Shown: piece by piece, positions 1 through 64,000 of the stretch | How positions within the stretch are numbered: the stretch's first letter is position 1 | Layout of the letters: each line of letters starts with the position of its first letter | Origin: Synergistales bacterium | GTDB taxonomy: Bacteria; Synergistota; Synergistia; Synergistales; JAFGMB01 | Direction: 5' to 3' | NCBI GenBank assembly: GCA_963666205.1 | Contig: OY762654.1 | Span: 1,984,001 to 2,048,000 of the forward strand | Length of the DNA stretch: 64,000 nucleotides | Translations under genes and position numbers: made by a program | Notes under the pieces: model-generated | Database searches by the model: none | Seen by the model: the letters and a program-made list of their open reading frames with translations, nothing else | What the model was told of the DNA's origin: nothing

Positions 1-48
1 TGATCCTGCTACTGGCACCTATGTTCCTTCTCAGCAGGAAACGTTTGA
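1..48 (+). CDS. 3' tail of an upstream Synerg-CTERM-type surface protein (partial, gene starts before the window)
   Basis: Frame from nt 3 reads ILLLAPMFLLSRKR, a hydrophobic segment plus basic tail like those of the two downstream genes. It is followed by the same terminator/promoter module. The stop is displaced by one base (CGT TTG A). Confidence 0.6.
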
Positions 49-213
49 TATCCCAAGTCAATATAGTCTTCTTTAAGGGGCCTGAATTCCGGGCCTGGCT
101 TTTTTCATTGGTATTTACCTTGTTCCATAAAATGATCGGATCAGTATCCAAAACCTTTCAAAATCCCTCGAACATGACAAAAGACTGCTTCTCATTTCAT
201 TTGGTGAATTAAC

Positions 214-241
214 TTGACCAATAGATTCATAGTGCTAACAT
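214..241 (+). promoter_or_regulatory. sigma70-type promoter with extended -10
   Basis: TTGACC-16 nt-TAACAT with TG upstream of the -10. Homologous copy at 2124-2151. Confidence 0.6.
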
Positions 242-369
242 GAAAAAGTCTTTTCCGATTAACCCTGCATATTTTTCCGTTCCTTCTTATTTGCCATCAC
301 ACAAAGATCACTTTTCCTTTTAGCCTGTGTTTTTTCATCACTATATTTCTTTTTATGGAGGTCTTTTAT

Positions 370-1932
370 ATGAAGAGCAGTTGCAGCTCAGTTTCTTTTC
401 GACGTTCTACGGTCTGTATGTTGTTTGTATTTGTGTTGTTCGCATTTATTTCTTTTACGGGTATAGTGACAGCGGTTTATGCTGAAACCTTTATGGTTAC
501 TTCAACCACTGATGATGTATCGGATACAGGTTCACTGCGTTACGCTATCCAAAATGGAACAAGCCAGGATGTAATAACCTTTGACCTTGAATACCCGGCA
601 ACAATTACATTAGGCCAACAGCTTAGAATCGTTCATGGAATCACAATCCAGGGACCTGGAGCGCATCTGCTTGAAGTAAGTGGCAATGACGAATTCAGGG
701 TCTTTGACATTGCTTGTTTGCAGGAACCCGTTACCATATCAGGTATTTCCATCGTTAGAGGTCGTGGTAAGGGCGGCGGAATATACAACATCAATCCCTA
801 TCTTACTGTGACGAACTGCACCTTCAGTGGCAACGGAGAATCTAATGATGGCGGCGGAATATACAACGAAAGTTCCAGCCCTACCGTGACAAACTGCATA
901 TTTACCATGAACAGTGCTCCTGGTGGCGGAGGGATGTACAACGACCATTCCAGCCCTACCGTAACGAACTGTACTTTCAGTGACAATAAAGGTGATGGTG
1001 GCGGAATGTACAACTATCGATCCAGTCCCACCGTTACGAACTGTACTTTCTCTTCGAACGGAGGAGGGCTTGCTGGCGGCGGAATGTACAACGATGAGTC
1101 TCATCCTGCTGTGACGAACTGCACCTTCAGTAAGAACAGCACTGGAGAGTTTAGTCTAGGCGGCGGGATGTACAACGAAAGTTCCAACCCTACCGTGACG
1201 AACTGTACTTTCTCTTCGAACTTTGCATCGTATGGCGGCGGAATGTACAACACAAACTGTTCCAGCCCTACGTTGAAGAACTGCATCTTTTGGGCTGACT
1301 GGGGCGAGATATTTAACGCTAATGGATGTGTTTCAGATCTCAGTTACTGTATTGTGGAGAACTGGGATGTTAGAGGACCAATTACACTTTCAGGTCCGAT
1401 CTATTCGTCAGATCCCAAACTTGGTCCATTGGCTGATAACGGAGGTCAAACGCAGACTTGTGCTCTTATGCCTGGAAGTTCAGCTATAGATCAAGGCTTA
1501 ACAATCCATTTTCTTTCAACAGATCAGCGAGGAGTAGATAGGCCTCAATGTGCCAGTTTTGATATCGGTGCCTATGAATTGAAATGTTACGCCCTTACCA
1601 CCACCTGCAATAGCGGAGGCTGCATTCTTCCTGAATCAGCAGATGTTTTTGAAGGTGCGAACATGGACTTTTACATCTATCCGGAATCGGATTATGGTAT
1701 ATCTGGAGTCTATGTCGACGGGAATCCCGTTTCTTATGATGAATTAAACTGCTGTTACACCTTCCAGAGTGTCTCTTCTGACCATGTACTCAGTGCTGAT
1801 TTTCAACCAGGCGGTGATGACGATGATAATAATGGAGGTGTCGGTGGAGGGGGCTGCAGCATCTCTGCATTGCCTGCCATTGGCTTGTTCTTGTTGATGC
1901 CCCTTATGTTCCTGTCAGGAAGAAGGAAGTAA
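370..1932 (+). CDS. Secreted right-handed beta-helix (GGGxYN/NCTFxxN repeat) surface protein with choice-of-anchor Q-like domain, InlB B-repeat-like domain and Synerg-CTERM tail
   Basis: GGAGG RBS at 357-361 favours ATG 370. Signal peptide ending AVYA; repeats GGGMYN...PTVTNCTFS; LADNGGQT...GSSAID...DQRG..R...DIGAYE; C-terminal GGGGCSISALPAIGLFLLMPLMFLSGRRK. Confidence 0.85.
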   Translation: MKSSCSSVSFRRSTVCMLFVFVLFAFISFTGIVTAVYAETFMVTSTTDDVSDTGSLRYAIQNGTSQDVITFDLEYPATITLGQQLRIVHGITIQGPGAHLLEVSGNDEFRVFDIACLQEPVTISGISIVRGRGKGGGIYNINPYLTVTNCTFSGNGESNDGGGIYNESSSPTVTNCIFTMNSAPGGGGMYNDHSSPTVTNCTFSDNKGDGGGMYNYRSSPTVTNCTFSSNGGGLAGGGMYNDESHPAVTNCTFSKNSTGEFSLGGGMYNESSNPTVTNCTFSSNFASYGGGMYNTNCSSPTLKNCIFWADWGEIFNANGCVSDLSYCIVENWDVRGPITLSGPIYSSDPKLGPLADNGGQTQTCALMPGSSAIDQGLTIHFLSTDQRGVDRPQCASFDIGAYELKCYALTTTCNSGGCILPESADVFEGANMDFYIYPESDYGISGVYVDGNPVSYDELNCCYTFQSVSSDHVLSADFQPGGDDDDNNGGVGGGGCSISALPAIGLFLLMPLMFLSGRRK

Positions 1933-2005
1933 CAGCCCAGCTTAGATAAAGAGATACACCAGCTAGATTATAAAAAAGCCAAGCTCGATCCGGGCCTGGC
2001 TTTTT
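1852..2005 (+). repeat. 154-bp direct repeat copy 1 (sorting tail, stop, spacer and terminator)
   Basis: Matches 3939-4092 with one mismatch on direct reading. Confidence 0.95.
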
Positions 2006-2123
2006 TAATGGTCCTTGGAGAGTTCCATAAAATGATCGAATCAGTATCCAAAACCTGCCAGGAAGAATAATGCTTCGAGAACCCATTATATCAGACTGTT
2101 ACCCTTTCATTCGGTGAATTAAC

Positions 2124-2151
2124 TTGACGTTTAAATCACTGGTGCTAAGAT
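2124..2151 (+). promoter_or_regulatory. sigma70-type promoter with extended -10
   Basis: TTGACG-16 nt-TAAGAT with TG; same context (GGTGAATTAAC) as 214-241. Confidence 0.6.
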
Positions 2152-2285
2152 GACAATAGTCTTTTTCCCTGAACTGATTGATATTTTCCACCTTTCTTAT
2201 CTTTCCACCATAAACAAGGCAGATCCCCTCTTTCTTCGCTTTCCCGTTTTACGAACTGATATTCAATTTTAGGGAGGTACTTGAT

Positions 2286-4019
2286 ATGAAGGATTGCGGT
2301 AAGAGATATTTCCGGTATTCCGTTTCTTTAGCATTGCTTGTATTTCTGTTAGCTTTATTTATCAGTTTTTGGGGAACGGCAGGTTATGCTGTGACTTTTG
2401 CAGTTACCAACACGAATGATTCTGGGGAAGGTTCTTTGAGAGCAGCTATTGTGAGTGCTGATGTTTACGAGGATGTAATAAGTTTTGACTTTGCTACTTA
2501 CCCTCAAACCATAACCCTGGAGTCTGAACTGGAGATAAGCGGCGATAAGAGTTTGAAGATCCAGGGTCCTGGAGCGGATAAGCTTGTTATCAGCGGAAAC
2601 AAAAAATGCAGAGTCTTTTATATTGCTACCACGGCGTCCGTGGACATATCAGGCATTTCCATCGTGAGCGGGAGTGCAGATATGGGTGGTGGAATGTACA
2701 ACTATCGATCCAACCCAATTATAACTAACTGTATCTTCTCTGCTAACACTGCTTCTAACGATATTAATGCTACTGGCGGCGGAATGCTTAATCGGAATAG
2801 CAGTCCTATAGTTACCAACTGCACCTTCTCTGAAAACAGCTCGAGCGTTTATGGGGGTGGGATGGGCAACGATACAGGTTCCAGTCCCACAGTCAGTAAT
2901 TGTACCTTCAACTCGAACAGCGCTTCTATTGGAGGCGGGATGTGTAATTGGTATCTTTACACCTCACCATTTCTTAACTGCACCTTCTCTTCCAACACGG
3001 CAGGTCAGGGCGGAGGTATGTACAATTTCGAATCATTGCCCGAGTTAACCACTTGTACTTTCTCTGAAAACACCGCAACCCAGAGGGGTGGTGGAATGTA
3101 TAACTCAGTTTCAAGCCCAGATATGACGAACTGTACCTTCAACGGGAACACTGCAAATGATTATGGTGGAGGAATCTATAATTATTTATCTGATCCCACC
3201 GTGATTAAATGTACATTTTTTGAAAACCATGCGGCAAATCATGGCGGCGGAATGTGCAATTATGAATCCACTTTTCATGTTTCTGATTGCACCTTTGATA
3301 CCAACAGCGCAGACTATGGAGGCGGCATGTTTAACGATTTCAAGCCATCCTCTGCCGTTACAGTATCCACGGTAATCCAAGGCAGTACATTTACAAACAA
3401 CATCGGAGTTGAAAAAGGTGGAGCTATCTACAACGAATATGCAAAAACGGTTGAGATAATCAATTGCACCCTGATCTTGAATTCTGCTGAATATGGTGGA
3501 GGAATTTATAGTTATATTTCCAGCCCTGTCATTACTAACTGTACTTTGACTGGCAATACAGCAAATTCGGGAGTTTCCATGTACAGTAAAGAGTCTGAAC
3601 CTTTTGCAAGAAATTGCATTTTCTGGGAGGACAATGGAGTGGAGGTCGTAAACAGTCTCTCTAGTCCGGATATAGCTTTCTGTGTTGTGGAGAATCAGAT
3701 AACAGGAGCCACGAACATTTCAGATATTATTACTGCAGATCCAATGTTGGAAGCATTGGATGATAACGGAGGTCCAACATGGACCTGTGCCCTGGGAAGG
3801 GGCAGTTCTGCCATAGATGAGGGGACTGACTCAGGCAATATTCCTAATACTGACCAGAGAGGAATAGAAAGGCCCCAGGGTGCCGGTTATGACATTGGCG
3901 CCTTTGAAGTGGAACCATCTTCATCTGACACCAGTAGTGGCTGCAGCATCTCTGCATTGCCTGCCATTGGCTTGTTCTTGTTGATGCCCCTTATGTTCCT
4001 GTCAGGAAGAAGGAAGTAA
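2286..4019 (+). CDS. Secreted beta-helix surface protein with choice-of-anchor Q-like domain and Synerg-CTERM tail
   Basis: GGGAGG RBS; signal peptide ending AGYA; about a dozen GGGMxN/CTFxxN repeats; DDNGGPTWT...DQRGIERPQGAGYDIGAFE; tail identical to that of 370-1932. Confidence 0.88.
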   Translation: MKDCGKRYFRYSVSLALLVFLLALFISFWGTAGYAVTFAVTNTNDSGEGSLRAAIVSADVYEDVISFDFATYPQTITLESELEISGDKSLKIQGPGADKLVISGNKKCRVFYIATTASVDISGISIVSGSADMGGGMYNYRSNPIITNCIFSANTASNDINATGGGMLNRNSSPIVTNCTFSENSSSVYGGGMGNDTGSSPTVSNCTFNSNSASIGGGMCNWYLYTSPFLNCTFSSNTAGQGGGMYNFESLPELTTCTFSENTATQRGGGMYNSVSSPDMTNCTFNGNTANDYGGGIYNYLSDPTVIKCTFFENHAANHGGGMCNYESTFHVSDCTFDTNSADYGGGMFNDFKPSSAVTVSTVIQGSTFTNNIGVEKGGAIYNEYAKTVEIINCTLILNSAEYGGGIYSYISSPVITNCTLTGNTANSGVSMYSKESEPFARNCIFWEDNGVEVVNSLSSPDIAFCVVENQITGATNISDIITADPMLEALDDNGGPTWTCALGRGSSAIDEGTDSGNIPNTDQRGIERPQGAGYDIGAFEVEPSSSDTSSGCSISALPAIGLFLLMPLMFLSGRRK

Positions 4020-4092
4020 CAGCCCAGCTTAGATAAAGAGATACACCAGCTAGATTATGAAAAAGCCAAGCTCGATCCGGGCCTGGCTTTTT
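3939..4092 (+). repeat. 154-bp direct repeat copy 2
   Basis: Matches 1852-2005 with one mismatch. Confidence 0.95.
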
Positions 4093-4164
4093 CATTGTCC
4101 AGAAAGGACGCTGCCATCCCCACAGTCACAAGTATTAAAATCGGAAGGACACCTTCCTTTCTAT

Positions 4165-4453
4165 TTTGCACAGCGTTCTCAGACCATAGAACGGGTATTT
4201 GCGTATGTCGGGGAAAGGCACGGTCTGAGATATCCCATGTTGAAAGGCAGGGCCAGAATAAAAATGGAGGTTCTGCTTACCTTTACATGTATGAATCTGA
4301 AAAAACTGGCTAAGTGGAAGGTCAAAGATCCAGGGTTGGGGGAGATTAAATCCTATGGTTCTTCAAATTCTACTCATTTTGTTTCAGCCAGGATTTAGAA
4401 AAATATAAAAGTCCCTTGGAACAGTATCTCCAAGGGACTTTGTCTGCAATCTG
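4165..4453 (+). mobile_element. IS1182-like transposase C-terminal remnant with probable right end
   Basis: RSQTIERVFA...RHGLRYPMLKGRARIKMEVLLTFTCMNLKKLAKW resembles the IS1182-type transposase C-terminus. Followed by a hairpin (4408-4441) and TTTGTCTGCAATCTG resembling an IS end. N-terminal part is absent. Confidence 0.7.
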
Positions 4454-4476
4454 GACTCTCTGAAAGGAGTGCATAA

Positions 4477-5046
4477 TTATTTTTGTCTTTCAAAGATCAT
4501 TAATCGTCCCCGCTGTTCTGAGAAGGAAAAGCCCATTCTGTTAAACAGGTTTAAAGTGTTTTCTGATTTTCCATGGCCTTTTTCAAATGCAACGGTTCCT
4601 GCCGGTCTGATGATCCTTTTCATTTCCAGTATAAGGTCTTCAAGTCCTCCCGATATGTGTCCCAGGCCAAAGAGAAAGGCCAGATCCATGCTTTTCTCTG
4701 GGAATGCAGTCTCTGAAGCATTACCCTCAATGGCAGTGATATTGGATAACTTAGCCTTTTCAGCTTTTTTCTCTACCCTTTCAATAAATCCCGGGTGAAG
4801 GTCCATGGCATATATCTGTCCCGTTCTTCCCACTATCTTCGCAGCCGGGATAGTGTAAAATCCTGGTCCGCACCCCACTTCGATAACTTTCTGTCCTTTC
4901 TTCAGACCCGCTGCTCTCAATTTTGAAAAGGGGTCTTTCAACAGCTTAAGTAGCGGATTGTCATGTATAAGTGTTATTGTCCAGTAAGCAAGTATTGATC
5001 TGTGTTCAATTTTCTTTCCCATTGTTTTGCTTCTCATGCAACTCAT
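4477..5046 (-). CDS. Class I SAM-dependent methyltransferase
   Basis: Motif I VIEVGCGPG. Start placed at the ATG overlapping the TetR stop (ATGA); start uncertain. Confidence 0.85.
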   Translation of the reverse strand: MSCMRSKTMGKKIEHRSILAYWTITLIHDNPLLKLLKDPFSKLRAAGLKKGQKVIEVGCGPGFYTIPAAKIVGRTGQIYAMDLHPGFIERVEKKAEKAKLSNITAIEGNASETAFPEKSMDLAFLFGLGHISGGLEDLILEMKRIIRPAGTVAFEKGHGKSENTLNLFNRMGFSFSEQRGRLMIFERQK

Positions 5047-5681
5047 TCTGCAGTCCTTCCTTTCCCGTTTCCATTTGATCCGGTAATACCTTTCCATCCC
5101 CATGTTCTGAATAGGGCCAACTCTTGCGCAAATTTTTCAAGTTCTTTCTCCGATACAGGGTGTAAGGATGCTTCCCGAATAGTGCTAACGTAAAATGAGG
5201 CCATGTTGTGTATGAAGAACTCAGAAACAGTAGTCGTAAGTGTTTCTGATCTTTTAAGTATCTCAATAATTTTTTTTGTCAGTATTTCATACTGGTCCAC
5301 CAGCCGGTCGAAATAGTTTTCCAGGGAGGACCCCCCCGCACAGGCAAAAAGCAGTCTAAATTCATCCCTGTGGTTACCAATAAACTTCATGTGAGTTCCG
5401 TATTCTGCTTTCCTCTGTTCAATTCCCCAGGTTTTTGCAAGTTCAACCGGGTCTGTTTCTTCCACTGTTTTTTTCTTTTCTACAAAGTAACTTGTAACAG
5501 GTTCAACAAGGTGTATAAAAAGGTCTTCCTTATTCCTGAAATAACAGTAGATTGTAGGTGCAGATATTCCTGCCCCCTCAGCAATACTTTTCATGGATGT
5601 TTTCTGAAATCCGCTTTCGAGGAATTTTGCCTTTGCCACCTGAATTATCTTCTCTCTGATCTCTTCCTTTAGCACCTGCAT
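5043..5681 (-). CDS. TetR/AcrR family transcriptional regulator
   Basis: N-terminal HTH: GFQKTSMKSIAEGAGISAPTIYCYFRNKEDLF. Confidence 0.92.
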   Translation of the reverse strand: MQVLKEEIREKIIQVAKAKFLESGFQKTSMKSIAEGAGISAPTIYCYFRNKEDLFIHLVEPVTSYFVEKKKTVEETDPVELAKTWGIEQRKAEYGTHMKFIGNHRDEFRLLFACAGGSSLENYFDRLVDQYEILTKKIIEILKRSETLTTTVSEFFIHNMASFYVSTIREASLHPVSEKELEKFAQELALFRTWGWKGITGSNGNGKGRTAE

Positions 5682-5787
5682 CCAGGATCACCCGCTTAAT
5701 AATGAATTATGTTCGCTATTAAGAATATACGCGAAATTTGCCATTTGTCAATACCTATCGACATTAGTTATTATTGTTAGAGAAATC

Positions 5788-5837
5788 AGTTGTATCTACA
5801 ACTAATTTATGGTATATAGTTGTAGATACAACTATAT
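5788..5837. promoter_or_regulatory. Paired palindromic operators, probably MarR sites
   Basis: AGTTGTA-TC-TACAACT (5788-5803) and ATATAGTTGTA-GA-TACAACTATAT (5814-5837) directly upstream of the MATE-MarR operon. Confidence 0.7.
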
Positions 5838-5857
5838 GAGAAAGGGAGTAATATGCC

Positions 5858-7222
5858 TTGAACCCTGAACGAGAACACATGCTTGCGAATGAACCTGTTT
5901 CAAGCCTTATATGGAAGCTTTCCCTTCCAGCTACGGTAGGGATGCTGGTTCAAGCCCTTTATAACCTTGTTGACACCATATATATCGGTCACAGTGTGGG
6001 TGCTCTTGGAATAGCAGGGCTCTCCATCTCTTTTCCGCTGCAGATGATAATAGGTGGGACGGGGGCAATGCTGGGTATGGGTGCAGCCTCAGTCATATCA
6101 AGAAACCTGGGTGCAAAGAATTACAAGAGGGCAGAGGTGGCCTTTGGGAATAACCTTCTTGCCATTCTGATCTTTGGGGGGGGCATTGCCTTTGTCGGTA
6201 AGTTTCTGACTGTTCCGATCCTTCAGGCCTTCGGCGCCACCGAGGCCATATTGCCCTATGCTCTCGACTATATGAGCGTGATCTTTCTTGGGACGCCCCT
6301 TATTGTATTCTGTATGTCCATGAACAATGTTATCCGTTCAGAAGGAGCGGCAAAGGTCGCCATGTATTCAATGGTTATTGGTGCGATTGCTAACATAATA
6401 CTTGATCCGGTATTTATCTTTGTATTGGATATGGGTGTTCGTGGTGCAGCAATTGCAACAGTTATGGCACGACTGGTTGTTATTGGCTGGATTACCTATT
6501 ACTATTCCACGGGACAAAGCTTTTTAAAATTTTCCATCAAATATATGAAGCCCCAGCTGGATATTATGGTTGAGATCATCGCCATAGGCTTCCCTGCACT
6601 GGTCAGGCATGCTGCGTCAAGTTTCGTATTTGGAATGGTCAATCAACTGGCTGCCTTTTATGGGGGGGATATGGCAGTTGCTCTCTTCGGTGTCAACAAC
6701 CGGGTCATTATATTCTCCTTTATGCCTGCAATAGGAATAGCACAGGGAATGCAGCCCATCCTCGGCTACAGCTACGGGGCCGGTTCCTATCACAGGGCCA
6801 GGGAGGTCATACTGAAATCAGCTTTAATAGCTACTGTCTTTTCATCACTTCTGGCCTTAGTTTTTTTTATTTTCCCCAAGACGGTAATATCCATATTTAC
6901 CCATGATCCTGCCCTTCTTGAAATGGGACCCCATGCTTTGAGGCTAATGACCTTCGCTTTGTGTGTAATCGGTTTTCAGATGATAGGGGGAACCCTTTTC
7001 CAGGCTATAGGGAAGGCACTCCCGTCATTCATCCTCAATACATCCAGGCAGATCCTGATACTGATACCTGTCCTGTATTTTCTTCCGAAGTACATAGGTA
7101 TTGATGGTGTATGGCTTGCTTTTCCCATCGCAGACATCCTTTCAACCTTCATAACTGTTCTTGTAGTCATACCACAGATGAAAAGCCTGAAACGGGCTGA
7201 ACTTGCCATGGAAGGAGAGTGA
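5858..7222 (+). CDS. MATE family efflux transporter (MepA-like)
   Basis: LYNLVDTIYIG, NIILDPVFIF...GVRGAAIAT, GMQPILGYSYGA; 454 aa, polytopic. Confidence 0.93.
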   Translation: MNPEREHMLANEPVSSLIWKLSLPATVGMLVQALYNLVDTIYIGHSVGALGIAGLSISFPLQMIIGGTGAMLGMGAASVISRNLGAKNYKRAEVAFGNNLLAILIFGGGIAFVGKFLTVPILQAFGATEAILPYALDYMSVIFLGTPLIVFCMSMNNVIRSEGAAKVAMYSMVIGAIANIILDPVFIFVLDMGVRGAAIATVMARLVVIGWITYYYSTGQSFLKFSIKYMKPQLDIMVEIIAIGFPALVRHAASSFVFGMVNQLAAFYGGDMAVALFGVNNRVIIFSFMPAIGIAQGMQPILGYSYGAGSYHRAREVILKSALIATVFSSLLALVFFIFPKTVISIFTHDPALLEMGPHALRLMTFALCVIGFQMIGGTLFQAIGKALPSFILNTSRQILILIPVLYFLPKYIGIDGVWLAFPIADILSTFITVLVVIPQMKSLKRAELAMEGE

Positions 7223-7710
7223 CTTCCCTAATGACATCTCCGAAATCTATCGGGAAAATGGTGTCCGTTATCCACAGGTACGGTCACAGCTATTTTGATC
7301 ATGAATTTTCTGATCTTGATATAGGGCATGGACCGAGAAATTTTCTTGCAGCTCTTTTCTGTCGGGAGGGTATGACACAGGATGAGCTGAGTGAGTCCCT
7401 TATGATGGACAAGACAACAACTGCCAGGGCGGTGAAACAGCTTGTCCAGGCAGGATATGTGATCCGTAAAAGGGATGAAGATGACCATAGATACTATCAT
7501 CTTTATCTTACTGATAAGGCCAGAGACCTGGCTCCCCGTATATGGGATGCAAGGTCAAAATGGACTGAAGTATTATCGAAGGGATTCACCGAAGAGGAAA
7601 AAGAGCTAATCTATATTTTTCTTGAAAGGGCAGCAGATAATGCAGCTGGATTCAGGGAAGAAGGTTTTCTGTTACAGGTAGAAACAGGTCAGGATAGCGA
7701 TTCGAAATAG
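7219..7710 (+). CDS. MarR family transcriptional regulator
   Basis: TQDELSESLMMDKTTTARAVKQLVQAGYVIRKRDEDDHRYYHLYLTDKA; GTGA overlap with the MATE stop. Confidence 0.92.
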   Translation: MTSLMTSPKSIGKMVSVIHRYGHSYFDHEFSDLDIGHGPRNFLAALFCREGMTQDELSESLMMDKTTTARAVKQLVQAGYVIRKRDEDDHRYYHLYLTDKARDLAPRIWDARSKWTEVLSKGFTEEEKELIYIFLERAADNAAGFREEGFLLQVETGQDSDSK

Positions 7711-7788
7711 ACAAGTTAACAGGCAGGGAAGATATTATGATCACCTGCCTTTTAACGATGATCCCTGTGTGAGAGAAAGATTCTCTAT

Positions 7789-8184
7789 TCAGTTGCAGTC
7801 CCCTGAAGATACGTTCTGCTGAATCCAGTTCCTGGCTATGATAAGAGAGATTCCACTGGACTCGGTTTTTTCGATGATCATGGTGTCATTAATAAAACGA
7901 AGAAAATCCGGAACATAGAGGGTCATCTCATCGATCTTTATCGCAAAGTAGTTTATATTATCTCTCCTTCTGTCGCGCTCAACCAGAGCGCTCTGTTCCT
8001 CTCCTCAGTAACCCTTGTATATACCCATACGAATGTAGAGATCTGGGCCTTTTTCCCGCATTAGTTCTTTTACGGATTCCGATGCCACCACTGTTATGTG
8101 ATCAGATTGTCCCGATAATGCAGCTGGTACGGAAACATATAAGAATACAATGAATATGGCTGTTAAAGCTGAAGATCTCTTCAT
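7789..8184 (-). CDS. Putative secreted selenoprotein (HesB-like / CC-Se-motif-like), 131 aa with UGA at codon 60; not in the ORF track
   Basis: GGGAGGA RBS, ATG 8184, signal peptide MKRSSALTAIFIVFLYVSVPAALS. One in-frame TGA at 8005-8007 (YKGY-U-GEE), after which the frame stays open for 71 codons to TGA 7789-7791. SECIS-like hairpin follows the UGA. Confidence 0.72.
7975..7991 (-). promoter_or_regulatory. Candidate bacterial SECIS element
   Basis: mRNA GCGCUC-UGGUU-GAGCGC. The stem starts 13 nt after the UGA and the loop 19 nt after it, with G in the second loop position. Confidence 0.62.
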
Positions 8185-8458
8185 GTCTTTTCCTCCCTGT
8201 CATAACTGCTCATCTATTGTAACTTCGATACCATATTAAATACCGAGCTGTACGTGTGGCCGGAACTTAAGACACCACTGAAAAAAGTGTTTACTATTGT
8301 TCGATGAAAATATGTGCGCAGGTCTTTTAAAAAGTATGTCTGAAAGTAGCTTTTGAGTTGAAGAGGTGCTGGAACTATTTAACTTCTTATAGTATGATAT
8401 CACTAAAACAGGATGAATAGATGAAATACTATAACAAGAAAGAAAGGAGGGAGACGAA

Positions 8459-8893
8459 GTGAGAAAAGCTTTAGTTCCCATTGATACCAGTGCCATAAGC
8501 AGATCTCTTATCAGTTATGCTTTTGGATATGCCAGGAAAGAAGGTATTGAGAAGATCGACTTTCTCCATGTGATATCCAAACATGAACAGAGCTGGGATT
8601 ACAGGCTTGCAGAACTTGATGAAAGATTCCTGGCTGACTCCAGGGAACGTTTCATGTCCATGATCAAGGAGCAGATCGATAAAGGAGCAGATGGAGTGGA
8701 CTATGAGCTTGTGATAGCTTCTGGAGTGCCCTATAGCCAGATAGTTGAAAAGGCAGAGGAAGGCTACGACATAATTCTGATAGGTCACAGAGGCCTTAGC
8801 GATGTTGAGCGGTTCTTTATAGGAAGCGTTGCTGCAAAGGTGGTTCGTCATTCCCCATGTACTGTACTTGTCTATCATCCAAGGGAGGATTAA
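8459..8893 (+). CDS. Universal stress protein (UspA family)
   Basis: LVPIDTS, DIILIGHRGLSDVERFFIGSVAAKVVRHSPCTVLV; AGGAGG RBS. Confidence 0.93.
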   Translation: MRKALVPIDTSAISRSLISYAFGYARKEGIEKIDFLHVISKHEQSWDYRLAELDERFLADSRERFMSMIKEQIDKGADGVDYELVIASGVPYSQIVEKAEEGYDIILIGHRGLSDVERFFIGSVAAKVVRHSPCTVLVYHPRED

Positions 8894-9043
8894 TGGTGCT
8901 GGATTCGATCTTAAGAGAAAGATTTCAGATTTTACCCTGAAGGGACCGGAACAGGAATAAAGTTAGAGCCGGTCCCTTCTTACTGGATTCTATCCAGATC
9001 TTTTCAGCCAGTATTACACCCTCTGTTTTATATTCTCGCCAAG

Positions 9044-9093
9044 TTGACCCCATTTTCGGACTGAGATATAATATCGGATATCGTATCCGATAT
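9044..9093 (+). promoter_or_regulatory. sigma70 promoter overlapped by a palindromic operator (likely GntR autoregulation)
   Basis: TTGACC(9044-9049)-17 nt-TATAAT(9067-9072); ATATCGGATA-TCG-TATCCGATAT at 9071-9093. Confidence 0.75.
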
Positions 9094-9163
9094 CCGAAAA
9101 ATGAAAAATTCCTCATCAACACGTTTTGAATAATCACTGTGCATGTTAAAGGAGAGGGTAGAT

Positions 9164-9817
9164 ATGAAAAAGATCCCTACAATGGCAGAGGTTGTAATGA
9201 GAGATATCGAGAACAGGATAATGGAGGGTTCCTATTCACCTGGTCAGAAACTGAATGTGGATGAGTTGTCAAGGGAGCTCAACGTGAGCAAGACTCCTGT
9301 CAGGGAGGCCCTTGGAAGACTTGCCAGACAGGGCCTTGTTGAATCTCAGCCCAGGGTTGGATGGAGAGTTTCTCTTTTATCGGGGGAGGAATTCTTTCAG
9401 TTCCAGGAGATAAAACACCTTATCCGGTACTACCTTGCCAGTCATATCGCTCCCTACGTGTCAAAGATAAACTTCCAGAAGATCGAGGCCATGAACAGCA
9501 ATATGCACCATTTTACTAAAACGAGGCAGTTCGGCCGGCTTCTTGAGGAGAATGATAAATTCCATATGGAGATATTCGGAGTATACCCCAACAAAGTTCT
9601 CCTGGAATATCTCGATGAAGTAAGCAGTGCCATAAGATTACAGCGAATTTATATGCTGGAACAGAAACATCTTGACGAAGAGAGTCCCCTTATCGTTCAC
9701 GCGGCAAGAGAGCATGAGGATATTATCGAAGCTTTGAGAAAAGGTGACCAGGATGAAATACTGAGATCCTTTGAAAAACACCAGAGAACTATAAGGGAGT
9801 CATCTCACAACGAGTAG
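9164..9817 (+). CDS. GntR family regulator with FCD domain
   Basis: ELSRELNVSKTPVREALGRL HTH; C-terminal FH...EHEDIIEAL. ATG 9164 follows GGAGAGG. Confidence 0.92.
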   Translation: MKKIPTMAEVVMRDIENRIMEGSYSPGQKLNVDELSRELNVSKTPVREALGRLARQGLVESQPRVGWRVSLLSGEEFFQFQEIKHLIRYYLASHIAPYVSKINFQKIEAMNSNMHHFTKTRQFGRLLEENDKFHMEIFGVYPNKVLLEYLDEVSSAIRLQRIYMLEQKHLDEESPLIVHAAREHEDIIEALRKGDQDEILRSFEKHQRTIRESSHNE

Positions 9818-9845
9818 ATGATCCAGGAAGAAAAGGAGTGTTCAA

Positions 9846-12695
9846 ATGATCAGACCTGTATATGATCCAATGAAGGGAAGAATGAGGGTTGCAGCCCTCG
9901 CCTCCGGGTCAGGGAATACCCTGTGGAAAGTACATGATCTTCAACTGGAACTTGAAAAGACCTTTGAAGGCAGTACCTTTGAGGTAGTAGCCCTTTTTTC
10001 GGATAACCCAGGTTCAAAAGCGATTGAAACAGCAGGAGAAAGAGGTATTCCGGTCACTTCAATAGATATAAGGCAGTTCTATGCCGACAGGGAAAAACCT
10101 CTCAGGGACAGAGAAGTGAGAGCTGAGTTCGATAACCGCATAATGGATTTCTTCGAGCAGTATGATCCGGATGTGATCCTTCTGGCAGGTTATGTCTGGG
10201 CTACCACATCGGTAATTACAGGAAGTCTGCCGGTTATAAATGTACATCCTGCAGATCTTTCTGTTAAGGATAGCGATGGAGGAAGGGCATATGCAGGCGC
10301 TAACGGCGTTGGTGCTGCCCTTGCAGACAATGCACAGGAACTCCGGTCCAGTTCTCATCTGGCCACAGATGAGCTGGATGGAGGACCCATAATCCTTATA
10401 AGCCCGCCTGTTCCTGTCGATCAGGATCCTGGTATGGAAGAAAAGGAAAGATTCCGTAAATATCTGAAACTGGTGAATGAACAATCAAGGTCTACAGGGG
10501 CCAGAACGATCCTTGAAATATCACTTGGAAATTTTGGAAGAGATGAAAATGGTCTTCTTCACTATAAGGGAGATCCTGTTCCTGATGGAGTTAAATTGGA
10601 AAGCTGGAGTTCTTTTAAACCTCTCCATGAGAGGGATACTGAAAAACTTCTCAATCCCGGGAGTATTGCCGTTATTGGTGCTTCAGCCAAACCCGGGCTG
10701 GGTAATGCTGTTCTGAGGAACATCGTTGACTATGAATTCAATGGAAGTGTTTTTGCAGTAAATCGAAAAGGCGAAGATGTTCTGGGGGTCAGGGGATACA
10801 GAAGTGTAAAAGAGATCGAAGAGACTGTAGACCTGGCCCTTGTTACTGTACCTGCAAGTTTCGCTGTGGATGTCATAAAAGAGTGCGGAGAAAAGGGAGT
10901 AAGGGCAGTAGCGACCCTGACGGCCGGTTTCAGGGAAATGGGAGAAGAAGGGGCCAGAGCTGAATCTGAAATAATGGAGATCATTAACAGATACAATATG
11001 AGACTCCTTGGTCCCAACTGTATGGGCCTTCTTAATACCGACCCGCAGGTCAGACTTCATTCCAATATGCTTCAGAACATCCCTGCCAGGGGTCCCATAG
11101 GACTCATTACACAGAGTGGGGCCATCGGAGCGGCCATGCTTGACTGGGCCGAAGAGCTAGGTCTCGGATTTTCCATGATCACTTCCACGGGAAATCAGCC
11201 CGATCTCAACATCTGTGACCTTTTACCCCTCTATGCCCTGGACCCCGGAACGAAGGTCATTCTTGCATATCTTGAAATGATCCCTGAACCTGCGAGATTT
11301 GCAAGGATTCTTTCCAGGGTGAATAAAATTAAACCGGTCATTATCCTCAAGTCTGGAAGGACAGAGGCTGGTGCCGCCGCCGCAAGGTCTCACACGGGAA
11401 GTATGGCCGGAAATGAACAGATCGCTGAAGCACTTATCCAGAAGACAGGGGCTCTCAGGGTGAACACTCTGGAAGAAGCCTTTCTCCTGGCTTCGGCCCT
11501 CGGACGGATGCCGAAAGTGAGAGGCAACCGGGTGGGAATCATAAGCAATGCGGGTGGGCCAGGTACCCTTGTGGCCGACGCCCTCCATGATCTGGGTTTT
11601 GAACTCCCGGTTCTTTCCGATGAACTGAGAGACAGTCTGGCAAAGGACATTCTTCCCCAGGCTTCGACTGCGAATCCCCTTGATCTTGTTGCCACTGCTG
11701 CGCCTGAACATTATGGCAAAGCTTCCGGACTTATGGCGGAAAGCGGCATATACGATGCGCTTATAGTTATAATGGTACCCCCCGTAACTGTAGAGACAGG
11801 TTCCGTGGCCCAGGCCATGATCGATTCTCTCAAGGATATCGATATTCCTGTCCTTACTTGTTTCTTCGGCCCTAAAATGGGTAGAGCCGGGCGTAATGTC
11901 ATGCTTGAAGGTAAGATACCCTCTTTCCCCTTTCCTGAACAGACTGCTCAGGTCCTCAACCTCATGAGAGAGACAGAAACACCGGAAAAAGATGCAGCAG
12001 CTTACCCCTCCGCGGTTCCAGCTAGAGAACTAAAGAATACCAGGTCCCTTTTCAAAGGGACTGCCGGTACTTTTCTCCCCCCGGAAAAGTGCCAGACCCT
12101 GCTCATGTCATATGGATTCAAGGTAGCAAGATCCATTCTGGTGTTATCCCCTCAGGAGGTTGATGGCCTGGACTTGAAATTTCCTGTAGTTGCGAAGATA
12201 GATCACAGCGATATTATTCATAAATCCGATAGCGGGGGGGTTATTCTTGACATTGCCGATAAAGGCTCTCTTAAAAAGGTAGTAACCGAAATGTTTTCAA
12301 AGTTTCCCGGGGCAAGGGGTGTGCTGGTACAGGAACAGGTTTGCGGAAATGTGGAGGTGATACTTGGAGCGAAAAGTGACCCGGCCCTTGGTCATGTCGT
12401 TCTGGCTGGCTATGGTGGAGTTGGGGTTGAGGTATTTAAGGATGTGTCACTGGGTCACGTTCCCTTCGACGGGGTAAGTGCCCGGAAGATGCTGAAAGAC
12501 CTGAAGTGTTACCGGATCCTGGAAGGATACAGGGGAAAGCCGGGAGTGGACCTTGAAAACCTAGAAGACCTCATAATGAAAATGCAGGGTCTTCTTATCA
12601 GTAATCCCGAAATAGAAGAGATGGACCTGAATCCCCTTATCTTTGACGGTAAGGAATTTATCGTAGCCGATTACAGGATAAAGATAGCAGGTTAA
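9846..12695 (+). CDS. Fusion: PurN-like formyltransferase plus ADP-forming acyl-CoA synthetase (alpha+beta)
   Basis: N-terminal ~250 aa: ASGSGNTL, INVHPADL, ELDGGPII. Remainder: PGSIAVIGAS, LLGPNCMG, TQSGA, SHTGS, SNAGGPG, NPLDL, IHKSDSGGV, MDLNPL. Confidence 0.85.
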   Translation: MIRPVYDPMKGRMRVAALASGSGNTLWKVHDLQLELEKTFEGSTFEVVALFSDNPGSKAIETAGERGIPVTSIDIRQFYADREKPLRDREVRAEFDNRIMDFFEQYDPDVILLAGYVWATTSVITGSLPVINVHPADLSVKDSDGGRAYAGANGVGAALADNAQELRSSSHLATDELDGGPIILISPPVPVDQDPGMEEKERFRKYLKLVNEQSRSTGARTILEISLGNFGRDENGLLHYKGDPVPDGVKLESWSSFKPLHERDTEKLLNPGSIAVIGASAKPGLGNAVLRNIVDYEFNGSVFAVNRKGEDVLGVRGYRSVKEIEETVDLALVTVPASFAVDVIKECGEKGVRAVATLTAGFREMGEEGARAESEIMEIINRYNMRLLGPNCMGLLNTDPQVRLHSNMLQNIPARGPIGLITQSGAIGAAMLDWAEELGLGFSMITSTGNQPDLNICDLLPLYALDPGTKVILAYLEMIPEPARFARILSRVNKIKPVIILKSGRTEAGAAAARSHTGSMAGNEQIAEALIQKTGALRVNTLEEAFLLASALGRMPKVRGNRVGIISNAGGPGTLVADALHDLGFELPVLSDELRDSLAKDILPQASTANPLDLVATAAPEHYGKASGLMAESGIYDALIVIMVPPVTVETGSVAQAMIDSLKDIDIPVLTCFFGPKMGRAGRNVMLEGKIPSFPFPEQTAQVLNLMRETETPEKDAAAYPSAVPARELKNTRSLFKGTAGTFLPPEKCQTLLMSYGFKVARSILVLSPQEVDGLDLKFPVVAKIDHSDIIHKSDSGGVILDIADKGSLKKVVTEMFSKFPGARGVLVQEQVCGNVEVILGAKSDPALGHVVLAGYGGVGVEVFKDVSLGHVPFDGVSARKMLKDLKCYRILEGYRGKPGVDLENLEDLIMKMQGLLISNPEIEEMDLNPLIFDGKEFIVADYRIKIAG

Positions 12696-12760
12696 TACAA
12701 CGAACATGTACTCTCAAGACCAGCAGTTCAGAATAAATTATTTTGCCAGGAGGTAATTCG

Positions 12761-13978
12761 ATGGGATACAGAGAAGATGGTAAATGGTGGGTTTCACCGG
12801 CTAATTATACGGAAGAAGTTACAGGTAATTACAACTTCGCTGAAAAGATCGAGATTCTTGATACGACCCTGAGGGATGGAGAGCAGCAGCCCGGGATCAT
12901 TTTTACCAGGGACGAAAAGGTCTCTATTGCCAGGAAACTGTCGGAGGTCGGAGTTCACAGGATAGAAGCAGGAACACCCGCGGCATCCCAGGAAGATGCA
13001 GATGCCATAAAGGCGATCGTTGACGAGGGGCTTGATTCGAAGATATTCTGTTTTTCCCGCAATATGGTAAAGGACATGGAACTGGCAAAATCCCTTGGAG
13101 TACATGGGGTTCTTGCCGAGATGATCGGAAGCGAGCAGATGCTCAGATACGGGAAAAAATGGACCCCGGAACAGGCCATTGAAGCATGTGTTGAGGCTAC
13201 CCGGGCTGCTCATGAAATGGGTATGTATGTCACCTTTTTCCCTGCAGATGGCTCGAGAGCAGAATTGAATTATCTTCTTGACTTTGTACAGGCAGTAGCT
13301 GAGGGCGGACACATCGATTCACTCGCACTGGTGGATACCTTCGGAACTTTCTCTCCGGAAGGTGCAGCCTTCATGGTAAGAAAACTCAAGGAGAGATTCG
13401 ATTTTCCGATAGAGGCACATTTCCACAGTGATTACGATCTTGGTGTCGCAACTACTCTTGCCGCCCTTGTGGCTGGAGCAGAAGTGGCTCATGTAACTGT
13501 CAACGGGATAGGCGAACGGGCAGGAAGTGCACCTCTTGGCGCTGTAGCCCTTTCCCTGGAGGCTCTTTACGGTCAGAAAACCGGGATCAGACTTGAAAAA
13601 CTGAAGGAACTTTCAGAAATGGTGGTTGAATACTCAAGGTTCCCGGTATGGCCCATTAAAGCAGTTGACGGAGATCGTCTATTCGGATGGGAAACAGGAC
13701 TTCCATCAAGTCTTTGGGTAAATGCAAAGGAAACCAATCCCCTTATAATGCTGCCCTATCACTATACTCTGACGGGTCAGCAGGAGCCTGTCCTTTATCT
13801 TGGAAAGAAAAGCGGTAAGGATAATCTGAAATACTGGCTGGATAAGGCTGGTGTGGAAATAGACGATAACCAGCAGAAGGAACTTCTGCAGATGGTGAAG
13901 GCAAGGTCTATAGAGATGAAGAGGGATCTTGACATGGATGATTTTAAATCCCTGCTGAGTGCCCTTGGATCAAGGTAG
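12761..13978 (+). CDS. DRE-TIM metallolyase, LeuA/homocitrate-synthase-like (no LeuA regulatory domain)
   Basis: DTTLRDGEQQPG, HFHSDYDLG, VNGIGERAG, LGKKSG; AGGAGG RBS before ATG 12761. Confidence 0.85.
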   Translation: MGYREDGKWWVSPANYTEEVTGNYNFAEKIEILDTTLRDGEQQPGIIFTRDEKVSIARKLSEVGVHRIEAGTPAASQEDADAIKAIVDEGLDSKIFCFSRNMVKDMELAKSLGVHGVLAEMIGSEQMLRYGKKWTPEQAIEACVEATRAAHEMGMYVTFFPADGSRAELNYLLDFVQAVAEGGHIDSLALVDTFGTFSPEGAAFMVRKLKERFDFPIEAHFHSDYDLGVATTLAALVAGAEVAHVTVNGIGERAGSAPLGAVALSLEALYGQKTGIRLEKLKELSEMVVEYSRFPVWPIKAVDGDRLFGWETGLPSSLWVNAKETNPLIMLPYHYTLTGQQEPVLYLGKKSGKDNLKYWLDKAGVEIDDNQQKELLQMVKARSIEMKRDLDMDDFKSLLSALGSR

Positions 13979-13987
13979 ATCAGAGCC

Positions 13988-15148
13988 ATGTCGGCTGTGA
14001 AGATAGCAGAAAGATTTTCAGATCTGCAGCCTTCTCTGATGGTCAAGGTCTTTCGCGCTGCTGCCCAGGTGGAGGATCTCTCGAATCTTGGAATTGGAGA
14101 GCCGGACTTCAATACTGAACCCGACATAGTGGATGCTGCTGCAAGGGCTGGTAAAGAGGGTTTTACCCATTATCCGCCCCTCCCCGGTTTTCTTGATCTG
14201 AGGCAGGAAATATGTTCCTGGTGGGATAAAAAATACGGACTGAAATCGGTCCCGGATGAGGTATTTGTCACCACAGGAGGCATCCAGTCACCATTTCTTC
14301 TTTTCCAGGCCATACTGGATCCGGGAGATGAGGTTATTGTGACTGAACCTTGTTTTGTCGCCTACTTTCAACAGGTTGAATATAACGGAGGCAGAGTGGT
14401 TACGGTTCCATGTTTCGAGGAGAACGGCTTCAAGCCCATGGCAGAGGATATAGAAAAGGCAATCACTCCCAGGACCAGGGCCATCATGCTGAATTCCCCC
14501 TGTAATCCGACAGGAGCTGTAATTGACCGCGTGGAGCTGGAAAAGATCGCTGCAGTGGTGAAGAAACATGATCTCTTTGTCGTATCTGATGAAATCTATG
14601 AGTCTATCCTTTTCGAGGGAGAACATGTTCCCTTTGCGACCCTTCCGGGAATGAAGGAAAGAACCATGACTGTAGGAGGTTTTTCCAAGTCCCATGCCAT
14701 GACTGGATGGCGTATAGGTTATGCCATTGCTCCTCGTGAGATCCTCAGCCTGATGCAGGTCCTGAGCATTGTTCAATCTTTTGGAGTTAATTCTCTTGCC
14801 CAGAAAGCAGCCCTTTATGCCTTGAAAACACAGGAGAAAAAGGTCATGGAGAGAAGGGACATCTTCAGGGAGAGGGTTGACTATACGCTGGGGCGTCTTA
14901 ATGCAATACCTGGGATCAGCTGTCTGAAACCGGGAGGATCCTTCTATCTCTTCCCCAATATAAGCGGAACAGGAATGAATTCAGAAGAATTCACATTCTG
15001 GCTTCTCGAGAAGGCTAAGGTTGCAGTTATACCCGGTATCTCATTCGGAAAGAGTGGTGAAGGTTATGTAAGGATATCCTGCGCCATGTCCCTGAAAGAT
15101 CTGGAGAAGGCCATGGACAGGATGGAGAATGCTCTGAAAAACAGGTAA
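13988..15148 (+). CDS. Class I/II PLP-dependent aminotransferase (aspartate-aminotransferase-like)
   Basis: GIGEPDF, NSPCNPTG, SDEIY, GFSKSHAMTGWRIG. Confidence 0.93.
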   Translation: MSAVKIAERFSDLQPSLMVKVFRAAAQVEDLSNLGIGEPDFNTEPDIVDAAARAGKEGFTHYPPLPGFLDLRQEICSWWDKKYGLKSVPDEVFVTTGGIQSPFLLFQAILDPGDEVIVTEPCFVAYFQQVEYNGGRVVTVPCFEENGFKPMAEDIEKAITPRTRAIMLNSPCNPTGAVIDRVELEKIAAVVKKHDLFVVSDEIYESILFEGEHVPFATLPGMKERTMTVGGFSKSHAMTGWRIGYAIAPREILSLMQVLSIVQSFGVNSLAQKAALYALKTQEKKVMERRDIFRERVDYTLGRLNAIPGISCLKPGGSFYLFPNISGTGMNSEEFTFWLLEKAKVAVIPGISFGKSGEGYVRISCAMSLKDLEKAMDRMENALKNR

Positions 15149-15208
15149 CAGAGTGGAATGCAGGATATTATAATATTCATTTTTTTATCACGATAAGGAG
15201 GGAAACTA

Positions 15209-16561
15209 ATGGATAATAAGGGTAAGAGAGATCAGTTCACTTCCGGTTTTGGATTTGTTCTGGCCTCAGCTGGTTCTGCGATCGGTCTGGGAAATATATG
15301 GCGCTTCCCCTATATGACGGGGACTAATGGTGGAGGAGCTTTCGTACTCCTGTACCTTGCAATAGTTCTTCTGGTGGGTGCGACCCTGCTTCTTGTCGAG
15401 TTCACCATTGGCCGCCATGGTCAGGCAAATGCTGTTGCCAGTTATGGCAAAATAAGTAAACCCTTCAAGTGGATAGGTTATCTCGGGGTCTTTACATCCT
15501 TTCCCCTTCTCGCCTATTACGCAGTCGTAGGCGGATGGACCATCTATTACTCCGTGCAGTCAGCTCTGGGTAAGTTGACCAGCGTTCCTGCAGATCAGAT
15601 GGGAGCATTCTTTGGAGGGTTCATAGGTTTAGTTACATCACCGATCATTTACCTGGCCATTTTTCTTATCTTCACCCTTCTCATTGTGGCAAAGGGTATC
15701 TCTGGAGGTATCGAAAAATGGAGCAAGATCCTTATGCCAGCCATGTTCGTGCTTCTTGTCATTCTTCTGGTAAGGTCTGTCACCCTTCCGGGAGCCATGG
15801 AAGGTGTCAAATGGTACCTTAAACCTGATTTCTCCAAGATCAACGGGTCAGTCGTTGTAGCAGCCCTTGGTCAGGCCTTTTTCTCCCTGAGTGTGGGATT
15901 GTCCGGAATGGTTACCTATGGTTCCTACCTGTCAAAGAAAGAGAACCTCACCACCAACACCCTTACCGTTGTTGGTTTCGATACTCTCATAGCTATCCTT
16001 GCCGGTTTTGTAGTATTCCCTGCCGTATTTGCCTTCTCCATGGAGCCCGGCGGTGGACCCGGTCTTGTGTTTATAACCCTTCCCCAGGTTTTCAGTAAAA
16101 TGCCTATGGGGGCCTTTTTCTCCGCATCTTTCTTCCTTCTCCTGCTCTTTGCTGCCCTTACCTCATCCATTTCTATCATGGAAGTTTCCATATCCTACTT
16201 TACTGAAAGCTTCGAGGTATCCCGCAGGCAGATGTCATGGGTATACGGAATAATCGTATTTGCCCTTGCCATACCTGTTTCTCTCAGTTTTGGTATATGG
16301 GGAGATGTCTCTATCCTCGGAAAGGGCATTTTTGACCTTTACGATTACTTCTGCGCCAATCTGGCCCTTCCCTTCTGTGCCTTCATGTGTGCCATTCTCG
16401 TTGGCTGGGTATGGGGCAGGGATAAAGCAATGGCAGAACTTACCAACAATGGAACCATCGATAACTGGTATATACGGATATGGTTCCCCCTTGTAAAGTA
16501 TGTTTCACCCCTTGTCGTAGGACTTATTCTGCTTAACGCTATAGGGGTTCTGAAATTCTAG
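15209..16561 (+). CDS. Sodium-dependent transporter, NSS/SNF family
   Basis: GSAIGLGNIWRFPY, GGGAF, QAFFSLS, GPGLVF. Confidence 0.95.
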   Translation: MDNKGKRDQFTSGFGFVLASAGSAIGLGNIWRFPYMTGTNGGGAFVLLYLAIVLLVGATLLLVEFTIGRHGQANAVASYGKISKPFKWIGYLGVFTSFPLLAYYAVVGGWTIYYSVQSALGKLTSVPADQMGAFFGGFIGLVTSPIIYLAIFLIFTLLIVAKGISGGIEKWSKILMPAMFVLLVILLVRSVTLPGAMEGVKWYLKPDFSKINGSVVVAALGQAFFSLSVGLSGMVTYGSYLSKKENLTTNTLTVVGFDTLIAILAGFVVFPAVFAFSMEPGGGPGLVFITLPQVFSKMPMGAFFSASFFLLLLFAALTSSISIMEVSISYFTESFEVSRRQMSWVYGIIVFALAIPVSLSFGIWGDVSILGKGIFDLYDYFCANLALPFCAFMCAILVGWVWGRDKAMAELTNNGTIDNWYIRIWFPLVKYVSPLVVGLILLNAIGVLKF

Positions 16562-16589
16562 CAGGATAATCCTGACTGGAATCCGGTTA

Positions 16590-16639
16590 AAATATAAAAG
16601 GCCTCCTGCCGGTTTTTACCGGGGAGGCCTTTTATATTT
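16590..16639. terminator. Bidirectional intrinsic terminator
   Basis: AAATATAAAAGGCCTCC...GGAGGCCTTTTATATTT between convergent genes. Confidence 0.8.
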
Positions 16640-16643
16640 CCCT

Positions 16644-17726
16644 TTAGATATCTTCGAGGGGATGAAGGGTGTCTGTCGGAAAAGATAGACCGACATGTTC
16701 TCCGGGGTTGAAGATCCTTCCAGTTACAGGATTTGTCGTGTGGATGGTAAGGTTGGGAAGTCCTTCAGATCTGACCTCGTATTCCACTATATTTCCAAGG
16801 AAAGTCGTCCTTTCTATCTCTGCTGTGAAATCCCCGGTTTTCCCATCTTCTCCTTCTGATAAGGCTATTGCTTCCGGTCTTATGGTAATACGTACCTTAT
16901 CGCCCGGGTGGAATCTGTCCATTCTGCCTTCAAGATCAAAAGTTTTGTTTTTTATTCTGACCACACTGTTCTCCAGAGCTTCTCCCTGAAGAAAGTTTAC
17001 CTTGCCTATGAAGGCTGCCACAAAACTGTTCCTCGGCCGGGCATAAAGTTCTCTCGGAGTTCCTGTCTGTTCTATTTTTCCCCGGTTCATTACAACGACC
17101 CTGTCTGAGATACTCATAGCCTCCGACTGATCATGGGTCACATATACGCTTGTTATGCCAAGCCTTTTCTGCAGAGCCCGTATTTCGATCCGCATCTGTT
17201 CCCTAAGTTTGGCATCAAGATTGGATAGGGGTTCATCGAAAAGAAGAAGTTCCGGTTCCATTATAATGGCTCTTGCCAGGGCGACTCTCTGCTGCTGTCC
17301 GCCGGAAAGCTGGCTTGGCTGACGGTTCTCCAGTCCCTTAAGTCCCACAAGTTCAAGGGAGAGTTCCATCTTTTCACGGATGGTTTTCTGAGGAAGTTTT
17401 TTCAATCTTAACCCGAAGGCTATATTTTCATATACATTAAGATGGGGGAATATGGCATAGGACTGGAAGACCAGAGTGGTATTCCTTTTATTGGGTCCCA
17501 GGTCGTTTACACGTTTTTTCCCAAAGAAAATATCTCCTGAAGTCGGATCTTCAAAACCGGCGATCATTCTCAGCAGTGTGGTTTTACCGCAACCGCTCGG
17601 ACCGAGGAGAGTTACAAGTTCTCCTTCGCCGACATGCAGGTCCACATTGTTAACGGCTATAACTCCAGAATCCTCCTGGTCAAAACTCTGAAATGTCTTT
17701 GTAAGTCCCTTTATCCGAAGTTCCAT
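16644..17726 (-). CDS. ABC transporter ATP-binding subunit (FbpC/PotA-like)
   Basis: GPSGCGKTT, LSGGQQQRVALARA, LLFDEPLSNLDAKLR, TOBE-like C-terminus; start at MELRIKG. Confidence 0.93.
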   Translation of the reverse strand: MELRIKGLTKTFQSFDQEDSGVIAVNNVDLHVGEGELVTLLGPSGCGKTTLLRMIAGFEDPTSGDIFFGKKRVNDLGPNKRNTTLVFQSYAIFPHLNVYENIAFGLRLKKLPQKTIREKMELSLELVGLKGLENRQPSQLSGGQQQRVALARAIIMEPELLLFDEPLSNLDAKLREQMRIEIRALQKRLGITSVYVTHDQSEAMSISDRVVVMNRGKIEQTGTPRELYARPRNSFVAAFIGKVNFLQGEALENSVVRIKNKTFDLEGRMDRFHPGDKVRITIRPEAIALSEGEDGKTGDFTAEIERTTFLGNIVEYEVRSEGLPNLTIHTTNPVTGRIFNPGEHVGLSFPTDTLHPLEDI

Positions 17727-17727
17727 C

Positions 17728-19425
17728 TCATATTTCCTCCTGAATCTGGATTGCACTTATTCCGCCGGCCCTTCCTGGAACCAGCCTGCTGATAACTACA
17801 ATTGCAAAAAGAACTATCCCTACAAGAATAACGCTGAAGGCGGCAGCAACTCCAAGTCTTCCTGAGCCCACCTGGCTGAGTATCTGGACTGTAAGTAGAT
17901 TCCAATGAGCGGACACCAGGAAAATGGCCGCGCTTATTGCCGTCATTGCCCGCACAAAGGCAAAAACCAGGCCCGAGAAGAAAGCAGGGGCTATGAGGGG
18001 AAGGGTGATCTTTCGGAAAGTCGTAACGCCATCGGCTCCAAGGTTGCGGGCTGCCTCTTCGATGGATGGATCTATCTGTCTGAGTACGGCAATACCTGAC
18101 TGTATTCCTACAGGGATGTACCTGAAAACGAAATTCAGTACAAGAATTGATAATGTGCCGATGAGAATAAGGGGCGGTTTGTTGAAGGCCAGAATGTAGC
18201 CTATACCAACAACAGTACCGGGGACAGCAAAGTTCAGGATAGATGTGAATTCAAGAGAGGCTTTGCCAGGAAAGGAAAGCCTGACCACCATAAAAGCTAT
18301 CAGCATGCCCAACAGGCCAGATACAGGAGTGGATAGCAGGGCTATTATCAGGGTGTCCTTTATGGTATCAAGGCCAACGCTGAAAGCATATATGAAATGT
18401 TTCAGGGTAAGGGTGAAATCATATCCCCAGACTGAAGTGAAAGCGCCCACTGTTATGGTTCCATAGAACATGATCACCAGCATGGCAAAGATCGTTACAC
18501 AAAAATAGAGGACCCTTCCTGCTCTCCTGCTGACCAGTTTTGATGATGAAGCCACTGGTTTGCCTGTAATGGTGGTGTACTGTTTTTTCTGGAGGTAATA
18601 TCTCTGGATCACAAATGCTGTTACTGAAGGTAGAAGAAGTACAACTGCAAGGGCGGCACCCAGGGGCAGATTGAAGGATCCGGTTATTTCGAGATATGCC
18701 TGGGTGGCGAGCATGGGGAAACGGCTTCCTGCCAGAACCAGGGGATTACCGAAATCTGCAAGGGATTCTATCATGACTACCAGGAAGGCGCTGGCTATTC
18801 CAGGCAGGCTCAGGGGCAGGGTTACTTTCATAAATGTCTGCATTCTTGTTGCTCCTACATTCATGGCAGCATCTTCCAGAGTAGGGTTGAGGGAATCCAG
18901 GACTCCCCTTAATGTCAGATATGCTACGGGAGCAAAGGTGAAGATCTGTGACAGAACTACCCCCTTGAATCCATAGATCGAAAAATTCCTGATCCCAAGG
19001 ACCCCCCGTGTTATAAGGCCGTGTGACCCAAAGAGCATAAGTATGGAGAGGGCGCTTGTAAAGGGAGGAGAAATGATAGGTAAAATAAAAAGTACATGGA
19101 GAAACCTTTTACAGGGTATGTTGGTCCTTACAATTGTAAAGGCAGCCAGATATCCTGTTACAACACCTGTAAAACCGGTTATAATGCCTACAAAAAGGCT
19201 GTTCCAGAGGGCATTACGCAGGTATCTGAAACGGATGAACCTGTTATAGTTGGCCAGTGAAAACCCTCCATCCATGGTCTGGAAGCTTTTTACCAGAACG
19301 GACAGCAGGGGATATATCACAAATATTATCAGAGACAGGGCTGTAAACCCTGTTAATAATGCAATGAAAGGGTCTCGCTTGAGTAATTGAAGGTCCCTCA
19401 TCCCTTTTCTTATCTTCTGATGCAT
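17728..19425 (-). CDS. ABC transporter permease with duplicated domain (FbpB-like)
   Basis: Two EAA-type loops (LEDAAMNVGA, IEEAARNLGA), SLADFGNP. Confidence 0.92.
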   Translation of the reverse strand: MHQKIRKGMRDLQLLKRDPFIALLTGFTALSLIIFVIYPLLSVLVKSFQTMDGGFSLANYNRFIRFRYLRNALWNSLFVGIITGFTGVVTGYLAAFTIVRTNIPCKRFLHVLFILPIISPPFTSALSILMLFGSHGLITRGVLGIRNFSIYGFKGVVLSQIFTFAPVAYLTLRGVLDSLNPTLEDAAMNVGATRMQTFMKVTLPLSLPGIASAFLVVMIESLADFGNPLVLAGSRFPMLATQAYLEITGSFNLPLGAALAVVLLLPSVTAFVIQRYYLQKKQYTTITGKPVASSSKLVSRRAGRVLYFCVTIFAMLVIMFYGTITVGAFTSVWGYDFTLTLKHFIYAFSVGLDTIKDTLIIALLSTPVSGLLGMLIAFMVVRLSFPGKASLEFTSILNFAVPGTVVGIGYILAFNKPPLILIGTLSILVLNFVFRYIPVGIQSGIAVLRQIDPSIEEAARNLGADGVTTFRKITLPLIAPAFFSGLVFAFVRAMTAISAAIFLVSAHWNLLTVQILSQVGSGRLGVAAAFSVILVGIVLFAIVVISRLVPGRAGGISAIQIQEEI

Positions 19426-19446
19426 TTAATCCTCCGCAATAAATAT

Positions 19447-19482
19447 TGCCCGGGCCTGAAAAGATCTTTTCAGGCCCGGGCA
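19447..19482. repeat. Perfect 36-bp palindrome between binding-protein and permease genes (intercistronic stem-loop)
   Basis: TGCCCGGGCCTGAAAAGA|TCTTTTCAGGCCCGGGCA. Confidence 0.85.
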
Positions 19483-19499
19483 TGGCTTGAATGATTTAT

Positions 19500-20513
19500 T
19501 TACTGTCCAAGCACTTCTGTTACCCAACGGTCAACGATACGACCCTTATCAGCCGCCGCTTTTTCCCTGTCATAGTCTATCAGTTGGATTTCAGCAAGGG
19601 ATGGAACCCCCTCTCCTGCTGATACATCTTTTCTTACGGGGAAAAAGTATGTCTTGACCTGACTGAGAGTGGTCTGGCCTTCCTTTGAAAGAATCCAGTC
19701 CACAAGGGCCCTGGCTTCATCCATATTCTTTGCACCCTTGAGAATGGATACTGCTGCTGCCTCATATCCCACACCCTCGGCAGGGAACACCACTTTGGCC
19801 GGGAAGCCCTGGTCCACTAATTTCAGGAATGCAGGGGTGAACTGAATGGCCAGAGATGTTTCTCTGATGGCCAGGTTCTTGCTGGGGCCAGTTCCGCTCT
19901 GGGTATAGGTCTGGACATTCGGGTTCATTTTTTTCATGAATGTGAAGGCTTCATCTTCCCCGAAAATGCTTATAAGGGTCTGGATCACGGCATAAGCTGT
20001 TCCGGAAGACTGTGGAGAAGGCATCTGTATCATACCTTTATAGGAAGGATCGGTTAGATCTGCCCATGCAGCAGGTTCCTTTACCCCTGCACCCTTGAGT
20101 TCTTCAGGAAGGATCCCGAAACCAAGGGGATTCATATAAAAGGCGTGCCAGTAGCCTTCCTTATCCTTGAAATTGTCGAGAAGTTCCTTAGCGGAAGGGG
20201 ATGCATAGGGTTGAGTAAGACCCCGGTCCCTGGCTACAATGTGGTTTTCGTTTGGAGCTCCGAACCATACATCAGCCTGGGGATTGTTCTTTTCAGCCTC
20301 TATCCGGCTCAAAGCCGGACCTGAAGAAAGAAATACCATATTTACTTTTATACCGGTAGTTTCAGAAAAAACATTTAGAATGTTTGTTGCGTTTTCCTCA
20401 TCGACGCTCGAATAAATAACAAGATTTCTGTCCGCTGCGATTGAGCATGCAGCAAAAGAAACAACCATTACCGCCAGGGTCAGAACTACTGTGAGCCTGG
20501 AAATTCTGAACAT
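19500..20513 (-). CDS. ABC substrate-binding protein (Fe3+/phosphonate/sugar-phosphate class, AfuA-like)
   Basis: Signal peptide; RIEAEKNNPQADVWFG, PSPQSSGTAY. Confidence 0.88.
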   Translation of the reverse strand: MFRISRLTVVLTLAVMVVSFAACSIAADRNLVIYSSVDEENATNILNVFSETTGIKVNMVFLSSGPALSRIEAEKNNPQADVWFGAPNENHIVARDRGLTQPYASPSAKELLDNFKDKEGYWHAFYMNPLGFGILPEELKGAGVKEPAAWADLTDPSYKGMIQMPSPQSSGTAYAVIQTLISIFGEDEAFTFMKKMNPNVQTYTQSGTGPSKNLAIRETSLAIQFTPAFLKLVDQGFPAKVVFPAEGVGYEAAAVSILKGAKNMDEARALVDWILSKEGQTTLSQVKTYFFPVRKDVSAGEGVPSLAEIQLIDYDREKAAADKGRIVDRWVTEVLGQ

Positions 20514-20792
20514 GAAATTACCCCCCTTACTTTTTTTAAAAAATGTTGTGACCTTTAATGGAATATATCACAAAGGTAGCAATGGAACAATCTGTTGCAT
20601 CTATTCATATTATGTAAGGGAACATAAATAGTATCCATATCGGAGGAAAAGGAGATAATTTTATTTAGGGAAGGAGATCTGCACCTTCCTGTTGCATATG
20701 TTGAGTTTCTTATACAATATGGGGTTTACAAATTTGTCATTAAAGGGTAACAATCAATATCAGTTAATTATCAGAAAAGGCTGGTGATATGG

Positions 20793-21143
20793 ATGTTTGT
20801 CAAAGATGAAAATGCAACTGTTACTAAGGTATTTGAAGCAAGAGGCGGAGAAGGGTTTGTAAATGGAAGAAACTATATAAGTCCCGAAAATGCTCCTGAA
20901 GGAAGTGTTTTCAGGATGGTTGCCATCATGACCCTTGAACCTGGTGCATCAGTGGGATACCATGTCCACGAGAATAATGAGGAAGTTTACAGCATCCTTT
21001 CCGGCAGTGGTATATATAGTGATAACGGCAAGGAGATAGAAGTGGGACCTGGCGATACCACCCTTGCTCCGAGAGGAACTGGCCACGGAATAAAAAACAG
21101 CGGTGATGCTCCTCTTGTTTTCTTTGCAGTTATAGCTGAATAG
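20793..21143 (+). CDS. Cupin domain protein
   Basis: GYHVHENNEEVY...GTGHGIKN cupin metal motifs. Confidence 0.88.
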   Translation: MFVKDENATVTKVFEARGGEGFVNGRNYISPENAPEGSVFRMVAIMTLEPGASVGYHVHENNEEVYSILSGSGIYSDNGKEIEVGPGDTTLAPRGTGHGIKNSGDAPLVFFAVIAE

Positions 21144-21163
21144 ATAAAAGGCTTAACATATAG

Positions 21164-21194
21164 ACAGGGACTCTCCGAAAGGGAGAGCCCCTGT
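21164..21194. terminator. Hairpin between convergent genes
   Basis: ACAGGGACTCTCC-GAAAG-GGAGAGCCCCTGT. Confidence 0.6.
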
Positions 21195-21198
21195 TTCA

Positions 21199-22179
21199 TC
21201 AGGTCTTTTTCTTGAGTTTTAAAAATCCCTTCTGCATTTTTCCCTGAAAGGATATATTTTCAAGAGAAAGAAGTATTACTGCCATAACTATCAGAATTCC
21301 GCCCTTGAAGGCGTTAGCAGAGGGTATCTCGTTGAGAAATATCCATGACCAGAACATGGCGAAGGGTATCTCAGTCATTGAAACGATTGCTGCGACCCCT
21401 CCAGAAACGACCCGAAGAGAAAGCATAAGTATGCCGAATGCACCTATCCCGGGGAAAATGGTGAGATAAAGGACGGATAACCAGGCTTCCCAGTCAGTTA
21501 CCAGGAGCATGTTTAATTGCCCCGTAGCGAAAAAAATCATCCAGAGGCAAAGTGCTCCCCATAGAAACATCTGGACGTAAGCTTTAAGTGGGTCATCCTT
21601 CCCCATTCCATGTTTGCCATTGAGCACATAAACAGCATATCCAAATCCAGCTCCAAGGGCTGCAATCAACCCCATTACGTTGTAGGGCTGGAACTTTATC
21701 CCCCCAACTGCCAGCCAGACTCCAGATATTCCCACTAAAAGAGTTAGTACCTGGAACCAGGTTACTTTTTCTTTCCAGAATACCCTTGCCATTACCATCA
21801 CCCAGAAAGGGGCAGTGTTAATGAGTAGAAAGGTCAGGCCTATTGGTATTCGTCCCATAGCAAAGGCTGCTGAAGTATGGCCTATAGCTACTCCGAAAAG
21901 CCCGCTTATCAAACATGGGAATATATCCATTCTTTGCAATATAAATACATCTTTTCTCCTTGTGTAGAGTGCATATATAACCATAATTATAGCTGCGAAG
22001 GTTGTCCTGAAGAGAGCCAGTGTTAAAGGAGTCATGCCATGGGAGTAACTTATTCTTACCGGAGCTCCTTCGGAACCCCAGAGTGCCCCGGAAACAACCA
22101 GGGATAATACCCCGATAACATAAAGGAGATTTGAACTTGAGTGTAAGGGGTTTCCCATTGGTTTTCTTTTGAACGCCAT
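21199..22179 (-). CDS. EamA/DMT family transporter (paralogue 1)
   Basis: About 10 TM segments; LINTAPFWV, AAIVSMTEIPFA. Confidence 0.9.
   Translation of the reverse strand: MAFKRKPMGNPLHSSSNLLYVIGVLSLVVSGALWGSEGAPVRISYSHGMTPLTLALFRTTFAAIIMVIYALYTRRKDVFILQRMDIFPCLISGLFGVAIGHTSAAFAMGRIPIGLTFLLINTAPFWVMVMARVFWKEKVTWFQVLTLLVGISGVWLAVGGIKFQPYNVMGLIAALGAGFGYAVYVLNGKHGMGKDDPLKAYVQMFLWGALCLWMIFFATGQLNMLLVTDWEAWLSVLYLTIFPGIGAFGILMLSLRVVSGGVAAIVSMTEIPFAMFWSWIFLNEIPSANAFKGGILIVMAVILLSLENISFQGKMQKGFLKLKKKT
21290..21426. repeat. 137-bp perfect direct repeat copy 1
   Basis: Identical to 29800-29936. Confidence 0.95.
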
Positions 22180-22278
22180 TTATTAAACCTCGTAATCTTC
22201 AGATGACTGAAATATGAATGACAGGGGATGGCCATAATGGCCATCCCCACTAATGTCATATTATCCGTAAAAAAGATG

Positions 22279-23403
22279 CTAGAACCAGTGTGGCTCGTCC
22301 CAGAGCTTAAGTTCCTGGCCTATACCTTTTTTGAGGGCATTCTGATAAACACTATATCCCCATGCCACATCTTCAACAGGCATTCCACCAGTTATAAATA
22401 CTATCTTTTCCTTGTCATCTTTTCTGCCCGGGACTTTACCGCATGCTATATCCCCAAGGCTTCTTATGTCTTCGTGCTTCATTTTTTGATCAAGTATCAG
22501 TTGAATAACAGGAGCCGAAGGGGCCCAGGTTAGAATACTTTCGATTCCCTGGGGATGTTCTTCTCCTTCAGTCATCCATGCCTGGTGCATTTTCCAGTTA
22601 TCAGCTATTACTGTATTGTCCAGGTAGCAGTCGTCGCTCAATTCCGCGGTCCCTGTGAGGGTAAGGAGAGCACCTTCCTTGAGCCATTCTGTGGGAATAG
22701 TGGCCTTTTTTGCACCGGCAGTGGCAATGCTTATAACGTCTGCTTTTCTTATGCATTCTTCAAGAGAGTCTACCGGAGTTACCTTGAGCCCAGTGACCTT
22801 CTCCATTTCTTCTTTAAATGCAATTGATTTCTCCGGGAAAATATCGTAAATCAGGGCTTCTTCAAGAGAAGGAGTTCCTTCGGCAATGGCCATGAGACAG
22901 GCCCTGCTTATTACTCCAGCTCCGACTACACCACATACCTTGGAATCCTTGCGGGCTAGATATTTAGCAGCTACTCCCGGCACGGAACCTGTTCTCATCG
23001 CACTGATAAGGTTGCCGGACATTATGGCCAGAGGTTCTGAAGTGACGGCATCGTTTAGCATTACTGTAAGAATAGATCTTGGCAGGCCGGATTTTGGATT
23101 TTCAATATTTGAACCATACCATTTTTCACCGCATACGTTGAATCTTCCTCCAAGATAGGTAACCATTGCCATGAACCTTCTATCCGGACCATTGACGGGC
23201 ATATTGGGAAAACGTTTTTCTTCAGGGAACCATATCATCAGGCCATGTTCATTTTCCCTGGGGCCGCCCATCAAATAGTCACCCTCGCCAAGGAGATGAA
23301 AAGCTTCATCTATTACCTTGACGCACTCTTTCATATCCAAGACCCCGGCTTCTATCATTTCAGGTTCTGAAAGATATAAAAACTTTACTTCTTTTCCCTT
23401 CAT
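22279..23403 (-). CDS. Ornithine cyclodeaminase/mu-crystallin family oxidoreductase (paralogue A)
   Basis: DRRFMAM..YLGG, GEKWYGSN, LISAMRTG, GAGVIS, GGMPVEDVAWG. Confidence 0.9.
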   Translation of the reverse strand: MKGKEVKFLYLSEPEMIEAGVLDMKECVKVIDEAFHLLGEGDYLMGGPRENEHGLMIWFPEEKRFPNMPVNGPDRRFMAMVTYLGGRFNVCGEKWYGSNIENPKSGLPRSILTVMLNDAVTSEPLAIMSGNLISAMRTGSVPGVAAKYLARKDSKVCGVVGAGVISRACLMAIAEGTPSLEEALIYDIFPEKSIAFKEEMEKVTGLKVTPVDSLEECIRKADVISIATAGAKKATIPTEWLKEGALLTLTGTAELSDDCYLDNTVIADNWKMHQAWMTEGEEHPQGIESILTWAPSAPVIQLILDQKMKHEDIRSLGDIACGKVPGRKDDKEKIVFITGGMPVEDVAWGYSVYQNALKKGIGQELKLWDEPHWF

Positions 23404-23465
23404 AATAAAAACCTCCTTTATGAAATAATTATCCAGAATCAGTTGCTGAAATTGAGTTGTTTATT

Positions 23466-24590
23466 TTAGAACCAGTGAGGTTCGTTCCAGAGTTTAAGCT
23501 CTTGTCCGATGCCTTTCTTCAAGGCATTCTGATATACGGTGAAACTCCATGCCAGATCCTCGGTCGGCAGGCCCCCGGTTATACATACGGTTCTTTCCCT
23601 GCTGTTTTCCCTACCAGGTTTTTTGCCGGAAATAATATCGCCAAGGCTTACCACGTCGTCGTCTTTCATCTTTCCATCCTTAATATATTTAAAGAGGTAT
23701 TTGCTAGCCAGACCAAAATGTTTTTCAATGTCAAGGCCTTTAAGTTCTTCTCTGAAAGCCATATGCATTTTCCAATGGTCTACCACGACTTTTTCCGGTA
23801 CATTCAATAGATAATCGGGTTCAAATGATACACCAGCAGGAAGGGCCAGGTATGCCCCTTCTTTTACCCATTCCGGTTTGATATGTGGTGAAGCCTTTCC
23901 TGAAGCTGCCACATTTATTACATCTGATCCCACCACACACTCTTCAAGAGAGCCGACGGGGTGGACATTAAGGCCAAGTTCTTTAGACATCTCTTCACAG
24001 AAAGAAGCAGCCCTTTCCTGGTTAAGATCAAAGACTTTGACCTCTTCCAGATCTTTAAGGACATATGCGAGGGACATGAGAGAAGCTTTACTGATTACAC
24101 CTGCAGCGACAATACCTGCAACTTTAGAGTCAGGTCTTGCAAGGTATCTTGCACCTACTCCCGGGATGGCTCCTGTTCTCATTGCGCTGACAAGATTTCC
24201 CGACATGAAAGCAAGGGGTTCTGAGGTATCGGGGTCGTTCAAAATGATGTTGAGGATAGATCGGGGTAGTCCTCTTGAAGGGTTGATTATATGTGAGCCG
24301 TACCATTTTTCTCCGCACACATTGAATTTTCCCCCCAGATAGCCAACCATGGCCATGAATCTTCTGTCAGGTCCAAGCACTGGCATATTAGGGAATTCAG
24401 ATGTTTCCGGGAACTCAATTTTGATCCCATGAGAATTCCGGGAAGCTCCTCCAAGAAGATAGTCGCCTTTTCCCATAAGATCGAACATCTCTACCATCGT
24501 TTCTACACATTGGCCCATATCAAGGACACCTGCTTCGATCATATCTTCCTCTGAGAGGAAAAGAAACTTGACACTTTTACCTTTTACCAT
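23466..24590 (-). CDS. Ornithine cyclodeaminase/mu-crystallin family oxidoreductase (paralogue B, tandem duplicate of A)
   Basis: DRRFMAMVGYLGG, GEKWYGSH, VSAMRTGA, GGLPTEDLAW; C-terminus near-identical to paralogue A. Confidence 0.9.
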   Translation of the reverse strand: MVKGKSVKFLFLSEEDMIEAGVLDMGQCVETMVEMFDLMGKGDYLLGGASRNSHGIKIEFPETSEFPNMPVLGPDRRFMAMVGYLGGKFNVCGEKWYGSHIINPSRGLPRSILNIILNDPDTSEPLAFMSGNLVSAMRTGAIPGVGARYLARPDSKVAGIVAAGVISKASLMSLAYVLKDLEEVKVFDLNQERAASFCEEMSKELGLNVHPVGSLEECVVGSDVINVAASGKASPHIKPEWVKEGAYLALPAGVSFEPDYLLNVPEKVVVDHWKMHMAFREELKGLDIEKHFGLASKYLFKYIKDGKMKDDDVVSLGDIISGKKPGRENSRERTVCITGGLPTEDLAWSFTVYQNALKKGIGQELKLWNEPHWF

Positions 24591-24687
24591 GAATAAACCC
24601 CCCTTGGTTTAACTTCGAAATACAGGGGGAGTATGAACTCCCCCGTAAATGTCAATAACGAATTAAAAACAGACCGCTTAAATCTGG

Positions 24688-26094
24688 CTATTCAGCCCCA
24701 GCTTCTTCAGGTAAGACCTTAGAAGGTCTGGCAATTGGCAGTTTTGAATACCACCATTTCATTACCATCGGCGCCACGAGGAAAAATGCCAGGTATGCTC
24801 CTGCCGGACCTAACAAAGTCCAGAACTTGCCAGTTGACAGAAGGATCGGGCCAACGGATACCATGAGAATGTCTGTGATAACGACTATAGGAGTGATAAT
24901 TGCAGTATCATCAAGAGTTTTGGATCTCATGTCAGGATCTACTATACGGAGAAGAGCAAAACCGATGGCAAAAACTCCAGTGCAATATCCGTAAACGAAG
25001 ATTCCTCTCTCGAACCAGTCCTGCCTGTTCATCCTGGGGGCAAGGAATAAGAAGCCTCCTACCACGACAAAGATTCCCAGGATCATGAGCATGGAGAAGG
25101 GGGCCCAATACTTTAAAACAACGGGCAACTTGATAGAGGCTACTCCAAAGAAGACAAGGTAATCTGTAAAGGCGCTTCCCATCCTTCCAACCAGTTTCCG
25201 ATCCACGTATTTATAGGCTCCGCAGGGCTTCAGCAGATAGTAGAAGGCCACTGCAACTATGAAAGCCATGGAGAATGTCGGGACATGAAGACCAAACTGG
25301 GAATTTATCAATTGAGCCGCTATACGACCGATACCTGCCGGGAAAAATATTAATGCCAGATGCCAGGCTAGGGGGTCAATAGATATTGGAGATACTGTTT
25401 CTGAGCCAATAGAAACTCTCTTTTCGAGAGGGATAAGACCAGTTTGAAGTTCTTCCGGAAGGCTGCCAAAATCTTTAACGTAAGATGTGATTCCACGTTT
25501 AGTAGCCCACTTGATCAGAATAACTCCGCCAAATATACCTGCCATAATTCCTATGGTTGCCGACGTCATGGCGAGGTCTGTTGCGTCAGCCCATCCGTAG
25601 GCAGCGAACGTTTTTCCTACTGCTGCAGCTGTTCCGTGTCCACCTACAAAACCAGCGCCAAGAAGCATCCCGAATCCTGGGTGAATAGTTGGGAAAATCC
25701 TGTTAAGTACATAAATTCCGAAAACGATGGGGACGAAATATTGAAGCATATATGAAACTTCTTTGAAGCACATATAACTTCCTATGCGCTCAACATCTTT
25801 CTTGAAACCTCCCTTTGATATTTCAAAACCGCGAAGTCCGATGGAAACGAAGACAAGAACTATTAGCATTCCTGAATATCTTCCCATCTGATCTGAGAAT
25901 GGTATAAAACCGAATCCTCTGGGACCAAGGGCAAGACCGACAAAACCGGCGATAAGACTTGCAGGGACGAAAAAACTCTGGAAAAACTTCACTTTAGCTC
26001 TTAATAACTGTCCGACAAGGATAAATCCACTGGCAAAGGCCAGATCAAGTAAAAAACTGTAAACATCAAAAGTTTCGGCAAAGATTGACAACAT
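24688..26094 (-). CDS. Sodium/glutamate symporter (GltS/ESS family)
   Basis: VPASLIAGFVGL, GFVGGHGTAAA, LLRIVDP. Confidence 0.88.
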   Translation of the reverse strand: MLSIFAETFDVYSFLLDLAFASGFILVGQLLRAKVKFFQSFFVPASLIAGFVGLALGPRGFGFIPFSDQMGRYSGMLIVLVFVSIGLRGFEISKGGFKKDVERIGSYMCFKEVSYMLQYFVPIVFGIYVLNRIFPTIHPGFGMLLGAGFVGGHGTAAAVGKTFAAYGWADATDLAMTSATIGIMAGIFGGVILIKWATKRGITSYVKDFGSLPEELQTGLIPLEKRVSIGSETVSPISIDPLAWHLALIFFPAGIGRIAAQLINSQFGLHVPTFSMAFIVAVAFYYLLKPCGAYKYVDRKLVGRMGSAFTDYLVFFGVASIKLPVVLKYWAPFSMLMILGIFVVVGGFLFLAPRMNRQDWFERGIFVYGYCTGVFAIGFALLRIVDPDMRSKTLDDTAIITPIVVITDILMVSVGPILLSTGKFWTLLGPAGAYLAFFLVAPMVMKWWYSKLPIARPSKVLPEEAGAE

Positions 26095-26222
26095 TCACTC
26101 CCCCTTATCTGGAAAATAATGGCTATGTTTCCAATCCGGCAATACTGGAAAGATTGTACTTTCTATTACCAATACCAAACCTCCTTTTTTGTAGTAAATT
26201 GATAGAGCTGGGTAAATATGAT

Positions 26223-26275
26223 AAGAAAGATCCATTTCTTAAACTACTATAAAATAGAAAGAAATGTTTCTTTCT
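26223..26275. promoter_or_regulatory. Two palindromic candidate RpiR operators in a divergent intergenic region
   Basis: AAGAAAGATCCATTTCTT (26223-26240) and AGAAAGAAATGTTTCTTTCT (26256-26275). Confidence 0.45.
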
Positions 26276-26368
26276 TAGTAAAGATAGTAGAAGAAATAAA
26301 ACATGTCAAGTATAATAATCTGTATTGGTGTTCTTATCCATGTTTCCGAAGAGAGGAAAGAGAAAATA

Positions 26369-27337
26369 ATGTCTAAAGCTTCTTTTTTACATATAGGTGA
26401 AAGAATGGAAAAATTTCCGACTCAACAGAAAAATGTCTGTAAGTATATTCAGGATCATTACGATAAAGTAGCCTTTATGACAGTGGAACAGCTTGCTGAA
26501 AATGTCGGGGTGAGCCCTGCCACAATAGTAAGGACTGTTGACCGGATGGGATATCCAAACTACCAGGCACTTAAGGATGAAATAGTCAGTGTCATCCTTT
26601 CAACAAAATCTCCCTCTACCAGCCAGTTGGAAGAGTATTGGGATGCACTTCTATCTGCCAAGCTCCCAACCCGTCATCAGTTGGAAGATTCCTGGAATGA
26701 GCCCCTCAACGAAAACAAGCTTATTGCTATTGCCAGGAAGAATGCAGCTGGAATCCAGACGATGCTGACGCCCCATCTTATTGATAACTTCGGCAAAGCA
26801 GTTTCGATTCTTGGCGGTTCAAAAAGAATAATGATAATGGGACAGAGATCCAGCAGGAGTGCCGCACTGTATTTTTATCTTCTGCTCAGGGAGTTCCTTC
26901 CTGCTGTACAACTGGTAGGAACTTACGGGACAGATGGTATGTATGAAGAATTATTTGATCTTAATGCCAATGATTCGTTATTCGCTATTTCTTATGGTAG
27001 CCCACTGTATGCAAAAAGAACCATTGATGCAGTTCGATTTATGTCAGAAAGAGAAATTCCCGTAGTGCTTCTCACGGATAGCCTTAAAAATCCTGCAGTT
27101 CCCCTTGCCTCACAGGTTCTGCTCGTACCGTCAATTGCAGATCACTACAGTCTTGTTCCGGTTATTACAGTTCTGGATGCACTCATTGCCGAGGTGGGAA
27201 GGAACAATCTTAACCCGGCAAAACGGAGATTAAGGAATCTCTGGAAAGTGTTATCTGAATCGGATATAACTGTTTCTACTCCAGAACTTCAGGAAGAAAT
27301 GGAGCGGAGGGTTTCTGATGGATGGTCTGCAAAATAG
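26369..27337 (+). CDS. RpiR/MurR family regulator (HTH plus SIS)
   Basis: AFMTVEQLAENVGVSPATIVR, IMGQRSS, VVLLTDSLKNP; start at MSKASF after GAGG. Confidence 0.9.
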   Translation: MSKASFLHIGERMEKFPTQQKNVCKYIQDHYDKVAFMTVEQLAENVGVSPATIVRTVDRMGYPNYQALKDEIVSVILSTKSPSTSQLEEYWDALLSAKLPTRHQLEDSWNEPLNENKLIAIARKNAAGIQTMLTPHLIDNFGKAVSILGGSKRIMIMGQRSSRSAALYFYLLLREFLPAVQLVGTYGTDGMYEELFDLNANDSLFAISYGSPLYAKRTIDAVRFMSEREIPVVLLTDSLKNPAVPLASQVLLVPSIADHYSLVPVITVLDALIAEVGRNNLNPAKRRLRNLWKVLSESDITVSTPELQEEMERRVSDGWSAK

Positions 27338-27370
27338 AGAACAAAATTATACAGGGAGGTAATTAGATCT

Positions 27371-28174
27371 ATGTCTGGAATCACTTCATTGTTGAAAGAA
27401 AAAAAGACTATTATAGGAATGGTACATTTTCCTCCTTTGCCTGGAACTCCTTTATATCGTGAAGAATGCGGCATGGACTGCATTCTGGACAGGGTGTCCA
27501 ACGATCTTAAGGCCCTTCAGGATGGCGGTATAGATGCGGTTATGTTCTGTAATGAAAATGATCGGCCTTATTCATTAAGTGCAGATTTTTCTACTGTATC
27601 TTCCATGAGTTTTATTATTGGACAGATCTCTCGCGAAATCTCGGTTCCCTTTGGTGTTGATGTTCTTTGGGATCCTAAAGCAGCTATTGCTATTGCCAAG
27701 GCCACCGGCGCATCCTTTATAAGAGAGGTTATTACAGGAAATTATTCTTCAGACATGGGATATTGGAATACGAACGTTGGTGATCTCTACCGCTATCGCA
27801 AATTGATAGATGCAGATAATGTTGAGGTACTCTTCAATATCTCAGCTGAATTTGCAAGTAGCACAGACAGACGGCCACTGGAGGAAATCGCAAGAAGCGT
27901 TGTGTTTTCCTCTCTTGCTGATGGGATCCTTGTTTCAGGTCCCATGACGGGCCTTCCCACATCTCGGGAGCAGCTTTGCAAAGTAAAACAAGCAGTCGGA
28001 GATGTTCCTGTCCTTGCCAACACAGGAGTCAAGCAGGCCAATGTCTCAGAATTGCTGGAAATGGCAGATGGTGCCATTGTCGGAACTTCTCTCAAAAAGG
28101 ATGGTGTAACCTGGAATCCCGTAGATTCAGCTAGAGTCATAAACCTTATGCAGCAAGTGAACAGCCTGAAATGA
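27371..28174 (+). CDS. BtpA/SgcQ family TIM-barrel protein
   Basis: IIGMVHFPPLPG, FCNENDRPY, VSGPMTG, ANTGV, DGAIVGTSLK. Confidence 0.92.
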   Translation: MSGITSLLKEKKTIIGMVHFPPLPGTPLYREECGMDCILDRVSNDLKALQDGGIDAVMFCNENDRPYSLSADFSTVSSMSFIIGQISREISVPFGVDVLWDPKAAIAIAKATGASFIREVITGNYSSDMGYWNTNVGDLYRYRKLIDADNVEVLFNISAEFASSTDRRPLEEIARSVVFSSLADGILVSGPMTGLPTSREQLCKVKQAVGDVPVLANTGVKQANVSELLEMADGAIVGTSLKKDGVTWNPVDSARVINLMQQVNSLK

Positions 28175-29666
28175 CCATGGATTATGTCATTGGTCTGGAT
28201 ATAGGAACTACAGGTGTAAAATGTGCAGCCATTGATAGATTTGGGAACCTTCTTTTCGAAGGATTAAGAACACATGATGCCATTAATCTTTTCCCCGGGT
28301 TTGCTGAAGGGGATCCTGACATATGGTGGGATGAAAGTCTCGAACTTCTCAGTGAAGTAGTAGCGACCCTGGGTAAGGAAGGGGTAAGTGGGATCGGTGT
28401 ATCTGGAATGGTCCCCACTCTGATCCTTATTGACAGCAATGGGAAAGCTATCAGGCCATCCATACAGATGAATGATTGCAGAGCAGTTCGCGAAATTGAG
28501 GAATTGAAAGATCTGATCGACGAGGATGAGTATTTTCAGCGATCAGGAAATATGATCAACCAGCAGGTTATTTTCCCCAAATATCTTTGGTTACAAAGAA
28601 ATGAACCTGAAAACCTGAGCAGGGCAAAATATATCATGGGCTCCTACAACTACATTACCTTCAAGCTCACCGGAGTTCCCGGTCTTGAACTGAACTGGGC
28701 TCTTGAGAGTGGGATGTGGTCCCTGCAGGATGATCAATGGATCCCTGAGATTCTTGACAGTGTCGGTTTTGAAGATTCCCTGTTATCTCCTGTTTACTCC
28801 CCCACGGATATTGTTGGAAGAGTGACCGGGGAGGTTTCGAATATTACGGGACTTCCAAAGGGAACTCCTGTAATTGCCGGTTCTGCCGACCATATTGCTT
28901 CAGCTCTTGCTGCCGGAATGAACAGGGTGGGGGATCTGCTCCTCAAATTTGGAGGGGGAGCGGATATACTTGTCGTTTCGGACAGGCCGGTCACTGATAA
29001 ACGGCTTTTCATCGATTACCACGATGTCCCGGGCATGTATATAGTGAACGGCTGTATGGCCTCAAGCGGTTCTGTTATTAAGTGGTTCTCTGAAGATATT
29101 TCTGGAACAGACTATTCTGTCCTGAGCAGAATGGCCGAGAAGTCCCCTCCGGGATCTAAAGGTCTTATTACTCTTCCATATTTTCTGGGAGAGAAGACCC
29201 CCATTTTCGATATCAGGGCCAGGGTACTATCCTGGGGTTGACCCTGTCCCACAACAAGGGGGATATTTTCAGGTCCCTCCTCGAATCTGTAGCATTCGGC
29301 TTCAGACATCATCTTGAAGTTATGGAAGAAATGGGAATAGTTCCGGGGAGAGTGTTCATGACGAACGGCGGTTCCAGGAATAAGCTATGGAGGTCGATAA
29401 CGGCGGACGTGGTCGGTCATGATGCGGTCTATCTTGAAAAACATACCGGTTCATCTCTGGGGGCGGCCTTCCTGGCGGGCATCGCTACAGGTGTTTATCA
29501 TTCGTGGGATCAGATCGGATCATTTATGCAGGATAAGGTTATTGTAAAAAGTGATCCGATGAATCATCGGCTTTATTCCAGGTATTTTCAGATCTATAAG
29601 GATCTTTATAGAAATAACAGGAAATCATTTTCTGATCTCTTTGAACTTGAAAACCAGATCTCCTGA
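28171..29666 (+). pseudogene. FGGY-family carbohydrate kinase (xylulokinase-like) split by a 1-bp frameshift
   Basis: GLDIGTTGVK, GSADH, LPYFLGEKTP in the first ORF; LESVAFG, NGGSR, SSLGAA in the second. Adding one G at 29221-29224 restores ARGTILGLTLSH. Confidence 0.82.
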
Positions 29667-29717
29667 GTCAGCTATTACAGATCGGAATAGAAATAAGGCC
29701 TATCAATAGTGGCTTAT

Positions 29718-30686
29718 CTATTCGCGTGTTCGGATAAGGCGCTTGATCTTTTTGCTGATATCGGCATTTTCCAGGGATAGAACGATAACAGCTAAAAAGA
29801 TCAGAATTCCGCCCTTGAAGGCGTTAGCAGAGGGTATCTCGTTGAGAAATATCCATGACCAGAACATGGCGAAGGGTATCTCAGTCATTGAAACGATTGC
29901 TGCGACCCCTCCAGAAACGACCCGAAGAGAAAGCATCAGGATGGCGTATGCTCCCATGGCAGGGAATAGGGTTAGGTACAGAACGGATAACCAGGCTTGC
30001 CAATCCTTTATTAATATTCCCTTTATCTGCCCTGTGGCCATAACGCATATCCACAGACAGCCAGCTCCCCAAAGAAACATCTGGACGTAAGCCTTGAAGG
30101 GGTCAGTTTTTCCCATTACATGTCTGCCGTTAAGTACATAAACTGCATAACCCAGACCTGATCCCAATGCACCCATGAATCCCAGGATATTATATGGTTG
30201 AAGCCTGATCCCTCCAACGGCAACCCACACTCCCCATATTCCTATAATAAGGGCCAGTATCCTGAACCGGGTCACCTGTTCTTTCCAGAAGATCTTTCCA
30301 AGGACTATGACCCATAATGGTGCTGTATTGATAAGAAGGAATGTCAACCCTATGGGTATGCGGCCCATTGCAAAAGCAGAAGCGCTGGTGCAGACCGCTA
30401 CTCCGAAAAGCCCGCTTACAAGGCAGGGAATTCTTTCTTTTCTGTTTACCAGGAGAGCATCTTTGCGGCCCCTTGAAAGTGATACAGCCACCATGATCAG
30501 AGAAGCTAAGGTAGCTCTTAAAGTTGCAAGAACAAGGGGTGTCATGCCGTGGGAATAACTTGTTCTTACCGGAATTCCTGCAGATCCCCATATTGCTCCG
30601 GAAATTATCAGGGATAAAACTCCAATAACGTAACTTAAATCCCGATGTGAATAATTATCGGTGCCTGTTGAACTTCGTGTCATCAT
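29718..30686 (-). CDS. EamA/DMT family transporter (paralogue 2)
   Basis: Clear paralogue of 21199-22179. Confidence 0.9.
   Translation of the reverse strand: MMTRSSTGTDNYSHRDLSYVIGVLSLIISGAIWGSAGIPVRTSYSHGMTPLVLATLRATLASLIMVAVSLSRGRKDALLVNRKERIPCLVSGLFGVAVCTSASAFAMGRIPIGLTFLLINTAPLWVIVLGKIFWKEQVTRFRILALIIGIWGVWVAVGGIRLQPYNILGFMGALGSGLGYAVYVLNGRHVMGKTDPFKAYVQMFLWGAGCLWICVMATGQIKGILIKDWQAWLSVLYLTLFPAMGAYAILMLSLRVVSGGVAAIVSMTEIPFAMFWSWIFLNEIPSANAFKGGILIFLAVIVLSLENADISKKIKRLIRTRE
29800..29936. repeat. 137-bp perfect direct repeat copy 2
   Basis: Identical to 21290-21426. Confidence 0.95.
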
Positions 30687-31663
30687 TTGTATTTGCCCCT
30701 TGCTTTTATAAGATCTTGTAATGTTTTCTTCAGTGAGATGTTTTCCAGCGAAAGAAGAACAACTGAGCCAATTATAAGCATTCCGCCTGTGATAGCAGTG
30801 GGTAACGGTACCTCACCCAGGAATATCCATGTCAATAACATGGAGAAGGGTATCTCTGTCATGGATACTATCGCCGCCACTCCGCCCGGAATTACCCTCA
30901 ATGCCAGCATGAGAATGGCATAGCCTCCGATATCGGAGAAAAGGGTGATGTAGATAACTGACAGCCAGGCCACCCTATCCCTTATGAAAAGAAACCTTAT
31001 CTGCCCTGTCAGGATCGTTGCTATCCAGAGACAGAGAGCTCCCCAGAAAAACATCTGAATATAGGCTTTTAAAGGATCTTTTTTCCCCATTGCATGTTTG
31101 CCGTTAAGAACATAAACAGCGTATCCGAATCCTGCACCCATGGCTGCTGTTACTCCCCAGAGATTGTAAGACTGGAAACCAACTCCGCCTGCGGCTACCC
31201 AGATACCGAAGATGCCAACCATAAGGGATATCAGCTGGATCCTTGTAACTCTTTCTTTCCAGAAGATCCTTGCCAGTACAATGACCCAGAATGGTGCCGT
31301 GTTTATCAGAACAAAAGTAAGTCCGACAGGTATTCGCCCCATTGCCAGGGCTGCAGCTGTGTTGCAGACCGCCACTCCGAAAAACCCGCTTACCAGGCAT
31401 GGCAGTATCTCTTTTTTTTGAATAATGAACGCATCTTTTCGCCCTTTGCGGAATGTGAATATCCCCATGATAATTGAAGCAATTGTTGCTCTGAACAGGG
31501 CCAGGGTAAGAGGTGTCATTCCATGGGAATAACTTATTCTTACTGGAATTCCTCCTGATCCCCAGAGAGCACCGGATATTACAACAGCGCTAATACCTGT
31601 AACATAGCGAACCCCGGGGTATGAACGGTACATGTCCTTTAACGGCAATACTCTGAAATTCAT
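30683..31663 (-). CDS. EamA/DMT family transporter (paralogue 3)
   Basis: Same motifs (PVRISYSHGMTPL, LINTAPFWV, SMTEIPF); stop overlaps the start of paralogue 2. Confidence 0.9.
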   Translation of the reverse strand: MNFRVLPLKDMYRSYPGVRYVTGISAVVISGALWGSGGIPVRISYSHGMTPLTLALFRATIASIIMGIFTFRKGRKDAFIIQKKEILPCLVSGFFGVAVCNTAAALAMGRIPVGLTFVLINTAPFWVIVLARIFWKERVTRIQLISLMVGIFGIWVAAGGVGFQSYNLWGVTAAMGAGFGYAVYVLNGKHAMGKKDPLKAYIQMFFWGALCLWIATILTGQIRFLFIRDRVAWLSVIYITLFSDIGGYAILMLALRVIPGGVAAIVSMTEIPFSMLLTWIFLGEVPLPTAITGGMLIIGSVVLLSLENISLKKTLQDLIKARGKYK

Positions 31664-31863
31664 GTGAAATATCCCTTTTTTAGTTATGAAAAGCCTGGAA
31701 GCTGCTGTTCCTGCTTAATATAACATTCTAAAGGATCATTCTTCTAATCTGTGGCGATAGATCTTTCAGAAAACGGGTTTTTAAGGTCATTAAAGATTAT
31801 GGAAATTTTATCTACGCTGACGTTATAATAGGATTGCTATCTAAAGCATAAGGAGGGGCGAAA

Positions 31864-32655
31864 ATGGAATCTGGACTCAAAAATAAAGTAGTCCTGGTCA
31901 TGGCTTCAAGTTCCGGGCTTGGTAAGGCCATCTCAAGGCAATTCATCCTGGAAGGGGCCAGGGTGATGATGGCAAGCCGGAGCTGGAAAAAACTGGAGAA
32001 AGCGGCTGAGGAAGTAAGCAGGGAAATGAAAAACAAGGCCCTCTACAAGGCCTGTGATATAACAGATCCCAACCAGATCAGGGATCTAGTTGCCACCACA
32101 GCTAACGAGCTGGGCCCTGTATCTGTCCTTGTAAATAATGCCGGAGGACCTCCTGCCGGAAGCTTTGACAGCTTTGGGGACGAAGCCTGGCAGAGTGCAT
32201 TTGAACTTAATCTCCTCAGTTATGTCCGTACCATAAGGGAGGTCATTCCCTTTATGAAAGAGCAGGGGTGGGGAAGAATAGTCAATTCAACATCCACCTC
32301 CGTAAGGCAGGTAATTGAAAATCTCATTCTTTCAAACACCTTCAGGCTTGGAGTGATAGGACTGACCAAGACTCTTTCGCAGGAGCTTGCCCCCTGCAAC
32401 ATACTCATAAATGCCATCGGACCAGGCAGATTCGACACGGACAGGATAAGGCAGCTGGACAAAGCTCTTGCTGAAAAAAACAATCTGTCTGTGGAGGAAG
32501 TTGCAAAAACTTCCCTGAGCCGTATTCCCCTCGGGCGCTATGGAGATCCTGTTGAATATGGGAAACTTGCAGTATTTCTATGCTCAGAGGCGAATACCTA
32601 TATTACCGGCCAGACCATAATGGCCGATGGAGGAATGACCAGAGCCGTGCCCTAG
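31864..32655 (+). CDS. SDR family oxidoreductase (atypical, FabG-like)
   Basis: ASSSGLG, NNAGGPP, LSNTFR in place of YxxxK, YITGQTIMADGG. Confidence 0.9.
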   Translation: MESGLKNKVVLVMASSSGLGKAISRQFILEGARVMMASRSWKKLEKAAEEVSREMKNKALYKACDITDPNQIRDLVATTANELGPVSVLVNNAGGPPAGSFDSFGDEAWQSAFELNLLSYVRTIREVIPFMKEQGWGRIVNSTSTSVRQVIENLILSNTFRLGVIGLTKTLSQELAPCNILINAIGPGRFDTDRIRQLDKALAEKNNLSVEEVAKTSLSRIPLGRYGDPVEYGKLAVFLCSEANTYITGQTIMADGGMTRAVP

Positions 32656-32781
32656 GGAGTCCCATTCTCATATAACCAAAGAGGTGTATAACTGGGAAAA
32701 TATATCCCTGTCCCTGTCCCTGCCCCTGTCCCCTGTTCAGAGATAATTCCATTGTATTGACAAGATCGGCCAGAATTTTAT

Positions 32782-32838
32782 CGCGAAAAACATCTACAGA
32801 TATTATCTGTTATGGAATTTCGGTGGATGTTTTTCGCG
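32782..32838. repeat. 13-bp inverted repeat with 31-bp spacer upstream of the RpiR promoter
   Basis: CGCGAAAAACATC ... GATGTTTTTCGCG. Confidence 0.8.
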
Positions 32839-32912
32839 TAAATAGTCTAAACATTGACAAATATTCTCCTGATATTTAATATATGGGAGAATTATCTCCA
32901 AAGGGGTGTCCT

Positions 32913-33803
32913 ATGGATATTATTTCAAAACAGGATCTGACCCGGTTCATCTCAGAACATTCATCAGCCCTGACATCCAGGCAGAGGGATCTGGTGGATT
33001 TCATTCAGAAAAACCTTAACCGCACGGCCTTTATGAATTCCCTTGAAATTGCCAGAGAGGGCAATGTAAGCAATTCTACAGTGATCCGTCTGGCCCACAG
33101 GCTTGGATTTTCCGGTTTTCCCGAGTTCCAGAGTTTTCTGCAGGGTGTTGTTCAGGGTCAGCTTCACTCCCTGCAGAGATATGAGGGATCCGGCAAGACG
33201 GGGAAAGATGTAATCCTTTCCAGCAGGGTCCTGTCCCTTGAACACCATGTTCTGGCTGAGATGGAGCAAAGGCTCTCCGAAGAGGCTCTTCAGAAGGCTG
33301 TTGATCTCCTGGAACATAGCAGGCATATATTTGTGGCAGGATTTCTTGCCAATGCCTGTCTTGCAGAGTATATGGCCTATTTTCTCGGTATTATGCGCGA
33401 GAACGTACGTCTATTGCGGTCTATGGACAGCAATACCTTCAGCGATATCAAGGATGGAGAAAAGAATGCAGTGGCTGTTATTTACAGTTTTCCCCGCTAT
33501 CCTTCGAGAACCCAGACATTGACAGAAGCTCTGAAAAAGAGAGGTATTACTGTTATCGGAATCACCGATGGTCCCCTTTCCCCCCTCGCACCCCTTGCAG
33601 ATATCCTTCTTGAGGCACCCATGAAGTTCATTTCATTCATTGACCCCTGTGCCGGGGCCTTTGCTCTGACACATTATCTGCTTACTTCTCTTTACCTTCG
33701 AGATCCTTTAAAGATGAGGGAAAGACTGGCGGAATTCGAAGACTTTTCCTCTACAGAAGATCTTTTTGTGAGAAAAGACCTGGACATTGTCCGGCTACTT
33801 TAG
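32913..33803 (+). CDS. RpiR/MurR family regulator
   Basis: AFMNSLEIAREGNVSNSTVIRLAHRLGFSGFPEF, SFPRY, ITDGPLSPLA; start uncertain (32883 or 32913). Confidence 0.9.
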   Translation: MDIISKQDLTRFISEHSSALTSRQRDLVDFIQKNLNRTAFMNSLEIAREGNVSNSTVIRLAHRLGFSGFPEFQSFLQGVVQGQLHSLQRYEGSGKTGKDVILSSRVLSLEHHVLAEMEQRLSEEALQKAVDLLEHSRHIFVAGFLANACLAEYMAYFLGIMRENVRLLRSMDSNTFSDIKDGEKNAVAVIYSFPRYPSRTQTLTEALKKRGITVIGITDGPLSPLAPLADILLEAPMKFISFIDPCAGAFALTHYLLTSLYLRDPLKMRERLAEFEDFSSTEDLFVRKDLDIVRLL

Positions 33804-33849
33804 CCATTAAGAAGGGTGGAAGTAATACAAATAGAAGGAGGTATGTTTC

Positions 33850-34833
33850 ATGGAATTGCTGTGCATCTCGGAAGCCCAGATAGAATCACTGGGTATTTCT
33901 GTAGCAGAAGTTATGGAAGTTGTCGAAAAGGGCTTTGTTTTTAAAGGTGAGGGGAAGATGGAACTGCCCGCCAAGATCGGCATTCATCCCCGCCATGACT
34001 GTTTTATCCATGCTATGCCCTGCTGGGTGGGCGGTGATGTGGATGCGGCAGGGATCAAATGGGTCGCCGGTTACCCCATCAACCAGGCTAAAGGGCTTCC
34101 TTATATCACGGGAGTCTTGTGTCTGAACGATTCCGAAACGGGCTTTGTGAAGGCAATTATGGATGCCAACTGGATCACGGCCTGGAGGACCGGGGCAGCT
34201 ACGGGCGTCTGTGCTAAATATATGGCTGACCCCGATTCAGAAGTTATCGCCGTAGTAGGGCTTGGGGTTCAGGGTTGGACGAATACCATGGCCCTGCTGG
34301 AGGCTCTTCCCAAGGTCAGGGAGATCCGTGTATATGACAAATTCCCTGAGCAGGTCGCAAAGTACGAGAGCAGGGTAAAACCAGGCATAGGTAAAGCACG
34401 AATAGTTCCCTGCACCGACGTGAAGGAGACGGTTAAGGGTGCTGATGTGGTAGTAACATGTACACCTATAGTGGCCGACCCTGAGCGTTTTGTCAGGTCT
34501 GAATGGCTTAAGGAGGATGTACTTACCGTTGCAGTCGATTACGACTCAGCCTTTGATGCGGATGTAATGACCGGTGCGACTTCTTTCGTCTGTGACGACA
34601 TGAACCAGTATCTATGGACCCAGGAGCAGGGAGTCTATTTCCAGAAGGGATATCCGAAAAAGGAACAGATCCTGGGAGATATGGGTCATCTCTGTGCTGG
34701 TATCAGAAAATCTGCTCCAAAGGGTCGCCGTGCCGCTGTGCTCATGGGTATAGCAAGTCACGATATGATGACAGCCAACCTGATCTATAAAAAGGCCCTG
34801 GAGAAGGGCATCGGAGGTAAAGTCGAGATCTGA
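33850..34833 (+). CDS. Ornithine cyclodeaminase/mu-crystallin family oxidoreductase (paralogue C)
   Basis: FIHAMP, GIKWVAGYPIN, ITAWRTGAA, GLGVQG, MGIASHD. Confidence 0.9.
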   Translation: MELLCISEAQIESLGISVAEVMEVVEKGFVFKGEGKMELPAKIGIHPRHDCFIHAMPCWVGGDVDAAGIKWVAGYPINQAKGLPYITGVLCLNDSETGFVKAIMDANWITAWRTGAATGVCAKYMADPDSEVIAVVGLGVQGWTNTMALLEALPKVREIRVYDKFPEQVAKYESRVKPGIGKARIVPCTDVKETVKGADVVVTCTPIVADPERFVRSEWLKEDVLTVAVDYDSAFDADVMTGATSFVCDDMNQYLWTQEQGVYFQKGYPKKEQILGDMGHLCAGIRKSAPKGRRAAVLMGIASHDMMTANLIYKKALEKGIGGKVEI

Positions 34834-34860
34834 TCTCCGATAAGGATAGAAAATATTAAA

Positions 34861-34899
34861 AGGGGGAGAAACCGCTTATGGGGTTTCTCCCCCCTCTTT
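34861..34899. terminator. Intrinsic terminator
   Basis: GGGGGAGAAACC...GGTTTCTCCCCC followed by T residues. Confidence 0.75.
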
Positions 34900-35033
34900 G
34901 TGCTGGAGGTTCAGTGGGTATATAGGTCTGCTGGAAGGATGATCTCCCCGGATACCTCTGATCTAAACCATGAGTTTTGTTATATCACCCGCCGGCAAAA
35001 CCCTGATGTATATTTCAATCCAGAATATTTCCG

Positions 35034-35927
35034 TCAGAGGGAAATATCGTAATCAACGAGAAGCGGAGCCAGTTTATCCAGTTTTCTGGTGGCATCGGCT
35101 TTTTTCTGTCTGCCTATTTCGACCACAAGGGCATCTATAACAGTCATAAGAGAGACAGTGGAGTAATGGCTGGTATTCTGAGGGCAGAGAAGGAGTTCTG
35201 TAGCCATTGGAGCAGCAGGACTTGACAGGCTGTTTGTTATAAGGACAGTAGGTATTCCGTTTTCCCAGGCAAATTTCACAGCTCCAATGGTCCTTTTGGT
35301 ATAGTGAGGGCTGCCTGCCATTAGGGCAACGAGAATATCGTTTTTTGACATATCCATCATGACATCAAGCATATTATCTGTTCCCGAAGAATCCACAAGG
35401 AAAATATCAGGCAGGAACTGATGGAGGAGAGCATGAAAATAGGTAGCCAGCCCTTTGGTAGATCTTAATCCTATTATGTAAATCCTTCTTGCGGATGAAA
35501 TAAGTTCCACAGCTCTGGGGAAAGTGTCGGAAAGATGACGACTTCTCAGGCTTTTAAGATTCTGTATATTCTCCTCTATTACCTGATCCAGGATATTGAC
35601 CTGTTCCTTATCGGCAAAAGTGTCTCTCAGCCTGTCCAGGGGTGGAATGCTGGCACTGTACAGGACTCTTTTCAGCTCTTCCTTAATTGCTGTAAAATTT
35701 TTGTACCCAAGACTGGAGGCTATCCTTAGAACTGTAGCGATACTGGTTTCGGTCTCTTTTGCTATCTCTTCAGCTGTAAGAAAAGCAGCCTGCTGGTAGT
35801 TATTAAGTATCCATTCACAGATTACTCGCTGTTGTGACGGTAGATTATTCTTAGCTGTCCTTAACTGCTGAAATATTCCTCCGGTGAAATCACCTGGACT
35901 CTTTTTGCTCTGTTGTTTTTGTCCCAC
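35034..35927 (-). CDS. RpiR/MurR family regulator
   Basis: AAFLTAEEIAKETETSIATVLR, IIGLRST, LITNSLSSP; divergent from the TAXI operon. Confidence 0.9.
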   Translation of the reverse strand: MGQKQQSKKSPGDFTGGIFQQLRTAKNNLPSQQRVICEWILNNYQQAAFLTAEEIAKETETSIATVLRIASSLGYKNFTAIKEELKRVLYSASIPPLDRLRDTFADKEQVNILDQVIEENIQNLKSLRSRHLSDTFPRAVELISSARRIYIIGLRSTKGLATYFHALLHQFLPDIFLVDSSGTDNMLDVMMDMSKNDILVALMAGSPHYTKRTIGAVKFAWENGIPTVLITNSLSSPAAPMATELLLCPQNTSHYSTVSLMTVIDALVVEIGRQKKADATRKLDKLAPLLVDYDISL

Positions 35928-36222
35928 TGGAGAGCCCCCCTTTTGTAATTATTTTACACTATTCTTATTGTATAAAAAATACAATTATGTTCATGATTTC
36001 ACTTAATTGACAACTATTCCTGTGAAAAGTATATTCAACCTATGATATCTTTCATATCATTTCCATGAAATATGCAATGTCTATATATCAATATAAATGA
36101 AAGTATGCAAAATCACTCTCTCTTGCTGATGTCAAGTCTGAATATTGAAGATGTTATTGCAATAATGGCACCAAAGGAACATTCATTGGATAAAAAATCA
36201 AAAAACAGGAGGAATAGGCGGA

Positions 36223-37170
36223 ATGAAAAAAGTTGCAGTAGTTATGCTCGTTGTAACATTGATCGCTTTTGCGGGAATAGCGGGTGCTGTTGAGAGGCTA
36301 TCTCTTGCCACAGGTGGAACAGCTGGAACGTATTATCCCATCGGTTCAGGAATTGCTTCCATTATCTCAAAACATGCTGATGGTATAGAGATAACAGCCG
36401 AATCAACAGGTGCTTCTGTTGCAAATCTCAAGATGTTAAGGGCTCATAAGATTGACATGATGCTTGGTGCATCAAACACCTCATGGGGTGGCTATAACGG
36501 TCATGCTCCCTTCGATGATAATGCTGTCAAGAACATCAGGGGGATCGCCTGTCTTTACCCGGAAGTCTTCCAGTTCATAACCCTTAAGGATTCTGGAATA
36601 AAGACGATTTATGACCTGAAGGGCAAAAAGGTTGCCCTGGGTGCTGCGGGGAGTGGTACGGAGAGAACAAGTAAAATGGTCTTTGAAGCCCACGGGATGT
36701 CCTATGAAGACTTCGATGAACAGTTCCTCAATTTTGGAGAAGCTGTAACCGCACTCAAGGACAGGATCATTGATTGTGCTGTAGTAGGTTCTGGAGCCCC
36801 AACATCAGCTGTTGTAGATGCCACTGCTACTCTTGATATCACTTTTGTAACCCTCGACCAGAAGGCTATGGAAGTTTTCTGTGCAGACAGACCTTATCTT
36901 GCCATGATGGTTCTTCCAGCAGGAACATATAAAGGGCAGGATCAGGATGTTCCTGTAGTAGCTAGTCCCGCCATATTCAGTGCCAACGACGAAATGAGCG
37001 AAGACCTTGTTTACAGGATCACGAAAGCTCTCTGGGAAAATATCGACGAACTTGCTTCTGTTCATGCCCAGGGAAAGAATGTGAAGCTTGAAACTGCACT
37101 GAGTGCGATGTCAGTCCCTCTTCACCCGGGTGCTGAGAAATATTACAAAGAAGTTGGACTTTTGAAATAG
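36223..37170 (+). CDS. TAXI-type TRAP transporter solute-binding protein
   Basis: ATGGTAGTYYPIG, STGASVAN, GAAGSGT, VPLHPGAEKYYKE. Confidence 0.95.
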   Translation: MKKVAVVMLVVTLIAFAGIAGAVERLSLATGGTAGTYYPIGSGIASIISKHADGIEITAESTGASVANLKMLRAHKIDMMLGASNTSWGGYNGHAPFDDNAVKNIRGIACLYPEVFQFITLKDSGIKTIYDLKGKKVALGAAGSGTERTSKMVFEAHGMSYEDFDEQFLNFGEAVTALKDRIIDCAVVGSGAPTSAVVDATATLDITFVTLDQKAMEVFCADRPYLAMMVLPAGTYKGQDQDVPVVASPAIFSANDEMSEDLVYRITKALWENIDELASVHAQGKNVKLETALSAMSVPLHPGAEKYYKEVGLLK

Positions 37171-37179
37171 TTCTTTCGC

Positions 37180-37213
37180 AACCAGGAGGTGTCGAAAAAG
37201 ACACCTCCTGGTT
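37180..37213 (+). terminator. Intercistronic stem-loop after the solute-binding gene
   Basis: AACCAGGAGGTGTC-GAAAAA-GACACCTCCTGGTT. Confidence 0.7.
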
Positions 37214-37244
37214 CATATTATTTGAACAATAGGACGGTTTTATC

Positions 37245-37766
37245 TTGAAACGAATCTTTCTCGGTCTGGGGATATTTTTCATTTTTCTTCTATGGTTATC
37301 CAGGCCCGTTCTTTTTATAGAAGTGAAAAACTTCAATACAGGTCAGATCCTTTATCGCAGGCATGTTGAGCCTGGTTACACTTTTGCTACCCTTATAAAA
37401 CATTCTGTTCACCTTACACCAGTGTATGAATACTACAGAATAGAGGGGGATGGAAAGATCGTTATTACAGGTACCAGATTTCAGGATCTGGGATGGGGAG
37501 TACCAAGTACTTTTGATTATGATTTCAAATTTGAAAATGATTTTATGGTCATTGAAAACATCAACAGACCCATTGAATTTGTTCCCTACAGGATCAGTTA
37601 TATAGCCTGTCCGCACCTGCTTCTCGATGACTGTGAAAGAGATATAGACCTGGTCAAGCTTTTTGAAAACTGGGACCGAATTGATATTTACGCTAAAAAA
37701 GAGCCTTATATTTCTTATATTTCAAGAGGTGAAATCGATGTTTTTCCGAAAAAAGAAGCAAGATGA
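37245..37766 (+). CDS. DUF1850-like protein (TAXI-associated)
   Basis: N-terminal TM; HSVHLTPVYEYY, FQDLGWGVP; typical position between TAXI and permease genes. Confidence 0.75.
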   Translation: MKRIFLGLGIFFIFLLWLSRPVLFIEVKNFNTGQILYRRHVEPGYTFATLIKHSVHLTPVYEYYRIEGDGKIVITGTRFQDLGWGVPSTFDYDFKFENDFMVIENINRPIEFVPYRISYIACPHLLLDDCERDIDLVKLFENWDRIDIYAKKEPYISYISRGEIDVFPKKEAR

Positions 37767-39699
37767 AAATCTTTCAGCAGAAGAGAAACTTCAGCTGCTG
37801 AATGAAAAATTTGAAAAAAAGAGGGATCTATCTGGTATGGCGGCCAGGTTTTGCACTATCCTTGCTGTTCTTATGTCCCTTTTCCACCTGTATGCTTCCG
37901 GGATCCACATGCTTCCCCAGGCTCAGCATCGTGCCATACATCTGGCTTTTGCCCTTGCCCTTACCTTCCTTGTATATCCGGCAGTTAACAGCCAGAAGAA
38001 GAAAGTTCCCCTTTTTGACGTGGCGGCAATTGTTTTCTGCCTTTTCGTCGGGGGCTATCTGGTAGTGGATTATATGAACCTGGTAATGAGAGCCGGAGAT
38101 CCATTGATGCGGGATCTTGTGCTGGGCGGCATAACCCTTTTTCTGGTCCTTGAAGCTACAAGGAGGACCATGGGATGGCCTCTTGTAATAGTAGCTCTAT
38201 CTTTTCTTTCCTATGCCCTTTTTGGCCATCTTATCCCCGGTTCACTGGGACACAGGGAATATGATCTTTCCCGTATCATAGAGCATCTCTTCCTTACAAG
38301 TGAAGGTATTTACGGAGTTTGTATCTATGTGACTGCAACATTTGTTTTCATGTTCATCCTTCTGGGGGCCTTCCTTAATGTTACGGGTGGAGCTCAGTCA
38401 TTCATAGATCTGGCTTTTGCGCTTACTGGAAAATACAGGGGAGGTCCAGCAAAGGCGGCGGTTGTCGCCAGTGGCCTCATGGGAACCATTTCCGGAAGCT
38501 CCTTTGCCAATGTTGCGGGAACAGGAACCTTCACCATTCCACTGATGAAGAGTGTCGGTTATAAAAATGAATTTGCTGGCGGTGTAGAAGCAGCGGCTTC
38601 TTCAGGAGGACAGATAATGCCTCCCATAATGGGTGCAGCTGCCTTTATCATGGCTGAGATGACAGGTGTTCCCTATGGGAAGTTGATAATACATGCTGCG
38701 ATACCTGCAATACTTTATTATGTTTCAGTGTTTCTGATGGTTGATATTGAGGCGGCAAAGCTGGGTCTGAGCGGAATTTCCAAAGACAAGCTTCCAAGAA
38801 TTCTTACGGTCCTTAAGGATGGAGGATTTCTTCTTCTGGCACCCTTAAGTATCGTTTATATGCTGCTGGCAGGCTATTCGCCGATCAAGGCTTCTTATGT
38901 GGCAGTCCTGATGGTTATAGTGGCTTCTTTCATGCGAAAGGCCACAAGAATGAACCTCAAGAGATTTGTAGAGGCTCTCGAATTAGGTGCCAAGGGAGCA
39001 TTGGGTGTTATAGCAGCCTGTGCAGTAGCTGGAATCATTGTCGGTTGTGTTACCCTTACAGGACTGGGACTCAAGTTTGCCGATCTTATCGTCACTCTTG
39101 CCCATGGACAGCTGTATCCTGCTCTTTTCCTTACAATGCTTGCTTCCATAATAATGGGTATGGGTATGCCTACAACGGCTCTTTATATCATTCTTGGTTC
39201 CATGGTTGCTCCTGCCCTTGTGAAAATGAATGTACCCATAGTAGCGGCCCATCTTTTCATCTTTTATTTCGGATGTATGGCATCAGTTACTCCACCGGTC
39301 GCCCTCAGCTCTTACCTGGCAGCAGCCATAGCCAAGGCAGATTCAGTAAAGACTGCACTTAATGGCCTTAAACTTGCTTCATCGGCCTTTATCCTGCCCT
39401 TCATTTTTGCCCTTTCTCCACAGCTTCTTCTTATAAATACCACCCCATTGAAGGCTGTAATGGTAACAGGAAGTGCGATCCTTGGAGTAGTGGCTCTTGC
39501 CTCCTGCCTGGAAAATTACCTCTTTGGAGAATTAAAGATCTACCAGAGGGGGTTAGTTGGAGTAGCTGCATTGACCCTGATGTTTCCCGGCTGGTCTACT
39601 GACATTGTCGGTCTGGGAATAATTATTGCCATATCTGTCGTTAATGCTGTATCTAACAGAAAAAAGACTCCGGATCTCAAAACGGAGTTTGAAGGATAA
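37738..39699 (+). CDS. TRAP transporter fused 4TM/12TM permease
   Basis: RGGPAKAAV, EAAASSGGQIMPPIMGAAAF, MGMGMPTT, VTPPVAL; start at MFFRKK after GAGGTG. Confidence 0.93.
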   Translation: MFFRKKKQDENLSAEEKLQLLNEKFEKKRDLSGMAARFCTILAVLMSLFHLYASGIHMLPQAQHRAIHLAFALALTFLVYPAVNSQKKKVPLFDVAAIVFCLFVGGYLVVDYMNLVMRAGDPLMRDLVLGGITLFLVLEATRRTMGWPLVIVALSFLSYALFGHLIPGSLGHREYDLSRIIEHLFLTSEGIYGVCIYVTATFVFMFILLGAFLNVTGGAQSFIDLAFALTGKYRGGPAKAAVVASGLMGTISGSSFANVAGTGTFTIPLMKSVGYKNEFAGGVEAAASSGGQIMPPIMGAAAFIMAEMTGVPYGKLIIHAAIPAILYYVSVFLMVDIEAAKLGLSGISKDKLPRILTVLKDGGFLLLAPLSIVYMLLAGYSPIKASYVAVLMVIVASFMRKATRMNLKRFVEALELGAKGALGVIAACAVAGIIVGCVTLTGLGLKFADLIVTLAHGQLYPALFLTMLASIIMGMGMPTTALYIILGSMVAPALVKMNVPIVAAHLFIFYFGCMASVTPPVALSSYLAAAIAKADSVKTALNGLKLASSAFILPFIFALSPQLLLINTTPLKAVMVTGSAILGVVALASCLENYLFGELKIYQRGLVGVAALTLMFPGWSTDIVGLGIIIAISVVNAVSNRKKTPDLKTEFEG

Positions 39700-40827
39700 A
39701 TGGAACGGAGCGTGAACTTTTTGAACAGGAATATAGCCATACTAGGCGCCGGTAACGGCGGTGTCAGCATAGGAGCCTTTCTTTCCCTCAAGGGGTGTAA
39801 TGTAAATCTTTACGACAAGTTCCCGAAGGCCCTGGAGGATATAAAGAAAGCTGGAGGAGTGGAACTCAAGGGGGTTTCCCTTACAGGTTTTGCAGAATTC
39901 AACAGGATCACCGATAACCTGGCAGAGGCCATTGAAGACTGCAGAGTGATAATGATAGTCACTCCTGCCTTTGCCCATAAGGAACTTGCCGAGAAATGTG
40001 CTCCTTATCTGACTTCCGGTCAGCACGTTATCCTGAATCCAGGAAGAACAGCCGGGGCAATAGAGTTCTACAGAACTGTGAAAACAACGAATCCTCATGC
40101 TGATTTTATTGTGGCAGAGGCTCAAACTCTGATCTATGCATGTCGAAGAAGCGGCCCGGCAGAAACGACCATTTTCAAGGTGAAGAAGGATGTTACCCTT
40201 GCAGCTCTTCCAGCCACAAAGACGCAAGAAGTACTGGCAGACATGAATGAGTTCTACCCGGAGTTTACACCTGCGGAAAATGTTCTCGAAACCAGCGTTC
40301 TCAACATTGGTTCGATATTTCATCCTGCTCCTGCAATACTCAATATTGCCCGCATAGAGGCAAAGGAGGATTTTGAATATTACATGGAGGGTATCTCTCC
40401 ATGTGTAAGTAATGTACTTGAGAAGATCGATTCTGAAAGAATCGAAATAGCAAAAGCCCTGGGGGTCAAGACCTTAAGCGTCAAGGAATGGCTTGAAGAT
40501 GCTTACGAAGTTAAGTTCCAGGAATCAGATTCCATTTACGATGCTGTTCAGAAAGTACAAGGGTATCGGGGTATAGCTGCTCCAAAGAATACCCATGCAA
40601 GATATATTACAGAGGATGTTCCCATGAGCCTTGTACCTCTGGCAGAAATTGGCCATTTTCTGGGGATATACACTCCTGCCATGGATACTTTGATAAATCT
40701 GGCTAATATTCTTCATAAGACCGATTACCGGGAAAAGGGAAGGACTCTCAAGTCGCTGGGTATTGAAGGTGTAAGCGTAGAGGATCTGAAAAAATTTGTT
40801 GACCAGGGAATAGAACTTCCAAAATAA
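39700..40827 (+). CDS. NAD/NADP octopine/nopaline (opine) dehydrogenase family protein
   Basis: LGAGNGG, LNPGRTAGA, AEAQTLIYACR, NIGSIFHP, RYITEDVP, GRTLKSLG. Confidence 0.9.
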   Translation: MERSVNFLNRNIAILGAGNGGVSIGAFLSLKGCNVNLYDKFPKALEDIKKAGGVELKGVSLTGFAEFNRITDNLAEAIEDCRVIMIVTPAFAHKELAEKCAPYLTSGQHVILNPGRTAGAIEFYRTVKTTNPHADFIVAEAQTLIYACRRSGPAETTIFKVKKDVTLAALPATKTQEVLADMNEFYPEFTPAENVLETSVLNIGSIFHPAPAILNIARIEAKEDFEYYMEGISPCVSNVLEKIDSERIEIAKALGVKTLSVKEWLEDAYEVKFQESDSIYDAVQKVQGYRGIAAPKNTHARYITEDVPMSLVPLAEIGHFLGIYTPAMDTLINLANILHKTDYREKGRTLKSLGIEGVSVEDLKKFVDQGIELPK

Positions 40828-40896
40828 TACAATTTTTTGATCATCGGGGACATCTTTTTAACGGGTGTCCCTTTTTTTTGGAAAGGAGAGGTTTAA

Positions 40897-41955
40897 ATGA
40901 ATGCAGAAAGAATCGAAATAACTTATTTATCTCAGGAAGACTTTCTCAAGGGTGGATGCTTTGATATCAGGCTTACCATGAATTCCGTTGAAAAAGGACT
41001 CCTGGCATTTCAGAAGGGGGAGGTTCTTTTCCCTGACAAGATAGTGCAGATATTCAATGAGGACACCCAGGAAAGGATAAACTGCCTGCCGGCAACTCTT
41101 TTGCCCGAAAAGATATGCGGTGTAAAGTGGGTTTCCGTATTCCCGCCAAATCCTCAGAAATATGGTGTCCAGAATCTTTCCGCTCTGGTTGTCCTGTCCG
41201 AGATAGAGAAGGGTTTTCCCATTGCGGTAATGGATGGAACCCTTGCATCCAATATGAGAGTGGCTTCGGTCGGTGCTACGGCAGCAAAATATCTTGCAAG
41301 AAAAGATTCGGAGAGCATCGGCTTTATCGGTGCTGGAGAACAGTCGAAAATGCACCTTGTAGGAATGAAGACCGTTTTCCCGGGGCTGAAGGAATGTAGG
41401 GTTGCAGCTAAATATGAAGGAGAAGAAGATCGTTTTATTCAGGAAATGAGCACTATATTTCCGGGCATGACCTTTATCGCAGGACATACTGATCTTAAGA
41501 CAGCCATGGAAGGGGCCGATATCCTGGTAACCGGGACGAGTGCCCAGGCTCCTCTTCTTAAAGCTGAATGGATGAAACCGGGCGCTTTTTACAGCCATAT
41601 AGGTGGATGGGAAGATGAATATGCTGTAGCAGAACAGTGCCAGAAAATTGTCTGTGACAGTTGGGAAACGGTAAAACATCGGACCCAGACCCTCAGCAGG
41701 ATGTACAAAGACGGAAAACTTGAAGACAGAGATATCTATGCAGATCTGGTGGACCTCGTTGCCGGTAAAAAAGCTGGAAGGGAATCTGATGATGAAAGAA
41801 TTTATTTCAATGCAGTAGGCCTTTCTTATCTTGATGTCACTATCGCCCATGACATGTTCCTGAGGGCTCTTGAAGCAGGAGTTGGTACTAAACTTCCTCT
41901 GCAGGAAAGGTCTGTTTTCAGTCATGAAGATCTTGGCAGCTTTATTCGGTTATAA
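40897..41955 (+). CDS. Ornithine cyclodeaminase/mu-crystallin family oxidoreductase (paralogue D)
   Basis: RINCLPA, GVKWVSVFPPNP, DGTLASNMR, GAGEQ, FNAVGLSYLD. Confidence 0.9.
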   Translation: MNAERIEITYLSQEDFLKGGCFDIRLTMNSVEKGLLAFQKGEVLFPDKIVQIFNEDTQERINCLPATLLPEKICGVKWVSVFPPNPQKYGVQNLSALVVLSEIEKGFPIAVMDGTLASNMRVASVGATAAKYLARKDSESIGFIGAGEQSKMHLVGMKTVFPGLKECRVAAKYEGEEDRFIQEMSTIFPGMTFIAGHTDLKTAMEGADILVTGTSAQAPLLKAEWMKPGAFYSHIGGWEDEYAVAEQCQKIVCDSWETVKHRTQTLSRMYKDGKLEDRDIYADLVDLVAGKKAGRESDDERIYFNAVGLSYLDVTIAHDMFLRALEAGVGTKLPLQERSVFSHEDLGSFIRL

Positions 41956-41973
41956 CTAGGGAGCTGATATTTA

Positions 41974-43008
41974 ATGGATGGCAGGAAAGCCCGGTTTCTT
42001 TATCTAAGCCAGAAGGAAGTTATTGAATGCGGAGGCCTCGATATGGCTATGGTCCTCGACAAGGTTGAAGAAGTGCTCAGCCTCAGGGATAAGGGAGAAA
42101 CTTCAATGCCCGACAAGATATCCCTGCAATGGAAAGACTGTGACATTAACTCCAGGATCAATGCCATGCCGGGATTTGTTGGTGGAAACTGCAATACAGG
42201 TGGTATCAAGTGGATAGGAAGCAAACCTGAAAACCCTTCAAAATATGGTCTGCCAAGAGCTTCAGCTCTTACAATACTTAATGATCCGGAAACAGCACTT
42301 CCAATCTGTATTATGGACGGGACCTTGATCAGTGCCATGAGAACAGGTGCAGTTACTGGAGTAGGTGCCCGTTATCTGGCCCGTAAAAATTCCAGTTCTG
42401 TAGCTCTTATAGGAGCCGGCACTCAGAACCATACCCAGCTGAAGGCTATTCTTACGGCTATCCCGAATATTAAAGAAGTCAGGATCTGCGATCTTTCATT
42501 TCAAAAGGTTGAGGAATTCATCCGTTATGAAAAACGAGAGAATCCGGAACTCGTCTTCAAGGGAACTACCGAAGCCCGGGAGGCTATTGATGGGGCCGAT
42601 ATTATAGTGAGTGCTACCACAACGGTCAAACCTATTGTCAAGGCGGAATGGATAAAGGAGGGTGCCTATATTTCCAACGTCGGAAATTATGAGTATGAAT
42701 ATGATGTTGTGAGAAAGTCCAGCAAAGTTCTTGCGGATAACTGGCAGGCGGTCATCCATCGTGAGCATCAGACAGCAGCAATTATGTTTCTGAATGGAGA
42801 GATTCAGAAACAGGATCTTTACGGTGAACTTGGAGAAGTCATAAATGGTAAAAAACCGGGTCGTGAGAACGACTCGGAGATCATTTTCTTCAGTCCCATA
42901 GGCATGGGGATAGAAGATATTATCGTGGCAAAGGAAATATATGACAGATCAAGATCCATGGGAATAGGTACATGGCTTACCCTCTGGGATGAGCCTTACT
43001 GGGTCTAG
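41974..43008 (+). CDS. Ornithine cyclodeaminase/mu-crystallin family oxidoreductase (paralogue E, SbnB-like)
   Basis: RINAMPG, GIKWIGSKPENPSK, LNDPET, ISAMRTGA, FSPIGMGIED; recalls SbnB motifs. Confidence 0.9.
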   Translation: MDGRKARFLYLSQKEVIECGGLDMAMVLDKVEEVLSLRDKGETSMPDKISLQWKDCDINSRINAMPGFVGGNCNTGGIKWIGSKPENPSKYGLPRASALTILNDPETALPICIMDGTLISAMRTGAVTGVGARYLARKNSSSVALIGAGTQNHTQLKAILTAIPNIKEVRICDLSFQKVEEFIRYEKRENPELVFKGTTEAREAIDGADIIVSATTTVKPIVKAEWIKEGAYISNVGNYEYEYDVVRKSSKVLADNWQAVIHREHQTAAIMFLNGEIQKQDLYGELGEVINGKKPGRENDSEIIFFSPIGMGIEDIIVAKEIYDRSRSMGIGTWLTLWDEPYWV

Positions 43009-43037
43009 GCTTTTTGTAGCGGAAGGTCGTGTGATTT

Positions 43038-44159
43038 TTGAAGATTACAGGAATGGAAGTTCTGCAGATCAGTGTCCCTCTCGTTCATAAATATACCCTT
43101 TCCAGGGTCATAGGTTCCAAGGAAAAGACAGAATGTATTCTTCTTAAGGTGACTACCGATGAAGGAATAGCAGGTCTTGGAGAAGCTGATCCCCATGTGC
43201 CGTTTACTGAAGAATCCGTGGAAAGTATTACCTCTTGTATATTGAAGTATCTTGCACCGGTCGTTATAGGAAAAGATCCGGGGGATATTGACGGTATAAA
43301 CTCACTGATGGAGAATGCTGTCAAACTAAACCTTATGGCCAAGGGTGCAATAGATATGGCCTGCTATGATATTGTCGGAAAATCAAAAGGGCACGCTGTT
43401 CATGAATTTATTGGAGGCCTTCAGAGACAGAGCATACCCCTTGTCTGGTCAGTGGGCAATGAGCTTCCTCCGAAGACCCTTGAAGATGTACAAACTGTTT
43501 ATGACCAGGGGTACAGAACGGTAATGATCAAGACCGGCCATTTTGAACCGGAGACAGATATTGAAAGAATAAGACTTGTAAGGGAATCATGGCCTGATCT
43601 GAAAATTATTGTAGATGTAAACCAGGGCTGGGATGTTGAAACAGCGATAGCTGCTGGCCGCAGGATGGAGAGCCTTAATATCGAATTCTTTGAACAGCCC
43701 GTTCCTTATTGGGATATAGAGGGTTTGGCCAGGATCAGAAAAGCAATATCCATTCCTCTTTCTGTAGATGAGTCCCTCCTTACCATACATGATGCACACA
43801 GAATCATCCAGGAGGGCGCTGCGGATATTTTCAGCGTCAAAGTTTCGAAGAACGGTGGAATTACCAGGTCAAGAGCATTGATCGAACTGGCAGCTGAAAA
43901 CGGAATGAAATGCTGGATGAATTCCATGCTGGAAGAAGGCATTACCCAGGCTGCAAGTCTGCAGTTGGGACTCAGCTCAGCCAACCTTCTTGATATGGGA
44001 CATGCATATTTTTCACCCCTCAGGATTGCGGAGGATATCTCTACCTACTCGGAGAATATCAGGAACGTGGAGATATTTCCTTCCGGGAAACCTGGACTTG
44101 GTGTAGATCTCAAAGAGGATGTTGTAAGGAAATACCTTGTCAGTCAATATCATTATTGA
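43038..44159 (+). CDS. Enolase superfamily, muconate-lactonizing/dipeptide-epimerase subgroup
   Basis: GAIDMACYD, DVNQGW, FEQP, VDES, KVSKNGG, PGLG. MIKTG stands in place of the KxK motif. Confidence 0.88.
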   Translation: MKITGMEVLQISVPLVHKYTLSRVIGSKEKTECILLKVTTDEGIAGLGEADPHVPFTEESVESITSCILKYLAPVVIGKDPGDIDGINSLMENAVKLNLMAKGAIDMACYDIVGKSKGHAVHEFIGGLQRQSIPLVWSVGNELPPKTLEDVQTVYDQGYRTVMIKTGHFEPETDIERIRLVRESWPDLKIIVDVNQGWDVETAIAAGRRMESLNIEFFEQPVPYWDIEGLARIRKAISIPLSVDESLLTIHDAHRIIQEGAADIFSVKVSKNGGITRSRALIELAAENGMKCWMNSMLEEGITQAASLQLGLSSANLLDMGHAYFSPLRIAEDISTYSENIRNVEIFPSGKPGLGVDLKEDVVRKYLVSQYHY

Positions 44160-44221
44160 TTTGATATATATCTGGTAACTATTGTAAGTCTTTGCAAATT
44201 CAATATAGTTGATTTTGTTTC

Positions 44222-44252
44222 AGGTGGAGGACAAAAAGTCTCCACCTTTTTT
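44222..44252 (+). terminator. Intrinsic terminator
   Basis: AGGTGGAG...CTCCACCT plus T-run. Confidence 0.75.
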
Positions 44253-44396
44253 ATTTTTTTAAATTTATGATCTCTCCTCTGAATATCATTGAAAAAAGAA
44301 TTTTCTAAAAGGCTCTTGCCATGAAAGAAATATGTGACAAAATTCACCTATGCTTGAACCGCATGCAGAATACTATATACAATAGGAGGTCATGAG

Positions 44397-45470
44397 ATGA
44401 AAGCAGCCATGTGGTATGGACGTAAAGATGTTAGAGTCATAGAGACAGAAGAGCCTTCACCCGTAAAGGGAGAAGTTAAGGTAAAGGTCAAATGGTGCGG
44501 TATCTGCGGGTCTGATCTTCATGAGTTTCTTGGCGGACCCATTTTTATTCCTGTGGATCAGCCCCATCCCCTGAGTGGAGAAAAAGCACCTGTAATAATG
44601 GGTCATGAATTTTCCGGAGAAGTTGTTGAGGTAGGAGAAGGTGTGGATGCTTTCAAGCCCGGGGACAGGGTCATAGTGGAACCAATTCGTGCCTGTGGCA
44701 AATGCCCTGCCTGCAGGGAGGGCAAATACAACATATGCGCTCAGTTGGGTTTCCACGGACTTTGTGGTCATGGAGGCGGTTTTGCAGATTACACAACCTT
44801 CCCTGCTGAGTTCGTTCACAAGATCCCTGATGAACTCTCCTACGAAAAAGCAGCTCTTGTTGAACCCCTTGCGGTGGCTGTCCAGTCACTTCGTCAGGGG
44901 AGCTTCCAGATAGGAATGGATGCCCTTGTCCTTGGTGCCGGTCCTATAGGGCTTGCCACCGTGGCGTCCCTCAGGGCTGCGGGAGCCAGGACCATTTTTG
45001 TTATGCAGCGCAAGTCCATAAGGCAGGAATATGCCAAAATGAGCGGTGCCGACTATGTCCTGGATCCCAACGAAGGGGATGTAGTGGAAGAGATAAAAAG
45101 ACTTACAGGCGGAGAGGGTGTCCATGTAAGTTTCGAGGCGACCGGTTCAGAAGTGGGGCTTAACATGGCCATTGACGCTCTTCGTTTTTCTGGAACAGCA
45201 GTTATTACAAGTATCTGGGAGCATCCCATATCAGTGGACCCCAACAAGCTGGTATTCCAGGAAAAGAAAATGGTGGGATCCCTCTGTTACCGCGACCTTT
45301 TCCCGGCAGCCATCAAGATGCTTGCAGATGGCAGCGTAAAGGGAGATGAATGGATCACCAGAAAGATCCACCTGGAAAATATAGTAGAGGATGGTTTCGG
45401 GACCCTTACCGGACCTGACAAGAAAGCCCAGGTCAAGATCCTCGTAACACCAGAATCAGACCTGCTTTAG
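44397..45470 (+). CDS. Zn-dependent 2,3-butanediol dehydrogenase-like MDR enzyme
   Basis: WCGICGSDLHE, GHEFSG, CGKCPAC...C structural zinc site, GAGPIG, QVKILVTP. Confidence 0.85.
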   Translation: MKAAMWYGRKDVRVIETEEPSPVKGEVKVKVKWCGICGSDLHEFLGGPIFIPVDQPHPLSGEKAPVIMGHEFSGEVVEVGEGVDAFKPGDRVIVEPIRACGKCPACREGKYNICAQLGFHGLCGHGGGFADYTTFPAEFVHKIPDELSYEKAALVEPLAVAVQSLRQGSFQIGMDALVLGAGPIGLATVASLRAAGARTIFVMQRKSIRQEYAKMSGADYVLDPNEGDVVEEIKRLTGGEGVHVSFEATGSEVGLNMAIDALRFSGTAVITSIWEHPISVDPNKLVFQEKKMVGSLCYRDLFPAAIKMLADGSVKGDEWITRKIHLENIVEDGFGTLTGPDKKAQVKILVTPESDLL

Positions 45471-45503
45471 AATAGATTCTTTTCATACCTTCTTCTCCTT
45501 ATT

Positions 45504-45538
45504 ACCGGGCCGCCTCAAAAGCGGCCCGGTCTTCTTTT
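45504..45538 (+). terminator. Intrinsic terminator
   Basis: ACCGGGCCGC-CTCAAAA-GCGGCCCGGT plus T-rich tail. Confidence 0.75.
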
Positions 45539-45703
45539 GTTCCACTTTTGTAACAATGAAGTTTGTTTCAGATGAATGATAAAGATTTTCAGCATATAAC
45601 TTGCTTTATTGATTATTCACATCTCGTTATAATTATCTAAATTTCCCCAAATTATTTAGAGTTCAGATAGTGTATTTCTTTACCCTTCGAAGGAGGTATA
45701 TCC

Positions 45704-47553
45704 ATGATGAGAGACAAGAAGTTACTATGGTCCTTTTTATTTTCTGCTTTTTTGGTTTTCATGTTGGCTTTGTACTGCTTCTGCCTTTGCGAGTGCTCCA
45801 CCAACTGGGGAGATGTGAAATGGAACCATCAGATATCGTGCCTCGGTACTCTGTTTGGCGATCCCGGTTACTATTCTTCTCCTGATGGTGCTGAAACACG
45901 AGACTGGAATTTACCAGTGGTAAGAGGAACTTACCCCGATCCAGGTTATATTGTCGATGGAGCCTTCTCCTGATCATAGCCGGTTACACTTTTGATGCAC
46001 TGATCATAATCAGGACAACCGAGTTTAACCGGGGATCTTGACGGAACTGCCTGGTATAGCGGTGGCGATGAGATCGATCTCGTCTTTGTAAAGGATGAGG
46101 AGACATTGGGCGATTTCAGTGCCTCCTTTGATGTTCCGATTTTTCAAGGCCTTTACAATGGCCAATCTTGTGATTCCTAGCTTTCAGCTGGGACTTTACC
46201 CAGGAAGAAGCAAGGTTAATGACAGGAGTTCTACACGCGCCAAGATATGAATTCCCCCCTGTATTGACTGGAGATACTGCCAGTTGTGACATTGGAGTAG
46301 ATTCTGCTCGAATGAAACACCTTACCTTCGATATTTTTGTTGGCGTAAATCCGGTGAGGATATGCAATATGCCCGCTCTCTTTGGTCCTGTTACTTCCAC
46401 ATGAACTGTGATCATTGACCTGGGGCCTGGTTTTTCTTCGATTATGATGACAAGCCTCGGTGTTATCTATGCTAATTTCTGGAATGAGCCAGTAGTTATG
46501 GAATTATCCTCTGTATCACAGGGCCTTGAAGAGTCTCCAATGTACCGTACTTTGCGCACCGGATCTATACGGTGACGGTCCTCCTGCCATGGTGGTACCA
46601 GTCCTTGATGCAGATTATGTAATTGATCCCGGCTCTTGCCCTTGAAGGCTATACCTTTCGTATATGTATGAGGTAAGCAGAGAAGATTCATTCACTCGAT
46701 ATTAAGTTTACAGATGGCAGTGTTACCCATCTTTCCTGGTTGTGGTGCTGATCCCTGATTTATCAAGATGAACACAGTCCCAACGCTGCAGGGTTTTGCC
46801 GGAATGTATCCTCCCACATCTGCTGATCTTAATGCTCAAATCACTTGACGACAAGATCTTTAGAAGTCCTTAGTGTCGGATAATTTTGGCCCTTCAAGTT
46901 AAACTAGAGGATTTTAACATTGACAGTAATGCTTCTTCAGATGGGTGCAGTTTATCGGTCTGGTATCCATGGATATCAACATACCCTTCCAGGCTGATGT
47001 TATGAAGGCCAAATCGTAGCTGTACCAATGTGGGATTAAGGATCGGTATCCCCGGAAGAAACATCGAAGCAGTATGATCCTGACCTTGATTCAGACCATT
47101 GAATCGGCAGAATTGGGTGAGAATCCTACAGAAGAAGAACTGGAAGCAGTTAGTACGTAAATATCTTCTCATTCACCAAGGAATGGAGCACGGGAGAAAC
47201 TGCCCAGATCCGGATTGAGCGACGAGGAATTTGCAAGGATGCGGTGGATATCTTTCTTCGAAATACCATGGTGAGGGTGACGTCAGAGGAACATAATCTT
47301 ACGAGCTCACTCTGCTTATTGTTAATGGCGGAGAGCGCCGGAATGAGGTAGATTCTGCGACCGCAAATGGCCGGACTTACATTGTAATTTACGATGGAAA
47401 TCTGGATCTATCAGGTTCGCCGATCCCATCAAAATTGTTGCTGCCTACGAAGAAGATACATCCAGTTCAAGTGGCGGCGGATGTTCGGCTATTAGTCTTG
47501 TCCCTGCCGCAGGCCTGTTACTTCTGCCTCTGTTAATGCTTTTGAAGAAATAA
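45704..47553 (+). pseudogene. Heavily degraded Synerg-CTERM surface-protein gene
   Basis: AGGAGG RBS and signal-peptide start (MMRDKKLLWSFLFSAFLVFML, continuing TASAFA after a frameshift). Intact tail EEDTSSSSGGGCSAISLVPAAGLLLLPLLMLLKK* ends at 47553. No long ORF between them. Confidence 0.75.
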
Positions 47554-47577
47554 CACAGATCAATTCCAGTTTGCCTG

Positions 47578-47606
47578 AAAGAGCGGGGAATTCCCCGCTC
47601 TTTTTT
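47578..47606 (+). terminator. Intrinsic terminator
   Basis: AAAGAGCGGGGAATTCCCCGCTCTTTTTT. Confidence 0.75.
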
Positions 47607-47736
47607 AGTAGCTTCAAATTCTTTTGCTGTTGCCCCCATACCTTAAAACGTGCTAAAGTATTGCATGAATGAATTATAAAGTGTCATGATGTGGTTTTTC
47701 AAGCTTTTTAATATATCCTCCGGAAAGGTGAAAAAA

Positions 47737-48882
47737 ATGCATACCATCCCTTTTACCAGGCCCTATATCTCTGGTAATGAACAGGAATACATAGGTCGGT
47801 TATTCAACGACGGGATTTTTGCTGGAAATGGTACTTTTTCCAGGCAGGCAGAAGATATTCTTCTGGAACTGACAGGAGCCAGGGGGGTATTCCTGACTTC
47901 CTCCGGTACTGCAGCTCTTGAGCTCATGTGTATGACCGCCGGTCTTAAACCTGGAGATGAGGTCATTCTACCCTCTTTTACCTATCCTTCCACGGCCAAT
48001 GCAATACTCAGGGTAGGTGCAGTTCCTGTATTCGTGGACATCCGAAGAGATACCTTCAATCTGGACCAGGAGCTCATAGAAAAAGCCATCTCGGAAAAGA
48101 CTAAAGCAGTAATGCCCGTCCACTACGCCGGCGTTTCATGTGATATGGAGTTCATTCGGGATCTTGCAGATAAATACCATCTTCTTGTCCTGGAAGATGC
48201 GGCTCAGGCTATAGATGCGTACCATTATTCTTCCCACCTGGGTACCTTGGGACATATGGGTGCTTTGAGTTTTCATGAGACCAAGAATATCCATTCCGGT
48301 CAGGGAGGGGCACTGCTCATAAATGAAGAAGAGATGATCCACCAGGCAGAGATCATTTTTGATCATGGTACTAACCGCAGACAGTTCCTGAGAGGGGAAT
48401 CGGATTCTTATTCCTGGAAGGATTCCGGCTCTTCCTTTTCCATGTCCGAGATAACTGCGGCCTTTCTTTCTGCCCAGCTTGAATCGGTTTCATCGGTTAC
48501 TGAAGAGAGAAGAAATATCTGGCATCTTTATCATGAGGTCTTTGCAAAATATGAAGAAGAGGGTTTTCTTCGAAGACCGGTCATTCCGGAATACTGTAAA
48601 CACAATGGACATTGTTATCCTCTGCTTTTCCCATCTCTGGAAATTCGGGAGAATATCCGCCATGGGTTGTCCGAAAAAGGAATTATGGCCCATTTTCACT
48701 ATGTTCCTCTCCACTCATCAGCCATGGGCAGAAGGATCTCCAGGTGGGGGGCCGATCTTCCAAATACAGACCATGTTTTCCGTTGTCTTCTGAGGATGCC
48801 CCTTTACAGCGGCCTTGATATTGATGAATGCCTCGAGCGTATCGAAGAGCTGTTTTCAGCAGGATTTTTTGGGGGAAAATGA
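47737..48882 (+). CDS. wecE: dTDP-4-amino-4,6-dideoxygalactose transaminase (DegT family)
   Basis: TAALE, PSFTYPSTANA, VHYAGVSCDM, EDAAQA, SFHETKN, GTNR, FHYVPLHSS. Confidence 0.85.
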   Translation: MHTIPFTRPYISGNEQEYIGRLFNDGIFAGNGTFSRQAEDILLELTGARGVFLTSSGTAALELMCMTAGLKPGDEVILPSFTYPSTANAILRVGAVPVFVDIRRDTFNLDQELIEKAISEKTKAVMPVHYAGVSCDMEFIRDLADKYHLLVLEDAAQAIDAYHYSSHLGTLGHMGALSFHETKNIHSGQGGALLINEEEMIHQAEIIFDHGTNRRQFLRGESDSYSWKDSGSSFSMSEITAAFLSAQLESVSSVTEERRNIWHLYHEVFAKYEEEGFLRRPVIPEYCKHNGHCYPLLFPSLEIRENIRHGLSEKGIMAHFHYVPLHSSAMGRRISRWGADLPNTDHVFRCLLRMPLYSGLDIDECLERIEELFSAGFFGGK

Positions 48883-49587
48883 ATGATCAGGAACTCTGTA
48901 GCCATCCTTCAGTCGAATTATATTCCCTGGAAGGGAAATTTCGACATGATCAACATGGTGGATGAATACGTTATTCTGGATGATGTCCAGTACACTAAAA
49001 GGGATTGGCGGAATCGTAACCGCATTGTTACTAAAGATGGAATTAAATGGTTAACAATACCGGTAAGGAATATATCCTTTCATCAGAAGATAATGGATAC
49101 GGAGATCGTATCAGATGAATGGGCAGAAAAACACTGGAAACTTCTGGAACAGAGCTATAAAGGGGCTCCATTTTTTTCTGAACTGGGATCCTGTATAAAA
49201 GAAATGTATGAAAAAGCTTCCGGAGAAAATTCTCTCAGCAGGATAAATTATATTTTCCTTCAGGGGATCTGCGGTCTTCTCGACATCGTCACGGATATCC
49301 AATGGTCCACATGTTATCATCCGGAAGGTATGAAAAGCGACAGGATCCTTGATATATGTGTAAAAGCCAAAGCAGATGAATATCTTTCCGGCCCGGCTGC
49401 CCGGAACTATCTTGATGTGAATGCTTTTGAAAAAAGGGGTATAGCTGTTAAATGGATGTCCTACGATGGATATCCTGAGTACGGTCAGCTCCATGGTCAT
49501 CCCTTTTCTCACAATGTGAGTATTATTGACCTGCTTTTCTGTACCGGTGTGGGAGGGGCAAGGCGGAATATGTTATCGTTCTCTTAA
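48883..49587 (+). CDS. WbqC family protein
   Basis: AILQSNYIPWKG, DDVQYTKRDWRNRNRI, YLSGPAARNY, SIIDLLF. Confidence 0.9.
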   Translation: MIRNSVAILQSNYIPWKGNFDMINMVDEYVILDDVQYTKRDWRNRNRIVTKDGIKWLTIPVRNISFHQKIMDTEIVSDEWAEKHWKLLEQSYKGAPFFSELGSCIKEMYEKASGENSLSRINYIFLQGICGLLDIVTDIQWSTCYHPEGMKSDRILDICVKAKADEYLSGPAARNYLDVNAFEKRGIAVKWMSYDGYPEYGQLHGHPFSHNVSIIDLLFCTGVGGARRNMLSFS

Positions 49588-49630
49588 CTGCAGGTTTTAT
49601 GGTGAGATGCTGATTACTGGAGGAGCGGTT

Positions 49631-50302
49631 ATGAAAAAGGCGAAAAAGGACATTATCCTTTATGGAATTGGAATAATGGCTCACTATGTAACAAGGGTCA
49701 TAGAAAAACATAACCTTTTCAATATCGTGTCATACACAGCTGACGAAGAGTATATTGACAGAAGGGAATTTCTGGGTAAACCCATTGTTCCCTTCGAGAA
49801 AGTCGGGGACCTTTTTCCTCCCGATAAATTTCTCATGCTCCTTCTCATAGGATATAAACGAATGCGGGACAGGAAAAAAATGTTTCTCAAGGCTAAAGAG
49901 AAGGGTTATTCCCTTCCTAACTGTATAGCGGGAAATGTCAATTATTTTGATGACCTTATTCTCGGAGAGAACAACATAATATTCAGCGGGACCTATATAG
50001 GGGTCGGTTCTACCATAGGCAATAACAATATCATCCGCCCCAATGTATATCTTGGCCATAATGTTTCCATGGGTGATCATTGCTATATCTCACCTGGATG
50101 CAATATTGGCGGAGGCTGTATTATTGAGGACATGTCCTTCATAGGACTTGGGAGTAACATTACCGATGGATTGAGAATATCGAGAGAAAATCTTATAGGG
50201 GCTGGAAGCCTTGTCCTGAAAGATACAGATCCTTTCGGCAGATATATTGGAAGTCCAGCTGTCAGGAAGAGCAGCCATGAGGAAGAGGGAATAAACTTCT
50301 GA
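49631..50302 (+). CDS. Hexapeptide-repeat sugar acyltransferase (NeuD/PglD-like)
   Basis: N-terminal IILYGIG Rossmann-like segment, left-handed beta-helix repeats with LGHN, IGAGSLV, GSPA; AGGAG RBS before ATG 49631. Confidence 0.88.
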   Translation: MKKAKKDIILYGIGIMAHYVTRVIEKHNLFNIVSYTADEEYIDRREFLGKPIVPFEKVGDLFPPDKFLMLLLIGYKRMRDRKKMFLKAKEKGYSLPNCIAGNVNYFDDLILGENNIIFSGTYIGVGSTIGNNNIIRPNVYLGHNVSMGDHCYISPGCNIGGGCIIEDMSFIGLGSNITDGLRISRENLIGAGSLVLKDTDPFGRYIGSPAVRKSSHEEEGINF

Positions 50303-50327
50303 ATCCTTAAATAAGGGAGGCAGGAAG

Positions 50328-51188
50328 ATGACAGAGTTGATAGTGAATTTTACTCCAACCGGTATGATCCCGACAAAGGAAATGACATCGCATGTTCCCG
50401 TTTCAACGGATGAGATCGTGGAAGATGTACATGAAGCCTATGAACTTGGTATCACCATGGTCCATCTTCATGCCCGTGACCCGAAAGACGGAACCCCTAC
50501 ATGGTTCCCGGATATATATGCGGATATCATAGGAAGAATAAGATACTTCGCCCCGGATCTTATAATCTGTGCTTCCCTCAGTGGCCGTATCTTTCATGAT
50601 CTTGAAAAAAGAGCAGCTGTACTTGATCTCGACGGTGACTTGAAGCCAGATATGGGAAGCCTTACGCTTAGTTCCCTCAATTTCAACAGGCAGGCCAGTG
50701 TGAATTCACCTGAAGTGATCATGGGCCTGGCTTCACGCATGAAAGAGAGAAAGATCAAACCTGAGCTGGAAGCTTTTGATGCAGGTATGATAAATTATTC
50801 GAAATATCTTCTAAAGAAGGGTCTTCTTTCTCCACCCCATTATTTTAACCTTATCCTGGGCAATGTCGCCTGTGCACAGGCAGACCTCCTCCATGCCGGT
50901 CTCCTTATCAGGGATCTCCCGCCACAGAGTTACTGGTCACTGGGAGGTATTGGAGATCAGCAGATAGTAATGAATTCTGTTGCCATCTCAATAGGGGGTG
51001 GAGTAAGGGTGGGTCTCGAGGATAATTACTGGTTCGATTCGGGGAGAACAAAACTGGCCAGGAATATAGATCTTCTGCAGAGGATAAATGTTATAGCCCA
51101 GGCCAACGAAAGAAATATTATGAAGCCTGCGACTCTGAGAGAAAAGCTCGGATTAAAACCTGGCCATGGAGAATATGGGACTTTATGA
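50328..51188 (+). CDS. BKACE family beta-keto acid cleavage enzyme (DUF849, Kce-like)
   Basis: PTG, VHLHAR, PDMGSL, KPELEAFD, VRVGLEDN. Confidence 0.9.
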   Translation: MTELIVNFTPTGMIPTKEMTSHVPVSTDEIVEDVHEAYELGITMVHLHARDPKDGTPTWFPDIYADIIGRIRYFAPDLIICASLSGRIFHDLEKRAAVLDLDGDLKPDMGSLTLSSLNFNRQASVNSPEVIMGLASRMKERKIKPELEAFDAGMINYSKYLLKKGLLSPPHYFNLILGNVACAQADLLHAGLLIRDLPPQSYWSLGGIGDQQIVMNSVAISIGGGVRVGLEDNYWFDSGRTKLARNIDLLQRINVIAQANERNIMKPATLREKLGLKPGHGEYGTL

Positions 51189-51203
51189 TCGAGGGATCAA
51201 TTG

Positions 51204-52235
51204 ATGAATACTGAAAAATGCTCTCCTCAAATTTCAATAGTTATACCTGTCTTTAACAGTGCTGAATCCCTGAAAGTACTGGTAGAAAAGATATCCTCTG
51301 TTATGGAAGATCGGTTGGGTTCCACATATGAGATCCTTTTTGTGGATGACTGCTCTCCTAATGAGCATACCTGGGAGATAATCCAAAGCCTTGCAGATAC
51401 AAAAGCGGAAGTTAAAGGGATAAGACTCCGGAAAAATGTCGGTCAGCATCAGGCTACCTTCTGCGGATTCTCCCTTGCATCCGGAGGCACTATCATAACC
51501 ATGGATGACGATCTGCAGCATGATCCTGGAGATATCCCCTTCCTTCTTGAATGCTCCGGGGCAGATGCGGTTATTGCAGTCTTTAAGAGTAAAAAACAGG
51601 GTTTATTCAGAAATATTACAAGCAGGATAAAGGAGTTTTTCGATACTGCCATTCTTAAAAAGCCATCAGACATTAAACTGACGTCGTCTTTCAGGGTCAT
51701 TAAAAAAGAGATCGTCAGGGAGATACTGAAAGTCCATACATCATTTCCCCTTGTGGGATCTCTTATCTGGTCTGTTACGGACAACATCGTCAACATTCCC
51801 CTTGACCATCATCCCCGTCATAGCGGGAAAAGCGGATATTCTTTTTTCAGAAGGCTGACATTATTCTCTAATCTTGTTTTTAATCACTCATCCCTGATCC
51901 TCAGGTTCATGTCAAAGCTGGGTATTCTTACAGCTTTTGCCGGGATCACTTTCGGTATTATCCTTGCAGGGAGGAAGATATTGTTTGGCAATGTGGCCCA
52001 GGGCTGGACTTCTCTGGAGGTCACTATCCTTGTATTAGGTGGTCTTATCCTTCTCTCCCTTGGTGTAATAGGGGAGTATCTATACAGAATACTTACGGCG
52101 GTGGAAATCCGGCCCCGTTATGTAATAGATTCTACGATCAATATAGATAAATTGCAGGAAGATAAGGAGCTTGGGAAGGATAACGTTTCTATTCCTGTAT
52201 TTGAAGCCTCCGAGGGCATAAAAAGGGGCCAATAG
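51204..52235 (+). CDS. GT2 polyprenol-phosphate glycosyltransferase (ArnC/GtrB-like)
   Basis: IVIPVFN, VDDCS, GQHQA, MDDDLQHDP, two C-terminal TM segments, GVIGEYL.R. Confidence 0.9.
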   Translation: MNTEKCSPQISIVIPVFNSAESLKVLVEKISSVMEDRLGSTYEILFVDDCSPNEHTWEIIQSLADTKAEVKGIRLRKNVGQHQATFCGFSLASGGTIITMDDDLQHDPGDIPFLLECSGADAVIAVFKSKKQGLFRNITSRIKEFFDTAILKKPSDIKLTSSFRVIKKEIVREILKVHTSFPLVGSLIWSVTDNIVNIPLDHHPRHSGKSGYSFFRRLTLFSNLVFNHSSLILRFMSKLGILTAFAGITFGIILAGRKILFGNVAQGWTSLEVTILVLGGLILLSLGVIGEYLYRILTAVEIRPRYVIDSTINIDKLQEDKELGKDNVSIPVFEASEGIKRGQ

Positions 52236-52239
52236 AAAG

Positions 52240-52584
52240 ATGAAAGGAAAGGGTCTTTACGATCATTTAACTTTACAGATAGCTTATTTTATTTTCTCCC
52301 TGGCTGTCCTGAGCATGAAATATGCTTCAACCTTTGCTTTCGGCTCAGTTTCTTTCCTGAAATATTATCTTCTCTCCCTTCTCTTAATGGCCAGTTATGC
52401 TTTTTTCTGGCAGAAAGTCCTGGCCATTTATCCGCTTACCAGGGCTTATTCATGGAAATCCCTGGTATTCCTCTGGGTTTTTATTTTCTCAATTTTCCTT
52501 TTCAATGAATCGGTAACCTGGAAGAATATTGCCGGGGCACTTCTTATTGTTTCGGGAGCCATAATGGTGAACTCAAGTGAATAA
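52240..52584 (+). CDS. Small 4-TM EamA/SMR-like protein (ArnE/F-like flippase subunit)
   Basis: 114 aa; WQKVL...PLTRAY, LFNESVT. Confidence 0.78.
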   Translation: MKGKGLYDHLTLQIAYFIFSLAVLSMKYASTFAFGSVSFLKYYLLSLLLMASYAFFWQKVLAIYPLTRAYSWKSLVFLWVFIFSIFLFNESVTWKNIAGALLIVSGAIMVNSSE

Positions 52585-52912
52585 ATACTATATTTTCTTT
52601 CTTTCGGGAGTTCTTGTTTCATCTCTCGCCCAGATCATATTGAAAAAAAGTGCGGTCAGAAAATACTCTACGGTTTCAGGAAGATATCTGAACCCGGGAG
52701 TGTTTTCAGGTTATTTCATCTTATTCTGTGTAACCCTGCTTACGGCATTTGCCTACAGGGGTATACCTTTGAAGGCGGGTCCAGTCCTTCAGTCCTCAGG
52801 TTATATATTCATAGCCCTTCTTAGCAGGTTCCTCCTTGGAGAAAAACTCTCCTTAAGTCAGTGGAAGGGTATCTTTCTTATAATCACAGGTATTATCGTT
52901 TTTCACTTATAG
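52577..52912 (+). CDS. Small 4-TM EamA/SMR-like protein (ArnE/F-like flippase subunit)
   Basis: 111 aa; AQIILKKSA, LLGEKLS. Confidence 0.78.
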   Translation: MNKYYIFFLSGVLVSSLAQIILKKSAVRKYSTVSGRYLNPGVFSGYFILFCVTLLTAFAYRGIPLKAGPVLQSSGYIFIALLSRFLLGEKLSLSQWKGIFLIITGIIVFHL

Positions 52913-52921
52913 GAGGTATTC

Positions 52922-54691
52922 ATGAAGCCTTTACATCCTGAACCAGTTTACAGTAAATCAAACCTTTTTCTGAAGATCCTTATATTGGTCTGGCCTTTTC
53001 TTTTTATATGGCAGGGCGTAGATCTTACGGACACAGGATATCTCCTCTCAGGAGGGCAGCAGGTTTTTGTCGAGCCTCAGAATGTTCAGTTCAGCTATCT
53101 CCTTTCATTTGTTATCACGGGTATCTGGAGTCGTATTACAGCGTCCCTTGGATTGATGGGAGCCTATCTCGGGGGGGCCTTTCTTTACATCCTTACAGCT
53201 TTTTGTGTTTACAGGACTTTACGAAAACAGATGCCGGAAAGGATCCTGCTGTTGGGACTGCTTCTGGCCGTTATGATCCCCAATCTCATGAGATATATTA
53301 ATTACAACAACCTCACATCACTTTTCTTTGTCCTGGGGTCGGCTGTATTAATCAAGGCTTTCACCAGCCATAGAGAGTTCGATTACTTCCTTGCAGGGAT
53401 CATTTTCGGATCAAGCTTTTATCTTCGTCTGCCCAACCTGGTTTCCATTTCTCTGTCTTTAGTCATAGTGGCAGGACATTATCTCAATGGATCAGCCTGG
53501 AAAGACATTCTGAAAGGCTCTCTGTTTTTTATTTCAGGTTTTATTTCTGCTTTGATAGTGCCCTTTATGATCCTTCACATCTGGGGCCTGTCGGATCATT
53601 ATTTTGAGACATTTCAGCGCCTGTTGAGTTTTATGACAGATTCCTCCTCCCATCATTCAGGGGAAGGGCTGATACGTAAAGTGATCCTCGATTTTGACAG
53701 GACCTTTGCTGCGTTTTTTAAAAGTTTCATTATCCTTGCCATCCTGGCAAAAATAAACGATATCTTCCAGAGCCGCATCCTGCGTACAATTACCATAGTC
53801 CTTTCTCTTGCCGTTGTTTTCCTGATCGGATCAGGTTTTATAGGTAAGACGGCAGCTTATCATTACTATATTCTTGGCTTTATCGAATTTATGCTTCTCC
53901 TGCAGGTCCTGGGATTCACATCATCAGAGGGAGAGATCCGTTTTGCCAGTCTCTTGGCTTTTATGGTCATGATGTTCGGCATGGCCGGCTCCAACACTGG
54001 ACTGAGTGCCGCCCGTTATAACCTGTGGCTTGCTCTTCCTTTAAGCCTTCACGGTCTGTTTACCTTAAAAGGATTATATTTGTGCGAATTTCTCAACGTG
54101 GAGAAAGGAGTAAAAGTTCAGAATGGTGGGATATCACTGTTCAGCGAAAAGGGGATGAAAATGACAAGGAAAATCATCTCCATTTCCATGGCCCTGTTTT
54201 TCCTTATTCTGTGTTATCGTTTCAGTTATAAGGATTCAGAACAGAGATACCTGCTGCGTTACAATATCGACCACCCTAAGATGCAGTATGTCTTTACCAC
54301 CCGTGAAAGAGCTGAGGTAATGACAGAAGCGCTGAATGAGATCTCTAAATATGTTCTGCCAGGGGACTACCTCCTGGCATATAATTATGTACCTCTTTTC
54401 TATTACCTCACAGATACAAGACCCTATGTGTATCATTCCTGGCCGGAGATGTATTCTCCTGAACAGCTGATAGATAAACTTAAACAGGCTATCGCAGAGA
54501 GACATGGCCTTCCCCCTGTGATCAGGGCAAAGTATCCACCCCTTAACGATTCCTGGCCGGAGAAACATTTATCAGGCAGGGGGTCAGTCAGACATCACCA
54601 GGTCTTTGATGAATTTCTGAAACAGGGTAAATATCTACAGGTGTGGGAAAACGAGTTTTTCCAGATCCTTCTGCCGCCGTCGTCATGGTAG
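52922..54691 (+). CDS. Polytopic membrane protein, probable GT-C lipid-donor glycosyltransferase
   Basis: Acidic DLTDTG motif after TM1, many TM segments, soluble C-terminal domain; last gene after GT2 and flippase genes. Confidence 0.6.
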   Translation: MKPLHPEPVYSKSNLFLKILILVWPFLFIWQGVDLTDTGYLLSGGQQVFVEPQNVQFSYLLSFVITGIWSRITASLGLMGAYLGGAFLYILTAFCVYRTLRKQMPERILLLGLLLAVMIPNLMRYINYNNLTSLFFVLGSAVLIKAFTSHREFDYFLAGIIFGSSFYLRLPNLVSISLSLVIVAGHYLNGSAWKDILKGSLFFISGFISALIVPFMILHIWGLSDHYFETFQRLLSFMTDSSSHHSGEGLIRKVILDFDRTFAAFFKSFIILAILAKINDIFQSRILRTITIVLSLAVVFLIGSGFIGKTAAYHYYILGFIEFMLLLQVLGFTSSEGEIRFASLLAFMVMMFGMAGSNTGLSAARYNLWLALPLSLHGLFTLKGLYLCEFLNVEKGVKVQNGGISLFSEKGMKMTRKIISISMALFFLILCYRFSYKDSEQRYLLRYNIDHPKMQYVFTTRERAEVMTEALNEISKYVLPGDYLLAYNYVPLFYYLTDTRPYVYHSWPEMYSPEQLIDKLKQAIAERHGLPPVIRAKYPPLNDSWPEKHLSGRGSVRHHQVFDEFLKQGKYLQVWENEFFQILLPPSSW

Positions 54692-54763
54692 TGTGACGAT
54701 GGAAAGATTCTCTTATTCTGCTTAAGAATAGAGTCAGGAGAGGAAGAAAATATTCAGGGCGAT

Positions 54764-55633
54764 CTATTGCAGAAGTTCGATCAGGTATTTCCCATAACTG
54801 TTTCTGGAGAGAGGTCCTGCAAGTTTCTGCAGTTGTTCCCTGTTGATGAAACCCTTGTGAAAGGCTATTTCTTCAGGGCAGGAAACCATGAGTCCCTGCC
54901 TCTTCTGGATGACCTGTATGAAGTTCGATGCTTCCAGAAGGCTTTCATGGGTTCCTGTATCCAGCCAGGCAAAACCTCTCCCGAGGAGTTCGGTATGTAA
55001 TTCCTCTTTTTCCATGTAGAGCCTGTTAAGATCTGTAATCTCAAGTTCTCCCCGTTTTGAAGGTTTCAGGGTCTCAGCAAGTTCCACCACCTGTTCATCA
55101 TAGAAGTATAAACCCACGAGGGCATAGTTTGATCTTGGATGAAGGGGTTTTTCCTCCATGCTTATGACCTTTCCGGAACTGTCGAACTCAACAACTCCAT
55201 ATCTTTCAGGGTCTTTGACAGGATATCCGAATACGGTTGCTCCCTTATTCTGCCTGACCGCTTTTTCAAGAACTCCGCTGAAACCACTTCCGTAAAAGAT
55301 ATTGTCACCCAGTACAAGGGCACATCCTTGTCCTGAGATGAAGTCTTTCCCGATTATGAAGGCCTGGGGAAGTCCGTCAGGTTCTTTCTGTATGGCATAG
55401 GATATGGAAAGCCCCCACTGGGATCCGTCTCCAAGAAGCTGAACAAAGTCAGCTTTGTCCCGGGGCGTTGTTATGATAAGGATATTTCTGATACCGGCAA
55501 GCATCAATGTGCTCAAAGAGTAATAGATCATAGGTTTGTCATAAACCGGCATGAGCTGTTTGCTTACCGGAATGGTCAGAGGGTAGAGTCTTGTGCCGTA
55601 TCCTCCAGCCAGTATGATCCCCTTTTCTATCAT
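54764..55633 (-). CDS. rfbA: Glucose-1-phosphate thymidylyltransferase
   Basis: [43 protein letters not shown]. Confidence 0.96.
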
Positions 55634-55650
55634 GGTATCAGTCCTTTCAT

Positions 55651-56715
55651 TCAGTATTTCCGTTCCCCGAGTCCGAGCCTTTCCATCCCATATTTACCCT
55701 TTGTAACTCCATTTATCCAGGACCTGTTTTCAAGATACCACCTGACAGTTTTTTCAAGGCCCGACTGAAAAGTCTCCCTGGGTTCCCAGCCTGTCTGTTT
55801 TCTTATTTTCCCGGAGTCCATGGCATATCTTCTATCGTGGCCAGGCCTGTCACCTACAAAATCTATGAGTTTTCTGAAGTCTTTGATCACCGGGTCGGGT
55901 TTCAATTTATTCAACAGATCGCATATATTCTCCACTACTTCCAGGTTGGATCTTTCGCAGTTACCCCCGATGTTATAGTTTTCGCCGGGTGTTCCCCTGG
56001 AAAGTACCGAGACCAGTGCCCTGCAGTGATCTTCAACGAAAAGCCAGTCTCTGATATTGGCTCCGTCACCATATACAGGTAATTTCTCTGACCTGAGAAT
56101 TTTCTCGATCATAAGGGGAATGAGTTTTTCCGGAAACTGAAAGGGGCCATAGTTGTTTGAGGAATTGGTTATTATTCCAGGCAGTCCATAGGTTGCATGG
56201 TATGCCCGTACCAGGTGATCAGAAGAGGCTTTTGATGCAGAATAAGGGGATCCCGGGGCATAGGGAGTGGTTTCTGTAAAATAACCTTCCTTACCCAGGG
56301 AACCGTAAACTTCGTCTGTTGAAACATGTAGAAATCTGAACCTGCGTTTATCTTCTTCAGAGAGGAAATTCCAGTAGTATCGTGTAGCTTCAAGGAGTTG
56401 AAAGGTGCCAGAGATATTAGTGTTTATGAAGTCTGCCGGATCATCTATGGATCGGTCCACATGGGTTTCTGCTGCAAGGTTTATCACGGCCCTGGGGGTA
56501 TATTTTTTTAAAAGGCTGGAAACGAGTGTACTATCCCCGATATCCCCCCTGACGAAGAGATGTCTCTCATGGCCAATTACATCGGAAAGTGAATCCATAT
56601 TCCCTGCATAGGTAAGTTTATCGAGGTTGATCACATTCCTTGATTCATGTAAAAGAAGATATTTTACCAGGTTGCTTCCTATAAAACCCGCTCCGCCTGT
56701 AACAAGGATAGTCAT
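55651..56715 (-). CDS. rfbB: dTDP-glucose 4,6-dehydratase
   Basis: [41 protein letters not shown]; start at MTILVTGG. Confidence 0.96.
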
Positions 56716-56890
56716 GGCAGTCTCTCCGGATCTGAATTTTCCTTCTCTCTTATGAAGTGTACTTGAATTTGAATATTTATCCAAGCAATAGATATTCCTT
56801 TTTCTTAAACGCAAAAAGGGGAATTCCGGATTTCATCTTTCTCTGGAATCTTCAAGGGTTTCTGTTGCTGCTGTTCCCTTGATTATATCT

Positions 56891-56930
56891 TTCTTAATAT
56901 TTCTTAACACTCTTGAACCGCATCTTAACA
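56891..56930 (+). promoter_or_regulatory. ~10-bp-phased direct repeats, candidate OmpR-family response-regulator site
   Basis: TTCTTAA at 56891 and 56901, TCTTGAA at 56911, TCTTAA at 56923, upstream of the TolC operon. Confidence 0.45.
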
Positions 56931-56995
56931 GACCAGGATATATACTGCTTTCAAGATGTGAATGAGATAGTAAACATTGCACATGGAGGTTCTGC

Positions 56996-58258
56996 ATGAA
57001 AAAGGTCTTATCGCTATTTATTACAGTTTTAATGTTCGTGCCCTCTCTTGCAGGGGCAGTGGAAATTGAGGAAGGACAGAGTCTGACCCTGGAACAATGT
57101 ATGGAGATCGCCCTCGAGATGCATCCGGATCTCCGGGGGGCAAAAGCCCGGATCGATGCCAGAGAAAGCGTCGTATCACAAGTCAGGACAGCCTGGAAAC
57201 CGGAGGTGGGTCTTTCCAGCAGTTATAACAGGCGTTCAGTAACTGATGATGGATACGACAGGTATTCCAGCAGCGTAAGTGTTTCTCAGCTTATAAGCGA
57301 TGGTGGGAAGACCAGGAGCCAGGTGAATGTGGCTGAAATAGATCTCCAGTCATCCGGATATGACTATGATGACATGGTCCAGGCCCTGATTTTTGATGTG
57401 AAGGATACTTATTTTGCTCTTCTCAGGGCAAATAAAGAAGAGGAAGTGGTTCAGGAAGCAGTGAAGATGTATGAACACCATCTGGAACAGGCCCGGGGAT
57501 ATTATGAGGTGGGAAGGGTTTCCAGATATGATGTGACCACTGCAGAAGTGGATCTCAGCAATGCAAGACTGAACCTTATCAGGGCAAAGACCTCTGTCAA
57601 AACGGCCAGGTCAGGTCTTAACAATGCCCTTGGTTATCCGGATGCACCCCTGTTCTCAATAGAAGACATGCTGACCTATGAGAAGATCGAACTTACCAGG
57701 GAAAAAGCTCTTGCAATGGCCTTCGATATGAGGCCTGACCTGAAGTCCCTGGAAGCAAAGAAAAGGGCCTCGGAAGAATCTGTTCTGCTTGCTGCAAGAT
57801 CCAATTCTCCAACCTTGTCTGCAACTGCAGGATATTCCTGGGGGGATGATGATTTTACTGGAGATGAAGAACTCTATGTCGGGATCTCCCTGAATGTATC
57901 TCTTTATGATGGAGGTCTGGCGAAGGAAAAAATAAGGGGAGCCCGGGCAGATCTTGCAGGAAAAGAGGCGGATCTTCAAGGCCTTGAACAGGATGTGATC
58001 CTGGAAGTGGAAAAGGCTTACCTGGAAGTAGAGGATTCAGAACAGGCCATTCTCACCGCAGACAAAATTGTTCAGCAGGCCAGGGAAAATCTGGATCTTG
58101 CCAACGGAAGATATGAGGTGGGAGTCGGTTCGCCTATTGAAGTAACGGATGCTACAGAAAATTATATCAATGCAAGGAATACATATTACACCGCTCTTTA
58201 CGATTATCGATCAGCCCTTGCGGCTCTGGAGAAAGCAATTGGAGGTAAGGTGAAATGA
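56996..58258 (+). CDS. TolC family outer-membrane efflux protein
   Basis: Signal peptide; LTLEQCMEIALEMHPDL, two helical repeats, RYEVGVGSPIEV. Confidence 0.92.
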   Translation: MKKVLSLFITVLMFVPSLAGAVEIEEGQSLTLEQCMEIALEMHPDLRGAKARIDARESVVSQVRTAWKPEVGLSSSYNRRSVTDDGYDRYSSSVSVSQLISDGGKTRSQVNVAEIDLQSSGYDYDDMVQALIFDVKDTYFALLRANKEEEVVQEAVKMYEHHLEQARGYYEVGRVSRYDVTTAEVDLSNARLNLIRAKTSVKTARSGLNNALGYPDAPLFSIEDMLTYEKIELTREKALAMAFDMRPDLKSLEAKKRASEESVLLAARSNSPTLSATAGYSWGDDDFTGDEELYVGISLNVSLYDGGLAKEKIRGARADLAGKEADLQGLEQDVILEVEKAYLEVEDSEQAILTADKIVQQARENLDLANGRYEVGVGSPIEVTDATENYINARNTYYTALYDYRSALAALEKAIGGKVK

Positions 58259-59499
58259 AGAAGATATTCCTGTCCCTTCTGGTAATCGTTTTCGGAGTAG
58301 GAGGGTTCCTGTTTTTTTACGGTAATAAGGGTAATTCCATTACAGTGGATAACACAACGGTTACAAAGGGAGATATCATAAAGGCCGTATCCGCTACTGG
58401 AACCCTTGAAGCAGTTAACACTGTCAATATTGGAGCCCAGGTTTCAGGCACAATAAAAAATATTTATGTTGACTATAATTCCACGGTTAAAAAGGGAGAC
58501 CTTCTTGCCGAGATAGATCCATCCCTCCTGTCTGCAAGGGTCAGGCAATCCAGGGCTGATGTTATGGCTGCAAAGGCAAATATACAGGAAGCACAGTCCA
58601 GTGTTAAGAATGCAAAAAAGACCAGGGATCGTAACAAAGAGCTTTTTGTGAGGGATCTCATAGCAGAGAGCGAACTTGATTCAGCCCAGACAGACTATGA
58701 AACAGCCATGGCAAAGCTGAATTCAGCCAAAGCTAATCTTGCCCAGGCTGAGGCAGACCTTGAATATGATGAAACCACCCTTGGTTATACAAAGATAATT
58801 TCTCCAATAAATGGTGTTGTTACAGACAGGGCAATAGATGAAGGACAGACGGTCAATTCCAGTCAGTCAGCACCCACTCTTTTCACTATAGCTGAAGATC
58901 TTGCCAGGATGCAGGTAGAGGCTGATATAGATGAGGCTGATATCGGCCAGATCAGAAAGGCTCAGGCTGTAGAATTCACCGTAGATGCCTATCCGGACCT
59001 GTCCTTTAACGGAGAAGTTGATGAGATAAGACTTGCACCTAATACTGAAGGGAATGTGGTAACCTACACCGTTATAGTGAAGGTTCATAACCCTGACCTG
59101 AAGCTTATGCCTGGAATGACTGCTAATGTTTCCATAATTTCCCAAAAACGGGAGGGAGTTTTCAGGGTTGCCAATTCGGCATTCAAATTTAAACCAGTAA
59201 CAAGTCTGATGGAGATGCCAGAAAGTCCTGGTGCAGCGGAGGGAGCCCAGCCCGGAAAGCAGGGACGGAGGCGGGAAGGTGCAGAGGTTGTCCGAAATGG
59301 TTCCGGTACCCCCAGGACCCTCTGGATCTACGAAAACGGAAAACTGAAGCCTCTTCCTGTAAAGACAGGTATCTCAGACGGTATGTATACTGAAATCTCA
59401 GGCGAACTTACCGAAGGTCTTGAAGTTGTTGTCAGCATATCTGGTGCTGACGATTCAAAAAAAGGAGGTTCTCCCTTTGGCTTTGGTCCTCGTAGATGA
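58255..59499 (+). CDS. MacA-like periplasmic adaptor (membrane fusion protein)
   Basis: IGAQVSG, VKKGDLLAEID, SPINGVV, DEADIG, LMPGMTANV. Confidence 0.92.
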   Translation: MKKIFLSLLVIVFGVGGFLFFYGNKGNSITVDNTTVTKGDIIKAVSATGTLEAVNTVNIGAQVSGTIKNIYVDYNSTVKKGDLLAEIDPSLLSARVRQSRADVMAAKANIQEAQSSVKNAKKTRDRNKELFVRDLIAESELDSAQTDYETAMAKLNSAKANLAQAEADLEYDETTLGYTKIISPINGVVTDRAIDEGQTVNSSQSAPTLFTIAEDLARMQVEADIDEADIGQIRKAQAVEFTVDAYPDLSFNGEVDEIRLAPNTEGNVVTYTVIVKVHNPDLKLMPGMTANVSIISQKREGVFRVANSAFKFKPVTSLMEMPESPGAAEGAQPGKQGRRREGAEVVRNGSGTPRTLWIYENGKLKPLPVKTGISDGMYTEISGELTEGLEVVVSISGADDSKKGGSPFGFGPRR

Positions 59500-60166
59500 T
59501 ATTCACAAGAGCTATTGCCTTGGTGATGTACAGGTCCATGCTCTGCAGGGGGTCAGTTTCTCCATAGGAGAAGGAGAGTTTGTCTCCATAATGGGGGCTT
59601 CGGGCTCTGGTAAATCTACCCTTATGAATATTATAGGCTGCCTGGATATTCCCAGCAAAGGTAAGTATATCCTGAACGGAGAGGACGTAAGCAGGCTTGG
59701 ATCAGATCAGCTTGCGGATATCAGGAAGAATACCATAGGATTTGTATTTCAGGGATTTAATCTTCTTCCAAAGATGTCAGCCCTTGAAAATGTGGAACTT
59801 CCCATGCTCTACAAAGGAGTTGGAGCTAAAAAACGGAGGGAAGGAGCCATGGAGGCTCTTAAAAAAGTTGATCTGGAGGATAGGGCAGAACACCAGCCCC
59901 ATCAGCTTTCAGGAGGACAGCAGCAGAGGGTGGCAATCGCCAGGGCTCTGGCAAACGATGCTCCCATTATCCTTGCAGATGAGCCAACGGGAAACCTGGA
60001 CAGCCATACAAGTGAAGAGGTTATGAAACTCTTTGTACGTCTCAATGAAGAGACAGGAAAAACGATAATCCAGGTCACCCATGAACCCGACATGGCACAT
60101 TTCGGCAGGCGGATCTTGACTTTCCGTGATGGAAGAATGTTAAGGGATGAAAAGGTGAGAACATAA
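59477..60166 (+). CDS. MacB/LolD-type ABC ATP-binding protein
   Basis: GASGSGKST, LSGGQQQRVAIARAL, ILADEPTGNLD; TTG start after AGGAGG. Confidence 0.92.
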   Translation: MALVLVDDIHKSYCLGDVQVHALQGVSFSIGEGEFVSIMGASGSGKSTLMNIIGCLDIPSKGKYILNGEDVSRLGSDQLADIRKNTIGFVFQGFNLLPKMSALENVELPMLYKGVGAKKRREGAMEALKKVDLEDRAEHQPHQLSGGQQQRVAIARALANDAPIILADEPTGNLDSHTSEEVMKLFVRLNEETGKTIIQVTHEPDMAHFGRRILTFRDGRMLRDEKVRT

Positions 60167-61392
60167 TGATGAGTATTGTCGAAACATCCAGGATATCCTT
60201 TCGTGCACTCAGGGCGAACAAAACCCGTTCTGCTCTCACCATGCTTGGAATAGTCATAGGAGTCATGGCCGTCATCATTATGTTCGCAGTGGGGACTGGT
60301 GCTAACAGACAGATAAGCCAGCAGTTCGCGAGCCTTGGTACTAATATCCTGATGGTAAGACCAGGGGCTGACAGGGGACCTGGCGGAGGTTCAAGAAATA
60401 CAGTTAATACCCTTGTTGTCGAAGATGCCTATTCCATTATGGAGAATTGCAGTGCAGTAGCGTATGCAGCACCCGTTTATGGCGGAAATGCCCAGACCGT
60501 TTACGGAAATACCAATTACCCGGCCAAAGTCACTGGTACAACCCTGGATTATTTTGCCATCCAGGACTGGGAACTGGTCTCTGGAAGAGTCTTTACTGAA
60601 CAGGATGTCCGAAGTGCCACAAAGGTCTGTGTGATAGGTCAGACTATTGTTGAAGAACTTTTTGGAGGAGAAGATCCTCTGGGAAAGATCATTCGTGTTA
60701 AAAAGATCCCCATGGTGGTGATCGGGGTCCTTGAAGAATTGGGTGACAGTCCAAGGGGAGATGATCAGGATAATGTTGTGATCGTTCCCGTATCAACGGC
60801 TCAGAGGAGGATGTTCAGTCCACCCAGACCTGATAGTGTTTCCATGATATCCGTCAAGGCGATAGACGAGACCCATCTCGATATTGCCCAGAAACAGATA
60901 GAGGATCTTCTTGCCCTTCGCCATAGGATCAGACCAGGACAGGATAACGATTTTTCTGTCAGAAATCTTACCCAGTTCGTAGAATCCGCTAAAAGTGCGA
61001 CGACCGTCATGACCATGCTTCTTACCGCAGTTGCTGGAGTTTCCCTGCTTGTAGGCGGGATAGGAATAATGAACATAATGCTTGTTTCCGTAACAGAGAG
61101 AACGAGAGAAATAGGTATAAGAATGGCTGTTGGTGCAAAGAGTTCGGATATAAGACTTCAGTTTCTGGTAGAGGCCCTGACCCTTTCCCTTCTTGGTGGA
61201 ATGATCGGGATAGTTCTCGGGGTCGGCGGGGCGCAGTTTATCTCGACAGGATTTGGCTGGGCTACCGAGGTGTCTCTAATGTCTGTTCTTCTCTCTTTTG
61301 GGTTTTCCGGTTTCGTGGGTATATTTTTCGGTTATTACCCCGCCTGGAAGGCTTCTCTTCTGAACCCCATCGATGCCTTGCGGTACGAATAG
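60166..61392 (+). CDS. MacB-type ABC permease (FtsX-like)
   Basis: RSALTMLGIVIG, GGIGIMNIMLVSVTERTREIGIR, PIDALRYE. Confidence 0.95.
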   Translation: MMSIVETSRISFRALRANKTRSALTMLGIVIGVMAVIIMFAVGTGANRQISQQFASLGTNILMVRPGADRGPGGGSRNTVNTLVVEDAYSIMENCSAVAYAAPVYGGNAQTVYGNTNYPAKVTGTTLDYFAIQDWELVSGRVFTEQDVRSATKVCVIGQTIVEELFGGEDPLGKIIRVKKIPMVVIGVLEELGDSPRGDDQDNVVIVPVSTAQRRMFSPPRPDSVSMISVKAIDETHLDIAQKQIEDLLALRHRIRPGQDNDFSVRNLTQFVESAKSATTVMTMLLTAVAGVSLLVGGIGIMNIMLVSVTERTREIGIRMAVGAKSSDIRLQFLVEALTLSLLGGMIGIVLGVGGAQFISTGFGWATEVSLMSVLLSFGFSGFVGIFFGYYPAWKASLLNPIDALRYE

Positions 61393-61458
61393 ATCTTCCT
61401 GTTTAGTATTTCCTTTAAAAGATGCAGGGTAAGCTCATCGGGAGGTTTTCTTGCCCTG

Positions 61459-61496
61459 CTTTACATTTCTTTACAAGTCTTGACAGCATCTTTAGA
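61459..61496 (+). promoter_or_regulatory. Phased CTTTACA repeats overlapping TTGACA (CpxR/OmpR-like site)
   Basis: CTTTACA-TTT-CTTTACA-AGT-CTTGACA-GCAT-CTTTAGA. Confidence 0.5.
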
Positions 61497-61564
61497 TAAA
61501 AAAGATATCCTTGTATTCGAGAGAAAAAATGAATTTTGAAACCCCAAAAAAGAGGTGAACCGTT

Positions 61565-62239
61565 ATGAAAATGAAGATACTCTTCGTAATACTATTGGGT
61601 ATAACCCTTGTATTTCCTGTTCTATCTCCCGGTTATGCCGGTCCCAAACAGGGGAAGCCCGAATATGAGAAACGGGAGGATAAACGGGAAGACCGCCATG
61701 AGGATCGCCTTGAAGAAATTGTCGTACGGGAAGTGGTAAGGGGATTGGTTAGGGTACTTACAGCACCTGACAGGCCTTATGGAGAAAGGGTAATAATCGT
61801 AGATAATTCTCAGAAGAAAAAAGTTATTGAAAATAAAGATCGCGTGGTTGTCCTGGTAGCCGATGATGATTTCCAGATCGAAGTTGACGAAGGGACAGAA
61901 GTGGTCAATATAAACAGGGGAACAAAGGTTGAGGTCGAAGAAGGAACCCAGATCATCGTAGCAGGAGATAATAGGGAAATAGAGATAGAAGAGGGAGCAA
62001 CACTTCTTGTCGTAAGGGACTATCCTGCGATAATACCCAGATCTTCTCCGGTGATGGTTAGAGTTGTAACTGTAAGATCCAGGCCCGTGGTTTTAAGGCG
62101 CCCTGTCAGGTTTATACATGTTTATCGTAATTATGAATGTCGCGACTATCATCGTTACGACAGGGTAGTGATCAGGCCAAAGGTCAAAATACAGCATAAT
62201 AATAAGGTGAAAGTTAAACATTATAAAGTTTATTACTGA
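61565..62239 (+). CDS. Hypothetical exported protein with short internal beta repeats
   Basis: GAGGTG RBS; signal peptide ending GYA; repeats IEVDEGTEVV / VEVEEGTQII / IEIEEGATLL; basic C-terminus. Confidence 0.75.
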   Translation: MKMKILFVILLGITLVFPVLSPGYAGPKQGKPEYEKREDKREDRHEDRLEEIVVREVVRGLVRVLTAPDRPYGERVIIVDNSQKKKVIENKDRVVVLVADDDFQIEVDEGTEVVNINRGTKVEVEEGTQIIVAGDNREIEIEEGATLLVVRDYPAIIPRSSPVMVRVVTVRSRPVVLRRPVRFIHVYRNYECRDYHRYDRVVIRPKVKIQHNNKVKVKHYKVYY

Positions 62240-62400
62240 TCTGGAGGATGATCCATAAGGTTTCTGCTGATTTTCCAGTGTTTCTTGATTCAATCTTCAG
62301 ATTAAACCGGAAATATTAAATTACCTCCCTGAAAGTTGCTGATAATGTGATTTTAGTATATGCGACTTTCTTCTCTCATTTCACAACATCCTCATTAAAG

Positions 62401-62426
62401 GAGGGGACCTTTTAAAGGGTCCCCTC
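62401..62426. terminator. Hairpin between convergent genes
   Basis: GAGGGGACCTTT-TA-AAGGGTCCCCTC. Confidence 0.65.
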
Positions 62427-62461
62427 CTTCTGCATCTATTTATTATTCAGTCAGCCCTTCA

Positions 62462-63391
62462 CTATCCCTGGCAGCAGGAACTGTCTTTCCTGCCGACGCT
62501 GCTTGCGGCGAGGTGGCTCATGACATGAAGTCCGTAGGACTCCATGTCTCTGGCAACCGAGACGGTTTTGAGAAGATCTACACCGGTATTGACCCCTATC
62601 CTGTCAAGGAAGTTGACAAGATCTTCAGTAGCTGCGTTCCCTGCTGCACCTGGAGCAAACGGGCATCCTCCAAGACCGCCAGCAGCGGAGTCAAAACAGT
62701 TGAATCCAAGATGTAAGGCTGCCATTGTGTTTACCATTGCCATTCCATGGGTATCGTGTAGATGAAGGTAGAAGGGATAGTCCCCGTATTTCTCCCTTAC
62801 CAGGGAGAGGGTCCTTGTCACTTCGGCCGGGTCTGCTGTTCCGATGGTATCAGCCAGAGTTACGCCCTGAACTCCAATTTCAAATATGGCATCGAGAACT
62901 TTTGTTACCACTTCAGGAGCAACGGCTCCATCAAAGGGACATTCAAAGGCGGTAGCCACGGAAACGCAGAGTTTTGTATCTCCCTTTATTGCGGCGACTC
63001 TTCTGAGCTCCTCCAGGGATTCTTCCACGGTCCTCCGGGTATTTGCCCTGTTGTGGGCCTCACTTGCGGACAGCACGAAGTTGATCCAGTCAGGATCTGT
63101 TTTGAGGGCATTCTCGGCACCTCTGAGGTTAGGTATGAGTACTACGGATTCGACCTTGCCCTTCCATTTCCTGTTGAACTCTTTCATTACTTCAGATGCA
63201 TCTGCTAACTGGGGAATGGCTTTAGGGCTCACAAAGGAAGTGACTTCCATTATGGATACACCTGTTTCAGCAAGGGCATCTATGAATTTCACCTTATCTT
63301 CTGTAGGTATAAATTCTTTAACACTCTGGAAACCGTCCCTGGGGCAAACCTCACGAACAGTTACTGAGCGCGGTATCTGCATGTCCATCAT
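62462..63391 (-). CDS. Hydroxymethylglutaryl-CoA lyase family protein
   Basis: EVCPRDGFQ, TSFVSPKAIPQL, LADTIG, HLHDT, GGLGGCPFAPGAAGNAATEDL. Confidence 0.92.
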   Translation of the reverse strand: MMDMQIPRSVTVREVCPRDGFQSVKEFIPTEDKVKFIDALAETGVSIMEVTSFVSPKAIPQLADASEVMKEFNRKWKGKVESVVLIPNLRGAENALKTDPDWINFVLSASEAHNRANTRRTVEESLEELRRVAAIKGDTKLCVSVATAFECPFDGAVAPEVVTKVLDAIFEIGVQGVTLADTIGTADPAEVTRTLSLVREKYGDYPFYLHLHDTHGMAMVNTMAALHLGFNCFDSAAGGLGGCPFAPGAAGNAATEDLVNFLDRIGVNTGVDLLKTVSVARDMESYGLHVMSHLAASSVGRKDSSCCQG

Positions 63392-64000
63392 CAGAGAACA
63401 CCTTCTCCTTCAAGTTCTTTGACCTTTTCCGCGTCGAGGCCGAGAAGTTCGCCAAGGATTTCGACATTATGCTGTCCAAGAAGGGGAGCGGGAGTCCTGA
63501 CTGAAGCCGGGGTATCGGAAAGCTTGATATGGCTTCCGGTTACGGTGAGGTCTCCAGCAACAGGATGATGGGTATTGACGAACATTTCCCTGGCTTCGGC
63601 TATATGAGGATCCTTTACGATCTTATCGATGGTCATTATGGGGGCGCAGGGTACACCTGCTTTATTTACAAGGTCAAGGACTTCCTCCACGGTACGTTCC
63701 ATGGTCCATTCTTCAATAATGGCTTTGAGTTCTTCGTGTCTTTCTATCCGATCCTGAACTTTGATGTATTCCGGGGCTTCTGCAAGCTCTGGTTTTCCCA
63801 TGGCTGCGCAAAAATTCTGCCATAGTTTGTCGTTCCCTGCTCCAATTACAAGGCTGCCATCGGAAGCCCTGAAGGAATCGTAGGGATAGGTGGATTCATA
63901 TCGGTTGCCTATCCTCTGGGGAACCCTTCCTTCTACAAGGTAGATCATATTGATGATCTCGAGGCTGGCGACAGCGGAATCTACAAGGGCCACATCCACC
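63391..64000 (-). CDS. CaiB/BaiF (class III) CoA-transferase, C-terminal part (gene begins beyond the window)
   Basis: GNRY..TYPYDSF, AGVPCAPI, PAPLLGQHN. Confidence 0.9.
   Translation of the reverse strand, partial: VDVALVDSAVASLEIINMIYLVEGRVPQRIGNRYESTYPYDSFRASDGSLVIGAGNDKLWQNFCAAMGKPELAEAPEYIKVQDRIERHEELKAIIEEWTMERTVEEVLDLVNKAGVPCAPIMTIDKIVKDPHIAEAREMFVNTHHPVAGDLTVTGSHIKLSDTPASVRTPAPLLGQHNVEILGELLGLDAEKVKELEGEGVL

Follow-up and report, generated by a model that had tools for sequence, protein, structure and literature searches.

Gene structure and neighbourhood

The question raised by this locus is whether an apparent gap between two genes of a Synergistales bacterium encodes a single protein by way of an in-frame UGA codon and, if so, what such a protein may do. 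The window investigated, i.e. the whole stretch of 64,000 nucleotides, comes from a genome (G000) that is complete and consists of a single contig. An earlier note on the window had proposed a hidden, secreted selenoprotein gene between marR and usp. Translation with TGA as selenocysteine (Sec, U) reproduced the 131-aa protein of that note exactly, the sole internal stop being the TGA at codon 60 (8007-8005) and the terminal stop the TGA at 7791-7789. The gene and its product are called the Sec gene and the Sec protein below.

8184-7789, minus strand: coding sequence for 131 aa, ended by a TGA stop, with one in-frame UGA almost certainly read through
8191..8197, minus strand: ribosome-binding site GGGAGGA, 6 nt upstream of the ATG
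7716..7754, no strand assigned: inverted repeat between the Sec gene and the convergent marR, a weak candidate for a shared terminator, from folding only

Under genetic code 11, no same-strand ORF of at least 60 aa was listed over the Sec gene in the marR-usp gap, and gene callers split the gene in two at the UGA. It is convergent with marR (7219-7710, plus strand) and divergent from usp (8459-8893, plus strand), names taken from the earlier note and from reading of the translations rather than from a family scan. Four orthologues have a purine-rich site at the same start, and in comparison with all four closest orthologues codon positions one and two had changed less than position three, before the UGA as well as after it. 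A promoter and terminator scan found nothing on the strand of the Sec gene and did not report the repeat at 7716..7754.

The flanking arrangement of marR/MATE and usp was found only in this genome and in one of the same genus, the other three orthologues of the Sec gene adjoining unrelated genes. Since only two genomes show the arrangement and the genes are convergent or divergent, a functional tie to marR/MATE or usp was dismissed. Elsewhere in the window, two secreted proteins encoded in tandem (355-4019, plus strand) contain repeated motifs resembling a beta-helix, share an identical C-terminal hydrophobic tail (GCSISALPAIGLFLLMPLMFLSGRRK) resembling a sorting signal, and are followed by a short ORF (4057-4398, plus strand) that we take to resemble a transposase fragment. 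In a 949-aa ORF (9846-12695, plus strand), a formyltransferase-like N-terminus appeared by eye to be joined with an acyl-CoA synthetase/CoA-binding region.

Part of the window was contained in 20 of the 24 sequencing runs listed, four of which were examined in detail. Contigs of three RNA libraries from two studies crossed the UGA (7764-8363, 7609-8205 and 7645-8182), and one DNA run covered the whole region of the Sec gene. No change in the Sec codon or the hairpin was present among the matches listed from four independent runs. The RNA-library contigs give a weak hint of expression; strand, level and true transcription are not readable from them.

Selenocysteine at the in-frame UGA

8005..8007, minus strand: UGA, almost certainly selenocysteine U60 (TGA in 101 of 109 homologues; Sec/Cys pairs)

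The aligned site was compared in 109 distinct homologues, extracted from 134 loci that had been picked among the best matches with a preference for leader-bearing and stop-free ones. It was TGA in 101, a Cys codon in five and TAA, Ala and Asn in one each, with no TGG at all, i.e. Sec or Cys was present in 106 of the 109. TGA was conserved across proteins of about 20 % identity, and a search with the protein alone gave matches in 18 of 61 related genomes, every listed match holding at least one TGA. In exported Cys-type relatives Cys replaces Sec directly, and Cys forms occur also in genomes that carry selA. Further exported Sec/Cys pairs came from a clade related by profile (probability 98.8), in which the 13 loci read comprised five with Sec (TGA) and eight with Cys. 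In two tandem pairs (L050, G174:C6; L058, G173:C1), one copy has Sec and one Cys, the Cys copies having weaker hairpins (-6.2 and -8.5 kcal/mol, compared with a mean of -11.6 for TGA copies).

The earlier note had argued that Trp, Arg or Gly at the site in homologues would point to a simple nonsense mutation. Trp was found in the database proteins P0002 and P0077, whose cluster mates end exactly before it; this Trp is most likely a TGA translated under another code, and these homologues were therefore rejected as evidence of nonsense mutation. For P0077 it is the cut-off cluster mates that point to a TGA, as a scan of metagenomes with back-translated peptides yielded no relatives of it (310 stretches, none confirmed). 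The corresponding scan of GTDB genomes for relatives of the Sec protein likewise confirmed none of 212 stretches.

Sec is not kept everywhere. A close orthologue (L022; G004:C138, about 2453-2815, minus strand) has TAA in place of TGA with the hairpin intact, and is either a duplicate that broke recently or an artefact of assembly, a TGA copy (L006) being present in the same genome. Ser, Ala or Asn stands at the site in P0018 and two cytoplasmic relatives. Taken with the TAA of L022, this means that some lineages can do without the selenol.

The selenoprotein assignment rests decisively on the conservation of TGA together with the covariation of the hairpin described below. On this evidence the Sec gene almost certainly makes one protein with selenocysteine, as the earlier note had read it, and its existence as a selenoprotein gene is held to be very nearly certain.

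The SECIS hairpin

7975..7991, minus strand: SECIS hairpin GCGCUC-UGGUU-GAGCGC, slipped by 2 nt from the family register (7990-7974)

Starting 13 nt after the UGA, the hairpin is the fold of lowest energy (-11.5 kcal/mol, z -2.37); five of 200 shuffled controls were as stable. The rules for bacterial SECIS elements given in the accessible part of a recent review are a loop of 3-9 nt, a stem of 4-16 bp, a G among the first two loop positions, a spacing of 16-37 nt and at most -7.5 kcal/mol (PMC13188914). The hairpin of the Sec gene satisfies them, as do those of 82 of the 101 TGA homologues and two of the eight non-TGA homologues. Since the rules are also met at 296 of 3000 random TGA triplets of the same genome, i.e. 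about 10 %, a rule-fitting hairpin is by itself weak evidence.

Pairing across the family was more informative. With the U of UGA as position 1, the register 18-24/28-34 was 92.1 % paired among 29 aligned sequences, with 18 two-sided changes, whereas slid registers reached 37-59 %; none of 500 shuffles was as high, figures that come from related sequences and hence carry no probability. The register drawn in the earlier note, 17-22/28-33, was 52.9 % paired family-wide, and full pairing in it was seen in only two of the 101 TGA homologues. The Sec gene itself prefers this register (-11.5 vs -5.0 kcal/mol in the family register). The hairpin proposed earlier thus stands as a predicted, rule-fitting fold, and its conservation is borne out by covariation, but the register described is the one that this gene prefers and that of the family is shifted by 2 nt. 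G25-U26 is invariant in the loop under either register, the same bases being fixed also by a conserved Val codon, and the Leu codon of the stem is CTN in all 90 TGA genes with Leu there.

Selenocysteine machinery and distribution in Synergistota

All four genes that the earlier note had asked about were found in the genome: selA, selB and selD, each above its curated cut-off and selD with one in-frame TGA, and the tRNA-Sec gene selC, by ARAGORN. None of the outcomes that the earlier note had named as refuting its reading was observed. The genome carries four copies of the family; an ORF with two adjacent UGAs (G000:C1, about 1529565-1529880, minus strand) gives only a weak match to the family profile (E 0.027). 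Searching with a 28-row profile, relatives were identified in 120 of 268 Synergistota genomes, the loci being drawn from among the matches listed (there were 43 further matches). selA was present in 208 of the 268 genomes, among them 114 of the 120 with a family member. Four of the six family-positive genomes without selA are 56-86 % complete, and the other two (G161 and G162) carry Cys at the site. When a DNA motif of the exported clade was run against GTDB genomes, all 19 stretches matched belonged, by record title, to Synergistota, a phylum described as rich in selenoproteins in the part of the source available (PMC5029168).

Family assignment and predicted fold

By sequence comparison, the Sec protein is a divergent Synergistota branch of a catalogued selenoprotein family, NF041239 (Moor_selen_rel, the CC/Se motif family). 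In NCBIfam it matched this family at 20.4 bits (E 4e-4), below the cut-off of 40, and SufA weakly. All 28 members of the first alignment matched NF041239 at E <=0.05, and the profile of that alignment in turn retrieved full NF041239 members. Against 1.84 billion representatives the profile gave 127 hits, many of them N- or C-terminal halves and many full NF041239 members, and 11 of the 22 hits scanned passed the NF041239 cut-off. A cytoplasmic paralogue in the same genome (G000:C1:578114-578431, minus strand; L002/L135) also passes it, at 44.4 bits; it has the motif GSGU and the tail GSCGI and occupies the family's conserved locus, with the HD-domain and RluA genes preceding it. The Sec protein was not assigned to any Pfam family, and PF01521 (IscA/SufA/HesB) was touched by four of 108 members. 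PF01521 was absent at E 0.1 from the complete genome, where a very divergent copy is possible.

7816..8106, minus strand: predicted mature IscA/HesB-like domain, about residues 27-123, from the AlphaFold2 model and fold searches

With 108 rows as input, AlphaFold2 modelled the mature domain at a mean pLDDT of 83.8, the last eight residues being disordered and U60 lying in an exposed loop between strands 2 and 3. The first nine rows of a Foldseek search were IscA, SufA or similar small proteins, the best being 1X0G (probability 0.98, E 0.015), with no match at E <0.001. In a wide structure search, eight chains reached Z >=2, led by SufA (Z 6.1, rmsd 3.7, 87 aligned), DsrR (5.8) and IscA (5.7 and 5.4), and all rows of Z >=3 were IscA-fold or putative Fe-S biosynthesis proteins. 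A sequence search of solved structures gave no match at E <0.4; IscA came up at E 0.87, and in this weak profile alignment U60 falls on the first conserved Cys of Escherichia coli IscA, C35. The modelled fold is IscA/HesB-like, with modest match scores. The relationship to HesB-like and CC/Se proteins suggested earlier is accordingly upheld on both counts, homology to NF041239 and best fold matches to IscA, SufA and DsrR.

Predicted signal peptide and exported clade

8113..8184, minus strand: predicted signal peptide, residues 1-24, with a basic start, a hydrophobic core and A-L-S before the presumed cut

Leaders were judged by a hydropathy rule and motif regular expressions, and the cut site by eye. 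The leader of the Sec protein scored 2.68 over 12 residues and has neither a twin-arginine motif nor a lipobox. Leaders are conserved in relatives, which, with the hydropathy rule, supports the export signal read earlier; that of the Sec protein may be cleaved off or may stay on as a membrane anchor. Among the 109 homologues, 53 have a leader and 55 lack one, and one (L117) falls under the threshold; a twin-arginine-like pattern occurred in three of the 53 leaders and a lipobox in none.

A group of 37 members is defined by a Tyr four residues before Sec, so that the Tyr column is true by definition; 35 of its 36 TGA members pass the hydropathy rule. The group shares a G at -6 (35 of 37), a basic residue at -3 (32 of 37), an E at +2 (37 of 37) and S/T-x-L-V. 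By sequence, the Sec protein is included in this clade of Synergistota proteins, predicted to be exported and marked by G-x-Y-[RK]-x-x-U-[GC]-E. The GYUG motif of the earlier note does not hold for the group, as the residue at -1 is T in 20, F in 10 and Y in four of the 37; it is G-6 and E+2 that are shared. The exported clade unites the Sec protein with a tandem pair of the same genome (support 100/96), and the subclade of the Sec gene consists of five members, all in its family (support 100/99).

The 55 leaderless homologues mostly have G-x-G-U, many with Cys-rich tails. Many of their loci follow HD-domain and RluA genes (the upstream gene is common to 47 loci) and often lie upstream of a glutamate dehydrogenase-like gene. 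Several exported relatives lie directly before iorA (TPP/ferredoxin oxidoreductase domains) and diverge from a PD-(D/E)XK nuclease gene, a setting that the Sec gene does not have. The further exported clade related by profile (L164-L176) has YYTU or FYSC motifs; at four of its loci the upstream gene resembles, by eye, a PilY1/PilC-type propeller, and two fragments of this gene that were scanned had no Pfam match.

The description of the Sec protein as an exported member is therefore right as to the leader but not as to its singularity, since three of the four paralogues in the genome have leaders, and so does P0077. The latter, which scores as a full member of NF041239 (60.8 bits), has a signal peptide and the sequence CAS-W, probably CxxU, so that export occurs in the canonical family too. 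Two independent origins of export are not claimed: the trees need two or more changes, and a single origin was not rejected (p-AU 0.171) in a test with 50 of the 109 rows.

Cysteine residues outside the Sec site

7795..7797, minus strand: C130, the protein's sole Cys, which is not conserved and falls in a disordered tail (pLDDT <50), from AlphaFold2 and the alignment

A C-terminal Cys is present in two of the five subclade members, the Sec gene and its same-genus orthologue. Among the 36 TGA members of the Tyr-defined group, eight have no Cys in the mature domain, seven have one in a free tail and the remainder have Cys in the last strand and/or next to Sec. Other exported members lack Cys in 13 of 17 cases, and altogether 21 of the 53 exported TGA members are without any Cys. 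Since Cys positions vary or are absent across exported members, Sec is the sole constant reactive residue, and the suggestion that the lone C-terminal Cys acts as a resolving residue is doubtful.

Proposed function and alternatives

Judged from sequence, thiol-disulfide or sulfur exchange would best fit an exposed single selenol in the envelope of an anaerobe. The specific proposal, given about an even chance, is that the Sec protein exchanges thiols or sulfur in the periplasm through its single selenol and depends on other proteins for its recycling. SelB and tRNA-Sec would decode the UGA, guided by the hairpin (a strongly supported step), and the general secretion pathway would export the protein unfolded. 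Because it would travel unfolded, and its leader lacks twin arginines though tatC is in the genome, it would presumably carry no pre-built metal cluster; Fe-S proteins usually travel by Tat. Folding would, according to the model, place U60 on an exposed loop at the position of IscA's first Cys. There U60 could serve as the lone selenol nucleophile; envelope proteins or small sulfur species would be its partners in thiol-disulfide or persulfide/polysulfide exchange, and a mixed selenylsulfide would form. Another protein, plausibly a membrane-anchored Sec-thioredoxin encoded beside ccdA, would then reduce this intermediate, C130 being optional in the cycle.

Elsewhere in the genome, the upstream neighbour of ccdA is a leader-bearing, thioredoxin-like ORF of 136 aa with the motif UPAC (L156:1025-2136 with ccdA; G000:C1:775067-776178, plus strand), split at its TGA under code 11. 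It is probably an unannotated exported Sec-thioredoxin, and its position beside ccdA suggests a possible recycling path for the Sec protein. A redox-type residue is supported by the retention of Sec or Cys in 106 of the 109 homologues and by the many exported members without other Cys. A polysulfide-reducing selenoenzyme has been described, which in the part of the source available is multiheme and unrelated to the Sec protein (bioRxiv 10.1101/2025.11.18.688581). Several observations weigh against exchange: the fold is not a thioredoxin fold and known IscA-fold proteins carry Fe-S clusters, the fold matches are modest, the neighbourhood is lineage-specific and offers no clue, the Sec gene is unlinked to the ccdA locus, and Sec has been lost in L022, P0018 and two cytoplasmic relatives.

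The next reading, possible but on balance unlikely, is a periplasmic chaperone for soft metals or iron, in which U60 together with the conserved Y56 and E62, or with a second subunit, would bind Cu, Hg, Cd or Fe for hand-on or sequestration. The U60 site is a metal ligand in IscA, the E at +2 is invariant (37 of 37), a Cys is adjacent to Sec in eight members and, in the accessible part of the review, several bacterial selenoproteins are proposed as metal ligands (PMC13188914). However, no recurring metal-resistance or transport gene was seen among the nearest neighbours of the 109 homologues, compared as sequence clusters of which some are annotated.

The earlier note's suggestion that the C-terminal Cys could be the resolving residue would make U60 and C130 an intramolecular redox pair, with C130 resolving the U60 selenylsulfide; this is judged distinctly unlikely. 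C130 does lie on a flexible tail, a Cys occurs within the last 14 residues in 37 of 48 cytoplasmic relatives, a sister exported subclade has a tail Cys in five of five members (EGxGC), and the other two ligands of IscA are C-terminal. Yet its presence in two of five subclade members, and the 21 of 53 exported TGA members that are Cys-free, argue otherwise, and the group's other Cys residues mostly adjoin Sec or sit in the last strand, 10 residues ahead of this position.

A Sec-ligated A-type Fe-S carrier outside the cytoplasm, holding clusters between subunits, is very unlikely. The IscA/SufA fold, the alignment of U60 with C35 of IscA and the Cys-rich tails of cytoplasmic relatives would suit it, as would the missing PF01521 match in the genome, since the family may then replace A-type carriers. 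Such carriers use three Cys ligands, according to the part of the source available (PMC8593673), whereas one Sec and one non-conserved Cys are found here. The leader is not of twin-arginine type despite tatC in the genome, and none of the neighbours was recognised as an Fe-S assembly gene. Equally, a degenerate IscA-type binding or sensor module, comparable to the N-terminal domain of NfuA or to DsrR and with the selenol as a redox switch rather than a catalyst, is highly improbable. DsrR came second among the structural matches (Z 5.8), degenerate A-type domains without cluster binding have been described (PMC8593673, in the part available), and both Sec and Cys have been lost in some relatives; against this, 106 of 109 homologues retain Sec or Cys and no conserved partner gene was found.

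A nonsense mutation or true stop, leaving a pseudogene or a 59-aa peptide, is effectively refuted: the TAA of L022 and the fit of about 10 % of random TGAs to the hairpin rules speak for it, but TGA is conserved at about 20 % identity, the half after the UGA is conserved and shows third-position bias, the hairpin covaries and the codon is unchanged among the matches listed from the four independent runs.

Comparison with known systems

The Sec protein resembles NF041239 members in size, in the Sec/Cys loop and in homology over the domain. It differs in having neither CxxU nor CC (the CC motif as read from the family name, CxxU from the table in PMC13188914, seen in part) and in having KGYU at the site, G-x-Y-[RK]-x-x-U-G-E and a leader. 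That table, in a 2026 review, gives NF041239 as a predicted family with the motif CxxU and, in the part available, no function or localisation. Among the parts compared of its 119 families, including NF041239 (CxxU) and HesB-like (UxGP), none has the motif of the Sec protein (PMC13188914).

HesB-like selenoproteins (TIGR01911; NF038090, IscA_HesB_Se) belong to the same fold class with Sec in the equivalent loop, but their listed motif is UxGP (PMC13188914, table seen in part), compared with UGE here. In NCBIfam the Sec protein matched neither TIGR01911 nor NF038090, the latter being touched by one of 28 members (E 0.046). A Methanococcus mutant in a HesB-like selenoprotein was unimpaired in nitrogen fixation, according to an unpublished observation cited in the accessible part of PMC11097638. 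IscA/SufA (PDB 1X0G, 2D2A and 1S98) and DsrR (2K4Z), the best structural matches, are 8-14 % identical to the Sec protein, which differs from them in its predicted export, in lacking a C-terminal Cys pair and in giving no PF01521 match. Nor does it have the three Cys ligands, two of them C-terminal, described for A-type carriers (PMC8593673, in the part available).

The same-genome tandem pair (G000:C1:2421272-2422130) is of the same family and exported clade, with TGA, SECIS and leader present. It is about 20-22 % identical to the Sec protein and keeps the common neighbourhood, with the nuclease gene upstream and iorA downstream, whereas the Sec gene is at a lineage-specific site. In the full texts searched, as far as available, no exported or Synergistota branch was described and NF041239 was named in PMC13188914 only; BSepDB (PMC13326102) and Haft and Tolstoy 2025 could list members.

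Implications

The significance is tempered by the parent family, NF041239, being already catalogued, and by the chemistry being deduced from sequence. The family nevertheless adds an unannotated, predicted exported branch to the bacterial selenoproteome, its relatives often occurring in two to five copies per genome and many database entries being halves cut at the UGA. The Sec gene also exhibits a SECIS element whose pairing register has altered while the codon stayed. A wider proposal, tentative and of low probability, is that the IscA/HesB fold of Synergistota forms a multi-copy exported single-Sec system, in which a cytoplasmic Cys-tailed ancestor may replace A-type carriers and periplasmic copies, supplied by a Sec-thioredoxin/CcdA relay, would use one Sec to transport equivalents of sulfur, selenium or Fe-S outside the cytoplasm. 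If true, this would give the fold a role and a compartment new to it. The natural variants with Sec, Cys or Ser/Ala, with and without the tail Cys and with and without the leader, make the question of what HesB-like and CC/Se selenoproteins do a testable one.

Follow-up and report, generated by a model that had tools for sequence, protein, structure and literature searches.

A widespread fusion of a PurN-like formyltransferase and an ADP-forming acyl-CoA synthetase in a conserved operon of anaerobic bacteria, with a possible catabolic role

This locus raises the question of what a single protein might do when it carries both a PurN-like formyltransferase and a complete ADP-forming acyl-CoA synthetase (ACD). 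The window is the whole 64,000-nucleotide stretch of Synergistales DNA that was analyzed. Positions 9846-12695 on its forward strand form one ORF with an ATG start, 949 amino acids, and zero internal stops. The translation contains SGSGN at residues 20-24, INVHP at 131-135, ELDGGP at 176-181, SHTGS at 515-519, and HKSD at 792-795. Pfam places Formyl_trans_N at residues 13-186 (46.2 bits against a cut-off of 26.1), followed by CoA_binding_2 (273-397), Succ_CoA_lig (415-552), Ligase_CoA_2 (563-697), and ATP-grasp_5 (742-947, 182 bits). Translation and Pfam confirm the initial annotation, which had described a single 949-residue ORF with each of these motifs. Its assignment of the first ~250 residues to the formyltransferase was also accurate. 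The coordinates of the features are collected in Table 1.

Table 1. Features of the fusion locus, in positions of the window
Feature	Position	Strand	Basis
Promoter-like TTGACC-17-TATAAT (9044-9072), then palindrome with 10-bp arms (9074-9097)	9044-9097	+	Upstream of the regulator gene
GntR/FCD-family transcription regulator, first operon gene	9143-9817	+	Pfam GntR + FCD
PurN-like formyltransferase half of the fusion, residues 1-265	9846-10640	+	Pfam, NCBIfam, AlphaFold, Foldseek, conservation in 55 copies
Complete ACD half of the fusion, residues 266-949	10641-12695	+	Pfam, PDB matches, conservation, structure model
Atypical IPMS/homocitrate-synthase-like DRE-TIM protein (the HMGL-like partner)	12743-13978	+	Pfam HMGL-like, NCBIfam, residue map
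Class-I (AspAT/aromatic-AT-like) aminotransferase	13988-15148	+	Pfam; best PDB matches P. horikoshii 1gd9, 1dju
SNF-family Na+-dependent (amino-acid-type) symporter, last operon gene	15209-16561	+	Pfam SNF (247 bits), NCBIfam Na_transp

The fusion is genuine and under selection. The domain junction lies at about nucleotides 10600-10660 and is bridged by metagenome contigs from two other studies, which bears on the coverage check that had been proposed. One contig spans 9378-10933 (X4 record 9) and the other 9100-11163 (X6 record 16); both are ~98% identical, and the ORF is free of indels. The fusion architecture is present in 120 of the 120 matches listed (187 matches at E<=1e-3). Among 90 analyzed loci, 55 carry a full-length copy, and so the fusion is not unique to this assembly but is found elsewhere, across phyla. 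Median identity of these copies to the window protein is 53% for the N-terminal half and 50% for the ACD half, i.e., the two are equally conserved. All 55 copies contain S20-G23, H134, D137, and D178, together with the two catalytic His of the ACD, H516 (SHTGS) and H792 (HKSD). The retention of catalytic residues in both halves, already seen in the window protein, thus extends to all copies. The full-length predicted structure is confident as one body (pLDDT 88.7, pTM 0.86). No characterization of a PurN-like/ACD fusion was found in the literature searched, in agreement with the earlier failure to recognize the architecture. Unlike the window fusion, none of the characterized ACDs found in the searches has an N-terminal formyltransferase domain.

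The PurN-like half possesses a phosphate-type loop (S20-G-S-G-N-T25), N132-x-H134, D137, and a folate-type TDELDGGP containing D178. A conserved C-terminal helix/hairpin extension follows, and the unit therefore reaches approximately residue 265. The AlphaFold model of this half has a pLDDT of 92. Its best Foldseek match is E. coli PurN 1cde (E 2.4e-16, TM 0.88 on the target), and the top matches are all GAR transformylases. Structurally it lies nearest to PurN, PurU, and ArnA, with no FDH or HypX entry among the Foldseek matches listed. In a HMMER alignment to E. coli PurN 1c2t, the loop and N-x-H motifs are aligned and TDELDGGP is identical. N132 is kept in 46 of 55 copies and is Gly in the other 9. 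PurN enzymes are recognized by a catalytic Asn-x-His and Asp and by the folate-binding stretch H.[VA]T.ELDGGP, and the fused domain has both. By its sequence and its structural matches, it is PurN-type and folate-type.

The domain also differs from E. coli PurN, to which it is only ~25% identical. It has a conserved 8-residue insertion after HPADLS and a C-terminal extension of ~60 residues, and the Ser that follows His-Pro in PurN is Ala/Gly, then the invariant Asp137. On TIGR00639 it scores 65.4 bits, under the NCBIfam equivalog cut-off of 150.1. The initial annotation had asked whether a separate purN exists. The same genome encodes a canonical purF-purM-purN-purH operon whose PurN scores 191.2 bits on this model, and the fused domain is thus a second, divergent PurN-like copy in a non-purine operon. 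On this sequence evidence it is not the housekeeping PurN. No purine genes are present in any cluster examined around the fusion. Some wider relatives, which belong to the same long subfamily of PurN, carry PurD or 5-formyl-THF cyclo-ligase as the fusion partner.

The ACD half is composed of CoA-binding, flavodoxin-like, CoA-ligase, and ATP-grasp subdomains, in that order, with His516 on the swinging loop of the second and His792 in the last. In ACDs, a second functional His lies in the ATP-grasp part. PDB matches are the Nitrosopumilus 4-hydroxybutyrate-CoA ligase 8wzu (381 bits over residues 267-945), P. horikoshii 2csu, and Ca. Korarchaeum ACD1 4xyl. These have the same five subdomains in the same single-chain order and share the swinging-loop and ATP-grasp His with the fusion. 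H516, H792, K784, and E925/D927/N929 are kept in 54-55 of 55 copies. Pat-type acetyltransferases (9it0, 9isq) and the ATP-dependent DMSP lyase DddX (7cm9) match at 242-281 bits and likewise join an ACD body to a second acyl-handling chemistry. However, their extra module is a C-terminal GNAT or none, the reverse of the order seen here. Pat-type protein acetyltransferases are not known to have the catalytic His of ACDs, whereas the fusion keeps both ACD His. On substrate-specific NCBIfam equivalogs (acetate, 3-hydroxypropionate, 4-hydroxybutyrate), the half scores 460-467 bits against cut-offs of 567-1300. The acetate and hydroxy-acid CoA ligase models are the best scoring, and every cut-off is missed. 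The domain order and the role of the swinging-loop phospho-His follow what passages of PMC11494057 describe for ACDs.

The operon is made up of the regulator, the fusion, the HMGL-like partner, the aminotransferase, and the Na+-symporter. Best PDB matches of the aminotransferase include KAT-II/PH0207-type enzymes. Conservation of the neighborhood was judged on the 39 of 90 loci flanked on each side by 3 kb or more of sequence. Of these, 38 encode the HMGL-like partner, 35 an aminotransferase or dehydrogenase, 34 one of the listed transporters, and 33 a regulator. The accessory genes vary among the 90 loci. An orthologous GntR/FCD regulator lies directly 5' of the fusion in 16 loci, while other lineages (41 loci) have a MerR+HTH_3+cupin regulator instead. 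An aminotransferase is within the cluster in 51 loci and an SNF symporter in 35, with TRAP, DASS, MFS, or APC transporters elsewhere. In variant clusters, a 2-hydroxyacid dehydrogenase and TRAP transporter replace the aminotransferase and SNF transporter. The front ends are interchangeable, i.e., an amino acid with an aminotransferase, or TRAP/DASS with a 2-hydroxyacid dehydrogenase/SDR. Some variant clusters add formate-THF ligase (FTHFS), a formate channel, a kynureninase-like gene, or a second ACD, and recurrent accessory genes include an Abhydrolase_3/BD-FAE-type hydrolase.

Of the 90 loci, 5 have FTHFS inside the cluster, and these show at least 4 different gene orders. It lies immediately 3' of the fusion in L128 and L146 and occurs together with a formate/nitrite-family channel in L006. 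This bears out the folate/C1 link that had been proposed. In the window genome, two FTHFS genes are located elsewhere. A second plain ACD sits beside the fused one in ten loci. The two halves are adjacent separate genes in L132, L148, and L149, and in 4-5 loci (L115, L119, L124, L126, perhaps L136) the PurN-like protein occurs without an ACD, while the rest of the cluster is the same. This shows that the halves can be separated. Relatives that encode them as two unlinked genes had been named as an outcome that would speak against the fusion reading, and this applies in part: some do have adjacent halves or the PurN-like protein alone, but these are never unlinked from the operon.

The fusion is widespread in anaerobic bacteria and conserved across phyla. 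Record names include Synergistota, Oscillospiraceae, Lachnospiraceae, Tissierellaceae, and Spirochaetaceae, and the loci and run records derive from gut, digester, sludge, and sediment assemblies. Within the phylum of the window genome the distribution is patchy, with the PurN-like domain of the fusion in 24 of 268 genomes and 12 of 76 genera. The fusion and the HMGL-like partner are found together in 23 of these genomes, one without the other in 3, and neither in 242. Of the 26 genomes with at least one of the two, 23 thus show matching patterns.

The HMGL-like partner probably starts at a conserved Met at residue 7 (nucleotide 12761). Its best NCBIfam score is 306.5 bits (NF002085, cut-off 517), and it falls under every curated cut-off. 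It matches 6ktq with 178 bits, and its closest relatives are homocitrate and isopropylmalate synthases. The HMGL-like barrel, post-barrel subdomain, and Arg-Asp...Thr...His-x-His site are shared with the isopropylmalate (IPMS), homocitrate, citramalate, and methylthioalkylmalate synthases. The side-chain pocket differs (L124, T164, A195, V197, F104, invariant E126), and a conserved KWWVSP.NY extension is present at the N-terminus. Residues were mapped onto the BjMAMS structure 6e1j. R89, D90, Q93, T257, H288, and H290 are kept as R44, D45, Q48, T199, H226, and H228, and the metal/2-oxo-acid site (R44, D45, T199, H226, H228) is present in 57 of 57 orthologues. In the same 57, E227 is replaced by A/S168, H388 by P321, and Y399 by N/D332. 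In the account of MAMS given in PMC11532901, His388 is the general base for acetyl-CoA enolization, acting with Tyr399 and Glu227, and the mutants E227A, H388A, and Y399S are inactive. The residue map indicates that the partner is not a standard synthase and, because the acetyl-CoA-enolizing residues are lost, would not act as an alkylmalate synthase.

The fusion of two textbook domain families, and its close association with a partner that lacks the enolizing residues, appear to define a conserved, so far uncharacterized pathway of nutrient breakdown. The regulators and importers, patchy distribution, and interchangeable front ends argue for a catabolic logic. It is possible, though short of an even chance, that the ORF is a genuine bifunctional enzyme and, taken jointly, that it harvests energy at the end of a catabolic operon which is inducible and patchily distributed among anaerobes. 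The corresponding module is proposed tentatively and would cleave a 2-oxo acid in a CoA-dependent manner, pass the formyl group to THF through the PurN-like half, and gain ATP through the ACD half. In such a module, the Na+-symporter would import an amino acid, or TRAP, DASS, or MFS transporters a 2-hydroxy acid, as their families suggest. The 2-oxo acid would come from the aminotransferase or, in variant clusters, from a D-2-hydroxyacid dehydrogenase/SDR. The acid would bind the metal of the HMGL-like partner, whose Arg/Asp/Thr/His-x-His site is kept. A retro-Claisen-type cleavage of the C-C bond adjoining the 2-oxo acid, with CoA as acceptor, could then release a 2-oxo-acid enolate such as pyruvate and a formyl-carrying CoA thioester. 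Residue loss, rather than a positive signature, suggests this role. The PurN-like half would move the formyl group onto tetrahydrofolate. The ACD half, with both catalytic His and the ATP-grasp residues kept, would convert the remaining acyl-CoA, ADP, and Pi to acid and ATP. 10-formyl-THF may provide a second ATP via FTHFS, with export of formate, as suggested by the FTHFS and formate/nitrite-channel genes of some clusters and the two FTHFS genes elsewhere in the genome.

The formyl donor could be one of two compounds, with roughly equal odds. The first is formyl-CoA itself, with a precedent in HypX and 10-formyl-THF dehydrogenase (FDH). The HypX N-terminal domain and the FDH hydrolase domain are Formyl_trans_N-type domains beside a CoA or phosphopantetheine site. 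In the fusion, which may resemble them, H134, D137, and D178 are invariant and the domain is joined to a CoA enzyme. The partner is an ACD and not a crotonase-like decarbonylase or aldehyde dehydrogenase, and the half is closest to PurN in both sequence and structure. Passages of PMC6802093 describe transfer of formyl from 10-formyl-THF to CoA or phosphopantetheine by such domains, a thiol-acceptor precedent; for HypX, transfer to a thiol is proposed, with a His/Asp pair and a second Asp fixing the His. The second candidate donor is an N-formyl-aminoacyl-CoA, the CoA analogue of FGAR, which would suit the PurN-type phosphate loop and amine chemistry.

Several observations count against the catabolic module. 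Three paralogous HMGL-like genes in the genome also lack the enolizing residues and lie in other contexts, so that the whole clade may use another base and still condense acetyl-CoA, as in Re-citrate synthase. The 4-5 loci without an ACD in the cluster imply that the two halves could work without a common intermediate. If formyl-CoA were the carrier, the halves would compete for it, and their fusion would be odd. The structurally closest enzyme is the amine-formylating PurN, and the Foldseek matches listed contain no FDH or HypX entry. The Gly at N132 in 9 of 55 copies and the low number of clusters with FTHFS (5 of 90) are further points against it.

An unlikely alternative is that the protein is a biosynthetic, formate-activating enzyme, which is essentially the idea of the initial annotation. 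The ACD half would act as a ligase on formate and ATP, with or without CoA, to give formyl phosphate or formyl-CoA, and the PurN-like half would charge THF or N-formylate an amine as an analogue of FTHFS or PurT. All nucleotide-site and His residues of the ACD are kept, the PurN-type loop could hold the phosphate, and some clusters encode FTHFS and a formate channel. As described in PMC11494057, ACDs catalyze reversible reactions by way of an acyl phosphate. However, a canonical PurN and two FTHFS genes already exist in the genome, and the most conserved neighbors (the HMGL-like partner, aminotransferase, and dehydrogenases) would have no role. The importers, substrate-type regulators, and patchy distribution point to catabolism. 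If the halves acted in series on formyl-CoA, the net reaction would equal that of FTHFS (10-formyl-THF + ADP + Pi = formate + ATP + THF), an enzyme of unrelated fold. FTHFS beside its own analogue would be redundant, and its co-existence in the genome and in 5 clusters argues against such simple redundancy. The protein is not well described as a free-standing formate/formyl-THF coupler; its invariable companion, the atypical IPMS-like partner, and the aminotransferase/transporter operon place it in a substrate-breakdown pathway.

It is no more probable that the HMGL-like partner is still a Claisen-type synthase, Re-citrate-synthase-like or malate-synthase-like, with another base. The ACD half would then merely supply or consume acyl-CoA, and the PurN-like half would have an unrelated or minor side reaction. 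The closeness to homocitrate and isopropylmalate synthases fits this. Neighbors of the paralogues in the genome are a GntR/FCD regulator, 2-hydroxyacid dehydrogenase, and TRAP in one kind of context and succinyl-CoA-synthetase-like and 2-oxoacid:ferredoxin oxidoreductase genes in another. These contexts resemble simple modules of an oxo acid and acetyl-CoA. Against this, the Glu/His/Tyr needed in MAMS/IPMS are gone in 57 of 57 orthologues, and no isomerase or dehydrogenase for alkylmalate processing was found in the clusters examined. The constant presence of the PurN-like protein, even without an ACD, would be left unexplained.

Two canonical, independent activities fused by chance are improbable. 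In this case a spare GAR transformylase would be joined to an ordinary ADP-forming acetyl-CoA synthetase, which would gain ATP from the acetyl-CoA that the pathway generates. The PurN catalytic and folate motifs are all retained, and the PurD fusions indicate that the long PurN subfamily includes likely true GAR transformylases. The ACD half scores best on acetate and hydroxy-acid models, and ACD-less clusters are expected if Pta-AckA can replace the ACD. However, a canonical PurN is encoded in the pur operon, the fused domain is far under the PurN cut-off, and it retains ~50% identity across phyla in a context in which the clusters examined have no purine gene. The second plain ACD in ten loci is also difficult to reconcile with it.

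It is very unlikely that the PurN-like half is non-catalytic and controls the ACD half as a sensor of folate or of a phosphorylated ligand. The change of N132 to Gly in 9 of 55 copies would be compatible with a sensor, and other ACD-scaffold proteins carry a second module (the protein acetyltransferases 9it0/9isq and the DMSP lyase 7cm9). Yet none of the 55 copies has lost His134, Asp137, or Asp178, and the free-standing domain occurs in the same operon without an ACD to regulate. An artefact of assembly or annotation, with a sequencing error joining two genes, has practically no probability; no evidence in its favor was found, and it is refuted by the indel-free contigs from two other studies and by the 55 full-length copies in other assemblies, and the one-body model (pTM 0.86) also opposes it.

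Within the catabolic module, a more specific scheme is speculative and, as a whole, improbable. It would be an O2-independent, doubly energy-conserving route for formamide-bearing gamma-oxo amino acids, for which N-formylkynurenine/kynurenine serves as the model. A KAT-type aminotransferase would yield a 2,4-dioxo acid, which the HMGL-like partner and CoA would split into pyruvate and an N-formyl-aminoacyl-CoA (N-formyl-anthraniloyl-CoA). On this FGAR-like CoA thioester, the fusion would then work as a "reverse GAR transformylase" and give 10-formyl-THF, with ATP gained via FTHFS, and the ACD half would gain ATP from the aminoacyl-CoA. The scheme is the only one found that gives every recurrent accessory gene a role, i.e., the kynureninase-like gene, Abhydrolase_3/BD-FAE-type hydrolase, FTHFS, formate channel, second ACD, and aminotransferase.

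If the catabolic module holds, fermenters would have a new ATP gain from a formyl group and a thioester via non-oxidative C-C cleavage. It would also mean a new reaction type in the DRE-TIM/IPMS family, a non-purine role of a PurN-type enzyme, and a natural enzyme source of the formyl-CoA/formyl-THF interconversions wanted by synthetic C1 pathways. Under any model, thousands of proteins now named "acetate--CoA ligase family protein" or "2-isopropylmalate synthase" would receive a new annotation.

Upstream of the regulator gene, the promoter-like site matches at 11 of 12 positions. The region holds 11 such sites against a shuffle mean of 10.2, i.e., no excess. As a weak lead, this site and its palindrome may be the promoter and operator of the operon.

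The fusion gene is composed of a single ORF with an ATG start and 949 codons. In Pfam, its N-terminal part matches Formyl_trans_N (residues 13-186; 46 bits against a cut-off of 26), and the rest matches CoA_binding_2, Succ_CoA_lig, Ligase_CoA_2, and ATP-grasp_5, the complete subdomain set of an ADP-forming acyl-CoA synthetase (ACD). In NCBIfam, the N-terminal part is closest to PurN (65 bits, below the cut-off of 150) and the ACD part to ADP-forming hydroxy-acid/acetate CoA ligases, each score being below its cut-off. The motifs quoted in the initial annotation are all in place in the translation. Contigs from metagenomes of two other studies (X4, window 9378-10933; X6, 9100-11163) span the domain junction with ~98% identity and no indel in the ORF. 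Full-length copies are present in 55 of the 90 loci compared, so the fusion is genuine and not confined to one assembly; an artefact can be practically dismissed. The full-length protein is also modeled confidently as a single body (pLDDT 88.7, pTM 0.86). Contigs of the metatranscriptome run X10 cover 9227-11480 and 11687-12260; their presence in an RNA library is no proof of transcription. None of them spans the fusion junction with 31 nt on both sides, and stretches without coverage in X10 and in X9, another compared run, carry no meaning.

Querying full-length-sized proteins with residues 1-265 yielded 187 matches at E ≤ 1e-3. All 120 of those listed are ~945 aa and have the Pfam architecture of the fusion, and source names among them include Synergistaceae, Thermovirga lienii, and Oscillospiraceae. 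The databases label them in general terms ("acetate--CoA ligase family protein", "CoA-binding domain protein", and a composite JGI label). Within the phylum of the window, the N-domain is found in 24/268 genomes, in 15/176 genomes with a completeness of 90% or higher, and in 12/76 genera, almost always in frames of 945-965 aa. The gene is real, kept across phyla, and patchy inside the phylum. Cultured carriers include Thermovirga lienii DSM 17291 and Lactonifactor longoviformis DSM 17459. The architecture had not been recognized as characterized, and a literature search (supplementary files being outside its scope) likewise found no paper on it. Among the characterized ACD-family proteins met in the searches, none has a formyltransferase domain.

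In the window, the fusion belongs to a five-gene operon with intergenic gaps of 9-60 nt. The next gene encodes HMGL*, an HMGL-like protein resembling isopropylmalate synthase (IPMS) and homocitrate synthase. The ORFs of all 90 loci were clustered by all-against-all BLASTP, with antisense shadows flagged, and neighbors were tabulated for the 39 loci in which the fusion is flanked on each side by 3 kb or more; Pfam covered part of the neighbor ORF lists (74/121 ORFs in one, 27/45 in another). An orthologous HMGL-like gene is present in 38/39 loci (the exception is L104), an aminotransferase in 27/39, an aminotransferase or dehydrogenase in 35/39, a listed transporter in 34/39, and a MerR+HTH_3+cupin or GntR regulator in 33/39. 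One front end is made up of an aminotransferase with an SNF symporter (35/90 loci) or APC permease. The other has TRAP DctPQM (16-19/90; for example in L005, L010, and L148), DASS, or MFS transporters with a D-2-hydroxyacid dehydrogenase (10/90) and/or SDRs (8/90). The alternation of amino-acid and hydroxy-acid front ends suggests that both kinds of substrate converge on a shared 2-oxo acid. Further neighbors are a second plain ACD (10/90), Abhydrolase_3/BD-FAE hydrolases (5/90), and DUF2889 (5/90). The fusion is genuine, conserved, and uncharacterized, it lies in a conserved operon, and its sequence is that of a bifunctional enzyme.

A scan for promoters and terminators gave site counts no higher than in shuffles, and one 11/12 site was kept as a lead. 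A perfect palindrome, TCGGATATCG....CGATATCCGA, follows directly on a strong -10-like box, 46 nt upstream of where the GntR gene starts, and may be the operator of the operon. Two other metagenome strains have 5 nt (AAGAA) inserted at 9827, in the gntR-fusion spacer.

HMGL* is closest to homocitrate and isopropylmalate synthases, and a protein-cluster search matched only generic "HMGL-like/LeuA family" clusters. Its residues were mapped by alignment to the Brassica MAMS structure 6e1j and tallied over 57 orthologues (from 63, after a 395-435-aa length filter). The 2-oxo-acid/metal site of MAMS (R89, D90, Q93, T257, H288, H290) is kept in 57/57 as R44, D45, Q48, T199, H226, and H228. In all 57, MAMS Glu227, His388, Tyr399, and His383 are replaced by Ala/Ser168, Pro321, Asn/Asp332, and Trp316, respectively. 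According to passages of PMC11532901, acetyl-CoA enolization has His388 as its proposed general base, activity is lost in the variants E227A, H388A, and Y399S, and IPMS conserves this arrangement. The side-chain pocket described in part of PMC8468904 (V182, E223, A253, P255) corresponds to L124, T164, A195, and V197 in HMGL*, where F104 and E126 are invariant. HMGL* is thus predicted to be no ordinary synthase. That it is still a synthase, whose acyl-CoA the ACD simply serves, would agree with its nearest relatives; given the replaced residues, this is unlikely.

In the phylum, scores set the HMGL-like orthologues clearly apart from the paralogues: no orthologue falls below 634 bits, and no paralogue exceeds 464 bits. 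By hand comparison of genome lists, orthologues occur in 25 genomes, and in 23 of these the fusion domain is present too; the other two, both fragmented, have the HMGL-like gene alone. A single genome has the domain alone, and 242 have neither. A predicted complex of HMGL* with the PurN-like domain scored 0.00, which is uninformative either way. The window's genome encodes three paralogues of HMGL* (365-430 bits), each in a separate module that combines a regulator and a transporter with either an aminotransferase or a 2-hydroxyacid dehydrogenase; all three lack equivalents of His388, Glu227, and Tyr399. Their surroundings (31/41 ORFs scanned) hold GntR/FCD with 2-hydroxyacid dehydrogenase and TRAP; 2-oxoacid:ferredoxin oxidoreductase with succinyl-CoA-synthetase-like genes, TRAP, aminotransferase, and a TctC-type receptor; and GntR/FCD with aminotransferase and an NhaC-type transporter. 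HMGL* and its paralogues look like an uncharacterized IPMS-like clade in amino-acid and organic-acid catabolism, presumably acting on 2-oxo acids from imported amino or hydroxy acids.

The 90 loci are composed of the window, 9 from genome contigs, and 80 from metagenome contigs. Besides the full-length copies, the gene is cut by a contig end in 15, unparsable in 3, and in another state in 3. An N-domain ORF is directly followed by an ACD ORF in 6, and a free-standing PurN-like ORF of 195-279 aa, with no ACD adjoining, is found in 8. L132, L148, and L149 appear to be clean natural splits; in L139, L152, and L159, the separate ORFs seem to result from frameshifts in contigs of low coverage. In L148 and L149, the cluster around the split genes includes transporters of the DASS and TRAP types, a 2-hydroxyacid dehydrogenase, and a pair of Abhydrolase_3/BD-FAE hydrolases. 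The free-standing gene lies in an otherwise complete cluster in L115, L119, L124, L126, and probably L136; the contigs of L140, L155, and L157 are too short for judging the cluster. Since these genes occupy ACD-less, otherwise identical clusters, they show that the nearest functional tie of the PurN-like protein is to HMGL* and the aminotransferase, the ACD being a frequent yet dispensable addition. Models with an intermediate channelled between the halves are therefore weakened.

The two halves are equally conserved, with median identities to the window's protein of 53% (N-half) and 50% (ACD half) over 55 aligned full-length copies. S20-G-S-G23, H134, D137, D178, H516 (SHTGS), H792, and K793 are invariant in 55/55. 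The N-domain model (pLDDT 92) has GAR transformylases as its best structural matches (E. coli 1cde, 25% identity, TM 0.88 on target), with PurU and ArnA ranked below; no FDH or HypX entries are among the matches listed. In a HMMER alignment, SGNGSNL, LAGFM, and NIHPSLL of E. coli PurN correspond to SGSGNTL, LAGYV, and NVHPADL, and TDELDGGP is identical; the N-domain differs in a family-conserved 8-residue insertion after HPADLS. Over its whole length, the ACD half aligns with the structure of a 4-hydroxybutyrate-CoA ligase from Nitrosopumilus (381 bits), for which part of PMC11494057 describes the same single-chain subdomain order and a swinging-loop histidine; no residues that determine acyl specificity are given there. 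In fold and catalytic residues, the fusion agrees with both PurN and ACD.

The genome, searched as one contig of 2.95 Mb, has a separate purN in a purF-purM-purN-purH row (191 bits, above the cut-off of 150), as well as an fmt-like gene. This makes the fused domain a divergent second copy. It falls within a wider "long PurN" subfamily, mostly free-standing proteins of 250-290 aa that have a C-terminal extension in common with it; among 1.84 billion representatives, a profile search gave 2524 matches at E ≤ 1e-3 and 122 at E ≤ 1e-30. Of the 16 run in Pfam, among 150 matches listed, one is a PurD fusion (GARS_N/A/C) and six carry 5-formyl-THF cyclo-ligase (together P0234, P0240, P0241, P0245, P0292, P0298, and P0313). 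Because of these fusions, the subfamily is folate-linked and probably includes true GAR transformylases. One source name in the subfamily points to a Pacearchaeota archaeon.

The importers, ligand-type regulators, and patchy distribution suggest a catabolic operon. The favored general model, put forward tentatively, is C-C cleavage by HMGL* with CoA, delivery of a formyl group to THF, and ATP made by the ACD. HMGL* would hold a 2-oxo acid on its metal and break the neighboring C-C bond with CoA as acceptor; this could proceed without His388, because a non-enolizable or pre-formed acyl group needs no such residue. The PurN-like half would transfer the formyl group to THF, the ACD half would turn the thioester into ATP, and formate-THF ligase (FTHFS) would draw a second ATP from 10-formyl-THF. 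The link to one-carbon metabolism proposed in the initial annotation has evidence in its favor, such as the occasional FTHFS and formate-channel neighbors, and stays short of proof. The formyl-bearing species could be formyl-CoA or, with similar weight, an N-formyl-aminoacyl-CoA, the CoA analogue of FGAR. In HypX and FDH, according to passages of PMC6802093, formyl is proposed to pass from 10-formyl-THF to a CoA/phosphopantetheine thiol and a second Asp fixes the catalytic His; in the fusion, D137 beside H134 is invariant. The N-formyl-aminoacyl-CoA would suit amine chemistry and a phosphate loop of the PurN type, and the halves would then be sequential.

With N-formylkynurenine/kynurenine as substrate, the latter option would be the sole scheme found with a role for each recurrent accessory gene. 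It is supported by kynureninase-like genes in the clusters (5/90: L091, L092, L095, L146, L156; same operon in L146 and L156). Support also comes from a Firmicutes-type aminotransferase whose best PDB matches are PH0207 (1x0m, 324 bits), a kynurenine aminotransferase, and human KAT-II (187 bits). The scheme is weakened because formylkynurenine formation requires oxygen, because the TRAP/dehydrogenase variants misfit, and because carriers are found in sediment-type habitats. Kynureninase-like genes (Aminotran_5 + KYNU_C) occur in 64/268 genomes of this anaerobic phylum, and in one genus (G064, G065, G067, G068) lie ~6.5 kb from the fusion. By hand comparison, KYNU_C is matched in 15/24 fusion-positive and 49/244 fusion-negative genomes, an enrichment not counted as evidence because relatedness confounds it and 9 carriers have no match.

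A biosynthetic, FTHFS- or PurT-like role in formate activation is improbable. FTHFS does lie near the fusion in 5/90 loci (L006, L012, L094, L128, L146; immediately 3' in L128 and L146), and L006 has a formate/nitrite-family channel; the importers and regulators point to catabolism, and the window's genome already has two FTHFS genes elsewhere. These two score equally and could have arisen by recent duplication or lie in a repeated region. Two canonical, independent activities are quite unlikely: both halves fall below curated equivalog thresholds, and the context is not that of PurN. Very unlikely is a regulatory pseudo-enzyme role for the PurN-like half, where residue 132 is Asn in 46/55 copies and Gly in 9/55 beside the invariant catalytic residues.

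Coordinates of features in the window, in its genome (G000), and in single compared loci (L-numbers)
Feature	Location	Strand	Remarks
Palindrome, 10-bp arms	window 9074-9097		
GntR/FCD regulator	window 9143-9817	+	
Fusion	window 9846-12695	+	
HMGL*	window 12743-13978	+	
Class-I aminotransferase	window 13988-15148	+	
SNF-type Na+ symporter	window 15209-16561	+	
Secreted-type proteins, two	window 355-4019	+	
Ornithine-cyclodeaminase/mu-crystallin paralogues, two in tandem	window 22279-24590	-	374 aa each
FTHFS gene 1	G000:C1:846360-848018	-	915 bits, 563-aa frame
FTHFS gene 2	G000:C1:1116685-1118343	+	915 bits, 563-aa frame
HMGL* paralogue (L168)	G000:C1:2303087-2304283		
HMGL* paralogue (L169)	G000:C1:1579024-1580205		
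HMGL* paralogue (L170)	G000:C1:1886191-1887366		
Kynureninase-like gene	G000:C1:1939758-1940036 (L167:8810-10099)		54 kb away, MarR regulator adjoining; uninformative
Natural split	L148:9989-12858; L149, same; L132		264-301-aa PurN-like gene, ~27 nt, 682-691-aa ACD gene
Firmicutes-type aminotransferase	L006:8792-9985		
FlK-like thioesterase	L010:2195-2590	-	
FGGY-family kinase	L010:8674-9960	+	

Several other substrates were considered. Glycine/glyoxylate and glycolate, serine/hydroxypyruvate, aspartate/oxaloacetate decarboxylation, and ring-opened histidine were dropped for lack of fit or evidence. 2-Oxoglutarate was rejected, as the distal-carboxylate residues of homocitrate synthase are F104 and T164 in HMGL*, and homoserine/formaldehyde capture was dropped, PurN chemistry being at the formyl level. 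Pantoate/ketopantoate breakdown fits the TRAP and two-dehydrogenase variants, not the amino-acid version of the window. The Tissierellaceae-type cluster L010 also has, next to the fusion and HMGL*, genes for a hotdog thioesterase of the FlK-like (fluoroacetyl-CoA) type and a kinase of the FGGY family. They are a hint that, in this variant, the intermediate is a CoA thioester and the substrate is sugar-acid-like.

Elsewhere in the window, each of the two ornithine-cyclodeaminase/mu-crystallin paralogues passes the threshold of NCBIfam PRK06199 ("tyramine oxidase subunit B"), and the pair lies between genes for an EamA transporter and a Glt_symporter-like protein. The two large secreted-type proteins contain right-handed beta-helix and Chlam_PMP repeats.
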